Shown in pieces: positions 1 to 64,000 of a stretch of DNA of 64,000 bases; the stretch's first letter is position 1; each line of letters begins with the position of its first letter. This DNA is from Cyanophora paradoxa CCMP329 (taxonomy: Eukaryota > Plantae > Glaucophyta), in assembly GCA_004431415.1 (NCBI GenBank), contig QPMI01000017.1, positions 248,001 through 312,000 of the forward strand. Reading direction: 5' to 3'. A program made the position numbers and the translations under genes. The notes beneath the pieces are model-generated. The model was given only the letters and a program-made list of their open reading frames with translations, did not search any database and had not been told where the DNA came from.

Positions 1-1
1 T

Positions 2-226
2 GAAGTTATTCCCGAACCTGTTCATGTGGCAAAAGACTCACCTACAGAATTGATTGCAAAGACCATTGAGTATCAAGACTCCAACAAAACGGATTTGCCG
101 GTTCTCAATAAGTCGATCCTTCGGGTTGCCACTTCGCAGGCTGATCCAGTCAACTCGATTCCAAATGCTGCCCCAATGGTCTCTGGATTCGCCAAGCTTG
201 GTATAAGACCCGGTTATCGCCGTTAA
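2..226 (+). CDS. 3' end of a hypothetical viral protein (open from window start)
   Basis: Frame open from position 2 to TAA at 224-226; no recognisable motif. Confidence 0.5.
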   Translation, partial: EVIPEPVHVAKDSPTELIAKTIEYQDSNKTDLPVLNKSILRVATSQADPVNSIPNAAPMVSGFAKLGIRPGYRR

Positions 227-485
227 GGATCAATCTGAATAATATAATTTCTCAAACATTGTTAGCGCTACGTAACCAATCCTATCCCGTAGGCTCAAAA
301 CTTCTTCATTTTTATGGAGGCGTTGTAGAGCGAAGTGAAATATCCATAGGTAAATCACTTTAATCACCTGTTCTACCGGGTTCAGTGGTAGAAACTTGCA
401 GCCGACAAGTGAACCTTCTGGGTATCGGTAGCTTTATCATTTTTCCAGCATCTTCTTTCGTACTGGATGCTCTGCAATCGGGACC

Positions 486-546
486 AAAAATTGATTGGGT
501 TCTCACAAAGAATATATACACGACATAAAAACTACTTAAAGATTTC
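486..546 (+). promoter_or_regulatory. Candidate viral promoter: AAAAATTGA (486-494) and ACTTAAAGATTTC (534-546)
   Basis: Upstream of ATG 580. The 13-mer recurs exactly upstream of the 11829 gene, and a variant (ACTTAAGGAAAT) sits upstream of PolB. AAAATTGA is the known mimivirus early promoter motif. Confidence 0.45.
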
Positions 547-579
547 TTAACATATATTAAGAGAGTAGAAAGGACAAGA

Positions 580-843
580 ATGACGATCACAGAAGCCCAA
601 AAGAAAGCAACTTACCGCTACCGTAAAACAGAAAAGGGTATGTTAGCGCTTGCTAGGATTAATGAGAAACGCAATGCAAAATGGAACGAACTCTACAACA
701 ATGATGAAGAATTCAGACAAGCTCACATAATGACTTCATGCAAGGCTCAATATGTAAATAACACCATTCTCTATGTAAAGTATCTATTTGACGTTCCTCG
801 TACCAACCGCGGACGTCCATCAAAGTATGTTAATGCTTGTTAA
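580..843 (+). CDS. Small basic viral protein with C-terminal AT-hook-like motif (RGRPSK)
   Basis: 87-aa ORF with an AT-rich leader; EAQKKATYRYR start of the kind seen in small polinton/giant-virus proteins; followed by two hairpins (850-888). Confidence 0.6.
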   Translation: MTITEAQKKATYRYRKTEKGMLALARINEKRNAKWNELYNNDEEFRQAHIMTSCKAQYVNNTILYVKYLFDVPRTNRGRPSKYVNAC

Positions 844-1075
844 TCGTTTTTCTCAGCGCGATTGCTCTGAGAACCCGCGGAAACCGCGCTGGAAGCAAAA
901 CTATAAATCTTTCTGTTATTTTTAGAGTTCGATGATCGAGCCAACCCTTTGTTATTTTTATAAATGCCCTCGACTGAATTTATTTTGTTGGAGACTTTTG
1001 GTTTTGCCGGTAAAATTTGACGCGAGTATAAAATGACTTAAGGAAATAAAATATAGAGTATATATAAAAGTGAAA

Positions 1076-4000
1076 ATGCCTCGCGCAGTAAGTATTCAGA
1101 ATGCTAGAAAGAGACAAGGAATGCTAGCAAAGCTTGGTTACCTTCTTGGTGTCGGAATCATAAATGAAGAGCAATTTAACGCATTGGGTTACTTTGCCTT
1201 CATTAAGAGACTTCGATCTGCTGGTCTGAAGGACATAAGCGATACAATTGATGGTATTATTGCCAGGGGTGAGGGCAGACTGAATGAGCAGGATGAAATC
1301 GAGAGATTTGGTAACGTTGAGGTTATTGAAGGTGGAAATAAGAAGACCAAAGCAGAGCGGATCGCTGAAAAACGAGACAAGAGAGCTGAAAGGAAGCAGC
1401 AGAAGAAGCAGAAGAAAGCAGGGAGAACCGCTAAGAATGTTGAGAAGCAGAAGGTTAGAGAAAGAATAGCAAAGGAGGCAAAACAGCAGAGAGAGGATGA
1501 GAAGAAGCAACGAGAGGAGGCAGAGGTGATGCAGGCTATGAATAGTCTTGTAAGTGAGGTCACTTGGAGGAACCAGACCAAAGATAACATCGCTTCTGCC
1601 CATGAGTTTATTGATAGGGTTGTTCGTTGGGATCCCTTTTACAATCGTTTTCGAGATGCTCTTCGTAACAGACGAGGTATTAAGTATAACCTCTACAGCA
1701 TGGCGAGATATGTGAAAGTGGCAACTGGAGAAATAAGAACCATGCAATGGACCACCCCATTCTACCTTCTTGTCAATGATCAAGAGATTGTTGATACTGT
1801 TGATGAATCAATTGATGCATTGCAGGAGGTTCTCACTTCACCTGATAGTTGGAAGCTAGAAAACATCTTAACAGTTCGCTTGCAGATTCTTACTTATCAG
1901 CCACTCGCAGGTAGCTCCTATATTGACCTCCACCAGGAATAAAAAAGCGTAAAGCTGTGATTAATCCACAGAACAAAGATAATAAATGTTTCGCATGGGC
2001 GGTAACTATTGGACTACATCAACATGAGCTATCTCATAAACACCGATATGATGTAAAGCGATACAAGAAGTATGAGAATGAGTTCAATTGGAATAAGTTT
2101 GAGTTCCCATTCAAGAATGATCCTCGTCAGTACGAACGAGCATCAAAAATGATTGGTCGACCAATCAATGTGTATATGGTCGATCGATCACATATCGTTC
2201 CAGTCCATATCTGTAAGGACCCATCCCAACAACATCTTACAATTGACATTCTTCTGTGGACTGTCAACGAAAAAACCCACTATGGTTACATTTCTAGCAT
2301 GTCAAGGTTAATATCGAATTCACACCATGGAACTCGCCATTTCTGTAAAGCTTGTTTGAGAGGGTTCACCAGTGAAACGGTATTGGAGACCCACATTAAA
2401 CACAACAAGTGTTACGATCGACCAAATGCAACAGTTGACACAATGCCACCAAGCGGATCTAAGACCAAGTGGGACCCAAAGAGACATGTTGACAAGACTG
2501 TATGGCATCCAATGTTTGTTGTTGCTGACTTTGAATGTATATTGCAAAAGGTGGATGAGACACGAGGTGAAAACACTGCAGTCTACCAGAAACACATTCC
2601 CAGTGGATACAAAATCATGGTTATCCACAACGATGAGATTATCAAACAGGTATTGTATCGAAAGGAGAACCCAGAGAACGATGATGAGGTTACACAGCAC
2701 TTTATGGAGACACTGAAAACGATTGAATCCGATTTACTTGAGAAGCTTAGACATGTTGCCCAATGGTTATGGAACAATGGCACAAAGAGGATTACAGAGA
2801 TTCTGTTGCTTGCTACATCTGTGGAGATGAGTTTGGAGCTACTGTAACCGATGATAATGGTAACACATATCAAGTTAAAAAGGTTAGAGACCACGACCAC
2901 GTTACAGGAGATTACATTGGAGCAGCTTGCAATACTTGCAATCTGAAACGAAAGATCAATCCAAAGATCCCAGTTGTGTTCCACAATCTAAAAGGTTACG
3001 ATGGACACTATATTCTGAAGGCTTTGAATTTCAATGAACCTGGTAAGGAAATTCGTTGCATTGCCCAGAATTTTGAGAAGTTCATAGCATTCGATATGGG
3101 ACCATACAAGTTCATGGACTCTCTGAATTTCATGGCTTCGAGCCTTGATGGTCTGGTAAAGAATCTCAGTAAGAATAATTTCAAATTCACCAATGAGTGG
3201 TGTGATTCTGTAAATTATTCACAGGAACAGCGAGAGCTACTGATGCAAAAGGGACACTTCCCTTACGATTACCTGGATAGCTTCGAGAAACTCAGTGAGA
3301 CCCAATTACCTCCCAAAGAAGCTTTCTACTCGAAACTCAATGATACTGAATTGAGTGATTCTGACTACAAGCATTGCCAGATGGTATGGGATGCTTTCAA
3401 CTGCAAGACTCTCGGAGATTATCACGATATCTATCTTGCTACTGATGTTGCTCTGCTTGCTGACGTTTTCAATACATTCCGCAATGTTTGCTACAGTAAT
3501 TATAAGATCGATCCTATTCATTTCATTTCAGCCCCTCACCTGTCGTGGTTCGCGATGTTGAAATATACAGGTGTGGAGTTGGAGCAATTGAGTGACCCTG
3601 AAATGTATAGATTCTTTGAACTTGGAATTCGTGGAGGTGTTTGCATGGTTCCCAATCGTTATGCAGAGGCTAATAACCCTACATGAAGTCTTATGATCCA
3701 TCAAAGTCAACAAAGTATATCACCACTTGGGATGCCAACAATCTGTATGGGAAAGCGATGAGTTTCAAGCTACCAGAGGTGGATTTGAGTGGATTGATGA
3801 CATCGAGAATTTCGATTATATGGGCTTTGATGTGGAAGGTGATAGAGGTGCAACTTTGGAGGTTGACTTGGAATATCCAGAACACCTACATGATCTTCAC
3901 AGTGATTTACCTCTTGCTCCCGAATCTCTAATAATCACCAAGTCAATGATTTCACCAACACAGCTTGAAATGATTGGTGATGAAAAACTACCCCAGACTC

Positions 4001-5099
4001 GTAAGTTGGTTCCCAATCTGATGAACAAGACCAATTACATCCTACACATCAAAAACTTGCAGTACTACATCTCAAAAGGATTGAAGGTAACAAAGGTTCA
4101 TCGTGGGATTATGTATGATCAATCTGAGTGGCTGAGACCATACATCGATTTCAATACCGGACTGCGGACGCAAGCTCGTAATGATTTCGAGAAAGATTTC
4201 TACAAACTCATGAATAACTCAGTTTTCGGAAAGACCATGGAGAACGTTCGCAAGCGAAGTAACATAAAGCTTTGCAACGATCCCAGGGTGCAGCTCAAAC
4301 ACAACGGCAATCCATTGTTGAAGACAGTGAAGATTATCAATGAGAATCTTACTGCTTTAGAGTTCTATAAGGGTTCTATTATGTTGGATAAACCCATTTA
4401 TGTTGGTCAGGCTATCTTGGATCTGTCCAAACTAATCATGTATCGTTTCCATTACGATTACATCATGGTGAAGTATGGACCTGGATCAGCCAAGCTGCTC
4501 ATGACTGATACAGATTCCCTGTATTATCTGATTGAGACTGACGATATCTACAAAGACATGATTGAGGATTCTCATTGGTTTGATCAGTCTGATTACAGCA
4601 AATCCCACATCTGTTACAACCCTAAAAATAAAAGGTTCCCGGTTTGTTCAAGGATGATTGTGGTGATTATCTCGTTACAAGGTTTGCTGGTTACAAACCA
4701 AAAGCATACTCCTACGAGAAGGAGTTGAATGTTAAGGCTCTGGGATCAGAAGAAAATGTAAAACAGGTGATTGCTGACAAGTTGAAGGATTTGTTAAGAG
4801 TGAAGTCGAATGCTACGGAAGCTGATGTTATTGATAGTAAGGTTAAGAAGTTGAAGGGAGTTCAGCGGTCAGTAGTGCAGAATAGGTTAGAGTTCCTACA
4901 ATTCTACATCACTGTCATGTATCCAATGAAGGAGCGGGAGAAAGTAACAGTTCGAGGTTTCCGATCAAAGAACCACGAGGTAACAACGCAGGAAATGAAG
5001 AAAAGGGCATTCAATGCGCTCGATACTAAGAGGTATCTTTGTGAGGACCTCTATACTACTCTTGCGATTGGACACTATAAAACAAAAACAACACTATAA
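1076..5099 (+). CDS. polB: Protein-primed family B DNA polymerase (Polinton/adintovirus type), split by five single-base frameshifts
   Basis: Motifs in order across six overlapping ORFs: YQPLAGSSYIDL, INPQNKDNKCFAWAV, C2H2 finger, Exo I VADFE, endonuclease VII-like CYIC..RDHDH..CNTCN, HNLKGYD, KGHFPY, DANNLYG, KLMNNSVFGKT, TDTDS, KKLKGV, DTKRY. Confidence 0.95.
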
Positions 5100-5104
5100 T
5101 AAGG

Positions 5105-6162
5105 ATGGACCAGGTTCTGAGTTATACCAAGTATCGACAGAAATTGATTAAAGAAGGTATCACATTTGATGAGGAAGAACTAAGAAAGCGTTTTAAAATC
5201 AAGAGCTTGAGCAGATCTTTAAGAAGCCCAAAAAGCAAAAGTCTTTCTTGCGGATCATTGCTCCACCCAATTCCTTTCAGGTTGATGTGATTTATTTCAA
5301 AAGCTACAAGACAGCAACACATGGAGTGGATAGGATGCTGGGATTTGTCGATATATTGAGTCGGAAAGCATTTGTATACCCTTTCAAGCCAAAGGATTCG
5401 AAAATCGATATTTTCAACAGGTTCAAAGTTGAGGCAGGCAAGGTTAGTGCTATCTCAGGAGACAATGAGTTCTCTGCTGAGATTTATAGGAAATGGTGTG
5501 AGGAAAACAATGTTACACTCTACACTGATGTAGCTAAGAATGACCACATCACAGTAGGTGATAAACTTGGTATTATCGATAGGTTCACCAGAACTTTTAA
5601 ACAATATTTGAGAAAAGCAATAGTTTCGAGTGGGAACCCAAAATGGACTGATTATTACAAACAGGTTCTGGCAACTTACAACAACAGTCCACACACTTCC
5701 CTAAAGAATGATTCACCCAATGCAGTGTATGGGAATAACGAGAAAGAATCGTTCATATATTTGCGTGATGCATTGCATAACAAACGTATTAAAGAAGGTA
5801 GCCCAACAGTAAAGGAGGGAGATTATGTTCGAGCTGTAACTGAAAAGAAGACTTTCGATAAAGAAGGAGCAAGATACAGCAAACAAGTGTATAAAGTAGC
5901 AGGCAAGGTAGGTAATCGATTTAGTTTATTGGAAGAGAATGAGGGAGAGAGTCCAAAGGAAGTAAAACGAAACTTTAAACTGAACGAGTTGCAAAAAGTA
6001 GATAAGGCAGCAATTGTTAAGATTCCCACACAGAAGCGTGTGGAGCGAGTGAAAAAAACAACGAAGGTAAATAGATTAGTAGCAAAAGAGGGTATCAAGC
6101 CCAATAGGAGCAAAGTAGTTAGGAAGAGGTATAATTTACGAAGCGGGTTGACTAGACGTTAG
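5105..6162 (+). CDS. Retroviral-like (rve) integrase A, one frameshift at ~5197
   Basis: FQVDVI, GFVDILSRKAF, SGDNEF, GIIDRFTRT, YNNSPH, C-terminal SH3-like KEGDYVR..FDKEG..YS. Adding one A to the run at 5195-5198 joins ORF 5105 to ORF 5248. Confidence 0.9.
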
Positions 6163-6521
6163 GCTGTGAGGTATGAACCATCTTTCGATTCAACAATTTT
6201 CGTGATAGGTCTGAACACTTTGAAAATTTCTTTATAATGGATTCCTTTAACATACCAACCCTTATGAATTGGGTCCCATCTGAGACCATAAGATTTCGCT
6301 AATTGGATGTCTTTGAAAGCAACTTGACAAAACATTTTAACATTAATGTATTTGATTTCGTCTTCTGTTAGTTTTCGGAATTCTTTGAAGATCTCACTGT
6401 TTTCATCTTCAACAAACCATAGCTTCTTTTCAAAATCCCATTTTGCTCCTTTTGATTTCACGGATTCGCGATCATCATATCGAGAGAAAATGTAAAAGCG
6501 TTGTTGTGGCTTGGTTTCCAT
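6159..6521 (-). CDS. Tandem DUF5710-like protein
   Basis: Two repeats: VKSKGAKWDFEKKLWFV and AKSYGLRWDPIHKGWYV. Convergent with integrase A, with overlapping stops. Confidence 0.75.
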   Translation of the reverse strand: METKPQQRFYIFSRYDDRESVKSKGAKWDFEKKLWFVEDENSEIFKEFRKLTEDEIKYINVKMFCQVAFKDIQLAKSYGLRWDPIHKGWYVKGIHYKEIFKVFRPITKIVESKDGSYLTA

Positions 6522-6539
6522 TTTTATTCAGATTATCAG

Positions 6540-6775
6540 ATTATTTTTATATGAAACAATCAATGAGGAATAACCGAGATTATGATATAACATCGATTGT
6601 TGTTACTGAGGCTTACTGAGATTTTACGTTTTGTTTTGTGTGGTTACTGTGAATGGTTTGTTTTTGATTTGGTTTTGTCGAAACGTTTGTGGAATATCGA
6701 AAAGTTTAAAGTTTATTCGATTTTATTACCATATATAATTTCGTGGGGCAGTATGCCCAATTTACATTTTTTTAT
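6540..6775. repeat. Putative right terminal (TIR) region of element A
   Basis: Non-coding, T/G-skewed, three TTACTG copies (6603, 6613, 6644) and a GGGCA-GTA-TGCCC hairpin. Abuts a helicase that starts mid-domain. The partner TIR is not in the window. Confidence 0.45.
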
Positions 6776-8070
6776 TGCTTAGTCATTTGCCCCTATAACA
6801 AACAGTGCGCAGAGCTGAGGGACTCTCTCAAAGTCCGCGGAATCGAGAATATTACCGTTCGCACTTTGTATAATGTTCTCGGGATCCGTGTCTCAAATGA
6901 TCAGACCTACGAAGAGGCTATGAGCGAAAAAGACCAGAGGGCGTTTGTCTCCGAGTTCAGCCACATTATGTTCGACGAGATATTCGCGTATTCTGTAAAA
7001 GATCTCGCTAAGATCAAGTCGTTTATCGATCGCTACCCGGATATCAAATATTTGGCTAATGGCGATACCTATCAGAACGAACCGATTAATGACGAGCTCT
7101 CGGTTTCTGATCGCAAGGGCTACTATAAGCGCGCTGTGCAGAGCATGTTCCCTAACGTCCTGAGTCTACGCATTAACAAGCGGCACAAGAAGGAGACAGA
7201 CCGTGAATTAATTGGGGCGATCAAAGAGGATCTCTTCGAAAACGGACTCGAAGCCGCACAGATTATCTCGAAATACGGGTTGCCGACAATTAATGATCTA
7301 AGCGCTATCCCCGACGGCTACTTTGGCATTGCTTACAGAAACGAAATGACCTTAGCCTATAACAAACTGATGCACGATAGACGGAAAGTAAATATCCCAA
7401 CCGTAGAGGTCAATGGCATCAAATTCTACAAGGGTCTGGAAGTCGTTTGTCGCAGGTATCTACGCATTTCGCGGTCTGAGGGTGAGTCTATTAATGCATA
7501 CACGAATTACACCTATCGAATCACCAAAATCACCAAGCAAATGGTCACATTAACTGACGTTTTCGATGGCGTCACGTTCGAGGTTCCGTGCGCGATGTTA
7601 GAACATTTTTCTCTCCTTATGCAGGAACAGGTCATTCAACGCAAGGTCTCACACTTGATTCGGGCATTGTCATTTGTGAGGCTACGTTCCGCTATACCAC
7701 TCGCGAATGGTTCTATACCGCTCTCACTCGTAACCGCGATCTGTCCACTGTGCTGATTTATACACCGATTCACAAGTTCCAAGGAAAGAGCGACTACATC
7801 GAATATCTGAAAACGAAGATCCGCGGATATAAATGCCAGGATCAGCGTGCCGGGCGCGATTTCAACGAAGCGGATTATATTACGCCGGAGTGGATATTAG
7901 AGCGCAAGAAGCAACAGAAGGGCGCCTGTGCGATCTGTTCCCTTCCGATTCCGATTGAGCCGCAAGATCCGAATTATAGGCTCGTCGTGGATCGCATCAA
8001 TAATAAGCGCCCACATCTTAAAGACAATTGTCAACTCGCGCATCACGGGTGCAATTGCAGCAAAAAATAA
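6773..8070 (+). CDS. 5'-truncated SF1B (RecD/Pif1-like) helicase fused to a C-terminal HNH-like nuclease domain; frameshift at ~7615
   Basis: Motif Ia-like LVICPYNK, Walker B IMFDEI, GDTYQNEPI, NKRHK, GHSTQGLTL, YTALTR, then CAIC..VDRINNKRPH..NCQLAHHGCN. No Walker A upstream. Confidence 0.8.
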
Positions 8071-8088
8071 ACAGGGTTAATTAGAAGA

Positions 8089-9471
8089 ATGTCACGGATC
8101 GTCAGAAGGGTAGCGGGCGAGGAAACGGAGACCACCATTCTACCTATCGCGGTTCCTGAAACTGAGCAAGTCCCCCAAAAAATCACAAAACGCCAAGCAA
8201 AATCAAATTTATTAGGAGATGTTCCTTTTAGCATTGCTAACCCGTCCTCTAAGATCGTGCGACGCATGTATGACCCGAAGACAGGTTTTAAGAACCCGTC
8301 CGCGATATACGAAGAGCTGAGAAAAGAGGACAAGACCCTCACATTAAAAGAAGTGCAAGATGTCGCAGCGAAACAAGAATTTATGCAGATCAACAAGAAG
8401 CCCCCCGCACCGACCCAAACAGCTTTTATTCCCATCACAGCCCCGCCGTGGTGCTACCAAGCCGATCTCATCTTTTATCTCTCATATGGCAGCTATAATT
8501 CCGGCTACATTGCAGTCCTTACTCTCATCGAGATGACAAGCCGAAAAGCATATGCCAAGAAGTTAAAGAACAAAGAGGGCGCAAGTGTTGCCGCCGCTTT
8601 TGCGGAGATGCTTACAGAGCTCCCGGCTCCGATGATTCGATTGGAGACAGATAACGGCTCAGAATTCATCGCGAAGGAGTTTCAGGAGGTCGTTAAAAGC
8701 AATGGAATAGAGCACCGCTTTAAACAGGTCGGAGATCACACTTCGCTGGGAATAATGAATCGCTTTCATTTGACCCTAAAAACGATGATAAACAATTACT
8801 GTGTCGCATATAATACTGTGCGGTTTATGGACAAGCTGGACGACTTCGTTTTCAATTATAATAACACCATTCACAGAACCATAGGAATGAAACCCGCAGA
8901 TGTTAAGCTTTCTGATATGGAGCGGATCCGAGCGGCTATTATTTCAAGGAAGAACACAATCGTAAAGGATATATTCAGCGACTTTAAGCCGGGTCTCCAC
9001 GTCCGCCTGTTATTGCCGAGATCAAAATTCGATAAAGGGGCGACTCAAAGGTATAGCCGAGAGGTCTACAAAATTGCGGGAAGGAGAGGAAACGCGATAG
9101 AGGTGCAAGATGCAGCGGGGAACGTTATGCCGAAGCTTTTTAAGCCGCACGAATTGCAAATCATTACAGAGGTCGAGGCTGTGGTGGAGCCATCAGGCAA
9201 CGCTATTTTAGCGGCTGATGTAGAGGCAGCTTCGATCCGGCAGGTTCAAAAGGAAGGCATAGATGTCGCCGCAAGTGTTCCGAAAGGGGCTTTATTGGAA
9301 GATCGCGCAGAAAAGACAAAGAGGGCGCTGAGAGAGCTCGCTAAACTAACGATCGCGGGAACTGAGAAGCTCTCAGAGGTAAACAGTCAGAGGTGGTATA
9401 AATCGTTCAAGAATCAGAGCGCAAGCTACACAGCCCCTACTACGCGCATTCTTCGGTCTTCTCGTTCATAA
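8089..9471 (+). CDS. Retroviral-like (rve) integrase B
   Basis: Polinton-type N-terminus YDPKTGF..V..Q, YQADLI, ETDNGSEF, GIMNRFHLTLK, YNNTIHRTIGMKP, FDKG..RYSREVY. Confidence 0.92.
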   Translation: MSRIVRRVAGEETETTILPIAVPETEQVPQKITKRQAKSNLLGDVPFSIANPSSKIVRRMYDPKTGFKNPSAIYEELRKEDKTLTLKEVQDVAAKQEFMQINKKPPAPTQTAFIPITAPPWCYQADLIFYLSYGSYNSGYIAVLTLIEMTSRKAYAKKLKNKEGASVAAAFAEMLTELPAPMIRLETDNGSEFIAKEFQEVVKSNGIEHRFKQVGDHTSLGIMNRFHLTLKTMINNYCVAYNTVRFMDKLDDFVFNYNNTIHRTIGMKPADVKLSDMERIRAAIISRKNTIVKDIFSDFKPGLHVRLLLPRSKFDKGATQRYSREVYKIAGRRGNAIEVQDAAGNVMPKLFKPHELQIITEVEAVVEPSGNAILAADVEAASIRQVQKEGIDVAASVPKGALLEDRAEKTKRALRELAKLTIAGTEKLSEVNSQRWYKSFKNQSASYTAPTTRILRSSRS

Positions 9472-9509
9472 CAAACCCGAAATTATTTTCTCCGGTAAAT
9501 ATAAAAGAG

Positions 9510-9824
9510 ATGGAGGGTGAAAAGTATTATGTTGATATTCCGTTTGATAAAAAAGACGTTGCGAAATCCCTCGGTGGAAAGTGGGATCGTGAGAATTCAT
9601 GCTGGTATGTCACGAAGAAAGATCACCCCCTATGCTCTCAGTTCAAAACTCTAAGCTATGAGCAAGTGTATCAAAGAAACGTGAAGGTTTACCTCGATAT
9701 TCCTTATGAATTTAAGGATCAAGCGAAGGCTGAGAAAGCCCGCTGGGATCCCGTTATGCGATGCTGGTATGTCATGGGTCTCGATCACCCGCTAATGGGC
9801 AAGTTTCCGATCAAGGAGCATTAA
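9510..9824 (+). CDS. Tandem DUF5710-like protein
   Basis: YVDIPFDKKDVAKSLGGKWD..CWYV and YLDIPYEFKDQAKAEKARWDP..CWYV. Confidence 0.8.
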   Translation: MEGEKYYVDIPFDKKDVAKSLGGKWDRENSCWYVTKKDHPLCSQFKTLSYEQVYQRNVKVYLDIPYEFKDQAKAEKARWDPVMRCWYVMGLDHPLMGKFPIKEH

Positions 9825-9849
9825 ATATATCTGTCGTTTTTTTCATTTT

Positions 9850-10242
9850 TTATGAAATTGGGAACCTTTGCTCGACCTGTAAGTCCCACTTTCGCACTTT
9901 CAGCCTTTCCTGTATGAGATCGTTAATGTCCTGTGCTATACCCATTGTCTTCGCTTCGGCATTTGACCCGCATGTAAAGATATCGATCGCTAATAGCCCC
10001 TGGTCGCTATAAGAGTGAGCTGTGGCATGCGACTCATCTAATAGAAAGCCAATCGCGAAACCGGGAGGGGAAATAGAGCCATCGAAAATGCAAGTGTGCT
10101 GATGCACGATGCGCATATTGCGATCTGTGATATATTGCGATAGGTTCGCTGTGATCCACTCGGCGCATGCCTCCGGGGACTCAGTAAACGGCTCGGTTAT
10201 ATAGTCGAGCATAACGTGGTAGCCGCGGTATCGGGAATCCAT
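9850..10242 (-). CDS. speD: Prokaryotic-type (class 1B) S-adenosylmethionine decarboxylase proenzyme
   Basis: 130 aa: GYHVMLDY, PPGF..FLLDESH (E-S-H pyruvoyl self-cleavage site), AHSY, AIDIFTCG. Confidence 0.88.
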   Translation of the reverse strand: MDSRYRGYHVMLDYITEPFTESPEACAEWITANLSQYITDRNMRIVHQHTCIFDGSISPPGFAIGFLLDESHATAHSYSDQGLLAIDIFTCGSNAEAKTMGIAQDINDLIQERLKVRKWDLQVEQRFPIS

Positions 10243-10487
10243 TATTAATTATAAAACAAATATTTAATGACCCTATGATACTTACATGGTCGTGTTAGCC
10301 TCGTCAAGACGGTCACGGCGCTATTTTTGGTTTTGCAAGGCGATGGGTTGGTGAAGAGATGCAGTGATTTGTCGGTTTGCGTGGCGGTTTCGAAAAAAAC
10401 AAAAAAAACACAAAAAATTCAAAGTTGTGCGGGATCACACACACGGAGGTTCGGACATATATACGAAATATATATATGACTGAGTCG

Positions 10488-11296
10488 TTATTTTTCACCA
10501 AGTTCATAGTTAGTCATTATGATATGGTTCCTTTTTCGTTTTGTTATACCATACACTTTGCCATACGTATGGCGAATATAGGGTTTAAATAGGAGTTTCA
10601 TTAAAAGAGCATCATTTACAACCATCATAACCTTGCATTTCGCTGTCTTAAATAGGTCTTCCAAATCCAAAAAGAAGGTTTCTAAATCGAATTCTACATT
10701 TTCGTAAAAGTCATTATTGCTGTTTACGTATGGAGGATCGAGAAATATAAAAGCCGCTTCATCATCTCTATATTTGGCTACAATATCGCGAAAATCCCCA
10801 TGGATAGGCTGGCTCCTTTAATAAAATCATCGTAAGGTATCTTCTTTTTAAGAGTTGTATATGGACTCACCTTCACGTTTCGTTTTTTGAAATCACGGAG
10901 GGTTTTAACATTTAAAACGCTGTTTTTAAGAAGATAGAAATGGTGAGCTAAGTAATCCATTGCATCTTTACGATCATGTTGTAGAAACTTCTTATAGACT
11001 TCTTTATGCTCTTCTATATTGCTTACTGCTTCGAACTGTTTAAGACTCTCTAAGAGTTTAACTTTATTGTCTGGGTCTTTCATTGTATTCAAAAAAAGGG
11101 TATGGGTTTCGTCGTTATCATTCATATAATAATCAAACCGGTCTTTATGCTTTTCCCAAAGATAGAAACTACAAGCACCTGAACCACAAAACGGTTCTAT
11201 AACTTTATTAATTCCTTCTAAATCGATATATGGATAGATCGTATCCATTTCATTATACTTGTTGCCGGTATATTTATGGTAAAAGTGAGTCTTCAT
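10488..11296 (-). CDS. D12-class N6-adenine DNA methyltransferase (Dam-like), one frameshift at ~10802
   Basis: YTGNK, motif I EPFCGSGA, ND; after adding one base reads GDFRDIV..FIFLDPPY and continues into ORF 10488-10670. Confidence 0.88.
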
Positions 11297-11505
11297 TTAT
11301 TATAGGAAGAGAAAAACAATTTATATATGTATCTCGCATGTTGTTTGCATGTATCTTGCATAGTGGGCGGGGCGCGAGTGGTTCCAGTGCATTAAATGGA
11401 ACATTTCGATTGAAGTCGCGAGTTTGTGCAGGTGGGCATTTTCGGCATGCTTGCTCATGCACATACTCGCTTTAAAAAATATAAATCTCATTTTAAAATC
11501 ATAAA

Positions 11506-11829
11506 TTAGCTCGTCCGAGTCTCACTATAACACTGTCGGCATTTATAGTAGAGACCATCCTTCGTATTTTGCTTTTTATTATACTCGCTTGCAGGCTTCT
11601 CAATCTTGCAATCCGGGCATATCTTCGATTGTACTTCGATTTTCGGACGCGTTTTTAAGACATTGTGATAGTGATCATTTTGATAGTCACGGTGGCACTC
11701 TATGCATCTCCAATATAATGTTATATTTCCCGACTTGCACTTGCGCAAAGGGAACCACGATGCAGGCTTGACCTCTTTGCACACATTGCACAGTTTACTT
11801 TTAGGTAAGGGGAGCTGATTACCCGGCAT
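11506..11829 (-). CDS. Protein of two tandem CxxC..KP..CxxC zinc-ribbon repeats
   Basis: KLCNVCKEVKP..CIEC and KICPDCKIEKP..CRQC, a repeat type common in phage and giant-virus nucleases. Confidence 0.7.
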   Translation of the reverse strand: MPGNQLPLPKSKLCNVCKEVKPASWFPLRKCKSGNITLYWRCIECHRDYQNDHYHNVLKTRPKIEVQSKICPDCKIEKPASEYNKKQNTKDGLYYKCRQCYSETRTS

Positions 11830-11848
11830 CTTTATACTTGTATAGTGG

Positions 11849-11861
11849 GAAATCTTTAAGT
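11849..11861 (-). promoter_or_regulatory. ACTTAAAGATTTC motif upstream of the Zn-ribbon gene
   Basis: Exact reverse-strand copy of 534-546, beginning 32 bp before ATG 11829. Confidence 0.5.
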
Positions 11862-11929
11862 GGGGATATACGCACTATATAAGTTAATTTAACCTATCGG
11901 TGGGGCTCACCTTGATTTTTCAAATTGGA

Positions 11930-12222
11930 CTACTGAAAACAGTTCGACAAGGATCAGGAACATTACGCAAAAAATAGGGTCTTACTGTCCTTACTGAGAG
12001 ATCGGGGAAAGTTAAAGGGCTTACTGGGAATGGTAAGGAATTAGAAAAATGAAGAATGAAAGGGTTTCGTGATTGGTTTCAGTAAGGAAGGGTTAGATGT
12101 TTGAAAAATACAATGTGGCTCAGTGCGAATTTGTGATTTTGTGACTGAGATTCGTGATGCTGAAAATGTGCTTATTGAAAATGGTCGCGGGAAGGTCGCG
12201 TAATTGGTGGGGGCCACCCCCA
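11930..12222. repeat. Putative right terminal (TIR) region of element B, ending in CA
   Basis: Non-coding, repeated CTTACTG (11981, 11990, 12020; inverted at 12080) and a GC hairpin GGTGG-GGG-CCACC. Terminal CA at the composition boundary with host DNA. Confidence 0.6.
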
Positions 12223-15200
12223 TGCGAGCAGCAACTGAAACAAATCCGGGACTCTCTGAAGAAGAGCCTGGACGACAGTCGGCGAGAGCTCGAAGCGGCG
12301 CGCTCGCAGCACTATTGCCTGCAGTTCCTTGTGACCCGCCAAGTGTGGGGCATTGTCGACTTTCTTCGGTACGATTTCGACGAGGCGACGGCCTTGCGCG
12401 TTCGGAGCTCGCTGCGCCTCTACCGGCCGTCCATCACGGCGCAGGCGGTCAGAGACGCATGGCAGCTGCAGGAGGTTAACATGGACGATCTGGCGGGCTG
12501 CTTCGAGAGCGCCGCGGGCTTCGTCGAGATGTGCGAGCGGTTGTGCCCCCTCCCGCAGCTGACGCCGTTCCCGCGCCTTACCGGGATGCGCACCTCGGAC
12601 TCGGTCGAGCACCTCCTCGTCGCGGCCGTCAACTCCCGCGAGCACGCCGTCAACGTCCTCTTCTCGCTCTGCATGACGGACGGGCGCGTGCCGGCGCGCA
12701 GCCAGGTCCTCTTCTGCTCGCCCTCGACCACGCTGGAGGAGGTGCTCCTCCTCGTCGAGCGCTGCCGCCACGCCAAGGCGCGCGGGTTCGGGGACCGCCT
12801 CTTTTACATCGTGCACGCCGAGCTACTCCAGTACGAGCTGCAGGTCGTCCTCTCCGGCCTCCTGCGGCAGATGGAGCGGGAGGTGCACCTGCACCCGTTC
12901 CGCCTCGCCGTCATCTGCTGCCGCCAGGGCGTCGCCTCGGAGCAGTCGCAGCTGCTCGCCGACTTCGCCGCAACGCTGCACCCGACGAGCGGCCTGCAGG
13001 ACGGCGTCGTGCGGGAAGCAGCGGCGGCGCTCCTGCCGTTCGTTTTCGTCGTCACCTCGGAGGCCGCCGGCCTCGGCAAGTCGGAGTTCATCTCCCTGCA
13101 GTGCTACAAGCGGGACCTGGAGCCGCGCCTCCTCACCGTGACCGGCGCGCTCGACGCGCAGCAGCTCGTGCGGCGGATCGAGGCGCTGGGCCTCGCGCCC
13201 GGCCGGGATGCCCTCCACATCGACATCGGGCCCGTCGACTCGCCCCACGCCCTCAACATCTTCCTCCTCGAGCTCCTCCTGCTGCGTACCGTGTGCGCAG
13301 GTGACGATGTCTTCACCATGCCCGACGTGCCCGTGTTCGTCGAGGTCGGCACCGTCGCCGGCGCCCCGCTCCTCTCGGCGCTCTCCTTCTGCCGCCACCT
13401 CCCCACTCGGAATCTCCTCTGGTCGCTCGAGCGTGTCGTCGTCAGCATGGAGCCCTCGAGCGTCGACCAGCTTGTCTGCAGGCGCGTGGCCTCTGCAGAC
13501 CCCGCGCGCGCATGTAAACCTTCTAATTGTCGTGGCGCAGATACCTGCACGCCCTTGGGAATGGCACGCTGGAGACGCAGGACATTGCGATCAAGCAGGC
13601 GGGGTTGGCGGCCCTCCCCCTTCCCACCTGCCGCGCGCTGCTCAGCAAGCACTTCTTCGAGCACGAGCGCGTGGCCCGGCGGGCGCCCTACACCGCCCTG
13701 CAGACCTTCCTGCGCGTGCTGGGCTATCAGCTCGTCCGGCTGAGCCGCAGCCCCTTCTTCCGGGTCGCCCACCTCCGCTACGCCACGCAGCGCGTCGGGG
13801 CAGCGTCGGGGACGCGCTCGCTCCTGGTGCGCTCGCTGGTGGACATGGCGGCGGAGTTCGCGTCGCTGCACGACCCGGCGCAGCGCGCGGCGGCGGCGGC
13901 GGCGCACGGGACGGACGAGATCGAGCACTGCGTCGACCGCTTCTCGCGCATGATCCGGTGGTCGGCCGCCGAGAACAACCACCTCTTCGTTCTCTTCCAC
14001 CCCGCCGGATCCCTCACCGCCCTCTACCGGGACCCCGGCACCGTGCCCGAGACCATCCGCTCCCTCCTCCAGGGCCAGGACGAGACCAACACCATCCCGT
14101 CTGGGTCTTCCTCGACGAGATCAACACGAGCGAGTGCCTCGGGCTCGTCAGCGAGGTCGTCTGCCGCCACACGCTGCACGGCCGGCCCGTCGCCCGCAGC
14201 GTCTCCTTCCTCGCGGCGTGCAACCCGTACAAGCGCCGCTCCCCGCAGGCGATGCAGAGCCAGGCGCAGGCCGGCCTGAAGCTGCGGCAGCGGGACGACC
14301 CGATGTCGCGGCTCGTGTACCGCGTGCACCCGCTCCCCGAACGGCTCGCGGACTTCGTTTGGGACTTTGGTTCGCTGAGCCGCGAGGACGAGACGCGCTA
14401 CGTCCGCGCCATGGTCCTCGGCAGCGAGTTCCTCCGCCTGCTCGACGGAGTGGCGTACCACGAGCGCCTCGTGTACCAGCGGGTCGTCCCCGGCCTGCTC
14501 GTCGCCTCGCAGGAGTTCGTGGCGAAGAACGAGGCGGTGTCGGCGGTGAGCCTGCGGGACGTCAACCGCTGCATCTTCCTCATGGCCAAGTTCCTCGCCC
14601 TGCTCCGCCGCAAGCGCGACCTCGACGCCACGCTGCTCTCCTCCAAGAAGAAGTCGGGCGGCAAGGGCAAGCCCAGCCGCGGCCGGCGCGGGACGGGGGA
14701 TCCGGAGCCGCTGGAGGAGCACCGGAACAAGGAGCCGAAGGGCGAGCTGCCCGTCCGCGCCGTCGTGCTGGCCCTCGCCCACTGCTACTACTGCCGCCTC
14801 CCGACCCGCGAGCTGCGCGACAAGTACGCGGTCCTCGTCGCGCGCGAGCTGCAGCCGCTCGTGGCCGTGCTGCAGCGGTCCAGGTTCGACGAGCGCGACG
14901 TCAAGGAGATCGTGCGGTGGGAGCAGAAGGACTACCTGCGGCGGATGACGCTCCCGGAACCGCGCCATCCACCTCGCCCGCCCCGAGCCCGACCGCACCG
15001 ACCTCTACGAGACCGCTCTCGCCATCGTCCACGCCGAGGCGCGCCGCGCGCCCCAGTGAGGAAGTGATCTTGAGGCTAACATCAACACTCTCCAGGTCGA
15101 GGGGCGCGCGAGGTTCCTGCACGGCAGTACCGTGCGCAGCCTCGCGACCGCGTATCACAACTACCAGCGGGAGATGCGGGGCGCGCCCTACGAGAACTTC

Positions 15201-18200
15201 CACGGCCTGCGCGACTACTACAGGTGATGCCCCCCGGGCCTCGCTTCCGCTCTTCTGCCTCCTCATCGCTAACACGGGGTCAGCCTTGTCAAGAGCCTCG
15301 CGCGGGCCGAGGCGGCGATCGCGAGCGCGGGCTCGGACAGCAAGCAGGGCAGCAAGCTCGAGGTCTTCATGCGGGCCCTGCAGCGCAACTTCGGCGGCCT
15401 CGCGGCGGTCGCGCCGCCCGAGCGGGCCGGCAAGGTTATTTCGAAGTTCCTCGAGGATTTGAACCTGGTTCCGAAGGGCGCCGGCGCCTCGGCCGTCACG
15501 CGCCCACCCGTGCTGGAGCTTATCCGCGAGAACTGGCTCGACACCGAGGCCCGCCCGCCCGCCCCGCCCCGCTCCGCCCCGCCGTGCGAGCGGCGGCCCC
15601 TTCTGAGGCGCGGGCGCAGGCGCGGCACCTGCTGGTGGCCTCGGGGTGCGACGCGACGCTGGGGATCCCGCAGACGGAGCTGGCCCCCGTGCTCGCCGCG
15701 CGGGGCCGCAGCCTCGTCCTCATCGCGGGGAGCGCCTTCCCCGACGATGCGGGGAGCGAGGAGTACGCGTACCGCGTCCTCAGCCGCGTCATCCTCTCGA
15801 TGGAGGCCGGCAACTGCGTCATCCTGAAGGACCTCAACGTGTACGGCGCCCTCTACGACATGCTCAACCAGCACTACAGCATCGGCGCGGGGGACAAGCG
15901 CTACTGCCGCGTCGCCCTCGGGGCCTTCACGAGCCCGCCGTGCCACGTCGACGAGCTCTTCCGCTGCGTCGTCGTTGTCGACCGCGACGAGGTCGAGCTC
16001 CAGGGTGCGAGGCCGCGCGGCGCGCGCCGCTCGCGCGCGCGCCTTCTCACGCAGACCTCAACACGCGCATGTGCAGACCCGCCCTTCCTGAACCGCTTCG
16101 AGAAGCAGGTGGTCTCCTACGAGGACATCCTCACGGACGGCCAGCGCGCCCTCATCCGCGAGCTCTCCCGCTGGGCCCGCGACGCCGCCACCTGCGCCCT
16201 GCCCGGGAGCAGCTTCACCGAGGAGCGGCCCGAGCGCTCCTTCTGTGGCTTCAACGAGGACACCCTCCCCTCCCTCGCCCGCCTCCACCTCCCCGCCGCC
16301 CCCGCCCCTGCTCCGCCCGAGGCCGGCGCCGCTGCCGGGCCCGGCGCCGGGGCCGGGGCCGGTGCCGAGGCGGACCGGGCGGGGGCGCTGGAGCGGTGCA
16401 AGGGGGACCTTGTGGCAACGATGACGGAGGACTGCGCGGCGCGGCTCGACTGCACGCGCCTCGGCCGCTCTGACGCGCCCGAGGCCGCCCGCGTCGCCGC
16501 CCTCTACGCCGGGCAGGAGCACCGCTCGCTCGCCCGCTTCCTCGACCGCGCCGTCGAAGGCTGGCGGGAGCGGCCCGAGGCGTGGGGCGGCGCCGCCGGC
16601 GTCACGGCCATCGTGTACACGTTCTCGCAGCCGACGTCGGCGCCGCCGCTGGGGGCCGCCGGGCGGCGGTCGTCGTGCTGGGCGCGGTGCGGCGCGAGGC
16701 GGACTTCGTGGCGCGGCTGAAGGGCTTCTGGGCGGCGGGGGCGCCCGAGGAGGTGCTCGTCGTGCAGTGCGCGGCGGGGCCCGACCGGGCGACGCTGCCC
16801 CTCGCCGCCGCCCTCCTCGAGCAGCACCGCGAGGCCTACGCCCGCGCGGGGGGCCGCCCGGCAAGCACGCCCTCCTCCTCGTCCACCTCGACCGCGCCGC
16901 CTCGGCCTCCGCCCCTTCAGCCACCTCGGCCAGGTGCCCCCGCCCCGACGCCCTAGGCCTTCGCCCCCCCGGCGCCGCGGCTCAGGCGCGGGGCAGTGGC
17001 GGCAGGTGGCGATCGACGCGCTGGAGCCGCCGGCGGCGGTCGTCGTCGTGGGCCCGCTGCGGGGCACGCCGGTCGCCGAGCTGCTCGCGGCCGGGCGCCT
17101 GGACGCGCTGCTGCTGGAGGCCCTCCCGTGGTCCCTCGCCGCCCTCCGCTACCGCCGCGCCGCCGGGGCCGAGGAGCACGTCCGCGCCGTCCGCGCCGCC
17201 CTCCGCTCTTCCCCGAGGCCCTCGCCCTCCTCCGGCCCCTCGTCGCCGCCGCCCTCCCGCCGACCCCGCCGCCGGCGGGGGCGCCGACTGGGCCCAGCGC
17301 GTCGCCTCCAGCCTCGAGGCGCGCCCCGCCCGCCCCGGACCCTCGCCCACGCCGTCCCGCCCTGACGCTCGGCCGCAGGCGCTGGCGCTGTCGGCGTCGC
17401 TGGAGGCGGCGCTGCTGGAGGCGCTGCGGCGGCAGCTGCGGGGGCCCCTCGCCAAGGTCCTCCTCCAGCTCGAGCGCGAGGAGCTCCTCGCCACCCTCGC
17501 CGCCCGCCCCGCCCCCGCCGCCGCCGCCTTCGCCGCCGCCGGCCCCGTCCTCGCCCCGGGCCTTGCCGATGTCGCCGGGCTGCCCCCGCCCGAGCTCGAG
17601 GGGTACGAGGTCGCGGGGCCGGCCCCGGCGCGCCTCGTGCCGCTCTCGCGCGCCCTCCACCGCCGCCTCGAGGAGTACCGCGAGGGGCACGGCCTGCGCC
17701 TCGCCGCCCTCCGCAGGCGCCGCGAGGAGGCCGCCCAGCCCCGGGGCGGGGCGAGGGGGGCGAGGAGGAGGCCTCGCCGAGCCCCGAGGAGGCCTGCTGC
17801 GAGGAGCTGCGGGCGACGCTCCCCGCCGAGCTCGCCGCGGCGGCGCGCGCCGTCGTCGGCGACGGGGCCGACGACTACGCCCGCGACTTCGCACTCAGCG
17901 TGCGCGCCCGCCCCGCGCCCCGCGCCCCGCGCCCTGCGGCCGACGGCGGGGCATGGGCAGGCGGCGCAGGAGCTGGCGGGCTTCCCGTCGCTGGAGGAGG
18001 CCCGCGACGCCGTCCTCTGGCTCCTCCGCGCCCTCCACCCGGCGCCCTTTGCCGACGCCCTCGCCGTCCACTGCGCCTGGTGGGCCGCCGCCGAGCAGAC
18101 CGCCGCCTGCCTCGCCCTCCTCGCCGCCTGCGCCGCCGTCGTCCCCGTCGCCGAGGCGGCCGGCGGGGCCTTTGAGGGCGGCCCCGAGCGCCTGCGCGTG

Positions 18201-21200
18201 CACGTCGCCGACCGCATCTGCCGCGCCATCCTCGCCGCCGCCGCCGCCTCCGACGAGGGGCCCGAGGAGGGCGGCGAGGGCGGCGGCTGGCTGCGCGCCG
18301 CCCGCTACGTCGTCGCGCAGGTGGCCGCCGGGGGCCCCTTCGAGGTGCCCCCCACGGCCGCCTTCCAGCTCCTCCGCGTCTGCGCGGAGCTGGCGCCCTG
18401 CCTCCGGGGCGCCGGGGCCCGCGGGGCGCGGGAGGCGCGGGCGTCGCTGCTGCGGGAGGTGGCGGCGCTGGGCGAGGGCGCGGGGCCCGAGCCGCTCGCC
18501 TCGGCCGCCTTCGTGGGCGGCCTGCTGGCGCTGCTGGAGCGGCGCGGGGCGGTGCTGGATGGGGCGGCGCTGGAGCGCTTCGAGGCCGGCCTCTTCGCGC
18601 GCTGCCTCGGGGCCGTCGACCCCGAGCGGCCCCGCGAGGCCGCCCCGCTCCTCGAGGCCATCGCCCGGCGCCTGCTGCGCCCCGACGCGCGCCTCGGCGC
18701 GGGGGCGGCGCACGCGCTGGGCGCCCTCTTCGCGCTGGCCGCCGAGGAGCACGAGGCGCGGGCCGGGGCGCCGGCGGCCTTCTCCCTGGGGCTCTACGGG
18801 ACGCCCTGGGTGACCCCGCGCTGCTGGCCGCCCCGCCGGGCCTCGCCGCCGTGGACGCCGCCCTCGCCCTGCACCCGCCCGACGGCCCCACCGCGCCTTC
18901 GTCTCCGACGTCCTCCTCCTCAAGGTCCCTTCTCCTTACTCCGGCCTAACCTGTCCATTTCTTACTTAAGAGGGCGGCAGGTGTACGCGCGGGTGGGCCC
19001 GGCGGAGCTCGCGGCGGAGAGCGTCGTGGAGCGCGCCGTGGCCGAGTGCCTCGTCCACGCGTGCCGCCTCCTCGAGGACCCCGCCGCCGGCCCCCTCGCC
19101 ACGGCGTGCGCCGCAGCCTTCCTGCGGGCCGCCTGCGCGGCGGTGGCGCCCTACTGGGCCCCCGGCCCCGCCGCCCTGCACGGCCTGGGCCCGCACGTCG
19201 CCCGCGCATTCGAGTCGGCCCTCGCCGGCGCCTCGGAGCGCGCCCGCGGGGCCCAGCTCTGCCTCCTCCGCGCCATCCGCCGCGAGGCCGGGCCCGTCTC
19301 GGCGGCCGACCTGCGGGCGTGGTGCACGCAGAGCCTGGCGGGGCGCCTCGGCTGGCTCCAGGAGCTCCCGTGGCGCCCCGCGCCCCTCTCCCGCCTCGAC
19401 TACGACCCCTTCGCGGGGGCCGAGGGCCACTACGACTCCGCCCTCCGCGCGCTCGAGGCGCTCGCCGCGGGCCACGGCGAGGGGCCCCTCGAGGCGCTGC
19501 TGAAGGAGGCGGCGCAGAAGCCGGCGGCGCTCCTCGCCGCCGCGCAGGCGACCCTCGCCCGCTTCCTCCTCTCCCGCGCCGGCTTGGGCCCCGGCCCCGC
19601 CCTCGAGGCCGCCGCCCCCGCCTCGCCGCCCTCCTCGAGTCCCGCCTGCGGGGCCCCGCGCTGCGCCCCGCCGCCCGCCTCCTGTCCGCGTTCCTCTCGG
19701 GGCGGCGCGGGACCCGGGGCGTGCGCCCCGCCCCGGGCCTTCCTGGAGCTCTCGCCCGGCTGCGAGGCGGCGGACGTGCACCTCGCCGCCCTCTTCGCCC
19801 ACTGGGCCGCCCTCCTCGCCGCCGCCCCGCCCGCCGCCCTCCCATTCTCCGCCCTCTTCGCCGAGCCCGCCCGCGTCGCCGCCAGCTTCGTGCCCGGCGC
19901 CCCCTCCGGCGCCGAGGCCGCCGCCGCCCGCGCCCTGGGCGCCGCGGAGGGCGGCCGCGGCAGGTGGTACACGCACTCCTGCGGCTTCCGGTGCGCCCCG
20001 CCCCGCTCCCCCCGCGCCGCCCCCGCCCCGGCGAGCGCCTCGCAGGTACTTCGTGGCGAACTGCGGGCGGCCGATGGAGCGGGCGGCGTGCCCGAACCCG
20101 GCCTGCGCGGGGGCGGGGGCCCTCGGCGGGGCCGGCCACACGCCCGAGGCCGGCAACGCCGAGGCGGGGGCCCCCGAGGAGCGCCCGGGGCTGCCCCCGC
20201 TCGACCCCGCCGCCCTCGAGGCGGCCCCCGAGCACACCGAGCGCGGCCTCCACCCCGCCGCCTTCCGCATCCTCCGCCTCCTCTCGTCCCTCGCCCTCGC
20301 CGCCTCCGCCGCCGCCGGCCTCCTCCCCGCCCCCCTCGCCCCCGCCCTCTTTCGCGGCGGGGACGCCTCGCGGGCGCTCGAGGCGGCGGCGGCGGATGCC
20401 GGCGCGCTCTGCCGCCTCTTCGACGCGGACCTGCCCGCCCTCTGCCTCGCCCTCCACGGCCTCCTCCGCCGCCTCGCCGCCGACGCCCTCGCCGGCCGCG
20501 CCGCCCTCCCGCCCGCCGCCGTGGCGCTCGGGTCGGCGGCCGGCCGCGCGGCCTTCGAGCGCGCCTTCGAGGCGGCGTACGTGCGCCCGCTCGTCGAGGC
20601 GGGGGCCCGCGCCGCCGCCGCCGCCTTCCGGGAGGCCTCCCGCCGCCCGGGCGCCGCCCCGGGCTCCGGCCTCGAGGCCGAGCTCCTCGAGGGGCCCCGG
20701 CGCCCCCGCCGCGGACGCCGACCCGCGCCTGCCGCGCACCCTCGCCGCGGCCCGCGCGGGGACGGCGGAGGGCCTGCGGCGGGCCTTCCTGCTGCGGCCG
20801 GAGCTGCGGGGGTGGCACCCGGCGCTGGCGCTGCTGCTGGACGCCGAGGCGGGGGTCGAGCGAGTGCGGCGCGTGGCGCCGCTGGCGCGCTGGTCGGCGG
20901 CGCTCGCGAGGCGCCTGGAGCACGCGATCTCGCGGGAGAAGGCGCAGCAGCAGAGCGTGCGCCAGTTCCTCGAGTCGCGCCCCGCCCTCGAGCCCCTCTT
21001 CGAGGCCGGGCGGGCGGCCTGGGAGGAGGCCCGCCCCGGCCTGCAGGGCCCGCTGGAGTGCGTGCAGAACGTGCCCCCGGCCCCCGAGGCCACCCTCGAC
21101 TCCCCGCTCTCCCTCTTCCTCCCCGAGCGCCGCGACACGGGGTCCGCCCTCCCAGCCCCGCCCCGCCTCGCCCCGCCCCCCTCCTGCGCCGATCGCGTCG

Positions 21201-22967
21201 CCGGGGGCCGGTAGGGTGCACGTGTGCATGGCGCTGGACCAGATCGCGGGGGCGCAGAACGCGCTGCTGCACGCGGCGGCGGCGCTGGCGCGGGGCGGCT
21301 GCGCGGCGCTCGCCTTCCTCCCCGCCGCCGGCCCCGCCTTCGGCGAAGTCGCCGTGCAGGACGCCGCCGAGGCCGACTTCGTCGAGCTCGAGGCCCGCCC
21401 CGCCCGCCCGCCCCGCTCCCGCACCGGCCCTCGCGGCTCAGGCCCGGGCAGGTGAGCGACGAGGTGGCGGAGGAGCACTCGGGGCCGGCGCTGGAGGCGG
21501 GGGCGGGGCGCGGGGAGCCCGTGTACGACTTTGCCCGCCTCGAGGCCGTCCTCGCCCAGGCGCGCCCGCTTCTCGCCCCTTAAGCTTAAGCTTCTTAAGC
21601 TCCGTGCTCACGACGGCCCCGGCCCCGCCCGCGCAGCGCGCGCTGGCGGGGCGGCGGCTGATGCGGATGGAGGGCGACCGCGCGGCCCTGCGCCCCTTCG
21701 TCTACCACCTCGAGCTCTTCCCTACGTGCGCCGCCCCCCGACCAGAACAGCGCGCCCGGGGCCTCTGACTCCACGCTGCGCGCGCCACGCCTGCAGGAGC
21801 GGGACGGTGCTGGAGGAGATTGGGGCGCGGGTGCGGCAGGAGGCGCTGCCCCCCGGGGCCGAGGCGGCCATCCGCGCCGACGCCGCCCTCGCCGGCCGCC
21901 TCGAGCGTGCCATGCAGGCCATGGAGGTCGTCCTCGGCACCGTGCGCCCCGCCCACCCCTCCCCGCGCGATCTCCGCCCCTCTCTGACCCGCGGGCGTGC
22001 GCGCAGCTGAACCGCGGGGCGCCGCGCTGGTCCGAGGACCTGGTGCGCATACGCCCCCCGCGACTCGATAGAGCCGCCTCCTCGCGCTCTGATCATGAGC
22101 CGACCCTGCCCCGTTTCGCGCCGCGGCAGCCGCTCTCGTCCTTCGGGGAGATCTTCGAGGGGGACTCGGCGGAGCGCTGGCTCCTCGCCCTGCCGGCCCT
22201 CCGGCCCCTCGCCCTCCGCCACGCCTGCGCCCTCTACGAGACCCTCGAGGGCGCCGCCTGCGAGGCCCGCCCGCCCCGCCCCCCCCCCCCCCCCCCCCCC
22301 CATTCTTCCTCGCTGACGCGGCGTGCGCAGGTCGTCGTCGAGTGCGCGGCGGAGCAGTTCCGCGCCCCGCTGCCCCCCGGCGCCGAGGCGCGCCTCGCCG
22401 CCGCCCTCGGCCTCGAGGGCGGGGCGGGGCGGGGGCCGGGGCCGGGGCCGGGGCGGGGGTGGCGCTGGAGGAGCTGCTGCTGGCGCTGCGGCGCTTCATC
22501 TACCGCTACCTCGCGGCCACGGGCGGGGACGCGGCGGCCGTCAGGCAGCCCCTCGCCTCCCACCTCGCCCGCGAGGACCTCTGGCGCCGCGCCAGCTCCA
22601 CGGGCCGCCCCGCCGCCTCCGCATCCGGTGGAGGGGCGCCGGCCCCCGAGGCGCTGGCGGCGTGCGTGGCGGAGAGCGTGACGTGCGCCCACGTCTACGC
22701 CCTCTACAAGGCCCTCCGCCGCATCTCCGACGCGCGCCCCCTTTGCTTCCCTTCCCCTCGCCCCGCTTTGGCCGAGGCCTGACGCCCCCGCAGCGGATCA
22801 CGTACGGCCTCCCCGCGCCCGCCGCCCTCGCCGCCGCCTCGAGCTCCGAGGGCCCTGCGGCCTCGGGGTCCGCGGCCGGCGCTGCGGCGCGCCTCTCCGC
22901 GGCGGCGGCGGGGCGCGGGGGCCCCCTGCTCGGGGCTCAAAAGCGTGGGAAGCGGAAGTACGCCTAG
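12223..22967 (+). pseudogene. RNF213-like: RNF213-like giant AAA+ / RZ-finger E3 ligase, 3' part; interrupted by the viral insertion and with two internal deletions
   Basis: VVTSEAAGLGKS, LHIDIG, FLDEINT, AACNPY, LVYRVHPLP, VWDFGSL, VSLRDV, GLRDYYSLVK, RNFGG, GSAFPDD, LYDMLNQHY, FLNRFEK, RZ finger NCGRPM..CP..C..GG.GH (~19965-20140). Many short introns; stop at 22967. Confidence 0.88.
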
Positions 22968-24450
22968 CCGGCACGTCAGCTCGCCGCCCACGGCCTGCCT
23001 GCCGCGTCCCCAGCCGCAGCCTCGAGCTCTTCTTGTCTTGCCTTTAATTCGCGATCGGTTTTTCTTTTTGGGGGCTGCAGCTGCGCCCCTCCTTTTTTGT
23101 CCACTCCAGCACCAGATTCAGTGTGCATCCCAAGTACTATCCACTTTAGTACTTCCCCACGTGTCACACACCCCGTGCGCTCGTCTAGCTCTAGCTAGAT
23201 AGATCTCGCGCACGCTTCGATGTCGGCTGCACCGAAACAAGACCCGTTTAGAGTCGAACCCCGAGCTCGAAAACAATATGAATGACGGGTACAGCAAGCG
23301 CTCAAGCGCCCCTCTTCCTCCTCAGGATGGTCTCCCGCGACGTGCGCCCGACCCGCCCAGCGGCGCGGCCGCCGACCCGCCCTCCTCACCCGTGACCCGC
23401 GCGCCCCGTCCCCGCAGGCCTACATGATGGTCGACTGGTTCAACCGCGTCGGCTACTAGTGGCCCGGCCGCGATTGTCGCGCCGGGGGTGCAAGGGGGGA
23501 ACCGGGATCTAATGAAAGAGTCGGACACCGTCACTACTTCCAGCTGGTTCAGCACCGCAGCACAAAACTTACCTCGGACAGACGGTACAGCACTGCCGTC
23601 GCCCGCCGCGCCTCCGCCCGTTGCGGATGCTCGAAGAGACATGTCGGTAGGTACAGTCTGCGGCGAGCACTTCGCACGCTCCACGCGCCGGTCGAACGAG
23701 AACTTGTCTGTGAAAAGCCGCTTGCAGGTGCTGCACGACATCTGATGCGAACGCACTGAGGAATAGCATGAAGGACAAGGCGCCAAACAGCGCACCGGTC
23801 TCCAACGTGGGCCGGGATGTTGGAAACTGAGCCGTTGCACTTCCTTGCTCACAGACGGTTCCGCTACGTATACTCGCAATTCGTCCGAAAGCGAGTTTGC
23901 AAAATCAGCGCGGAGGGCTGACTCAATTTCGCGGGATGCGCATTCGAATTCGCCGAGTCGGTGTCGCGGAAATCGGGAGCATGAGTTCGGCATTCAGAAT
24001 TCGGAATGCGGAAGTCGGGGCTTGAGTCAGCGTGATTGAGATCGTTTTCATTCGAAGACGACACACGATCAGCTGGCCCTGCATTGAAGCGCACGCGCTT
24101 CGAGGATCCGGAGGGTTTCTGCACGGCAAGTCAGCCATTGGGAGCAGTCCCTTTGTGCACGCTACATACCTGCTCTACGTGGTCTGACTGCGAAGACGGT
24201 GGCGCCTGCAATGATGGGTCGTTTACTTTGGAATGAATTCGGCAATCGCCGTGATCGAGCGCGAACAAACCTAGGCCTGCGTTCCAATGTCGCGAATTTG
24301 AACAGAGGAAGCTTGAGCGTTGCCCACTGCCACCGATTCAAGAGCCTGACACGTATACCCCGGCGTCAATTTATTGAAGGCACGCTGGGGAGGACACTAG
24401 TCGCGTCGTGATATCAGTCTGTTTTCCTGGATGGCAGAGCCGGCAATAGC

Positions 24451-25238
24451 TTTTTTTTTTGGAAAAGCCCCCGGGGGGCATATCAGTATATTTGTAACGC
24501 CAGCCCCGCGTATGTCCCGGCCCCGCGGGGGGGCCACAAAGGACGGACTGTGGACATGCTAAGGGTGCTGTGGAGCCTAAGAGCGAGTACTACAGTAGCT
24601 ACAAGTGGGTGCGGGCCACGAAGGTACAGCTGCGGGTGGGTGGATATGGAGGGGGGGAGGTGGTTGCGGTCGTGAGGTTAAAACGTTGCAGTGCTGAGGG
24701 AGGGGTGGACCTGGAAGGCCCCTAGGGGAAAGCTTAAGGGAGAGAGAGAGAAAAAAAGAACGAGAGAGGAGAGAGCAAGGCTGCGAGGAGAGAAAGAAGG
24801 CAGGGAGCGGAGCTGAAAGAGTACGCTAGTGTGAAGAGAATGGCTGCGGGGGCCGCGGGGAAGAGCTCCGGCCGTGGGGACGGGGGCCGCGGGGGCCGGG
24901 CGAGGCGTCGGCGGGCGGACACGGGGGGCGTGAGGGAGCGGACATGGGGGGGCGTCAGGAGGCAGCGGCAGGGCGCGCGGCGTGTGCGGCAGGGTGCGTG
25001 GTGGCGGCGGCGGGGCGCGGGGCGGCGGCGGGGGGGCGTGAGGGCGTCGCGTACCCTGCCCCGAGTCGCGGGGGGGGGGGGGGGGGGAGCTGGTGGAGGC
25101 AGGCTCGCCGAGGCGGCCGTGCCAGGCGGAGAAGCCTGTGACCAGCTACTCGAGGCGGCCGTCGTCAAGCTCGCCGAGGCGGCCGCGCCAGGCGAAGAAG
25201 CCTGTGACCAGCTACTCGAGGCGGCTGTCTTGGGTGCT
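24451..25238 (-). mobile_element. Non-autonomous non-LTR retro-insertion (SINE-like or 5'-truncated LINE)
   Basis: T10 at 24451-24460 next to a GCCCCC/GGGGGC palindrome; flanked by AGC(C/T)GGCAATAGC at 24438-24450 and 25239-25251 (13-bp TSD, one mismatch); internal 66-bp tandem duplication at 25103-25229. Confidence 0.65.
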
Positions 25239-25714
25239 AGCTGGCAATAGCTATATATATAGATATATAGTGCACCTGAGAATAGAACCGAGAGCCAGGA
25301 AACCCCGGGCTTAAGCTTCCCCGCCCGCCGCCCGGCGGCCGCCCTAGCCCTCGCCTGCCCGCCGGCGCCAGCCTGGTGCCGCCGCCCGCCTCGCCCCCCA
25401 CCCGCCCGCCTCGCCACCCCACCCGGACCCGGCCGCCTCGCCACCCCGGCCGCCTCGCCCGGCCGCAATATGTACAAGTACCCCCCTTGCACCTCCGCGC
25501 GCGGCCCGCACTTGCCGCACTTGCAGAGGGCCGGCCCGGCGGGCCGGGCGCGATCTGCTAGTAGTAGTAATACTAGGTCTTCGACTCGCCCCCTCCCCCT
25601 GCTCGTCTCAGGATGTGCAAGGTGGGGTCTAATCTACAGACTCTAGCTGAAAGACAGCATCTGAAGGTAAACGTAGCAGCTGAACGTTCGCTAGGCGTAG
25701 GGCTGGGCCGCCCG

Positions 25715-26175
25715 GCGGCGAGCCGCGCCGCCGCCCGCCGCCCCGCCGCCCCGCCCAGCGAGCCGCTCCGCCGCCCGCCGCATCCCCGCCCGGCCGCGAG
25801 CCTCGGAGCCTCGGAGCCGCGCCGCCGCTAGCCCCGCCTCCGCCCTGTCCCGCGAGCCGCGCCGCCGCCCGCCGCCTCTCCGCCCCGTCCCGCGAGCTCG
25901 AGCCGCGCCGCCGCCCGCCGCGCTTCCGCCCTGCCGGCGAGCCATGACGTCACCCGCCGCGCCTCTGGTTTCGCCGGCGAGCCGCGCCGCCGCCCGCCGC
26001 CTCTCCGCCCCGTCCCGCGAGCCGCGCCGCCACCCGCCGCCTCTCCGCGCCGTTCCGCGAGCCGCGCCGCCGCTAGCCCCGCCTCCGCCGCCGCCGGCGA
26101 GCCGCGCCGCCGCTCGCCGCATCTCCGCGCCGTCCCGCGAGCCGCGCCGCCGCCCGCGGCGCCTCCGCCCCTGCC
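25715..26175. repeat. Degenerate GC-rich minisatellite (~35-45 bp unit, core GCGAGCCGCGCCGCCGCCCGCCGCCTCTCCGCCCCGTCCC)
   Basis: About ten imperfect copies of GCGAGCCGCGCCGCC. Confidence 0.75.
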
Positions 26176-26378
26176 AGCGAGCCGTACGCGTGCCGTCGCC
26201 CGCCGCGCCTCCGCATTTCGACGACGGAAAAAAGACCGACTTGCGAACTGGCCGACTTGGACAGCGTGACAGACAATCCGACGGGTAGCAACTTACTAGC
26301 AAGGGGGGTTTGAGCAGCTGACCCCCCCTTGCAATAGTTTGCCAATAAACGTTAACTACTACTTAGTATTACAGTCAA

Positions 26379-26486
26379 GCGTCAGAAAAACGTCAGGCGC
26401 AAACCGGCTCCCTGGACTCAGGCGCAAACTGGCTCCCTGGGGCCTGGACTCCAGGGAGCCGGTTTGCGCTGACGTTTTTTTGACGC
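26379..26486. mobile_element. Tiny foldback/MITE with ~38-bp inverted repeats
   Basis: GCGTCAGAAAAACGTCAGGCGCAAACCGGCTCCCTGGA ... TCCAGGGAGCCGGTTTGCGCTGACGTTTTTTTGACGC; the same end recurs solo at 29548. Confidence 0.7.
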
Positions 26487-26590
26487 GTTTGTATAACTGT
26501 ATAACTAGTTTATAATACTACCTGTTCACTTCACTATAGTACCGGGGTACCACTGCCTATAGCTACCACATTAGTACCACTGCCTACGGG

Positions 26591-27130
26591 CAGGGTTGTA
26601 GAAATTTTAGTCGGCCAAAACGGGACCCAAAATTTCGCGAAATATTTCGGAAATATTTCCGAAATATTTCAGCGCCATACATAGTCCGAAATATTCGCAA
26701 AACATTGCATTCCGCCGCGTAAACACGCTCCAAAGGCCGCAAAACGTGTTAACAACATCATAAAGCATCGTATCTAACTCTTTGCGAGTGCTAGGGGTCT
26801 CGTGGCGACCAGGAAATGCGCCAGAAAGAAAGGGAGGTGAGGGGGGTACCCACCCTTCAACTCACGTCCTGGCCTCACTCCGATGTAAACCGTGCTGAAA
26901 AGCATGTACCACGAAGACTATGCTCTTTTTATACGATTTTGAACGTCATATAAGCCATCATAACCCCCCTACAGGGGGCGAAAAGGGGCTTTTCTTGATT
27001 AAATAATGATTAAAATATTATATAATATCCCGAAATTTTACCCCCTTCAAGGGCGGACCCGAAATTTTACCCAAAATTTCGGAATATTTCGGAAATATTT
27101 CGGCGCGAAATATTTCGGCTGACAACCCTG
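26591..27130. mobile_element. Non-autonomous hAT-type MITE
   Basis: TIR CAGGGTTGT/ACAACCCTG, perfect 8-bp TSD CCTACGGG (26583-26590, 27131-27138), subterminal GAAATATTTC arrays at both ends. Confidence 0.9.
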
Positions 27131-27270
27131 CCTACGGGCCTATAGCTACGGCAGCCTACCGTACCCTGTACCGTACCAGGCCAGGCTGGGAATTTGAAAC
27201 CCACTGGTAAGTTTTGAACACATTAGGACCAGTCCGAAGTAGGGCTGGGTCCAGTGAAACCAGTGGAGGG

Positions 27271-27425
27271 CTAGAGCTTCGGCTCGAGCGAGCCTGGCTC
27301 GAGCGAGCCCGGCTCGAGCCGACCTTTTCCCCGGCTCGAGCCGGCTCGTGGCGAGGGGCGGCTCGCTCGAGCCGGCGGCTCGAGCCGAGAGGGGAGGGCT
27401 GGCTCGAGCCAGGGGGGGCGAGCTA
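27271..27425. repeat. Array of palindromic GGCTCGAGC(C) motifs, likely transposon subterminal repeats
   Basis: About seven (G)GCTCGAGC copies in ~150 bp; no TSD identified. Confidence 0.55.
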
Positions 27426-27480
27426 GGTCGAGCAGGAGGGCCACTGGAGGCCCACTGGAGGCCCAGTGGAGGGTCGAGGG

Positions 27481-27982
27481 CAGTGATGGCATCATAATAC
27501 GTCCCCCAAAATCGTCATCATTATCATATCATTATCACTATCATGATGATCATTTTGATATCACAGGGAGGGGGTACGGCCGCGTGATCAGGAACCTCAG
27601 TGCTCTTTCTGCAGAGTAGAACGTAATGTTTTGGTGCGGAATCGTTTTCGCAAGCATAATGCTGCTGATATCAAGCATCTGGGGGGTTTAGATTAGAGGA
27701 GGTCATGAGATATCCAACCAGGTGGTCCACCCCGGGGTACATGTGCAGTACAGCAAGGGCGGCCAGGGGCTCTCCAGAGCCTCATATAGCGTTCTTAACA
27801 TCATAATAAGGTGTTTGGATGCGTTATAACACTACAAAGAGGACTTTAGGCGGAATAGGCGGGTTTAGGTGTCGTGATGTCACCATTATGATAAGCGTGA
27901 TAGGGGGGTGGTCCCGTATCATGATAAAATGATGTGATATCACATCATTATCATTTTTATCATTATCATGATGCCATCACTG
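27481..27982. mobile_element. Non-autonomous hAT-type MITE
   Basis: 15-bp TIR CAGTGATGGCATCAT/ATGATGCCATCACTG, perfect 8-bp TSD GTCGAGGG (27473-27480, 27983-27990), subterminal (T)ATCAT arrays. Confidence 0.9.
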
Positions 27983-28001
27983 GTCGAGGGTCCCACTGCA
28001 C

Positions 28002-28600
28002 CAGGGTTCGCCGCCCAAAAATTTTGGAAAAAGAATGCAAAAAGTTTTGCAAAACTTTTCAGAAAAGTTTTGGTCCCCGTTTCGGCCCTCCAAATTTTTG
28101 GAAAATTTTTGCACCCCACCCCCCCTCATCCTCCGAAATATATCGTTTGCGGCGGCTCAGGCGATGTTAAATGAAGATATAAACGACATAGAAGGCAATC
28201 TGAGGCCATTCTGAGCATGGAAGGCGAGTTCTTGAGCTTCTGGCTCCCGGAGTCCTGTTGGGGAGGGGGGTACTTGCATTGGCCTTGAAACACGAGCAGG
28301 CGGATTTCATGTGCAGATCATCGGATATATAGCATCTCTCGCAGGCCTCCAGCCTTCCTGGGGCTCCAGGCCATCTCCAGCCTTCCAAAAGGGTCATAAA
28401 CGACTCCGGATGACTTCTAGATACATTAGACATGCTCTTGCGACGTTTAGATAGTGTTCGCAGCGCCAAATTTTAAAGACGAGAGGAAAGTGCGTTTAAA
28501 CGTAATTAATGTGTATTTAATATAATAATACATTATAATACATTATAATGCCTCATTAAATAATGCCCGACCTCCCGTGTGCATTATAATGACAGCACTG
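28002..28600. mobile_element. Probable chimeric or truncated hAT-like MITE fragments
   Basis: Starts CAGGGTTCG with AAAATTTTG arrays and ends CAGCACTG with CATTATAAT arrays; ends do not match and there is no TSD. Confidence 0.4.
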
Positions 28601-28700
28601 CGTCGGACTCCGAAGTACGGCTGGTGCGAGCCCAAAGGGAAAGAAAAAAGCAAAATTCTGCCAGCAATTCAATAAATAACGCGAAAACAAAAGCCAGGCA

Positions 28701-29452
28701 GTTCCGCCTCTTTATCTTCAGCGACCGTCAGACCGTATAGTTTTTGGCAGCGAGTATTTTGTGTATGGTGACGTTCCTCGTGTGTACCCTTCTCTCTCTT
28801 CTACTTCGCTATATTTGCCTCTCCCGCCTGGTTCATGATCAGCCCCATCGTCTGCCTTCCCTGTCACTACTGGCTTGCGTTTCGCCCCTCCTCTTATACT
28901 GCCGATTCCGAGTCTGCACCCGAGCTCTGCCCCTTTCCTCGTGTCGTCCCCAGTTCCTCAGATTAGTCTTCAGCCGTCCATTGTTTTACCAACTCTACAA
29001 TCTCGATTCCGTTTAGACACTCCGCCAGCTTCGACTTTCCCCTCTAGTGGTGTCCTACGTTTCGCCTCTCCTACTGTTCTACCGCCTTTGCCTCCTGCGA
29101 CTACGTCTTCTAGTTCTGCTGTTAGCTCTGTCTTGTCGTCTTCGTCTAGATCTTCGTCTTCGACTGTAGTTCCTCGTGCTCGTTCTCCTTATTTGCTGCG
29201 TCCCCGTGCTCCTCGTCGTTCTAGTGTGACTAGTACTTCTGCGTCGACGCCCTTGAGCTCTTCTACTCCTTCTCCTCGTGCTCGTTCTCCTTATCTTTTG
29301 TGTTCTTCTGATCGTGTCCCTTCTCGTGATCCCTCTTGATTCTGTATATATTTTGTGCTAGTTTACTGTATCTTTGATTTGTGATTGCTTTGTTGTCTTT
29401 AATATCACTACCTACGGGGGGTTCGCCCCACCGTAGTCTCTCAAAAAAAAAA
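28701..29452 (+). mobile_element. Non-autonomous retro-insertion with 3' UUCG hairpin and A10 tail
   Basis: Strong C/T strand skew; CTACGG-GGGG-TTCG-CCCC-A-CCGTAG at 29412-29436 then A10 (29443-29452). The 5' end and TSD are uncertain. Confidence 0.5.
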
Positions 29453-29547
29453 CCAGCAAAGAAAAAAGCCCGAAAATTAAATAACGCGGCGCCGGCGCCA
29501 ATGCCGCGCCATACTGTGGCCCATACATATGCATATACATTGTAAAG

Positions 29548-29586
29548 GCGTCAAAAAAACGTCAGGCGCAAACCGGCTCCCTGGAG
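29548..29586 (+). repeat. Solo copy of the 26379 terminal repeat
   Basis: GCGTCAAAAAAACGTCAGGCGCAAACCGGCTCCCTGGA, near-identical to 26379-26416. Confidence 0.8.
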
Positions 29587-29715
29587 CCCGAGAGCCCGCG
29601 GCTGAAGGTTCCAAACGTTTAGTCGAGCGTCCCTGAGAGGCTGAGACGGTGAGACCCCGCGTCCCGGTCCTCCCGGAGTCCTTATCATAGTATGTTAATT
29701 AGGGTAATAGCCTAA

Positions 29716-30372
29716 TAGGGTTGCGCTTTGCTTTTACCGGTAACCGGAGCCTCCGGAGGTATTACCTTTACTCGGTAATACTCGTACCTTACTCGGACCC
29801 TAGCTGTCGGAGTAATACTCGAGTAAACAAGAGGGGGTACCGGTAGTAGGTCCGGTACATGTACAGCGCTGCAGGGGGCGGGGCATGCGCAGGCTCTAGC
29901 AGCGGGAAACGCAGTACTACGGTACTACGTATACTAGTTCGGCGCATAAATCGTTGCTCGGCTATATATCGATTGTAGCCGGCCTGCGCTATAGCTAGCT
30001 ATAGCTCACGTCGACGTCCGACGGTCGTAGGACATGCATATATATGCCTCCCGAGTCCGCCTCGAGCTCAGCTCGAACTCGCTGGGCCAGGCCCTGAGGG
30101 GGGCGGGGGGGAGGGGGGGCCCGGGGGATCCGGAGAGGGGTTTACTCGGTAATATACTCGGGGTAATACTTTCAGTACTTTCCATTAGTGAATTCGCACA
30201 CACCGAGACAATACGGCTAATGATAGAACTGAGGAGTCCGTAAAGTGTCAAGTCGAAAGATGAGCCTACTGGTTACGCCGGGTAGGGAACCTATCAGCAA
30301 TACTTTCAGTACTTTACCCTTACTCGGGCCCGGGCGGGGTATTACCGGAATACCGGAGTGAGCCCAACCCTA
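29716..30372. mobile_element. hAT-like MITE (older or rearranged)
   Basis: TAGGGTTGCGCT ... AGCCCAACCCTA (11/12 inverted match), subterminal TACTCGG/GTAATA arrays; no matching TSD. Confidence 0.5.
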
Positions 30373-31944
30373 CGCGTCCTGACTTCTGATCATGAGAGCC
30401 CGCGGCTGAAGCTCCTGGTAGGCACGAAAACGCACTGCGGGGCAGTGCGGGCCTGCGACCGCCGGCCGCGGGCCGGGCACCTTAAAAGCGGGAAGAGCCT
30501 CGAGGCGCAGCATTCCGCCTTCTCCACCAGCGCGCGCCGTCAATTGCAACGTCCGGCGACACACAGCTACATCGACCAGGTCTAGATTCTAGACGAGAAC
30601 GACCATGGATCGCGCACTGATCGGCACTCTGGGCGCAAGCGTGGCCTCTCACCAGGCCAGAGCGAAGAAAGAAGCGGGAATCGGAATGGGACTCGCCTCG
30701 ATTGGCCTCCGAAACACTGGCGCTAATTATTATAGTTATAAAGGGATGTCGCTCGACGACGACGCGCAGGTGCGCGCGCACCGTACCGCGCGCAGCGTTC
30801 CGCAGATCCAGACCATATGCGCGCATTCAAATAACCGGTTGCGCGCAGAAGGTGATCGTCGAAGAGGCCGAGCTCGAGGATGCCATTTCGGCCGCCGAGT
30901 ACGAGGCCGAGATGGAGGCCGAGACTGCGGTGCTCTCTTTTCCTGATTGCCCTCGAGTCCTTCCCTCTTCCCTGAATGTTTTCTAACTAGTACTTGTGTC
31001 ATGGTGTGTGCAGATGCTCGCCGGCGCGGACGGTCTTGAATTCGAGGTTGACGCTAGCATGCATATGGATTGCATATAACGCTTCCCCGTGCCCCACAAT
31101 ATCACTGCTTGAATTGTGCTTCAATGCAGAGTAATTCGTTCAAGCACGTCCTGCTTCAATATATACTATGATAGCTTCCCATCCAAATATGCTGGTCTGC
31201 ATGGGGCGCGCAGAGGAGGGCGGGGATCCGGAGGTCCGGAGGGGGGCCAGGGACACATATGCATGCGGGGGGAGAGGGCAGAGGCCTTCAAATCAAAGTG
31301 CAGCCGCTGAGCCCGCGGGGTTCAACAGTTCGCCCGCGATGGCGGTCCGACGGTCATCGAGGAGGCGGACAGCGCGCCGCCCACCAATTTTCAACCGCGA
31401 ACCCGGGACCGTCGGACCCGCCATCATGCATATGCACGCGTACGCTGCCCCGCTGCAGCAGCGCGTCCCGCCGCTTACTAAAAGTTAGCCTCGCGATCGT
31501 GCGGGGACAGCGCAAAGTGGTCAGCTTCCCGGCCCGGCCCGGCCCGGACAGTGGGCGCGGAAGTGGTAGCCTAGGTAGAACTTCTTAGAGTCGCCTTCAC
31601 TAGTACTGTACATGGCTCGTCACCATCGATACCATCAATCTGTATAACCGGTCAATTTAATGCAAATGTGATCATCATCGGATTGATCCTGAGTTCCCAT
31701 TTTGCGAGTTTAGCTCGATAAGCTTGAAGCTCCACTGTACTAGTGTACGTACTCGGCGTACATCGGTATCTATACAGCTGCCCGGCGGCAGGTACTTTGA
31801 ATGAAGAAGCAAATCATCCACAAAAAAAGCAAAAGCAAAGATCTAAATAAATGAAATATGACTGGCGACTGGTATTCGTGTCTGCTGAAGCCCTACAGCT
31901 CGGAGACTCGAAGGAATATTGCACATGTGCAGACGTCGACGCGC

Positions 31945-34900
31945 TCAACTGAAGAGGTCGTCAAAGTCGTTCTCGGCAGGGTCATAGTCGGCCGAATGGC
32001 GCCGGCGCTGCTGCATATCGACGTCAGCGTCGTTGAAGAACGGGAGGGGGTCGGCGGATTCGTCGGCATCGCTGAACGGAAGAGGGCCTGCGGATTCGGT
32101 CTCGGGACGACCGATCGGGAGCAGCTGCAGGCGCTCCCCATCGCATTCGCTCTCGACGGCGTTCGAATTCTCGGGGCGACCGAGCAGGGGCTGCCGCTCG
32201 AATTCGCTCTCGACAGGGTCCTCCGAACGATCAAGCAGACGGCCCTGGTGCTCCTCGGAATCGCCGCCGTGATCGGGGGGAACGGCGAGGTCGTGTTCAT
32301 GGGGCGGCGCGTTCGAGGCGGCCGGCGTCAGTGCGTCCGCGGCGCTGCTGGCTCCGAACCCCTCACGATCGCTCACGGCCGCCGCCGAGGCATCCCGCAT
32401 CCCGCCGGGCGGGCGCGGGCGGCGCGCGAGCTCGCGCCTGGCGTTCTCGAGGTCCCTGCGCGCCTCCCGGGCCTCCCTGTGCTCGGGCCCCAGGGCGCCC
32501 TCCAGCACCCCGAGCGCCGCCTGCCCGAGGGCGTTAACATTAACGTTCAACTGGGGCCGACCGCACCGCGGGCGGGGGAGACGCGCACCTCGTAGTGGGT
32601 GCACGCCTGCGCGAAGTCATCCTGCCTCTCGTGGAAGAGCGCGAGCTTGCACACCATCCTCGCCGTCTCGGGGTGCTCCGACCCCACCGCCTCTTCGAGC
32701 ACACGCACCGCCTCCTGCGCGGCGGGGCGGCATCGCTTCCGAAGCCCCGCCCTGGATCTAGATCCAGAGGCCTAGGCGCCCAGGCCCAACCCGGGCGGGA
32801 GGGCCTGAGCGGCACCCGCACCTGGAGCTGCAGGAGGGCCGCCTCGCGGTCGCCCGTGAGCAGCAGCGCGACGGCCAGCTCCTGCATTGCAAGCGCGAGC
32901 TCCCCGTGCCCCGGCCCCGCCCCCCGCTTCCGCCTGCGCAGCCGCAGCGCCTCCTGCGCGGCAAGGGAATTAATTCGATCGCGAAACAAGGCGAAATCTG
33001 AGTTGCTCAAGACCACCTGAAGGAAGGCGACGCCCTCTCGCAATCCCATGCCCACCAGGACGCCGCCGGCCTTCCTCAGGGCCCCGGGGTCCGCCTCCTC
33101 GCTCCCCAGGCGCAGGGCCCCCGCGTAGCGCGCGGCGGCCTCGTGGCGGAGGCCGCTGGCTGGCCTCAGCCACTGCGCCAGCAGCGCGGACTCGTCCAGG
33201 CGGGCGACGACGTCGGGGTCGCAGAGGACGCTGACGAGGCGCTCGGCGCAGGCGCGGCCGCTGCGCGAGAGGGCCCAGATGGCCTCCTCGGCGCGGCGCT
33301 GCGAGGGCGGCTGCGCGGCGAAGAAGTCCCCCAGCCGCGCGTGCGCCGCCTCGCGCTCGCGCCGCGCGGCCGCCTCGCGCCGTTCCCGCGCCGCATCCCG
33401 CTCCCGCCTGGCTTCCGGCGCCAGGCCTGGGCCGAACTCGGCCGGCCGCTCCTCGTCCGGCTCCGGATCCGCCGTTACACGCGCAATGCCGCAGTGGAGC
33501 TCCGCGGCCTGCGCGAAATGGCAGTGAGCGTGCTGGGCCGGAGCGGGGCGGCGCGGGCGGGCCTCGGCGGCGCAGCGGTGGAAGAAGCCGAAAAGGCCAT
33601 CGCGGCAGACGAGGAGGGGCAGGAAGTCGTGCCAGAGGAGGCTCCACTCCACCTCGCTCGGCCCCGCGGCGCCGCCGCCCACGCCGGCGAAGGCCTTCAG
33701 CTCGCCCTCCTCCATCCCGCCGCCCGAGCAGGCGACCGCGACCGCCACGTCGCGCACGGGGCCGGCCCCGTGGCGCGCGGCGAGGCGGCGGAGGACGAGG
33801 CGGAAGAGGTCGCGCGGCGCGGGCCCGCACTCGAGGAGGGCGGCGATGGCGGCGTCGAGGGCGGCGTGGACGGCGGTGTTGGAGAGCTCCTCGAGGAGGA
33901 CGGTCAGGAAGAGGGGGCTCCCGCACGCCGGCGCCCGCGCGAGGCGCCCCAGCCGCGCCTCCGACAGGCCCCGCCCCTGCTCCGCCAGCGCGCCCTCGAG
34001 GAGGAGCCGGCGCTTGGCCTGCGTGAGGGGCGCGACCGCGCGGGCGACGTGCGGGCGGTCCGGCGCCGTCGCGGCGCGCATTGCGACGGACGCCGCGAGC
34101 GCCGTCGGCGTCGCGACCCGGAGCGGCCTGGGGCCGTCGCCGTCGCGGCCGGGGCCGCGGTCGCTCGGGTCGTGGAGAGTGGAGGCGAGGATACGGAGGC
34201 GGGGGCCGGCGGGGGGCAGCCAGGCGAGGCCGAGCTCGGGCCCCCCCGGCTCGCCCCGGAGCTCGTCGAGGCCGTCCAGGACGAGGACGAGGCAGGCCGG
34301 CCAGCGCGCCCCGCCCTCCGCGAGGAACGCGCGCACCCGCTCCGCCAGCACCCACTCCGTCTTCACGTCGCGCAGGTCCAGCTCCGGCGCCCCGCGCCCC
34401 GCCGCCGCCTCCGGCCAGCGGCCGCGCGCCTCCTCGCTGACGCGCCTGCCGGGAAGCCGTCAGGGGGCGGGGGCCGGGCCTGGCCCGCCGGCGGCGCGCG
34501 GGCGCGGGCACCGGGCGATGGCCTCGACGCCGGAGCTGCTCTGCGAGCCGCCGCCGATGAAGTGCAGGACCGTGAGGTCGCCGGGGTGGCCCGCCGCCCA
34601 CTCCCCCGCCCAGTTCGCCAGCAGCGCTGCGCCCGCCGGTGAGCTCAGTGCAGCAGCAGCAGCACGGGCGCCGCGCACCGCTCTTGCCGCAGCCGTCCTC
34701 GCCGTGGAGGACGAGGATCTCGGGGCCCGAGGCGGCGGCGTAGGCGTCGAGGGCGGCCATGTCCCCCTCGTCCCGCACGAAGACCCGCCGCCGCGACTCC
34801 GCGAAGGCCTCGTGGCGCGCCCGCTCCAGCTCCAGCCACGGCACCTCCTTCACCGCGGGGTAGTCGCGCTCCAGCATCTGCCGCCCCGCCGCGCCCGGCC

Positions 34901-36327
34901 CCGCGCTCGATCGATCGGCGCCCGACCGGCCGGGTCGCCCGGGGTGGGGGAGCGGGCGCACCGCGGCGAGGGCGTCGCGGAGGGCGAGGGCGAGCCCCCT
35001 GGGGTCCTGGTACTCGGCGACGGCCAGGCCCGACCCCGACCCCGCGGCCCGGACCTCCCGCTTCAGCGCCTCCAGCCGCCGCCCCGCCTCGGGGCCCTCC
35101 CCGCCGGCAGCCGCCGCCGCCGTCTCGCGCGTCGGGCCCGGGCCGGCCACGTAGAACAGGGCCTTCTCCCGCATCGCCTGGCGCGGCCGCCGGTCACGTC
35201 CAGCGTGCCAAGCCATGGCCGGCGTACCCGGAGGCGCGAGGGGGGCGGGCCCGCGCCCTCAGGAGCGCTAGCGTCTCCCCCGCCCAGCACGCCGGCGCGG
35301 ATCTCTGCGGGAGAAACATGAGCGGGGTGCGCGGCCGGCGCCCCGGCGGGGCCGGGGTCGTCTCAGCGCCGGGCTGGCCCCGCACCGATCTCGGTGACGC
35401 TGCGGTCCGCCCAGGCGCGCACCCAGGGAAACTCCTCCGCGGCGCGCTCGAGGTTCTTCCGGAAGAGCGCGTCGCCCTCGTCGTCCGCGGGGGCCCCCGC
35501 CCGCAGGCACCACCCGTAGCGCCCCTGCCCGGGCGCCGCCTCAGAGAGGGGCCCCTTGATGTGGCGGAGGGCCGGGCGGGCACCTTGAGGAGGCCGACGA
35601 AGTGCGTGCTGCGCTGCACTTCCCTCAAGCAGAGAAGCACGACCTCTCCCGCCTGGCAGGCCTCCTCCGTGATGCCCCACCTGAAGAGCCCACGATCTAG
35701 ATCAGCATCCCCCGCGGCCGCCTGATCGTTCTGATCATCCGGGTGCGAGCCGATGCATTTTATACAGCTGCGCATGCGCGCAGGCCGGGGCGGCGCGCGT
35801 GCGCACCTGAGGTCGGCGCAGTGGAAGAAGAGGCCGCGCTCCGCGCTCATCGCCTTCAGCGTCGGGTTGACGAGCTCCCGGATGCAATCGCGCTCCGCCT
35901 GCATGTCCTCTGCTCGCGCGCGCGTAAGTCACGGCCTGGGCCCGACGTGGCGGCGCGCGCGCGGGCGCCGGCCGGCCAGCGCTCCGGATCCGAGCTCGGC
36001 TCGCGCGTGCGCACGGAACGTGGATGAGACGAAGACGCGCACGACGCGCTTCGGAGCACGGAGATCCTCCCGAAGATTGCGAGCCGCAGAAGGCGCTTGC
36101 AATTGCAATTGCGCAGCAGTTGCAGTTGAAGGCGCTGGCGCCGGAGCCGGCGCCAGAGCTGCGTGAGGCCGTGCTTTGAGCTGCTGGTCATGCTGAGCTG
36201 TTGACTTGGGAAAGACTGGGCTGGCCGATTCGCTCTGCAACTTTCCGGCCGCAGGTGCGTCCGCAGCGACGAGCTCTCGCGCAGCCGGTGGTCGTCCCGC
36301 TGTCGGACGAGACGCGCAACCACCCAT
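31945..36327 (-). CDS. DUF4062 - NACHT-like STAND NTPase - TPR protein (NPHP3/NWD/TEP1-like), multi-exon
   Basis: MGGCAS start; VRVFVSSTFR|DMQAER..DLR|WGIT; Walker A LVLHGEDGCGKS; Walker B LVLDGLDEL..LAWLP; GSPLFL; TPR-like LGPEHPETA repeats; acidic tail ending DDLFS. Confidence 0.85.
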
Positions 36328-36843
36328 TGTCGGCTTTCCCCTCCTGGAGGGCCGGCAGAGGCCTGGGACGGTCGTGACGGCACACCGGTACCGGGGACGG
36401 ATGGGGGGGTGCAGGTTTCACTTCGTTCGCGCTTTGCAGGTCGCTCGCCGCAGCGCGGCAGCAGCGCCCGATCCTTGAGGCTTCGCGCCCAGCTGCGGAA
36501 AACCGATCCAGCACAGCAAGGAGGGTTCGGAGAGAACCGGTTCGACAGGTGCGAGCGAACCTGTCTTGACGGCTGCGGAGCGCCAGTGTAGCCGCGCACA
36601 TTACACGTTCGTGCGCTAGAGGATAGCTTCGCGCTGTCTGCGGCCCCACAGCGCGCATAGTCTGCCCGTGCAGCGGACCTTCGCCCCAAAGTTCGCCCGG
36701 AACACGAACGCAGATTTCCCGCCTCTGGACCAGCTCTCACCCTGCGCGAACGCGCCTGCGAAGCTTACCGATCCTATTTGCACGCAGGGCCGGTTGCTGC
36801 GCGGCTGGCGTGAGGCGGGACTCGTGCGGTCAGCGCTTTCTAG

Positions 36844-39800
36844 ATGAAGAGGCCCCCGGCTCCCTACAACCCGCCGGGCGGCCCGGCGCCGCGGCCGCGG
36901 CCGCCAGCGGTTCTGCCACCCAGGCCCCCGGAGCCGATCACGGGCCTGCCGAACAATGTGGAGGAGGTCCATGCGCAGAACGCTGCCTTCCAGGCGCAGA
37001 TGGGGACCGGGCCTCCCCAATATCCGCCCGGCTTCCAAGGATACGTGCCTCCGCCGGCTGGCACCTACGGAGCGCCCCCAGCGCCGCAGCACGCGTGGAA
37101 CGCGCCCCCAGCGACTGCCTGGCAGCAGGGATCCGCTCAGCACTATCCGCCGCCTCCGCAGCAGCCGCAGTACCATCAGCCGCCTGAGCAGTACAACGCA
37201 CCGCCTCCGCAGTACTACGCACAGCAGTACGCGCAGCCGCCGCAGGCGCCGCCGGGATGGCCGCAGCAGCAGCAACAGCCGCCGGGTTGGGGGAGGCCGC
37301 AGGAGCCGGCGCCGGCCTGGGGCCAGCCGCAGCCTTCGCAGGCGGCGCCCCCGGGACCCGAAGACCTCTTGCGCGTGCTCCAGCAAGCGCCGCCGCCGGC
37401 CCCGGCGCAACCGCCCGCCCCGGCGCAGCCGTCGCCGGTCCCTGCACAGCCGCAGCAGCAGACACGGGGGGCGTGGGGCGCCCCAGCGCCCCCGCCGGCG
37501 GCGCCGCCGCCGGCGCCAGCCCCAGCCGGCTTCGTGCGTCCTGGCGAGCAGCCGCGGCGGGACCAGCGCGCCGCCGGGCCCGGCTCGTCCCGCGGTGCGC
37601 TGGCCCCCTCCGCTCCGCCGCCCTGCGCCCCGCCCTCTCTCGCTCATTTCCGTTGTCGCAGGGAGCGCGCCGCGGAGCAACGCGCCGCGGAGCGACGCGC
37701 CCACGAAGGAGATCGCGACAAACCACTACCGCGTGGAGGCCCACCCGCAGGCGAGGCCGCCGCGCCGCGTCCCACGCACCCGTCCCTCTGCCGCGTGTCG
37801 AGAGCCTGCGCACAGGCCGTCCTGCACCAGTACGTGGTCAAGATGAGCGCGCGGGTCGAGGTACCGCCTCCGCCGCCGCCGCCGCCGCCGCCCTCCCCGG
37901 CCGGCACCGCGCCCGAGACCCGACGGCGCCGCCCCCTCAGGGCGCCGCCGCGGATGAGGACGTCCTCCACGTCCAGACGAAGCGCGCGATTATGGACCGT
38001 GCGCAGCGAGCCCCCGTCCGCGTCCGCCGCCGCCGCCGGCGCCACTGACGGGGCGGCCCTCGCAGAGGTAGCGGAGAAGCACAAGTTCCCGTACCCCTGG
38101 TCGTACGACGGGGCGCACGCGCTCTGGCTCTCGCGCCCGCTCGACGGCGACAAGACCGTGCGCGCGCCTCCTCGGCGCCGCCCCGCGAGCCGCCGCGCGC
38201 TGACGCCGCCGCAGTTCGAGCTCGACGAGGACACGTACGGCCACATCAAAGTTCACGTGCGCCTCCCTCGCTTCGAATTCTCCGGGGCCTCGGGGGCGCG
38301 CGGGGCGGGGCGGGGCGGCGGCGAGCCGGGGGCGGGCGCAGCTGCGGCCGGCGGGGAGGAGCTTCCGCCTGAACGAGGAGACGCCCGAGGCGCTTCAGTT
38401 CCGCCAGCGCCTCCTCTTGCGCGTGCGCCGCCCGCCCCGCCCGCCCCGCCCCGCCCCGCCCCGCCTGTCCTCTTGAGGCTTATTCTGAGGCAGGCGCTGC
38501 GGACGACGACGGACTTCCTCGTGCTGGGCCGCAGCACCATCATCCGGCCCCAGCCCATGACCCTCCCCTCCGACCTCGTCATGTTCCCCGGGTCCGCCCC
38601 GCCCCGCTCCCGGTCCCGGCCCCGCCGAGCCCGGCCCCCGGGCAGGTACCGCTTCCAGTTCCCCGTGGGGGAGAACGGCCGCCTCTACCTGCACATCTCG
38701 GACACGCAGGCCGTCGTCCACTCGAAGACGCTGTGGGACATCCTCTCCGAGATGCGGCGCAAGTGCCGCAGCGAGCGCGACGCGCGCCTCGAATTCGAGA
38801 AACTCATCCGCGGCAAGTCCATCGTCTCCAGCTACATGGCCCGCGGCGGGCCCCCGCGCCTCCAGTACGAGTACACCGTGGTCCGCGCGCCCCGTCTCCT
38901 CCTTTGCTTTCCTTTCTTCTCTCAGGCGGCGCAGGACGCGGATCGGCCGGTGGAGTGGGAGATGACCCCGAACCACAAGTTTTTCAACGAGAAGGAGAAC
39001 CGCGACGTCTCCTACGAGGTGAGCGCTTTGCTCTGCTCTCCTCTCCTGTCCTGCGCCCGCCCGCCTGCAGCTGACGGCGGCCGGGGGGTAGGAGTACGCG
39101 AAGAAGCGGTACAAGGTGGACACGGAGCGGCCCAACGAGCAGCCCCTCATCGCCGCGTGCGCCCGCCCCGCCCCGCCCCGCCCCGCCCCACCCCGCCCCG
39201 CAGCCGCTGAGCCCCGCGCAGCTTCTCCAAGTGCGGGCTCCCCGCTGCCTGCTCCGGTAGCCCCGCGCCGCGCCCCGCTGAGCGGCTCGCCGCAGGATGA
39301 AGTTCAACCGCCCGGCGCTGCCCGATGGGGCGGGCGCCGCCGCCGCTTCGAGTCCCAGCGGGATGGACGTCGAGAGGAGCTCCCCGCCGCCGCCGCCGCC
39401 GCAGCAGCAGCAGCAGCAGCAGGCGGAGCGGCGGCGGGACCTGCTCATCCCGCAGTTCTGCCGCCTGACGTCGCTGCCGGACAACCCGGCGGAGCGGGCG
39501 GCGGTCATCGAGAAGATCCACGAGCACTGCCGCGTCTCCGTCGAGGACCGCAAGAGGCGCCTGGACGCCGGCCCCGCCGCCCTCAACAAGATCTGCGAGC
39601 GCCTTGGGGTCCGCCCCGCCCCGCCCCGCCCCGCCCCGCCCTTCCTCCCGGCCTGACGGGCGGCGGCGGGGGCGGCGGCGGCGCAGGCCGGCCTCGTCAT
39701 CTCGGAGAAGATGGAGACGGTGACGGTCCCGATGCTCATGCCGAGCTCCCTCACGATGGACGACGGCCGCCGCCGCATCGACGTCAAGCGCGCCCGCCCC

Positions 39801-41850
39801 CTCCATGATCTGACGCCGTCGGCGCGGCTCGCGGACTGACCGCGGGGCGGGGCAGCACGGCGAAGGCCGACTGGCGCTCCAAGATGCAGACGGCGCCGTT
39901 CAAGTCGATCCGCATCCGGCGGCACGCCGTCGTGTACCCGCGCGGGCGGGACGAGGCCGGCGTGCAGGCCATGCTCCGGGCCCTCGACGACGTCTGCGGG
40001 CGCTACCACATCTCCCTCGGCGAGCGCCGCCAGGTCCCCATCGAGTCGGCCCAGCTCTCCTTCTACCAGCAGGCGCGCCCCCGGCCCCGCCCCCGCCCCC
40101 GCCCCGGCCCCCGCCCTTTCGGGCGCGCTGAGCGCCGCTGCAGGTGCTGCGGAGCCCGGACCGGGGCCGGCCTGACCCGCTCGACGATCCCGACCTCATC
40201 ATCGTCGTCGTGCGTCCTCCCCTGCAACCCCGCCGCCCCGCCCCGCCCCGCCCCGCCCCGCCCCGCGCCGGCCGACGGCGCCCCGCGGGCGCAGCTGCCG
40301 TTCGTGAAGGGGGGCGGCCAGAACCGGAAGAGCCCGCTGTACGCGGCGCTCAAGTTCATGGCGATGTCGGAGCGGCGCGTCCCCTCGCAGTTCGTCACGG
40401 CGAACATCGCGGGGGTGAACAACGCGCAGAAGCTGCGCGCCGCCTGCGAGGGCATCGCCATGCAGATCGTCTGCAAGGAGGGCGGCGCTGTGCGCGCCCC
40501 GCCCCGCCCCGCCGCCACAGCCGGCCTTCCCTCCCCCGCGCCCCCGCTGAGCGCCCCCGCAGCTCTGGTCCGTGGACCTGCCCCGCCAGTTCGACAAGAC
40601 CATGTACATCGGCATCGCCGTCCAGGGGTACGCGCTTCTCCTTCTTCCTCGGCCTTCGGCGCTGAGCGGGGGCGGGCGGGCTGCGGCGCAGGAAGCAGGT
40701 GGTGGGGATCTGCATGAGCACGGACCGGCTGGCGACGGCGTGGCACACCGAGGTCCTCGAGCGGCGGCCCTGCGCACTGGGCTTCGACGGCGGCAAGGAG
40801 GCCGTCGTCCGGGGCCTGCTGGCCTACGCCAAGGGCATGAAGTGCCTGCCCGAGCGGATCATCGTGTACCGCGGTGCGCGGGGAGGCCCCCGCGCCCCTC
40901 AGCGTGCGCGCCGGCGGCCTGACCTGATCCCAGACGGGTCGAGCTGCGGGGAGTACAAGGCGCTGGAGCGGACGGAGGTGGCGATGGTGCGGGAGGCGTG
41001 CCGGGCGGCGGCGGGGCGCGACTGGGTCCCCAACCTCCTCTTCATCGTCACCTCCCTCCGCGGCTCCCTCCGCATGTTCGACGTCTCCCGTCCGCCCCGC
41101 CCCGCCTCCCATCTCCCGCCCGGCCAGCCCCTGTCCCTCCCCGGCTCACACGCCGGCCGGCCGGCGCAGAGCGGGGCAACGCGCAGAACGCCCCGCCGGG
41201 GGTCATGCTCTCCGGCACGGTCCTCCCTGGGGACGGCAAGGCGCGCCCCGCGGCCCCGCCCCGCCGGCACCCGCCCCGCCCCTGCCCCCGCGTGCCCTGA
41301 CGACCGCGGCCGCCCCTGCAGACGATCGCGGGGCTCCACCACTTCGCGAACAGGGGCCAGGCGAACCCCACGAACTACGTCGTCGTCGCCAACACCGACG
41401 AGGCCGTGCGCCCCGGGCCCCCACCCGCCCACCCCTTTCGGCCGAGCCCCCTAAGCCCCCTCCTAAGATGACGACGGAGCTCGTCGAGGAGATCACCGAG
41501 CGCCTCTGCGTGTGCGCGCCTCTGATTCGCTTCCATGCGCGGGGGGCGCCGCCTGTAGCTGACAGGGACGGGCCCCCCCGGGGCAGGCTCTACTACAACT
41601 GGCCGGGGGCCGTCCGCACGCCGGCGCCCCTCAAGTACGCCGACCGCGTGCGCGCCCCACCCTGCCCGACCCGACCCCAGCCCGCCCGGCCCGCGGGGGG
41701 GCCGACGGCCTTGGGGGCCGGGCGCAGGCGGCGAAGCAGGTGGCGGAGCTGGCGGCGGCGCGGGAGCTGAACCTGGCGGGGCCCGCCCTGCGCGCCTTCT
41801 GCGACCACCTCCGCGACTCCGGCCTCACCGACAAGCTCTTCTACCTCTAG
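36844..41850 (+). CDS. piwi: Divergent PIWI-clade Argonaute, multi-exon
   Basis: P/Q-rich N-terminus; PAZ (VEWEMTP..F..SYEEY.KKRY..EQPLI..LIPQFCRLT); MID Y..LK..VPSQ, QIVCK.GG.LW; PIWI RIIVYRDG, PPG, PTNY, LYYNWPGAVRTPAP..YA; C-terminus DKLFYL. Confidence 0.9.
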
Positions 41851-42338
41851 CCCCGGCCCGGCCCCGGCCCGGCCGGGGGCGTTCGGAGCGGGGGCGTCGC
41901 TTGGGTACGGTGGCAACCTCTTGTTTCGGCATGCAGGCCCTGCACCTCTCCAGCGTGTCTTCGATCTGCCTTTTCCTCCTGTACATTTCCCCCGGACTCG
42001 AAGACGGAGCTTTGCCTTGCATAAGATAGCTTTGCACCTTGCATAAGATAGCTTCGCCTCAGGCGCTGGTTTGATTTGGCGCTTGTCATTCCGGGAGCTG
42101 CGTTGCTCGAGGTAGCCTGTCTTGGTAGCCAGTCTGTTCAATTTTGGCTTCTCTCGAGCTCGAGCCCCCTCGCCATGTCTCGCGCTAGCTCTCTTGTTTT
42201 GTCTGGACTTTTTTCTGAAAAAAAGATTTAGATTTGCACTGTAGGTCGCACTGGGCATCGCAAGCTACGGCATCCGCCTCGAGCTCCAGTTATCTAGCAA
42301 CACTGTTTACGCAACTTGAAAGCGACTCGTTTCCAAGT

Positions 42339-44645
42339 TCAACAATTGCGCGCGTATGCGTGGGCGGTGTATGCAGGGGCCGAGGAGGCCCCAGCGGTGG
42401 GGGCAGGGGCAGCGAGGGCGGGCGCCCCTCCCCTCGAACTTTGGAGCTGCCGGAGCAATTCCTCGTACTTGCGCTCCGCTTCTTCGGCCCTCCGCCGCTG
42501 CGCCTCCGCCTCCTGCCGCTGCGCCTCCGCCTCCTGCCGGGATTTGTCGATATCTCTTCTCGCCTGTCGATAGTTCTCCTGCAGAGAGCGCCAGTTAGGG
42601 GCCTGTGGGCCGGGCGCGGCGGCAGCGTCTGCGTCGGCGATGTTCAGCGCACCAGGGTTTCCTTCATTTCTTGCATGTCGACCCAGTATGGGTTCCCGTA
42701 ATCATTCAGCAGCTGCGCTCCGTCGGCCAGGAAAGAGGGAGGAAATGGGGAGCTGTGCAGGGCCGGGGGTGGAAAGGGGAGGGGGGGGGGTAGGGGGGGG
42801 GAGTGGGAAGCGGGGGTACCTGCTCGGCCTCGGCGATGTTCTCGGTAGCGACGACGAAGACCCGGGGCCAGCCGTCGACGAGCACCTGCACGAAGCGAAC
42901 GTTCTCCTCCCGCGCCGGCTCCTCTTCCGCGTCCGGGTCCAGCGCGCGGCCCCTGCCCCAATCGCGCCGGCTCACACCGCGGAGGCCGAGGCGAGGCTAA
43001 GACGGGGCGCCGGGCGGGGGTACCGGCAGCAGTTGACGACGCTCGCCTCGTTCCGCAACCTCCACGCGCGGATCACGTCTGCACCGGTCTCAGGCTGGGC
43101 CGCGGGAGTGGGGCGCCCGGCGGGCCCGGCCCTCGCGCACATTTCTGCGAGCCGTCGGCGTACACCGGCTCGCAGAGGTTGGTATCGAACCTGCGCGTCG
43201 TCGCCATCTCCGAAACGACACGGGAGGGCCGGGGGGGCGGGGGGGCGGCACCGCTGGCGGACGAGCTCCTCGTAGTGGGCGATGGCGCGGTCCAGGTCCT
43301 CGGCCCCCTGCTTCCCCGGCGGCATCCGCGGCTTCTCCTTGTGCACGTTGATCACCTGCGCCCCAGGCCTGAGAGGGGGGGGGGGGGGGGGGGGGGGGAA
43401 GGAGAGGCGGGGGGGCACCTCCCCCGCGTACTCGAGGAGGACGGTACCCCTCCGGATGCCGCCGCTCCCGGGGCGGCAGAAGAGCCCGAAGCCGCCGCCG
43501 CTCGAGTCCTCAAACGCGGGGTCTTCCGGGTCCGTGATGCGGCCCACCTGGCCCCGCGCCGCGTCACCCGAGGGCGGGTTGAGCGGAGGGACCCGGGAGG
43601 AGCACCTCAACCTTCGCGCGGGAGCGATCCCGCTCCTGCTTGCTCCGCACAAACCGCTGGATCGCCGTGACGAATCTCTCATCCTCCTTGCGATCCTCCT
43701 GGTCCCCGCACGCCCGTCATGCGCGCCGCGGCGGCCGTGCAGAGGCTCCTCGCCCCGGGCGCACCGGGACGAGGACGAGCTGGTGGCCGTCGGGGCGGGG
43801 CCGGTGCATCCGGCGGTGGTCCTCCTGCAGCTCGTGGTTCTTGGGGGGGAGGAACTGCACGTCTAAGTACATCGAGCCGTCCCGCTCCAGCACCTGGCGG
43901 GGGGCCTGAGCCCCCGCAGAGGGAGCTGCGGCGCCGGGGCACGGGACAAACCGTCTGTAGCGGCACCGGCTCGTAGCCCCATCGCACGGGGCCCGAGGGC
44001 GGCCTCGACCTCGCACCGGCGCCCGGGCAGCTCGGGCCGGCGGCGGCAGGGGGCGACTGCTGGCGGGGTCGCTTCGGAGGCGGCTGAGGCGCGGGGTCCG
44101 CTGGGGCCGGGACCGGGGACGGAGCGCCGCCGCTGCTGCTGCTCGGCGCGGGACTGGACGCTCTACCCGAGGACCCGGGCCGCGCTCGCGCCGTCGGGGG
44201 CGCCGGCGGCCCGCCGCGGCTCACTGGCCGCGGCGCCAGCTGCCGGCCCGCCGCCCTTTTCGAGCGCCCGGCAGGCTGCGGAGGCGCGCTGCCCTCAACG
44301 ACGCAGTCGGAGCTCTCGTCCGACGAGCTGCTGCTGCACACTTCGACCAGCTCGGCGGGTTTCGCGGGCGTCGGGTGGGCGCTGGTCGCTCGCGCCGCGC
44401 GGGAGCGCTCGGGTGCTGGGCTCGCCTCGTCTTCCTCCTCCAGATCGATGCACGGCACGGCGGCGGTGCTGGCCGGCGGCGACCCTGGGCGAACGCAGGC
44501 AAGTGCAGGCCGCTTGCAGAAGGTAACCTGCGCGGAGGGCCGGTTAGCGCATGCACAGTCCTAGACCGATCAGCGGGCGCACCTCCACGCCCTGCTTCTC
44601 GTCGTCATCGCTTAGCTCCACCAATTCGATTGCGGCGGACGCCAT
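42339..44645 (-). CDS. SET-domain protein with SIM-like N-terminus and C-terminal coiled coil, multi-exon
   Basis: ITDPEDPA..GFGLF..LEYAGE, RNEASVVNCCR, ENVRFV..GWPRVFVVATENI..EQLLNDYG..YW; N-terminal IELVELSDDDE, CIDLEEEDE, LVEVCSSSSSDE. Confidence 0.8.
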
Positions 44646-44815
44646 CCCCGACCCGCGAGCGGTCCAGGCGACCGATCCGCTCGTGCGGAGGCGGTACGGG
44701 GCGTGCGGGGGAGCCAGGCTGACCCTGGCGGGTACACCCTCACACCGTGTTTTCGGCAATTCATCGAAGCGGCCGCAGCTAAGTCGCGCGTCCGGTGATT
44801 TCGAAGCGCCCAGCC

Positions 44816-46707
44816 ATGTCGGAGAAGGGCTCGGGCAAGGCCGCCGCGGACCTGGACGTTCGCGCCCTCGTGCTCCAGGCGGCCACGGACCCATGGCTCG
44901 GCGCCGTGATTACGATGCTGTGGGGCTTCATCGCTCGGCGATGGCTGGCAGGCTTCGGCGCTAAGATAGCGGCGAAGCTGCCCGAGCGCCCGGCCGTCCG
45001 GGCCGCTCTCCTGGCGCTGGTCACGCTGCCGGTTATGTCGATGACGTACGCGGATTTCACGGAGGGCGGCCTGGTGCGCCCGCGCTCCGTCCCGCCGCGT
45101 GTTCGCCGCCGCGCCGCTGACAGCTGGTCCGGGTCAGCTCTTCCTCTACGTGCTGGGCCCCCTGCTGTTCAGCTTCATCGCGGCGACCGTGGAGAGCATC
45201 GCGCTGCTGCTGAAGCGCTTCCGGGCGGCCATTGTGCCGTACTGCCCGATCCCGCTCGTCATCCTCCTCTCGGCGCTCCTGCAGGCGTCCCTCTGGGTGC
45301 CCATCCTGCTCGTCGCGTACGGTCTGCTCGCCTCGGGCGTGCTCTACCCCGGGCGCGCCGCGGTGAAGTACATGATCGAGAACGACGTGCTCCAGAGCGC
45401 GGCCTTCCGCGAGTTCGCGGCCTGGCTCGACGCCTGGTTCCGCATCGCCGTGCAGGGCAACTTCGTCATGTTCCTGCTCAGCATCCTGCGCGCCTGGGTC
45501 GCCTCCTGGCTCTACGTCGACATCTGGCGCCTCCCCATCCTCTTCCACCTCCTCTTCGTCCGCCCGGGCTTCATCAAGCAGCACCTCCTGGTGCCCCGCC
45601 CCCCCTTCCCCGCCCCCTCCCCCCGCCGCCTCCCCCGCTGACGCGGGGGCAGGGCGTGGCGATCCTGGTCTTCTGGATCTTCGACTCGAACGCGCAGCCG
45701 CTGACGACGACGGTGATCGCCATGTCCTTCCTCATCTACGTCGACAAGCAGCTCTTCGGCGAGCGCCCGCCCTCGCGCCCGCCCTTCCAGACCGGCGCCA
45801 TCCCGCCCGTCGCCTTCGCGCGGGCCCTCCTCTCGCACCTCCCCGGCGCCGCCGTCTTCTGGGCCTACTGCCTGGCGCGCTCCCTCTCGGGGGGCGCCCC
45901 CTCGCTCCTCTCCGTCTTCGCGTGGTTCGTGGACCTGGGGTTCGCCCTCGTGTGCATCTCGGCGGCGGTCTCGTCGCTGGCGTCGGCGCGCTCCGAGGGC
46001 CTCTCGTGGCGGCACGCGGCGTTCGGGCTCTACGTCGCCCTCATCTTCTTCGGCAAGGTCGGCCTCCGCTTCGACGGCGAGAGCGCCCGCGTCAACTTCG
46101 GCGACGGCGCCGGCGGCTTCTCCTCCTCCTACGGCTGGTCCGAGGGGTCCGCCCGCCCTGCGCGCCCCGCGCCCCGCAGCCCCCCCGCCCTGCCCCCAGC
46201 CGAACCGGCGGCGCAGGGACTGGTCGCAGCGGCAGGGCAGCGGCGCCGGCGGGCGTCGGGCCGGCGGCAAGCGCTACGGGACCATCTGGGGTGCGCCAGC
46301 GCCCCCCCGCCCCCGCCCCTGCCGGCCCGCCCAGGGTACGAACCCGCCGGGCACCAGACCGGTGGACGAACAGCGACATGGAGGCGCTGCGGCTCCTCAA
46401 GGTCCCGCCCGCCCCGCTCGCCCGCCTTCCGCCTGCCGGGCCCGCCCTCTGATCGCTTCGCCCCGCCCGCAGCTGGAGTCCGGGGCGCCCAACGAGGAGA
46501 TCGTCAAGGCGTGCCGCCGCGAGAAGAAGCGCTGGTGCGCCCTGCCCCGCCCGCTGCGCTCCCCCCTCCACCCCCCACTCCCCCCTAAGGCCCCCGCCCC
46601 GCCCGCCACGCAGGCACCCGGACAAGAACCCGCGGGACCAGGAGCGGGCGACGCGCATGTTCCAGAAGATCGCCGGCGCCTGCGACCTCCTCCTCAAGAA
46701 CAGCTGA
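44816..46707 (+). CDS. Polytopic membrane protein with C-terminal J-domain (DnaJ)
   Basis: Many hydrophobic segments; spliced ALRLLK|LESGAPNEEIVKACRREKKRW|HPDKNP..ATRMFQKIAGACDLL. Confidence 0.85.
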
Positions 46708-46902
46708 GGCTCGCCGCGCGCAGGCATATAGCGTTAGGGGTACGGTACTTTAGCTCCGTAGAACTGTAGCTGCAGCATCAATGAAACCAGTGCTATCCCG
46801 AAGGTGTTTGCCGGGGTGCCTGCCCTCCTTCCCACCACGCGAGCGCGGGCCCGGCGCGCTTGAAAGTACCTAGGTAATTGTACACGGCGCCTGCAGCTAG
46901 GA

Positions 46903-47819
46903 CTATTCTGCTGTCTTCTTCGCGTGTGGGCACGTCATCGCGAAGCTGCGCGGGCGGGCGCGGTGCGGGGTGAGGGCGGGGAGGGCGCGAGGACCCCCGC
47001 GGTGCCGGGCACGCACTGCTCCTTGTTGCCGCAACAGGACCAGTGCGCGTCCTTATGCGAGTAGTACAGGCTGTGCGGACCGGGCGCGTGAGCGGGGCGC
47101 GTGAGCGGGGCGGCGGGGGCGGGGCTGCGGGGGCGGGGGCGCGGCCGGGGCGCACTCGTCGCCGGCCTTCTGGACCTCCTTCGTGAGGGACGTGCAGAGG
47201 TTGCAGCACTTGCCCTCTTCGCACGTCACATGCCTGCACGCCGGGTGCCAGTAGCCCGGGTGGATCTTCTTGCACACCGACTCCTTCCGCTCTATCTCCT
47301 GCTTCTCCAGCTCGGTCCAAACCTGCTCAGAGCGTTAGCTGCGGGGCCGCGGGGCCGCTGGCACAAGCGCAGAGATGCACATCGATTGTCTTCATCCTCT
47401 CCTTGCTGCGGGGCGGCGAGGGGAGAGGCTTAGCTAAGGCCGCGCGTCCAAGAATGCGTCTCACGCACAAGGCGAAGTCTTTTCGCTGATCGAGGCTCGC
47501 GCCGGGCTCCAGCGGCTCTGACTTGCGCAGTTGATCTAAAGTGAGCACGGCCGACAGCGCCTTGTCGTAGGCCGACGAGAGGAAAGCGCCCCAGTCGAAG
47601 GGCGGCCCCGTGTCTTTCTTCTCCTCCTCCTCGGGCCTGAACTCGCCGCGTCAAGAGCAGCCAACTGATGCGCTTGGCACGCCCTGCTGCTCACTCTTTC
47701 TTGCCTTTCTTCCCTTTCTTGTCTGCGCCTTTCTTTCCTCCTGCGCGACGCTCAGGGCTTCCGGCCACGCCAAAAGGTAACTGAGTGCAACGCTACCGCG
47801 CACCCTTCTTCGGCGGCAT
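46903..47819 (-). CDS. Small protein with MPPKKG K/G-rich N-terminus and Cys/His-rich (Btk-motif-like) C-terminus, multi-exon
   Basis: Manual splice gives MPPKKGGKKGADKKGKKGKK..GPPFDWG..HPGYWHPAC..HWSCCG..C; GT-AG introns keep the frame. Confidence 0.6.
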
Positions 47820-47954
47820 GTCTGGTGCTGCTTCTGCGTCCGCGCTCGACTTGTGTCTACCCGCGTACCCCGGCCAGTTTGCTTCCCCCCGCAACAAGGC
47901 CGAAGTGCCAACATCGAGCAGGAGCTCCTAGTGCCCGGCGGATCGCCTTCGGCG

Positions 47955-50208
47955 ATGGCGTCGCGGCTGAGCATTGATCCGGCCGAGGCCCGCAATCTGG
48001 GGCCCGGAGACTTTGTGAAGGTCCGCGCGATGCCTCCCCTGGGCGTCCCTTCGGATCCCACAGAAGCTAAGAATGTTGCGCCCACGTGTTCCGCAGGTCC
48101 GCCTCCTCGGCCGCGGCGATGTCGGGAAAGTGTACCTCGTCAATCTGAAAGGTCCGAGTCCGCCCTGTTGGCGGGCCGTTCGGGCTTGAATCGCGAGGAT
48201 GTTAGGTACCGACAAGCTGTTCGCGATGAAGGTGCTCACAAAGGAGGAGATGGTCAAGCGGAACAAGGTGCCTCATACAACCCGCCGCGGCCGCCGCGGC
48301 ACCCAATCGGCCGCGAGGTCGCTTAGCGGCGATGCGCTGATCGTATGAATCGTCCCCGCCCCGCACAGGTCAAGCGCGTCCTCACGGAGCGCGAGATTCT
48401 GGCGACTGTCGATCACCCGTTCATTGTCACTCTCTACAGCTCGTTCCAGACGCAGAACAGGCTTTATTTTCTCATGGAATACTGCGCCGGCGGGTCCGCG
48501 CGCCGAGCGCGGCTGTCTGTCGTTCCGAGATCACCGCCTGATCGGAGCCGCCCCTGCGCAGCGAGTTCTTCCGTATGCTCCAGCGGCAGCCCGACAAGTG
48601 CCTTCCGGGTGCGGCACCGCGGCAGTCGGCTCGCGTGCGAAAAGCCGCGCCGTGCTGACTCCTCGGCGTTTGCAGAGGACGCCGTGCGTTTCTATGCAGC
48701 GGAGGTGCTCCTCGCCCTGGAGTACCTTCACATGCTTGGCTTTGTGTACCGGGGTCCGCATTTCTTTTCTGCTATGACAGGCCGCCAGCTAACTCTCAGG
48801 TTTGCAGATCTGAAACCTGAGAACATCCTGGTTCACGAAAGCGGCCACATCATGCTCACGGACTTCGATCTGTCCAAGGCAATGTCCCCGGTGACGCCGA
48901 AGATCATCAAGCAGCAGAAGAGCTCGATCTTCGGGGTCCGTGGCCCTCGTTGCGCCGCGGCACGCGAGGGAAGCGCTGACCGGGGCCCCAGCGCACGCGC
49001 CCGCCCGAGATCGGCGACTTCGAGCCGATCGAGACCACGACGAACTCGTTCGTCGGCACGGAGGAGTACATCGCCCCGGAGGTTATCCAGGTCCGCCGAG
49101 CCGCGATGCGGGTCGCCCTTTCAGCAGCTTGCCGACCGGCGCTGTTCGCAGGGCATGGGCCACACCAGCTCCGTCGACTGGTGGACGCTCGGCATCCTGA
49201 TGTACGAGATGCTGGTGCGGCGCGGCGCCCGCCTCGCCCCGCGCGCGGGGGCCGCGGCTGAGCCTGCGCCGGCAGTTCGGGTGCACGCCCTTCAAGGGCA
49301 AGGACCAGAACGGCACGTTCCAGAACATCGTCACGAACGAGGCGAGGTTCCCCGACAAGCCCCACGTGCGCCCCGCCCCGGCTCCTCCCCCCGCCGGCCC
49401 GTTCCGAGTGCCTCGCCCGCGCGCGTCCGCAGGTGAGCGACGGCTGCAAGAAGCTGATCAAGCGGCTGCTGAAGCGGGACCCGACGAAGCGCATCGGGTA
49501 CGAGCACGGCGCCTGGGAGATCAAGAAGCACCCTTTCTTCAAGAGCATCGACTGGGCCTGTGCGCCGCCGCCGCCCGCGTCCCTCCGCCCGCTTCCCTAC
49601 GCCCCTCACGCGGGGTCGCAGTGATCCGCAACTCGCCGCCGCCCATCACGCCCCAGATCGCAAACCCCCTGGACACGAAGTACTTCGGTGCGCAGCCGCG
49701 CCCGGGGCCCGCAGGGGCGCGCGTCGGGCGGCGCGTGGCTGACGGGGGCGGGCGGCGCGGGGGCGCAGTGCCGCTGGAGGACAGCGACGACGACCAGGAC
49801 GAGTTCTTCCGGTCGGAGCCGAGCGCGAGCGACCCGTTCAAGGACTTCGTCTCGGGGACGGTCATCAAGCACACCTCGTCGGCGATCAACTCGGCGCACA
49901 GCTCCTCCAGCAACCTCATGGGCCTCAGCCGCAGCGGCTCCTCGGCGGCCCTCGTCGCCGCCGCCGCCTCGCACCGCGCCGGCCTCACCGGTACCCCCGC
50001 CGGCAGCGTCCACGGGGGCGCCAGCCTTTCCCCTATCCCCTCTTCCGCCGCCTCCTCCTCCTCCTCCGCCCCGCCCCGCCCCACCCCCGCGACGCCGCCC
50101 CCCAACGCGCCGCCAGAAGCGGCCGCGGGCGCCCAGCAGGTCGCCAACGGGATCGCCCAGCTGACCGTCTCGGACCCCGCCGGCTCCCAAAGGCAGCTCG
50201 ACGCGTAG
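47955..50208 (+). CDS. AGC Ser/Thr kinase of the DFD type (Nrc-2/Kin82/Fpk1, phototropin-kinase-like), no LOV domains
   Basis: LGRGDVGKVYLV, FAMKVL, EREILATVDHPFIVTLY, YRDLKPENIL, LTDFDLSK, TNSFVGTEEYIAPE, VDWWTLGI, IKKHPFF. Confidence 0.93.
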
Positions 50209-50864
50209 GCGAGGGGCCCGCGCCGCCCCCTCCCCTCCCCCGCCGACGCGGCCCTCCCCTGCCGCCGCCTTTCTTTCCCTGGTTGAATTTGGAAGCCCCA
50301 TACAATGACATTCAGTCGCTGATTATATGACGGGTCTTACTAATTATAAGTTATACGGGTATGGCGGGAACGGCATAGGCATCGGCCGCCGATGCACTCC
50401 AATGCAAGGCGTAGGGATATCGATAACGTCATAATTAATTAACACTATCCACGCGCACGAAAAGCTTAAGGAAACAACTTCTCGAAGAGAGGGCATCAAG
50501 CTCATGATCAGAGGGAGCCGGAGTTCAAGACCTAGAGGCGCCGGCGCCGGCGGCTGCTGCTAAGACGCTGAGACGTCCCATGGGCCGCACCCGCGATCTG
50601 AGTTCGACGTCGACCGGGACTCGGGGAGCGCGCGCGTACATTTAGATCGATATCTATGAGATAGCTATACCTATAGCTGTCTACGGGATAACAAAATTCA
50701 AAGGGATCCCGGAGGGATCGGCCAGAGGAATAACTTATTGCAAACTAAAGAAAATCTAATCGATTTTCTGCTGGACACAGAGCCCAAAAACCGAACGAAC
50801 TTCGAAAACCGAAGTGGAGAACACGGACGTTAACAACATAGGCAAGCAGCCGCTGCCAGTAGCA

Positions 50865-53800
50865 TTAGCGGCGGGACCGCTTGGGCCCCGAGGGCCCCGC
50901 CGCGCCCCCCGCCCCGCCGGCGGCCTTCCTCTTGCCCCGGGGGTCGCTGCCCTCGCCCTCGCCCCCGCCCCCGCCCTCCCGCTCCCTGCCCCCGCCCCGG
51001 GCGTCAGATCGAGGTGTCAGGCGATGCCGGTGCCGCGGGCGGCAGGGCGCACCGGGCGGCGCGCTGGACCTCCGCGAGCTCCTCGGAGAGCTGCCGGCTG
51101 CGCCGGTCGAGCTCGCCGAACAGCCGCCGCCCCTCCGCCTCCTCCCGGCGCAGGCCCGCGAGCGCCGCCTCCAGCCGCCGCTCGTTCTCCTGCCGGGCGA
51201 GGTCGCCTTCTTCAGAATTCGAAGCGCGGGGGAGGGCGGGGGGCGGCGCACCCGCAGGGCGCGCATCCGCTCGAGGGCGGCGATGAGGTTGCGGGTCTCG
51301 GCGACGGCCGGGCGCTCCTGCACGGGGAGCCCGGCGAATGCCCCGGGGGCCGCCTCGCGCCCCACGCCCGCCCCGCTGCGCTGCGGCCCGCTCCGCTGCT
51401 CCTCGATGCCCACCACGCGCCCGCCCTCCCGCACCAGCGCCACCAGCTGCACCCGGGGCCGTCGGCCGCCGACGCGGGCGGGCGGCGGGGCGGCGGGGCG
51501 GGGCGCACGGTGCGGTCGAGGCGGCCGTGCATGACCTCCTCGCGGTACCTCACCAGGTCCTGCGCCGCCTCAGGCGGGCGCCCCGGCCGTGCGGGCGGCG
51601 CGCGCGGGGGAGCGAACGCGCCTCCACGGAGTCAAAGAGGATGCTCTCGCGCAGCGCGTACCACCAGATCGTCCCCCGGTCCCCCGTCCGGCCCTCGTCC
51701 TGCCGCCGGCCCGCTCGAACCCGACCCGCCCGATGCGGTGGGAAAGGCGGGGCGGGGCGGGGCGGCACCAGGTGGACGAGGTTGACCATGTACTGCCCGC
51801 GGTACTGGCCCGGGATGGGGGGCAGGGCGAGGCGCCCCTGCGGGTCCCCCGGGGCGAGCTGCCCCCTGTAGCGGTCGCTGGTGGCGAGGCCGCCCACGCC
51901 CAGCATCATCAGCTCCTCGTACTGCGGGCTGCCGCGCCGCTCAGCGGAGAGGAGGGGCCGCCGGGGCGGGCGCCGGCGCCGCACGTACCTCCGCTTGACC
52001 GCGTCGACGGCGCGCTGGTCCTCGAAGATCGCCCACTGCGCCGCGTCGGCGGCCGCCCTCCAGGAGTGCCGGGGCGGGCGGGCGGGCGGGCGGGCGGGGG
52101 CGGGGACCTGCATGCGGCTGCCGAGGTGGCGGGCGATCGCCTCCGCGTGCACGTCGTCCTCCACCCGCCCCATCTGCGCCCGCGCGCGCCGCCGCCGACG
52201 TCGGCGCTCGGAGTGGGCCGGGCCTCAAAAAGGCAGACGCACCTCGGCGAGGAAGCCGAGGAAGCCGCGGACCATTCGGTTGTCCGCGCCCTGCCGCAGC
52301 CGCTGTGCCGAGCGCGCCGGCACGCTGCTCGTCCCCGGCGGGAAGAGCCGCGCCGCCCGCGCCGGGGCCCGGCTCGCCGCCTCGAGCCGCGCCTGCTCCC
52401 CCGGCGCGTGGGCGCGAGGGGGCGCTCCCGGGGGCGGGGCGGCGGCGCACGCGCTCGGCGTTGATCGCCGCAGCGAAGTCGAAGTTCGGGTCCGAGTACG
52501 CCTGGGGGTACGGGCGCATCCCCCTCGCGGTCCGAATGTCCCGCTCGACCTGCGCGTCGGAAAACGAACGGCGGGTGGGCGGGGTCCGCTGGGGAGCGAG
52601 CCGCCGGCGGCAGGAGCGCGCACGTTCTTCAGCTGCTCCTCCTGACCGCGCCTGCTCTGCAGCACCTGCGCCGGCGCGGTGAGGTCCGGCGGGGCTCTCG
52701 AGGGCGCCCGGGGCCGCGCACCCCGTTCAGCCTGGCCTGGGCCGCCTGAATCTCCTGCTTGAGCGCGTTCAGCTCGGCCACGAGCTCCGCGACGCGCTGC
52801 TTCTCCGCGGCGCTCTCCAGCGCTGCCGGGCGTGGGCCGTCAGGCCTGGCCTGGCGGGGTCGGGCCGGCGACCGGATCGCACCGCTGACGAAGGTGACGG
52901 CGGGAAGGGAGTCGTGGTCCGGGAGGGGCGTGTCGCCGAAACCGGCGCCACGGGGCACGAAGCGGATGCGCCACTCGTGGCTCGTCGGGCCCTGCGCGCC
53001 GCCGCCCGTCGCGGGGCCGAAGAAGGGAAGAGAGAGCGGGGACCGCACCTCCCCCACCACCCGGATCCCATCGAAGCGCGCCCGCCCGCGAACAAACCTC
53101 TGCGCCGGGACGGGCTCAGCGGCAGGCGCAGGCACAGCCGCCGAAGCGGGCCCGGCCCGGGTGGCGCGCCTGGATGGTGGGCCCCTGCAGCTCGAGGCGG
53201 AGGATCTCCCCGCCGTGCAGCAGCTCGATGCGCAGCTCTGCCTCCACGGGCGCCTCGAGCGAGTCGCAGACGTTGTCGAAGCGGTCCAGCTGGCCCCGCG
53301 CGCGCGCGTCAGCGAGGGGAGGGGCGGCCGGGAGCCCGGGCCGGCGCCGCGCCATCGCACCAGCTCGAGCTCCATGGGCTCGAGGAGTGCTCCCGGCTGG
53401 AGCACCGGCACCCGCAGCGACCGCGCGGCCGCCGCCGGCGAGGCCGGCACGGCGTTGCTCGGGCCCGCGGCGGGGGCCGCCGCGCGGGCGGGGGCCGGCG
53501 TCGCGGACCCGGCGCCGATGCAGAAGAATGGGCCTGCGATGGGGGTGAAACCGGAGCGGGTTTCGTTTGCCTCTGAAGTGTGAGGCGCACCGTGCCGCAC
53601 GACGACGTGCACGGTCGAGCACGCGTCGGGGTCCGGGTCGGCCGAGGAGGGGAAGACGTAGAGACGGTACTTGCCGGCGCGCGTCGGGGCGGGGTGCCCC
53701 TCGGGGATACGGAACACGGTGTAGGACACGCCGTCGCTGCGCTGGTACGGCTCGCCGGCGGGGAACGTGGAGCACTGGGTGAGCCCGTGGGCCTCGGCGG

Positions 53801-56800
53801 CCCAGGGCCAGAAGCGCAGCTCGGCGCCCTCGGGCAGCGGCCACTCCCCGTTCACCTCGTTCACCAGGCGGTACTGCGGGCGACGCGGCTCAGACGGGCG
53901 GCGCAGGCCGGGCCGCACGCGAGGCGCGCGCCTCGAGCTGCGGCAGGGCCTCGCCGGCGACGCAGGGGAACTCCCGCGTGGCGGTGAAGGGTAGGACCTC
54001 CCGCAGCTCGCCATGGTAGGAGTAAAGAAGCGCGGCCCGCAGGAAGACGCTCTCGTCGCCCGTCACCGTCACCCCGCACTCCGCCTGCGCCCCGCCCCGA
54101 CCTTGCTCGGCGGGGCATGGCGGTGAGGGCCGGAGGGGGCTGCCCGCACGTGGAGGCGGAGGGCGCCGGCCACCAAAGTGACGCGGGCGCGGAGGCCCCG
54201 GACGAGGGCCTCGACGGGGCGCGGCACGGCCGGCCCCTCGTACTCGGCCACGCCCCCCACAAACTGCACCTGCGCGCGCGGCCGTCGGCGCCCCGCGGCA
54301 CTCGCGGCGCGAGCCGGGCGGCCGGGCGGCGCACCTGCAAAGGCCGCGCCCCGGCGGGGAAGGGCGCCGGCTGCTCCCCGAGCTCCTCCACGGACACTTG
54401 GGCCGGGCCTGCGGGACGCTCAGGGGCGAGCAGGCGGGCGGGGCGCGCGGCGCCGGGGGCTCGCCGTCGAAGTCGGCAACGTTGCCTTCGCGGTCCCGCA
54501 GGGTCAGCCCGAGGCGCAGGCCGCCCCCGAACACCACCTGCGCGCCGCCGCGGGGCGTCAGGCTCGGGTCCAGGGAGCCTGAGCGGCGGCCGCGCCTTGG
54601 TGTCTTCTTTGGCGAGCTCCAGCCGCGTCGGGGGCCCCGCGACGACCCGGCAGCGGAGGGTGACCGCGGGGAGCGGGAACTCGCCCTGCGTGCCGTCCTC
54701 CTTGTACCCGTCCACAACGGCGACCACCTGTGGCAGCGGCCTCGCGCGGGCCCGATCAAAAGAAGAGGGCCGGGGCCGCCGGCACCTCGACCTCGTCCTC
54801 GGCGCCGGCGGGGCCCTTGACCACCAGGCCCTCCACCCGCGCCACGCCGCCCTCGTCCGTCCGCAGCGATAGGCGGCCACCCTGCGCGCCGGCGGCGGCT
54901 GTGGCGGCGCCGGGGAAGCCGCTGAGGTCGAGGTGCAGGCCGGCGGTCGAGCTGCGCGTGTTGAGGTGGAGCTGTACGCGCCGGCCGCGGACGGGCGCCG
55001 CGCCCTCGCCGCCGCCGTCGAGGACGCGGAGCTGGAATCCGCAGGCCCCGCCCGAGAGCACGGCGATCGGGTTCCCGGCCACAATCTCCGCCCGCTCGGG
55101 CCTCGCTGCCGCTCCAGAGGGTGAGGCGCGGGGGCCCGGGCGGGGAGGGGAGCCCGAGACGCACCGGGGAGCCATAAGATGTCGAACTCGGCGCTGAGGG
55201 TGGCCGAGTCGGCCACCGCGAACCTGTACCGCAGCAGCGCCGGCTCCCGCAGCGGCCGCAGCTCGTCGGGCAGCCGCGGCGCCAGCCGCGCCCGCCCCCG
55301 CTTGAACGTCGCGCTGCGGCGGCTCAGCCGCCGGGCCGAGCAGAGGGGCAGGAAGGGGCGCGACGCGGGCGAGAGGCGGGCACCTGGAGTCGCGGAAGAG
55401 CTCGACCATAGCATCGTCCTCGTCGTCCTCGGCGCCCAGCCCCAACGGCTTCTGCGCGCTCGAGGCCTCGGCGTGCGGAGAGGGGAGGGGCTGCGGCGGC
55501 GGGGAGGCAGGCACCCGCTCCGCGACGAGGCTCGTGCGGTCCGCCTCGTAGCCGCTGCGGCGGGACGTGAGGGCGGCGGGGGCCTCGAGAGGCGGGGCGG
55601 GGCGCACGGGACGACTCTGCCGTCGGCGACGGCCTCCACCTCGAGGCCCGCCACGTCGGCCCCCTCGTCGGCGCTCAGCCTCAGGCGCAGCTTCGAGCCG
55701 GCCTGCCCCGCCCCCGCCGGCGACACGCTCTGCGAGCCGCGCCGGCGCCCTCGGCTCGGCAGGCGGGCGGCGGCGAGCCGGGGGGGGGGGGGGGGGGGGG
55801 GGGGGGACGCGGACCGAGACGCCGGGGCGCGCCCGGTGTACTTGAGCTGGAGCTTGAGGAGGGAGACCTTGAAGCGGCGGCGCGCCCGCTTCTCCGACGG
55901 GCCCGCCGCCGGCGCCGCCGCCAGCCCGCCGTGGCGCAGCGCGTCGGACAGCTCCCCCGCCACCCGCAGCAGCAGCGCCGCCTCCGTCCCTGAGAGGAGA
56001 CGAGCCCCGTCGCGCGGCGCCGGAGCGGGGGCCGCGCGGGCGCGGCTCCGACGGACCCGGCGGGGCCTTGACGGTGAACGGGGGTACGACCTCGACGGCC
56101 TGCGCCCCGCGGCCGCCCGCCGCCTGCTGCAGGCTGACGATCGCGTTCGCCGGCCCGACCAGAGCCCCGTTCGCCTCGCTCAGGTCGAAGGCGACGTGGT
56201 ACCCCGCGCTGGCCAGCGTCGAGCGGTAGCCCCACGCGTCCCGAGGCTCGACCTGCGCGGCGGCTCGGACCCAGAGGGGCTTGCGGGGCAGAGCCGCGCG
56301 CGACGCGCCTCGAGCTTGGGGAAGGCGGCGCCGTCGAGCGTCTCGATGAGCTCGTCCCTCTCCCTCTCCTCCTGCGGCCCCGCGCGGGACCCAAAGCGCC
56401 GGTGCAGCCGCAGCTCGAGCTCCGCGGGGGGGCCTGCCGGCAGATCGCGCCCTCGCGGAACCGGGGCCGGGGGGTACGGGGACGCGCACCGGCCGTCACG
56501 CGGCACTTGAGCGGGAGGCCGTCCTTCCGGTACTTTTCGGGCCTGGAGGGCGGCTTCGCGGCGCCCGAAGCGCCCTCCTCCGCCCCCTCGAACTCGATGC
56601 ACACCTGCGGCGACGCGTCGGCTCGGCGCCGGCAGAGGGGGCGGGGGCGGGGAGCCGCGCCTGCAGGGCGGCCTCGGCGGACGGGTCGGCGCCGGTCCTC
56701 AGGCGCTCGTGCGGCTCGCCGGGGCAGGGCGCGAGGTAGAAGCCCGAGGCGAGGAGGCGGCCGTCCTGCAGGGAGAGCGCCAGCGAGTCGCCCTGCATCT

Positions 56801-59800
56801 TCACCTGCGCGCCGCTCAGCGCGGGGCTCGCGGCCGGCGGCGCGGACGCTCGCGCCTCGAAGTGCTTGGCCGCCGAGCGGCAGGTGACCCGCATGCGGGG
56901 CACGAGGGGGCGCCAGTCGCCGCGGATGGCGTTGCCGCACTTGTCGTCCGCGAGCAGCTCCAGCGGCGGCGCGAGCACGCCGAACGGGAGCGTCGGGCCC
57001 GCCGCCGCCCCGGCGTCCCACCTCGCCGCGATCTCGTCGATGTCGCCTACGATTTAGAGTCAGGGGTGGCGCGGGCCGGGCGGGCCGGGTCGGCCGGAAA
57101 AGCAGCGCGCACCGACGGTAACCTTCACTGTCGTTTCCATGGACGGAATGCGCTTATCCAGCGACCAGCTCGAGGCCTCCGAATCCTTCCTGATGGCGTG
57201 CACGACAATCGTATGGCTGGCGGGGATGAACAGCCTGCAGCAAGGAATCTGGTGAGACTCCAGACGCGGGAAGCCCCAGATCGAACTCTCGGCGCACGTG
57301 ATAAACGGCTTGTAGAGAGACGCGCCGGCGACGGAAACCGGCGACGCGATGGCGACGGCGACCACCAGTTTCGACTTGGAACGCCTGTCCAGTGTCTGCA
57401 GCGTCTCTCGAGAAAGCGGGGCGCCCTGCAGTCACGGCCGAGCGGGTGAGCGCTGTAGCCATGGGAGGCGAGAGATGGAGATGAGCGAAAGCGCGCCTGG
57501 ATGACGGCTTCCTGCGACTCGCGGCCGCTGTCTGCGAAGGCTGCCGGCTGCGCGTACGCGGCGACAAGGACGCCCAGGCACGACTGCTGCGCCGAGTTGA
57601 GGAGCATCGGCTTCGCCTCCTCCTGCGCCCCGCGCCATCACCGGCCGCGGCGGACGCGAGGAAGGCGGCAACTGCAGAGCCGGGCACCTGCCCGTTGACG
57701 AAGCGGCACTGGATCGTCTGCGCGTCGCCTGCGCGCAGCTCGCTGGGCAGCATCCGATCCACGATCTCGACCTGCGCCGATCTCGAATTCATTGACATCC
57801 TGCCGAGGGCGGGTGCTGGGCGGCGGACCCTGGCGGGAGATAGCCTCTCCACCTGCCTTTCGGCCTCCTGTATTTCCTTCGCGGACGGCTTGCCGCGGAG
57901 GTAGGCGATGGGTATCTGGATGTTGTCTCCGGAATCGGGATGGAACTCCGGCCAGCGCACGTCCCGCAGCGGCTCAATCTGCGCATCGGGGTCAAGCTTA
58001 AGGCCGGTCGAGCGAGCGCTGCGTGCAAGCGCTGGCCTCACCTCGACGAGGCCGTCCATCGCGTCCTTGTCTGGGAAGACGAAGCGCGCGATGGTCCCCA
58101 CGCGCGTCTTCTTCGCTTTCGCCGCGCTCTGGAGAGGGCTCGGCCGCGGCTCGGGCGTACTGGCGCCTGCCCGCTTCCCCTTCCCCTTCCGCGTCTGCGG
58201 TGTGACGGAAGAAGGCAGCGGGGCCGCCCGCGAGCTCCCCGCCCCGGACGGCCTTGAGCTTGGCCCCGGGGTCGACTCCCCCTCGCCCGCGGCCGCGCCC
58301 TCCTCCTCCTCCTCGTCCTCCTCTGCTTCCGCGGCGTCGTCGACGTACTTCACCTACTCAGCCAGGGCGCACGGGCGTCAGCAGGGGCCGGACGACCGCG
58401 AGGCGAGAGCATCGGACCTTGTCGCCTGCTGCGTAGGGCGCATCGCCGAACTCGACACGGTCCACCTGGACGGCACCCTCCTCGCCCCCGCGAATCGCCC
58501 TCGCTCTGTCCGGGGCCCAAGTAACCTGAACGGCGCTCGCGATCACGACCGGCGAGATCGGCATCGATGCGGGCATATCGACAGCTACAGCGCATCGCAC
58601 CTCCTGGTCGTGCTCGCGGTGCATCTTCGCCACCCAGTGGGCGTACTGCTCCCAGAGCTTGGTTTGCTGCGCGACATGGGTCATGATCAAGCTCCCCGGC
58701 CTCCATGAGCGACAAGTAAACGTCGCTCGCGGCACGTACAGCTTGCTTCGGTGCGAGCAGCATGTACTCTTTCACAATCGGCCCGTTCACCTGCACGAGA
58801 TCGCAAAGACCGGTGAGCAGCGTGACTTTGTGAGACCTAGAGCGGCTTGCGGGCGTTACCACGACTTTAATCTTCTGAGTGTCGATTTTTGCGGCCTCGT
58901 GGAGGAAAAGAATTCCTGCGACCGTTTAATTTTAACTACAAGCATAAGCTTAAGGCGCAGCGGGCCGCGGCGGCGACGGGTTGTCGTCGTACCCATGACA
59001 CGGCCGAGGAAGCAACGGAAGGGCGCATCGACGCCCTTGATGTGCTCCTTCCGCCTTGTGTACTTCCCGAGCTGGCTTCGCGGGGGCGGCACCATGAAGG
59101 GGAGGAGCCCCTGCAGCTCCTGCGTGTACTCGTTGACGGGGGAGTTCACGAGTAGGAGGCCGTTCCAGGCCGTGATCACGCGGCTCTCGCGCATGGCCGA
59201 GGCGTCCGCGTCCAACTGCTGCAGCTGCCCGCTCTCCGCCTCGTCGCAGCCAGGGTTCGTCTCCCGCCCGTTCCTGCGTGGAAAATAGTGCAGCACCAGC
59301 TGCGCGACCGCGAGCTGAGCCATGTCTAGAACGAGGGAGCGAAAACGCGCATGCGTGACGAACCATGCCGCAGATGCGCTTGGTGCTGTCTCCGCCCTCG
59401 CGATCGGTGCTGGGGAGGGGGAGGAAGAGGGCGCGGTCGAGCTTGTCCGAAAGCTCGGCGTACAGCTTCCATGCCTTCCGTGCAACCGTCGTCAAAAAGA
59501 GAGGGGATCCCGGACCGCTCTCGAGAAAATAAGCGTGGCTCACCGAGACGCTGCGGGCCCAGTTGGGTAGTGGATTGTGCGTCTTCGTCATCAGATTCTC
59601 GATCGTGTCAGAGAAGACCCTGCACATTGACCCGATTCAATGAGGAAGGATCGGGAGATGCAGGCTAGAATGAGACGCGGAATGGAGAAAGAGGTCTTGG
59701 GGGACGGGTACGGGCGCGCACTTGGTCAGATCGGTGGCGTGGTCTTGGCCGTTTCGACGCTCGACGAAGGAAAGTGTCACGGGGACCGACGTGCTGCCGC

Positions 59801-61490
59801 CGGCGACCAGCCCGCCCCTCATGTACATTGTATACTTCTCCGCCAGGCGCCGCATGATGGTATCCGTCTTCAGCGCTGCGTAGCTGTACAACAGTTGGGG
59901 CGTCGCGATCAGTCCCTTTCGGATTGCGCGGGAAGCACGTGCTGTGGGTGAGCGCGAACCTGGACCAGAAGGGCTTCGAATTCTGCTTGCCCCGCTCGCG
60001 TTCGTCCTCAAGTCCCAGCTGCGGCGCCTGAGTGTATAGCCGGGGAGAGCGGGAGGGGAGGGGCGCCACCTCGTGGGAGACCTCGATGCGGAAGAAGGAG
60101 CCGCGCGCCACGTCCTGGGCGTCCGCCACCCGCTGCCGGACCATCGCCTTGAACTTCCCCTGCGGCGCGCCCGTTAAGGAGCGGCCGCACAGGGGCTCTG
60201 CGCCCCTTCGAGGGCCGCGGGCCTTTGTGAACTCGACGGTGACGACGAAGTCGCACTTGTCCGACTTCGACGTCACGACGATGCGGTTCCCGATGTAGAA
60301 GCCGGCCCGCTTCATGCCCAGGCCGTACCTGCGCAAGCGAGTGAAAAAGGGGCCGCGAGGAGAGCACATATTAGCGGGGTGGCGCACCGGGAGATATCGC
60401 CTGTCATTAGGTGGCTGCTTATGAACTGTGTCATGAGCTGGGTCCTCTCCTGCGGGCTCTGGGGCAGCCGTGGGACGGGCGGCATGTCAGGCCTCGAATT
60501 CTCTTCCGAGCGCTCGTTGTTCATGCTGTACGACAGGCGTCCGAGACTCCTCCTGCGGCGTCGATGAGCCGCCGCACCAGACAGCGGTTTCGGCGGCTGC
60601 ACATGCGTACCCCTCCTCGCGGGTGATGCCGACGCCGTTGTCCTCGACGGATACGACCTGGCGGGCGTTGGCGAGGGCGAGGAGCCGCCGCGAGGGGTAC
60701 AGGCACCCTGCGCTCCGGGTCCACAGTCACGGTGATGCGGCGCCCGCGCTCCGCTGAGTTTTCCCGAGTGGCCTGTATTGCGTTGTCCTGCGTATGCCGC
60801 CGAGGGTACGCGAGTCGGGGGAACGGATGAGGAGGGGTACGCGATCGGGCTGGGCGAGGGGTACAGGTCACGTACGATAAACTCTCCAAAAGCCGCCTCC
60901 AAGCTGCAGTCTTGTTGAAGGGCGTCATGGATCGACTCGTGCGGCGGTATGTCTGAGTAGTCCTTGTGTCAGGCGGGTACCGAACAAGGACCGGGGGGGG
61001 GTACCGCACCGACTTCCTCCTCGAACTCGTACGTCGACGGAGCTCCCGAAGAAGCGGTCGAAGCAGCAGGGGCGGATGGGGCGAGCGGGACGGCGGCCGA
61101 GTTCCTCCCAAGGACAGTAAGGCGTCCGAGGGAGCAGAGGATGCCCCGCGCCTCGTCGCTCCCGTCCAGCCTCTCGCCCAGCGGCTTGCCGTTCTCGTCC
61201 GCCAGAAACGGGTCCTCCTGCCAGCGGCGCATATCATAATCGTGAGTCCATAAGCATTGTGAGGCCGGGCCCGCGGGGCCACGAGGGGAGCGCACGGGCA
61301 GGAAGGACGAGAGCTTGGCGCGCAGATGCTCCAAAACGGGCTCCTCGCGCCCCGAAGACAGGTCGACGTCCGGGACCGTCCGCTCCTCCGCACGCCCCTC
61401 TTTGAAGGCGAGCACCTTCATGTCCTTTGCCGAAGTCATCCGGCCTTAAGGCCTTGGGGATGCGACCTGACGGATGATCCGGATAAGCAT
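50865..61490 (-). CDS. SMCHD1-like: SMCHD1/GMI1-like protein: GHKL ATPase, Ig-like linker, coiled coil, SMC hinge; multi-exon
   Basis: EFI|DNAIQA, EDNGVGI, DISR|YGLGMKRAGFYIG, LHYFP..ETNP, AWNGLL, W..MHREHD; linker repeats with D..GN; hinge GFLGFLAE|MGRVEDD..AIARHLG, YMVNLV, ILFD..YREEV; basic tail KRSRR. Start codon uncertain (61490 or 61439). Confidence 0.85.
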
Positions 61491-62519
61491 CGCCTCGAGT
61501 CGTGCGCATGCATGCGCATCTTACCGCGTCTAAGAGGATGCTAAGCGACCGCAGGTGACGCTAGTGACGAATGAGCTCAAGCGCGGATGAGCTCGAGGTC
61601 GGCCATTCGAACTGCAGAGACCGAATACGTTCAGGTTAGCCATACGAAAGCAATCCATATTACTCTATTACGAGAAGGTCGCCCATGGCCAGGTGAATGC
61701 TGGACTAGCAAACGCACGACCGCGGTCGAGACCGCGATGTACGTACGCGTGCTCTGGCCCGGCGGCGAGCAGAGTAGAAGATCCGCTTGGCTATCGTCTA
61801 GGAGCCGCTCTTTAGCCAGAATGGGGCCCTAAGGCGATTGTCCGGCGTAATGGGAGCGATCAAAACGAAGCAGGACACAACATGAGCGTTCGTTTCCTAG
61901 CTAAAGCACTCCCCGCTGTTCCAGCTAAAGTGTGCGCACTATAGGGGACGTGGGACAAGAAGCTAAGCCCGCGCTGCGCTTCACTTGCGCATGCGGGGAT
62001 TACGCACGACGCTGACGCGACCTCGCTTGGAAGTGAATGAAGGGTCCACTGCGCTCGTACTTATCCGCCGGCTGAAGCTGAAGCGTTCGCCTCGGAGCTA
62101 GCGCTCGCGCTCACCCAGCCCGACTTCCGGGAGGAATTCTCTGCGCGGGGGTACGCGTTAGCAACCGCCGAAGCTGCATTCGCTTGTGCGTGTAAGAGGC
62201 TTTCGAAGGCGGCAAAGTGAGTCGCAGATGTTTCGTCCTTCAGCAAACCTACTCCCGCCGCTCCCGCCGCTCCCGCGCTTGAGCTCGGCGAGATCGGGCA
62301 TTTTTCTTTTTCGGTGGGGTCGGGTGAAAAAAGCCTGGGGTCGCCCGAGAGCGCGCCCGAGAGTAACAAAAAAGCAAGAACTCCGGACGCGGCCCGTGAC
62401 GGGCGAAAAAAGTCGCGTTCGGCCCAAGTTTGAAAGTTGGAGCGGGACGGCACCCCGGCGCTCCGCAGCGTTCAACTCACTCCTCCCTCCGTGTACCTCT
62501 AGCCACCCAGCCCGCCAAC

Positions 62520-63110
62520 ATGCCGCCGAAGGCCGAGAAGAAGCCCGTCGAGAAGAAGGACGTGCGTGGAGCGATGGATGCGCGCGGGCGGGAGGCGTGG
62601 GCGGTGCGCTGACCGGGGCGCGTTCTGGCGTGCGCAGGACGAGGAGAAGAAGGAGGAGCAGCCCAAGAAGGCCGCCAAGGCCCCGAAGGCTGAGAAGGCC
62701 CCCAAGGCCAAGAAGGCCACCAAGGGCGAGAAGAAGGAGGGCGACAAGAAGAAGATTAAGAAGAGCAAGAAGTACACCTTCTCTTCTGTGCGTGGGGGCC
62801 TGCGTGGGCGTGGGAGCGCTCGCGTGCGGGGCGCTGACGCGCGGCGGCGCAGTACATCTTCAAGGTGCTCAAGCAGGTCCACCCGGACACTGGCATGTCC
62901 AAGTCGGCGATGTCCATCATGAACTCGTTCGTGACGGACATGTTCGAGAAGATCTCGACGGAGGCTGGCAAGCTTGTTCGCCAGAACAAGTCCCAGACCC
63001 TCTCGTCCCGGGAGATCCAGACGGCCGTCCGCCTGCTCCTGCCCGGCGAGCTGGCCAAGCACGCCGTGTCGGAGGGCACCAAGGCGGTGACCAAGTTCAC
63101 CTCGGCCTAA
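62520..63110 (+). CDS. H2B: Histone H2B with two introns (62562-62637, 62788-62852)
   Basis: MPPKAEKKP.. tail; [52 protein letters not shown]. Confidence 0.97.
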
Positions 63111-63624
63111 AGGACCTGCCTCTGACTACCTACCTACGGTGTCTTTTGACACCTCTCTCTCCTCTTCGAACCCGTGGCGTCTGCGCGCGTAGCGTAGCTG
63201 GGCGCGGGGCCTTGCTCGGGCAGCGTGGCGCGGCGCGCAGCAGGCGTAGCGAGCAGTGAGTGGCCTCGGTGTACGCGTTGCGCCTTCCGTTGCTCTTGGT
63301 GAGGCGTTCGCGTAGCGCGTTTGCTAGCCCCGCCGGTGTTGGCGTAATTTGAATTTTGAGCTGCTTGCATCTTTCTTGAACTCGATTAGCGTCGCTTTCG
63401 TAGAGTAGCAGTTACAGCTAGCGTCAGGGTTATGCAGGCGTGCAGGAGCTGGTTTTGTTGTTTGAATTTCAAAGCATGTATATTTATTCGGAGACAGTGG
63501 CAGTTGCGTTCAGCCCTGCAGATCTAGTTTGCGTCCCCAGCGCGAACAGCGCGTGCTCTGCTGAGGCTGCCTCAAGCTAGACATGCTCAGGGGATAATGC
63601 ATGACCAGGATGCGGAATGCCCAT

Positions 63625-64000
63625 TCACGCATCGTAATCTACCCCCGGCACGCCGATGTCCGCCTCGTTTGCCCTCTGCAAGAGAAAGATTGTGCCCTTG
63701 TTCCCTCTGCTAATCTGTTGAGCAGGCCGGGCGTTAGGAGGGAAGCAACTGACGCGCGCCGCGAGGGAGGCGATCTGCTGCGTATGCGCACTCGGAAGTC
63801 GGCATCCAGGTAGGTCACGTCCAGCCAGCCCTTCGCCTCGTCGCCGAGAAGACGGAAAGGGACGGGATACGGGACGCGGACGGGGAGCGCCCTGAACCTA
63901 AACGCCGCCCGATCGAAAGCAAACTTGACGCGCGTGCCGTTGGGGTCAATCGTTGCAGCCGCCTCCACGGTCAGCTTCCCGTTCAAAGGGCCGAGATCCG
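63625..64000 (-). CDS. PAP/fibrillin family plastid lipid-associated protein, 3' end
   Basis: VPYPVPFRLLGDEAKGWLDVTYL..R|ISRGNKGTIFLLQR after removing one intron. Confidence 0.88.

What the first reader, a model, noticed from the sequence alone, without database searches (positions are those of the whole stretch)
12200..12300. Viral element is integrated in an exon of an RNF213-like immune E3 ligase
Seen: host coding sequence (CEQQLKQIR...) starts immediately after the terminal CA, with no start codon or splice acceptor, a few hundred codons before the AAA core. Known: mammalian RNF213 is an antimicrobial and antiviral AAA+/E3. Inference: insertional knockout of a defence gene by an endogenous virus; whether targeted or chance is unknown.
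Basis: partly seen in the sequence, partly recalled or inferred. Interest (0 to 1): 0.75.

Follow-up and report, generated by a model that had tools for sequence, protein, structure and literature searches.

The report
Virus insertion splits algal RNF213-like pseudogene
A multi-copy Polinton-like element sits inside an exon of one of at least two RNF213-like giant ubiquitin-ligase genes of the alga Cyanophora, but that copy has also lost both ATP-binding motifs by deletion while its sister gene model keeps them, so this is likely a chance hit on a dispensable copy and not an attack on immunity.

Summary
The junction is real and exonic. One unbroken single-copy contig spans it in 2 of 2 DNA runs laid, with no branch to an empty allele. 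The element ends at 12229 (…GCGAGC), not at the CA at 12222. A second flank, joined to the same end in 4 of 4 runs, gives an exact 6-bp target-site duplication (AGCAAC; chance about 1e-4). It reads in frame and resembles the paralogue at that position, so it is most likely the left junction, and a 5' part exists (30 nt seen). The host is Cyanophora paradoxa. The gene is RNF213-like (PDB E 5e-23; RZ finger), but two contig-confirmed frameshifting deletions remove both catalytic Walker A motifs. A paralogue model keeps both, and contigs matching it appear in runs guessed to be RNA. Whether insertion or deletion killed the gene first is unresolved. Nothing supports targeting: exonic insertion is common for such elements (13 of 29 EMALE sites, PMC8547959), and algal RNF213 function is untested. 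The scan had no earlier RNF213 note; it has notes on other viral elements of this genome.

The parts
1..12229 (.). Right-hand part of a multi-copy Polinton-like / MELD-type element; its left part lies outside the window
   Evidence: GC 37-47%; pPolB, rve, helicase C-terminus, AdoMetDC, D12 methylase, DUF5710; element-end contig depth 5-30 times single copy
1076..5099 (+). Protein-primed DNA polymerase B gene, in several frames
   Evidence: PF03175 E 8e-14 on one piece; 6 tblastn segments to the L001 polymerase, 26-56% identical
5335..6162 (+). First rve-type integrase-like gene, directly after pPolB
   Evidence: No Pfam hit; tblastx to the genes following pPolB in L001-L003
8089..9471 (+). Second rve integrase gene, open frame of 460 aa
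   Evidence: PF00665 E 1.8e-13; 6 relatives at 30-35% identity, all with PF00665
12114..12229 (.). Element end (inferred terminal inverted repeat), closing with a short G/C hairpin and GCGAGC; true terminus at 12229
   Evidence: Depth step at 12229/12230; X18 contig identical over 12114-12229, then another flank; a sister subfamily also ends in a hairpin plus GCGAGC
12157..12229 (+). In-frame ATGs inside the element end (12157, 12166, 12181), open into the host exon; used by the public gene model
12230..12235 (+). Right copy of the 6-bp target-site duplication (AGCAAC)
   Evidence: Equals the reverse complement of the first six letters of the other flank; only length 6 of lengths 1-12 matches
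12230..22967 (+). 3' part of an RNF213-like gene (stalk end, AAA module, E3 module, RZ finger, C-terminal domain); a pseudogene as it stands
   Evidence: 50.6% identity over 3083 aligned residues to paralogue P0003; 17 intron calls of 55-96 nt; PDB RNF213 hits
14078..14096 (+). Deletion 1 with frame change: about 113 codons missing, including Walker A GETGCGKT of the first catalytic AAA unit
   Evidence: spanned without difference by contigs of X1 and X13
14956..14958 (+). Deletion 2 with frame change: about 159 codons missing, including Walker A GKPGCSKS and Walker B LLDEVG of the second catalytic AAA unit
   Evidence: spanned without difference by contigs 14104-15220 of X1 and X13
19960..20150 (+). 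RZ-type zinc finger, split by an intron, with CGRPM cysteine and downstream histidine present
   Evidence: PF20173 E 1e-5 in a window frame, below cut-off; E 1.3e-9 in model P0002

Best explanation
A Polinton-like element with rve integrase genes lies inside a coding exon of one of at least two RNF213-like genes of Cyanophora paradoxa, beside a 6-bp duplication likely made by that integrase; the same copy has lost both catalytic Walker A motifs by deletion, so the insertion is likely an untargeted event tolerated because a paralogue likely covers the function. Shown: junction, terminus, multi-copy status, both deletions, paralogue model with intact motifs. Inferred: that the second flank is this element's left junction (strong); that the 5' part is still transcribed into the element and would stop 36 codons inside it (weak); that the gene died recently (moderate); that placement was by chance (moderate). 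The order of insertion and deletions is open, about even.
For: Junction contig unbroken at single-copy depth in 2 of 2 DNA runs. Terminus at 12229. One other flank laid, the same in 4 of 4 runs; 6-mer match p about 1e-4 from exon composition, 15 occurrences in 103,542 host positions. Its 7 residues upstream of the duplicated bases score 10 against the paralogue in the register fixed by the downstream exon; 0.7% of 20,000 random host peptides reach that, and element-derived residues in that register score -13. rve integrases typically make 6-bp duplications (PMC12220804, passage). Exonic insertion is ordinary: 13 of 29 EMALE sites, with no sequence-specific integration found (PMC8547959, passages). 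Deletions: confirmed in contigs; 53 of 60 long homologues keep both Walker A motifs. Paralogue P0003 has AAA and RZ Pfam hits; contigs matching its sequence at 12893-12968 and at 14957 occur in both RNA-guessed runs (one sample). No stop in 951 contig-verified codons gives a bound of about 3.7% neutral change since death; GC3 is still 0.92-0.98.
Against: Only 30 nt of the 5' part were seen; against all 66 homologue segments the flank peptide is only borderline (5.2% of random peptides score as well). A word search for a 5'-part gene model found none among 5676 candidates (low sensitivity). With about 30 insertions of this family, a random hit on either gene has only about 1% chance (9% for 300 insertions, with a recalled 100-Mb genome), although the class of genes that could be called immune is far larger. 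Two independent deletions would each hit a different Walker A by chance in only 0.3% of trials (6.7% if they were one event, post hoc). The paralogue is only about 50% identical, so redundancy is assumed, not shown.
Confidence: 0.75

Rival explanations
1. Insertion-first knockout: the element killed a working RNF213-like gene by chance, and the two deletions arose later in the orphaned 3' part. This is a sub-case of the best explanation, not exclusive of it.
For: Both deletions lie in the part cut off from the promoter. In RNA-guessed runs the left junction is present in 2 studies (X18, X19) while 12230-12269 has no cover. Little point decay, so all lesions are recent.
Against: No data order the events. 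With three lesions (or two events) the prior that the insertion came first is one third to one half. The RNA label is a guess, and contigs give no strand.
Confidence: 0.45
2. Safe harbour: the gene was already dead from the AAA deletion(s), and the element landed in, or survived in, a neutral pseudogene. Also a sub-case of the best explanation.
For: Either deletion alone shifts the frame and removes a Walker A whose loss disables mammalian RNF213 (PMC11549300, PMC12075652, passages). Survivor bias favours insertions in dispensable DNA. The two element ends are identical over the 116 nt compared.
Against: 116 identical nt cannot date the insertion. The element's own genes are broken in the window, which may mean age or may be assembly error.
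Confidence: 0.4
3. Targeted or selected disarming: the element's integrase is steered to this defence gene, or loss of this RNF213-like copy was favoured because it restricted the resident viruses, which would also explain deletions that take out both ATP-binding motifs.
For: Three lesions fixed in one gene in a short time; both deletions hit a Walker A (0.3% if independent); RNF213 restricts viruses in mammals (PMC10041092, start of abstract only); the genome holds many viral elements (earlier notes, unchecked).
Against: One insertion only. The first frameshift alone would have silenced everything downstream, so selection does not explain the second deletion's position; the two deletions lie 860 nt apart and may be one event. 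The paralogue model is intact. No sequence-specific integration was found for EMALEs (PMC8547959). No immune function is shown in algae.
Confidence: 0.07
4. Assembly artefact: a repeat end was mis-joined to a host exon, or conserved AAA segments were lost in assembly.
For: The element is multi-copy and its genes are frameshifted; high-depth contigs differ from the window at 11567 and 12003.
Against: Independent contigs of two DNA runs (2019 and 2024) span the junction and both deletions with no difference; a matching 6-bp duplication exists.
Confidence: 0.02

Closest known systems
Endogenous mavirus-like elements (EMALEs) in Cafeteria burkhardae (PMC8547959, passages)
   Same: Low-GC, rve-integrase, TIR-bounded elements in a high-GC protist; short TSDs; 13 of 29 integration sites in exons; no sequence-specific integration found.
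   Different: Here no virophage capsid module was seen (left part outside the window); the TSD is 6 bp where EMALE TSDs are mostly 3-5 bp; the hit gene is RNF213-like and has further deletions.
Polintons / MELD (adintovirus-like) elements; such PolB plus integrase sequences were already noted in Cyanophora paradoxa contigs (PMC8502044, passage)
   Same: pPolB followed by an rve gene, as in IMG/VR relatives L001-L003 (41-51% identical polymerase; A32 ATPase in 2 of 3); 6-bp TSD.
   Different: Two rve genes, a broken helicase, AdoMetDC, D12 methylase and two DUF5710 genes; ends read GC…GC, not the AG…CT recalled for canonical Polintons; capsid genes not seen.
Mammalian RNF213 / mysterin (PDB 9jwg, 8s24, 7oik; PMC11549300, PMC12075652, passages)
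   Same: Homologous stalk/AAA region (E 1.6e-5 and 5e-23), Walker B of the first catalytic unit, RZ finger; the paralogue model has both Walker A motifs.
   Different: This copy lacks both Walker A motifs and one Walker B, is split and frameshifted. No RING hit in either Cyanophora model. CBM20 region not available. No function tested in algae.

Membership tests
Polinton / Polinton-like element | Protein-primed DNA polymerase B | tested here: met
   PF03175 E 8e-14; gene is in several frames in the window
Polinton / Polinton-like element | Retroviral-type (rve) integrase | tested here: met
   PF00665 E 1.8e-13 at 8089-9471
Polinton / Polinton-like element | Terminal inverted repeats | tested here: inconclusive
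   An end identical over 116 nt is joined to the TSD-bearing flank in the orientation expected of an inverted repeat; the left end itself is outside the window, so length and full identity are unknown
Polinton / Polinton-like element | 5-6 bp target-site duplication | tested here: met
   Exact 6-mer, p about 1e-4; rests on one flank, seen in 4 of 4 runs
Polinton / Polinton-like element | Capsid, packaging ATPase and protease genes (virus status) | not testable with these tools
   None in the 12.2 kb in view; the rest is outside the window and no genome is held. Relatives L001 and L003 carry A32 ATPases
Canonical Polinton or retroviral-type terminus | AG…CT ends (Polinton) or TG…CA ends (retroviral); both recalled, from no call | tested here: not met
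   Right end is …GCGAGC at 12229; so not filed as a canonical Polinton
RNF213 family | Dynein-like AAA module homologous to RNF213 | tested here: met
   All 9 PDB sequences hit are RNF213, best E 4.8e-23
RNF213 family | Two catalytic AAA units with Walker A and B | tested here: not met
   Both Walker A motifs and one Walker B are deleted in this copy; present in paralogue P0003. Filed as an RNF213-like pseudogene, not a working member
RNF213 family | RZ finger with catalytic Cys and His | tested here: met
   PF20173 E 1.3e-9 in P0002; residues seen; equivalence to human C4462 judged by eye
RNF213 family | RING domain | tested here: inconclusive
   No Pfam RING hit at E 0.05 in P0002 or P0003; not examined by structure
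RNF213 family | N-terminal CBM20 / N-arm | not testable with these tools
   5' part outside the window; paralogue model has only about 190 residues upstream of the junction
RNF213 family | Antimicrobial or antiviral E3 activity | not testable with these tools
   Known from mammals only in the papers seen

The most novel reading that the evidence does not exclude
A glaucophyte alga uses RNF213-like giant E3 ligases against DNA viruses, and in this virus-laden lineage one copy was actively disarmed: split by a Polinton-like insertion and stripped of both ATP-binding sites, because its loss favoured the resident viruses. That would be a record of endogenous viruses eroding an ancient eukaryotic immune gene, with the intact paralogue as a ready test.
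Probability: 0.07. Interest if true: 0.75.

Novelty: new member of a known kind. Interest (0 to 1): 0.27.

Why it matters
As it stands it is a clean, well-supported example of a known event: a Polinton-like element inserted in a protist exon. Its use is practical: it corrects the element's terminus and a chimeric public gene model, and it shows that Cyanophora has RNF213-like genes, one with all catalytic motifs, which offers a route to ask whether RNF213 immunity predates animals. I found no paper on RNF213-like genes in glaucophytes (searches; open-access library only). It would matter much more if insertions proved enriched in defence genes.

Tried and rejected
No whole genome is held, so the left end, the 5' part, the paralogue count and insertion enrichment could not be examined directly. 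Element-end motif: 0 matches in viral contigs and 0 in metagenome contigs. Integrase query: no related viral locus. Word search with the first exon: no hit. Word search for a 5'-part gene model with paralogue residues 1-260: none among 5676 candidates; weak evidence. One search used a wrong frame and is void; repeated. The second exon had no PDB hit. No listed run is on record as RNA; missing cover of the 3' part in RNA-guessed contigs is no evidence of silence, and one X18 contig (12936-13138, depth 2.6) does match it exactly. The terminal hairpin folds no better than shuffles (z -0.9 to -1.35). Rejected: terminus at CA 12222; AG at 12230-12231 as a splice acceptor (it is part of the duplication and the flank reads in frame); the TGA at 15057 as a lesion (it probably lies in a 57- or 63-nt GC-AG intron); a scrambled order around 14090 (a simple deletion explains it). 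Nine further frameshift calls at 16640-22426 all sit in 78-90% GC context outside the stretch laid on contigs and were not counted as lesions. Earlier notes: nothing on RNF213, nearby, or like the element end. Supplementary tables of the papers were not read; the EMALE site table may name the host genes hit.

Full report
Setting. Window 1-12229 is a 37-47% GC block inside 60-83% GC DNA. It encodes a protein-primed DNA polymerase B in several frames, an rve integrase (PF00665, E 1.8e-13), a second rve-like gene, a helicase C-terminus, AdoMet decarboxylase, a D12 methylase and two DUF5710 proteins. Three IMG/VR loci share the polymerase (41-51% identity in the best segment) with an rve-like gene behind it; 2 of 3 carry an A32 packaging ATPase. 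The window starts inside the element, and no genome is held. The best protein match to the host exons is a EukProt gene model of Cyanophora paradoxa, 100% identical over its first 431 residues. Adintovirus-like PolB and integrase sequences in Cyanophora contigs are mentioned in PMC8502044 (passage).

The junction is real. Seventeen DNA runs hold at least 94% of the sampled words of 10500-15500 (24 runs listed); I laid 2 of them. In both, one contig runs 12200-14131 with no difference, at the depth of the neighbouring single-copy contig (65 against 69; 33 against 31). An empty allele at appreciable frequency would be expected to break that contig at the junction; none is seen, though contigs drop rare variants, and one of these runs may be the source of the assembly.

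The terminus is 7 nt further right than reported. Contigs of depth 166-319 run through 12229, and summed depth falls to single copy at 12230. A more abundant sister subfamily also ends in a G/C hairpin followed by GCGAGC. Depth ratios suggest about 5 exact ends of this type and roughly 55 related ends, about 25-30 elements (rough).

The other junction. The reverse complement of its first six letters equals window 12230-12235, AGCAAC; no other length from 1 to 12 matches, and the chance is about 1e-4. Read in the frame set by the downstream exon it has no stop, and its 7 residues upstream of the duplicated bases score 10 against the paralogue (0.7% of 20,000 random host peptides) but only borderline against all 66 homologue segments (5.2% of 5,000). 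I take it as the left junction of this element, which makes the site a 6-bp target-site duplication inside an exon, as expected of rve integrases (PMC12220804, passage). In 42 homologues over 3500 aa the matching position lies 126-1619 residues from the start, mostly near 600 or 1100-1450, so a large N-terminal part is cut off. Only 30 nt of it were seen.

The host gene. It is RNF213-like: all 9 PDB sequences hit are RNF213 (best E 4.8e-23), it has an RZ finger, and 1524 representative proteins match at E 0.001 or better. A Cyanophora paralogue model (P0003, 3663 aa) aligns at 50.6% identity over 3083 residues to 12230-22967, with 17 intron calls. Relative to it the window copy lacks about 113 codons at 14078-14096 and about 159 codons at 14956-14958, each with a frame change. 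These segments hold both catalytic Walker A motifs and the second Walker B; 53 of 60 long homologues keep both Walker A motifs. Contigs of both DNA runs span both deletions without difference. In mammals, loss of either Walker A lysine strongly reduces E3 activity and abolishes pathogen coating (PMC12075652, PMC11549300, passages). The copy is therefore predicted to be dead with or without the element. No stop occurs in 951 contig-verified codons, which bounds neutral change since death at about 3.7%, and GC3 is 0.92-0.98: the loss is recent. Nine more frameshift calls downstream are unverified and may be assembly errors in very GC-rich DNA.

Expression, weak evidence. No run is on record as RNA. 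In runs guessed to be RNA, contigs carry the left junction in two studies (X18: 116 nt of element end plus 1974 nt of flank; X19: 81 nt of flank) and none covers 12230-12269. If these are transcripts, the simplest reading is that the host promoter still fires into the element, and the frame would stop 36 codons inside it. Contigs matching the paralogue's sequence occur in X18 and X20, which are one sample. Strand and level cannot be read from contigs.

Mechanism and rivals. Most likely the integrase placed the element without regard to gene function, and the insertion persisted because this copy was dispensable (0.75). Exonic insertion is the rule in a comparable system: 13 of 29 EMALE sites, with no sequence preference found (PMC8547959, passages). 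Within that reading, insertion-first (0.45) and landing in an already deleted gene (0.4) cannot be told apart. Both figures are post hoc; the first frameshift alone suffices to kill the gene, and the paralogue model is intact. I give targeted or selected disarming 0.07 and artefact 0.02.

Literature seen. Passages: PMC8547959, PMC12220804, PMC8502044, PMC11549300, PMC12075652, bioRxiv 10.64898/2026.07.28.741278. Listing and start of abstract only: PMC10041092. Searches (RNF213 outside animals; Cyanophora polintons; viral insertion in protist immune genes) listed no paper on this locus or on glaucophyte RNF213-like genes; the library lacks most subscription papers, and supplements were not read.

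Verdict. New member of a known kind; interest 0.27.

Noticed in passing
window 6700-6800: GC steps from 32% to 47%, the helicase gene lacks its start, and the element has two rve genes on either side of this point; it may be a mosaic or nested pair of elements.
   Followed up: partly
window 12206-12229: The end is a short G/C hairpin followed by GCGAGC, and a sister subfamily keeps this layout with a different hairpin; folding is not better than shuffles.
   Followed up: partly
window 12181-22967: The public gene model (P0002) starts at an ATG inside the element end and skips both deletions with apparent false introns, so it is a chimeric annotation.
   Followed up: yes
window 1076-5099, 6710-8070, 10488-11296: Polymerase, helicase and methylase genes are frameshifted; high-depth contigs differ from the window at 11567 and 12003, so some breaks may be assembly errors.
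   Followed up: no
window 36795-37367: Weak match (E 8e-4, 27% identity) to the paralogue's C-terminal residues 3472-3655; possibly another gene with an RNF213-like C-terminal domain.
   Followed up: no
window 13482-22793: 9 of 17 intron calls in the host gene start with GC rather than GT.
   Followed up: no
window 9850-10242 (-), 6159-6521 (-), 9510-9824 (+): The element carries an S-adenosylmethionine decarboxylase gene and two DUF5710 genes.
   Followed up: no
window 25720-26214: Array of about seven 40-nt GC-rich repeats downstream of the gene.
   Followed up: no
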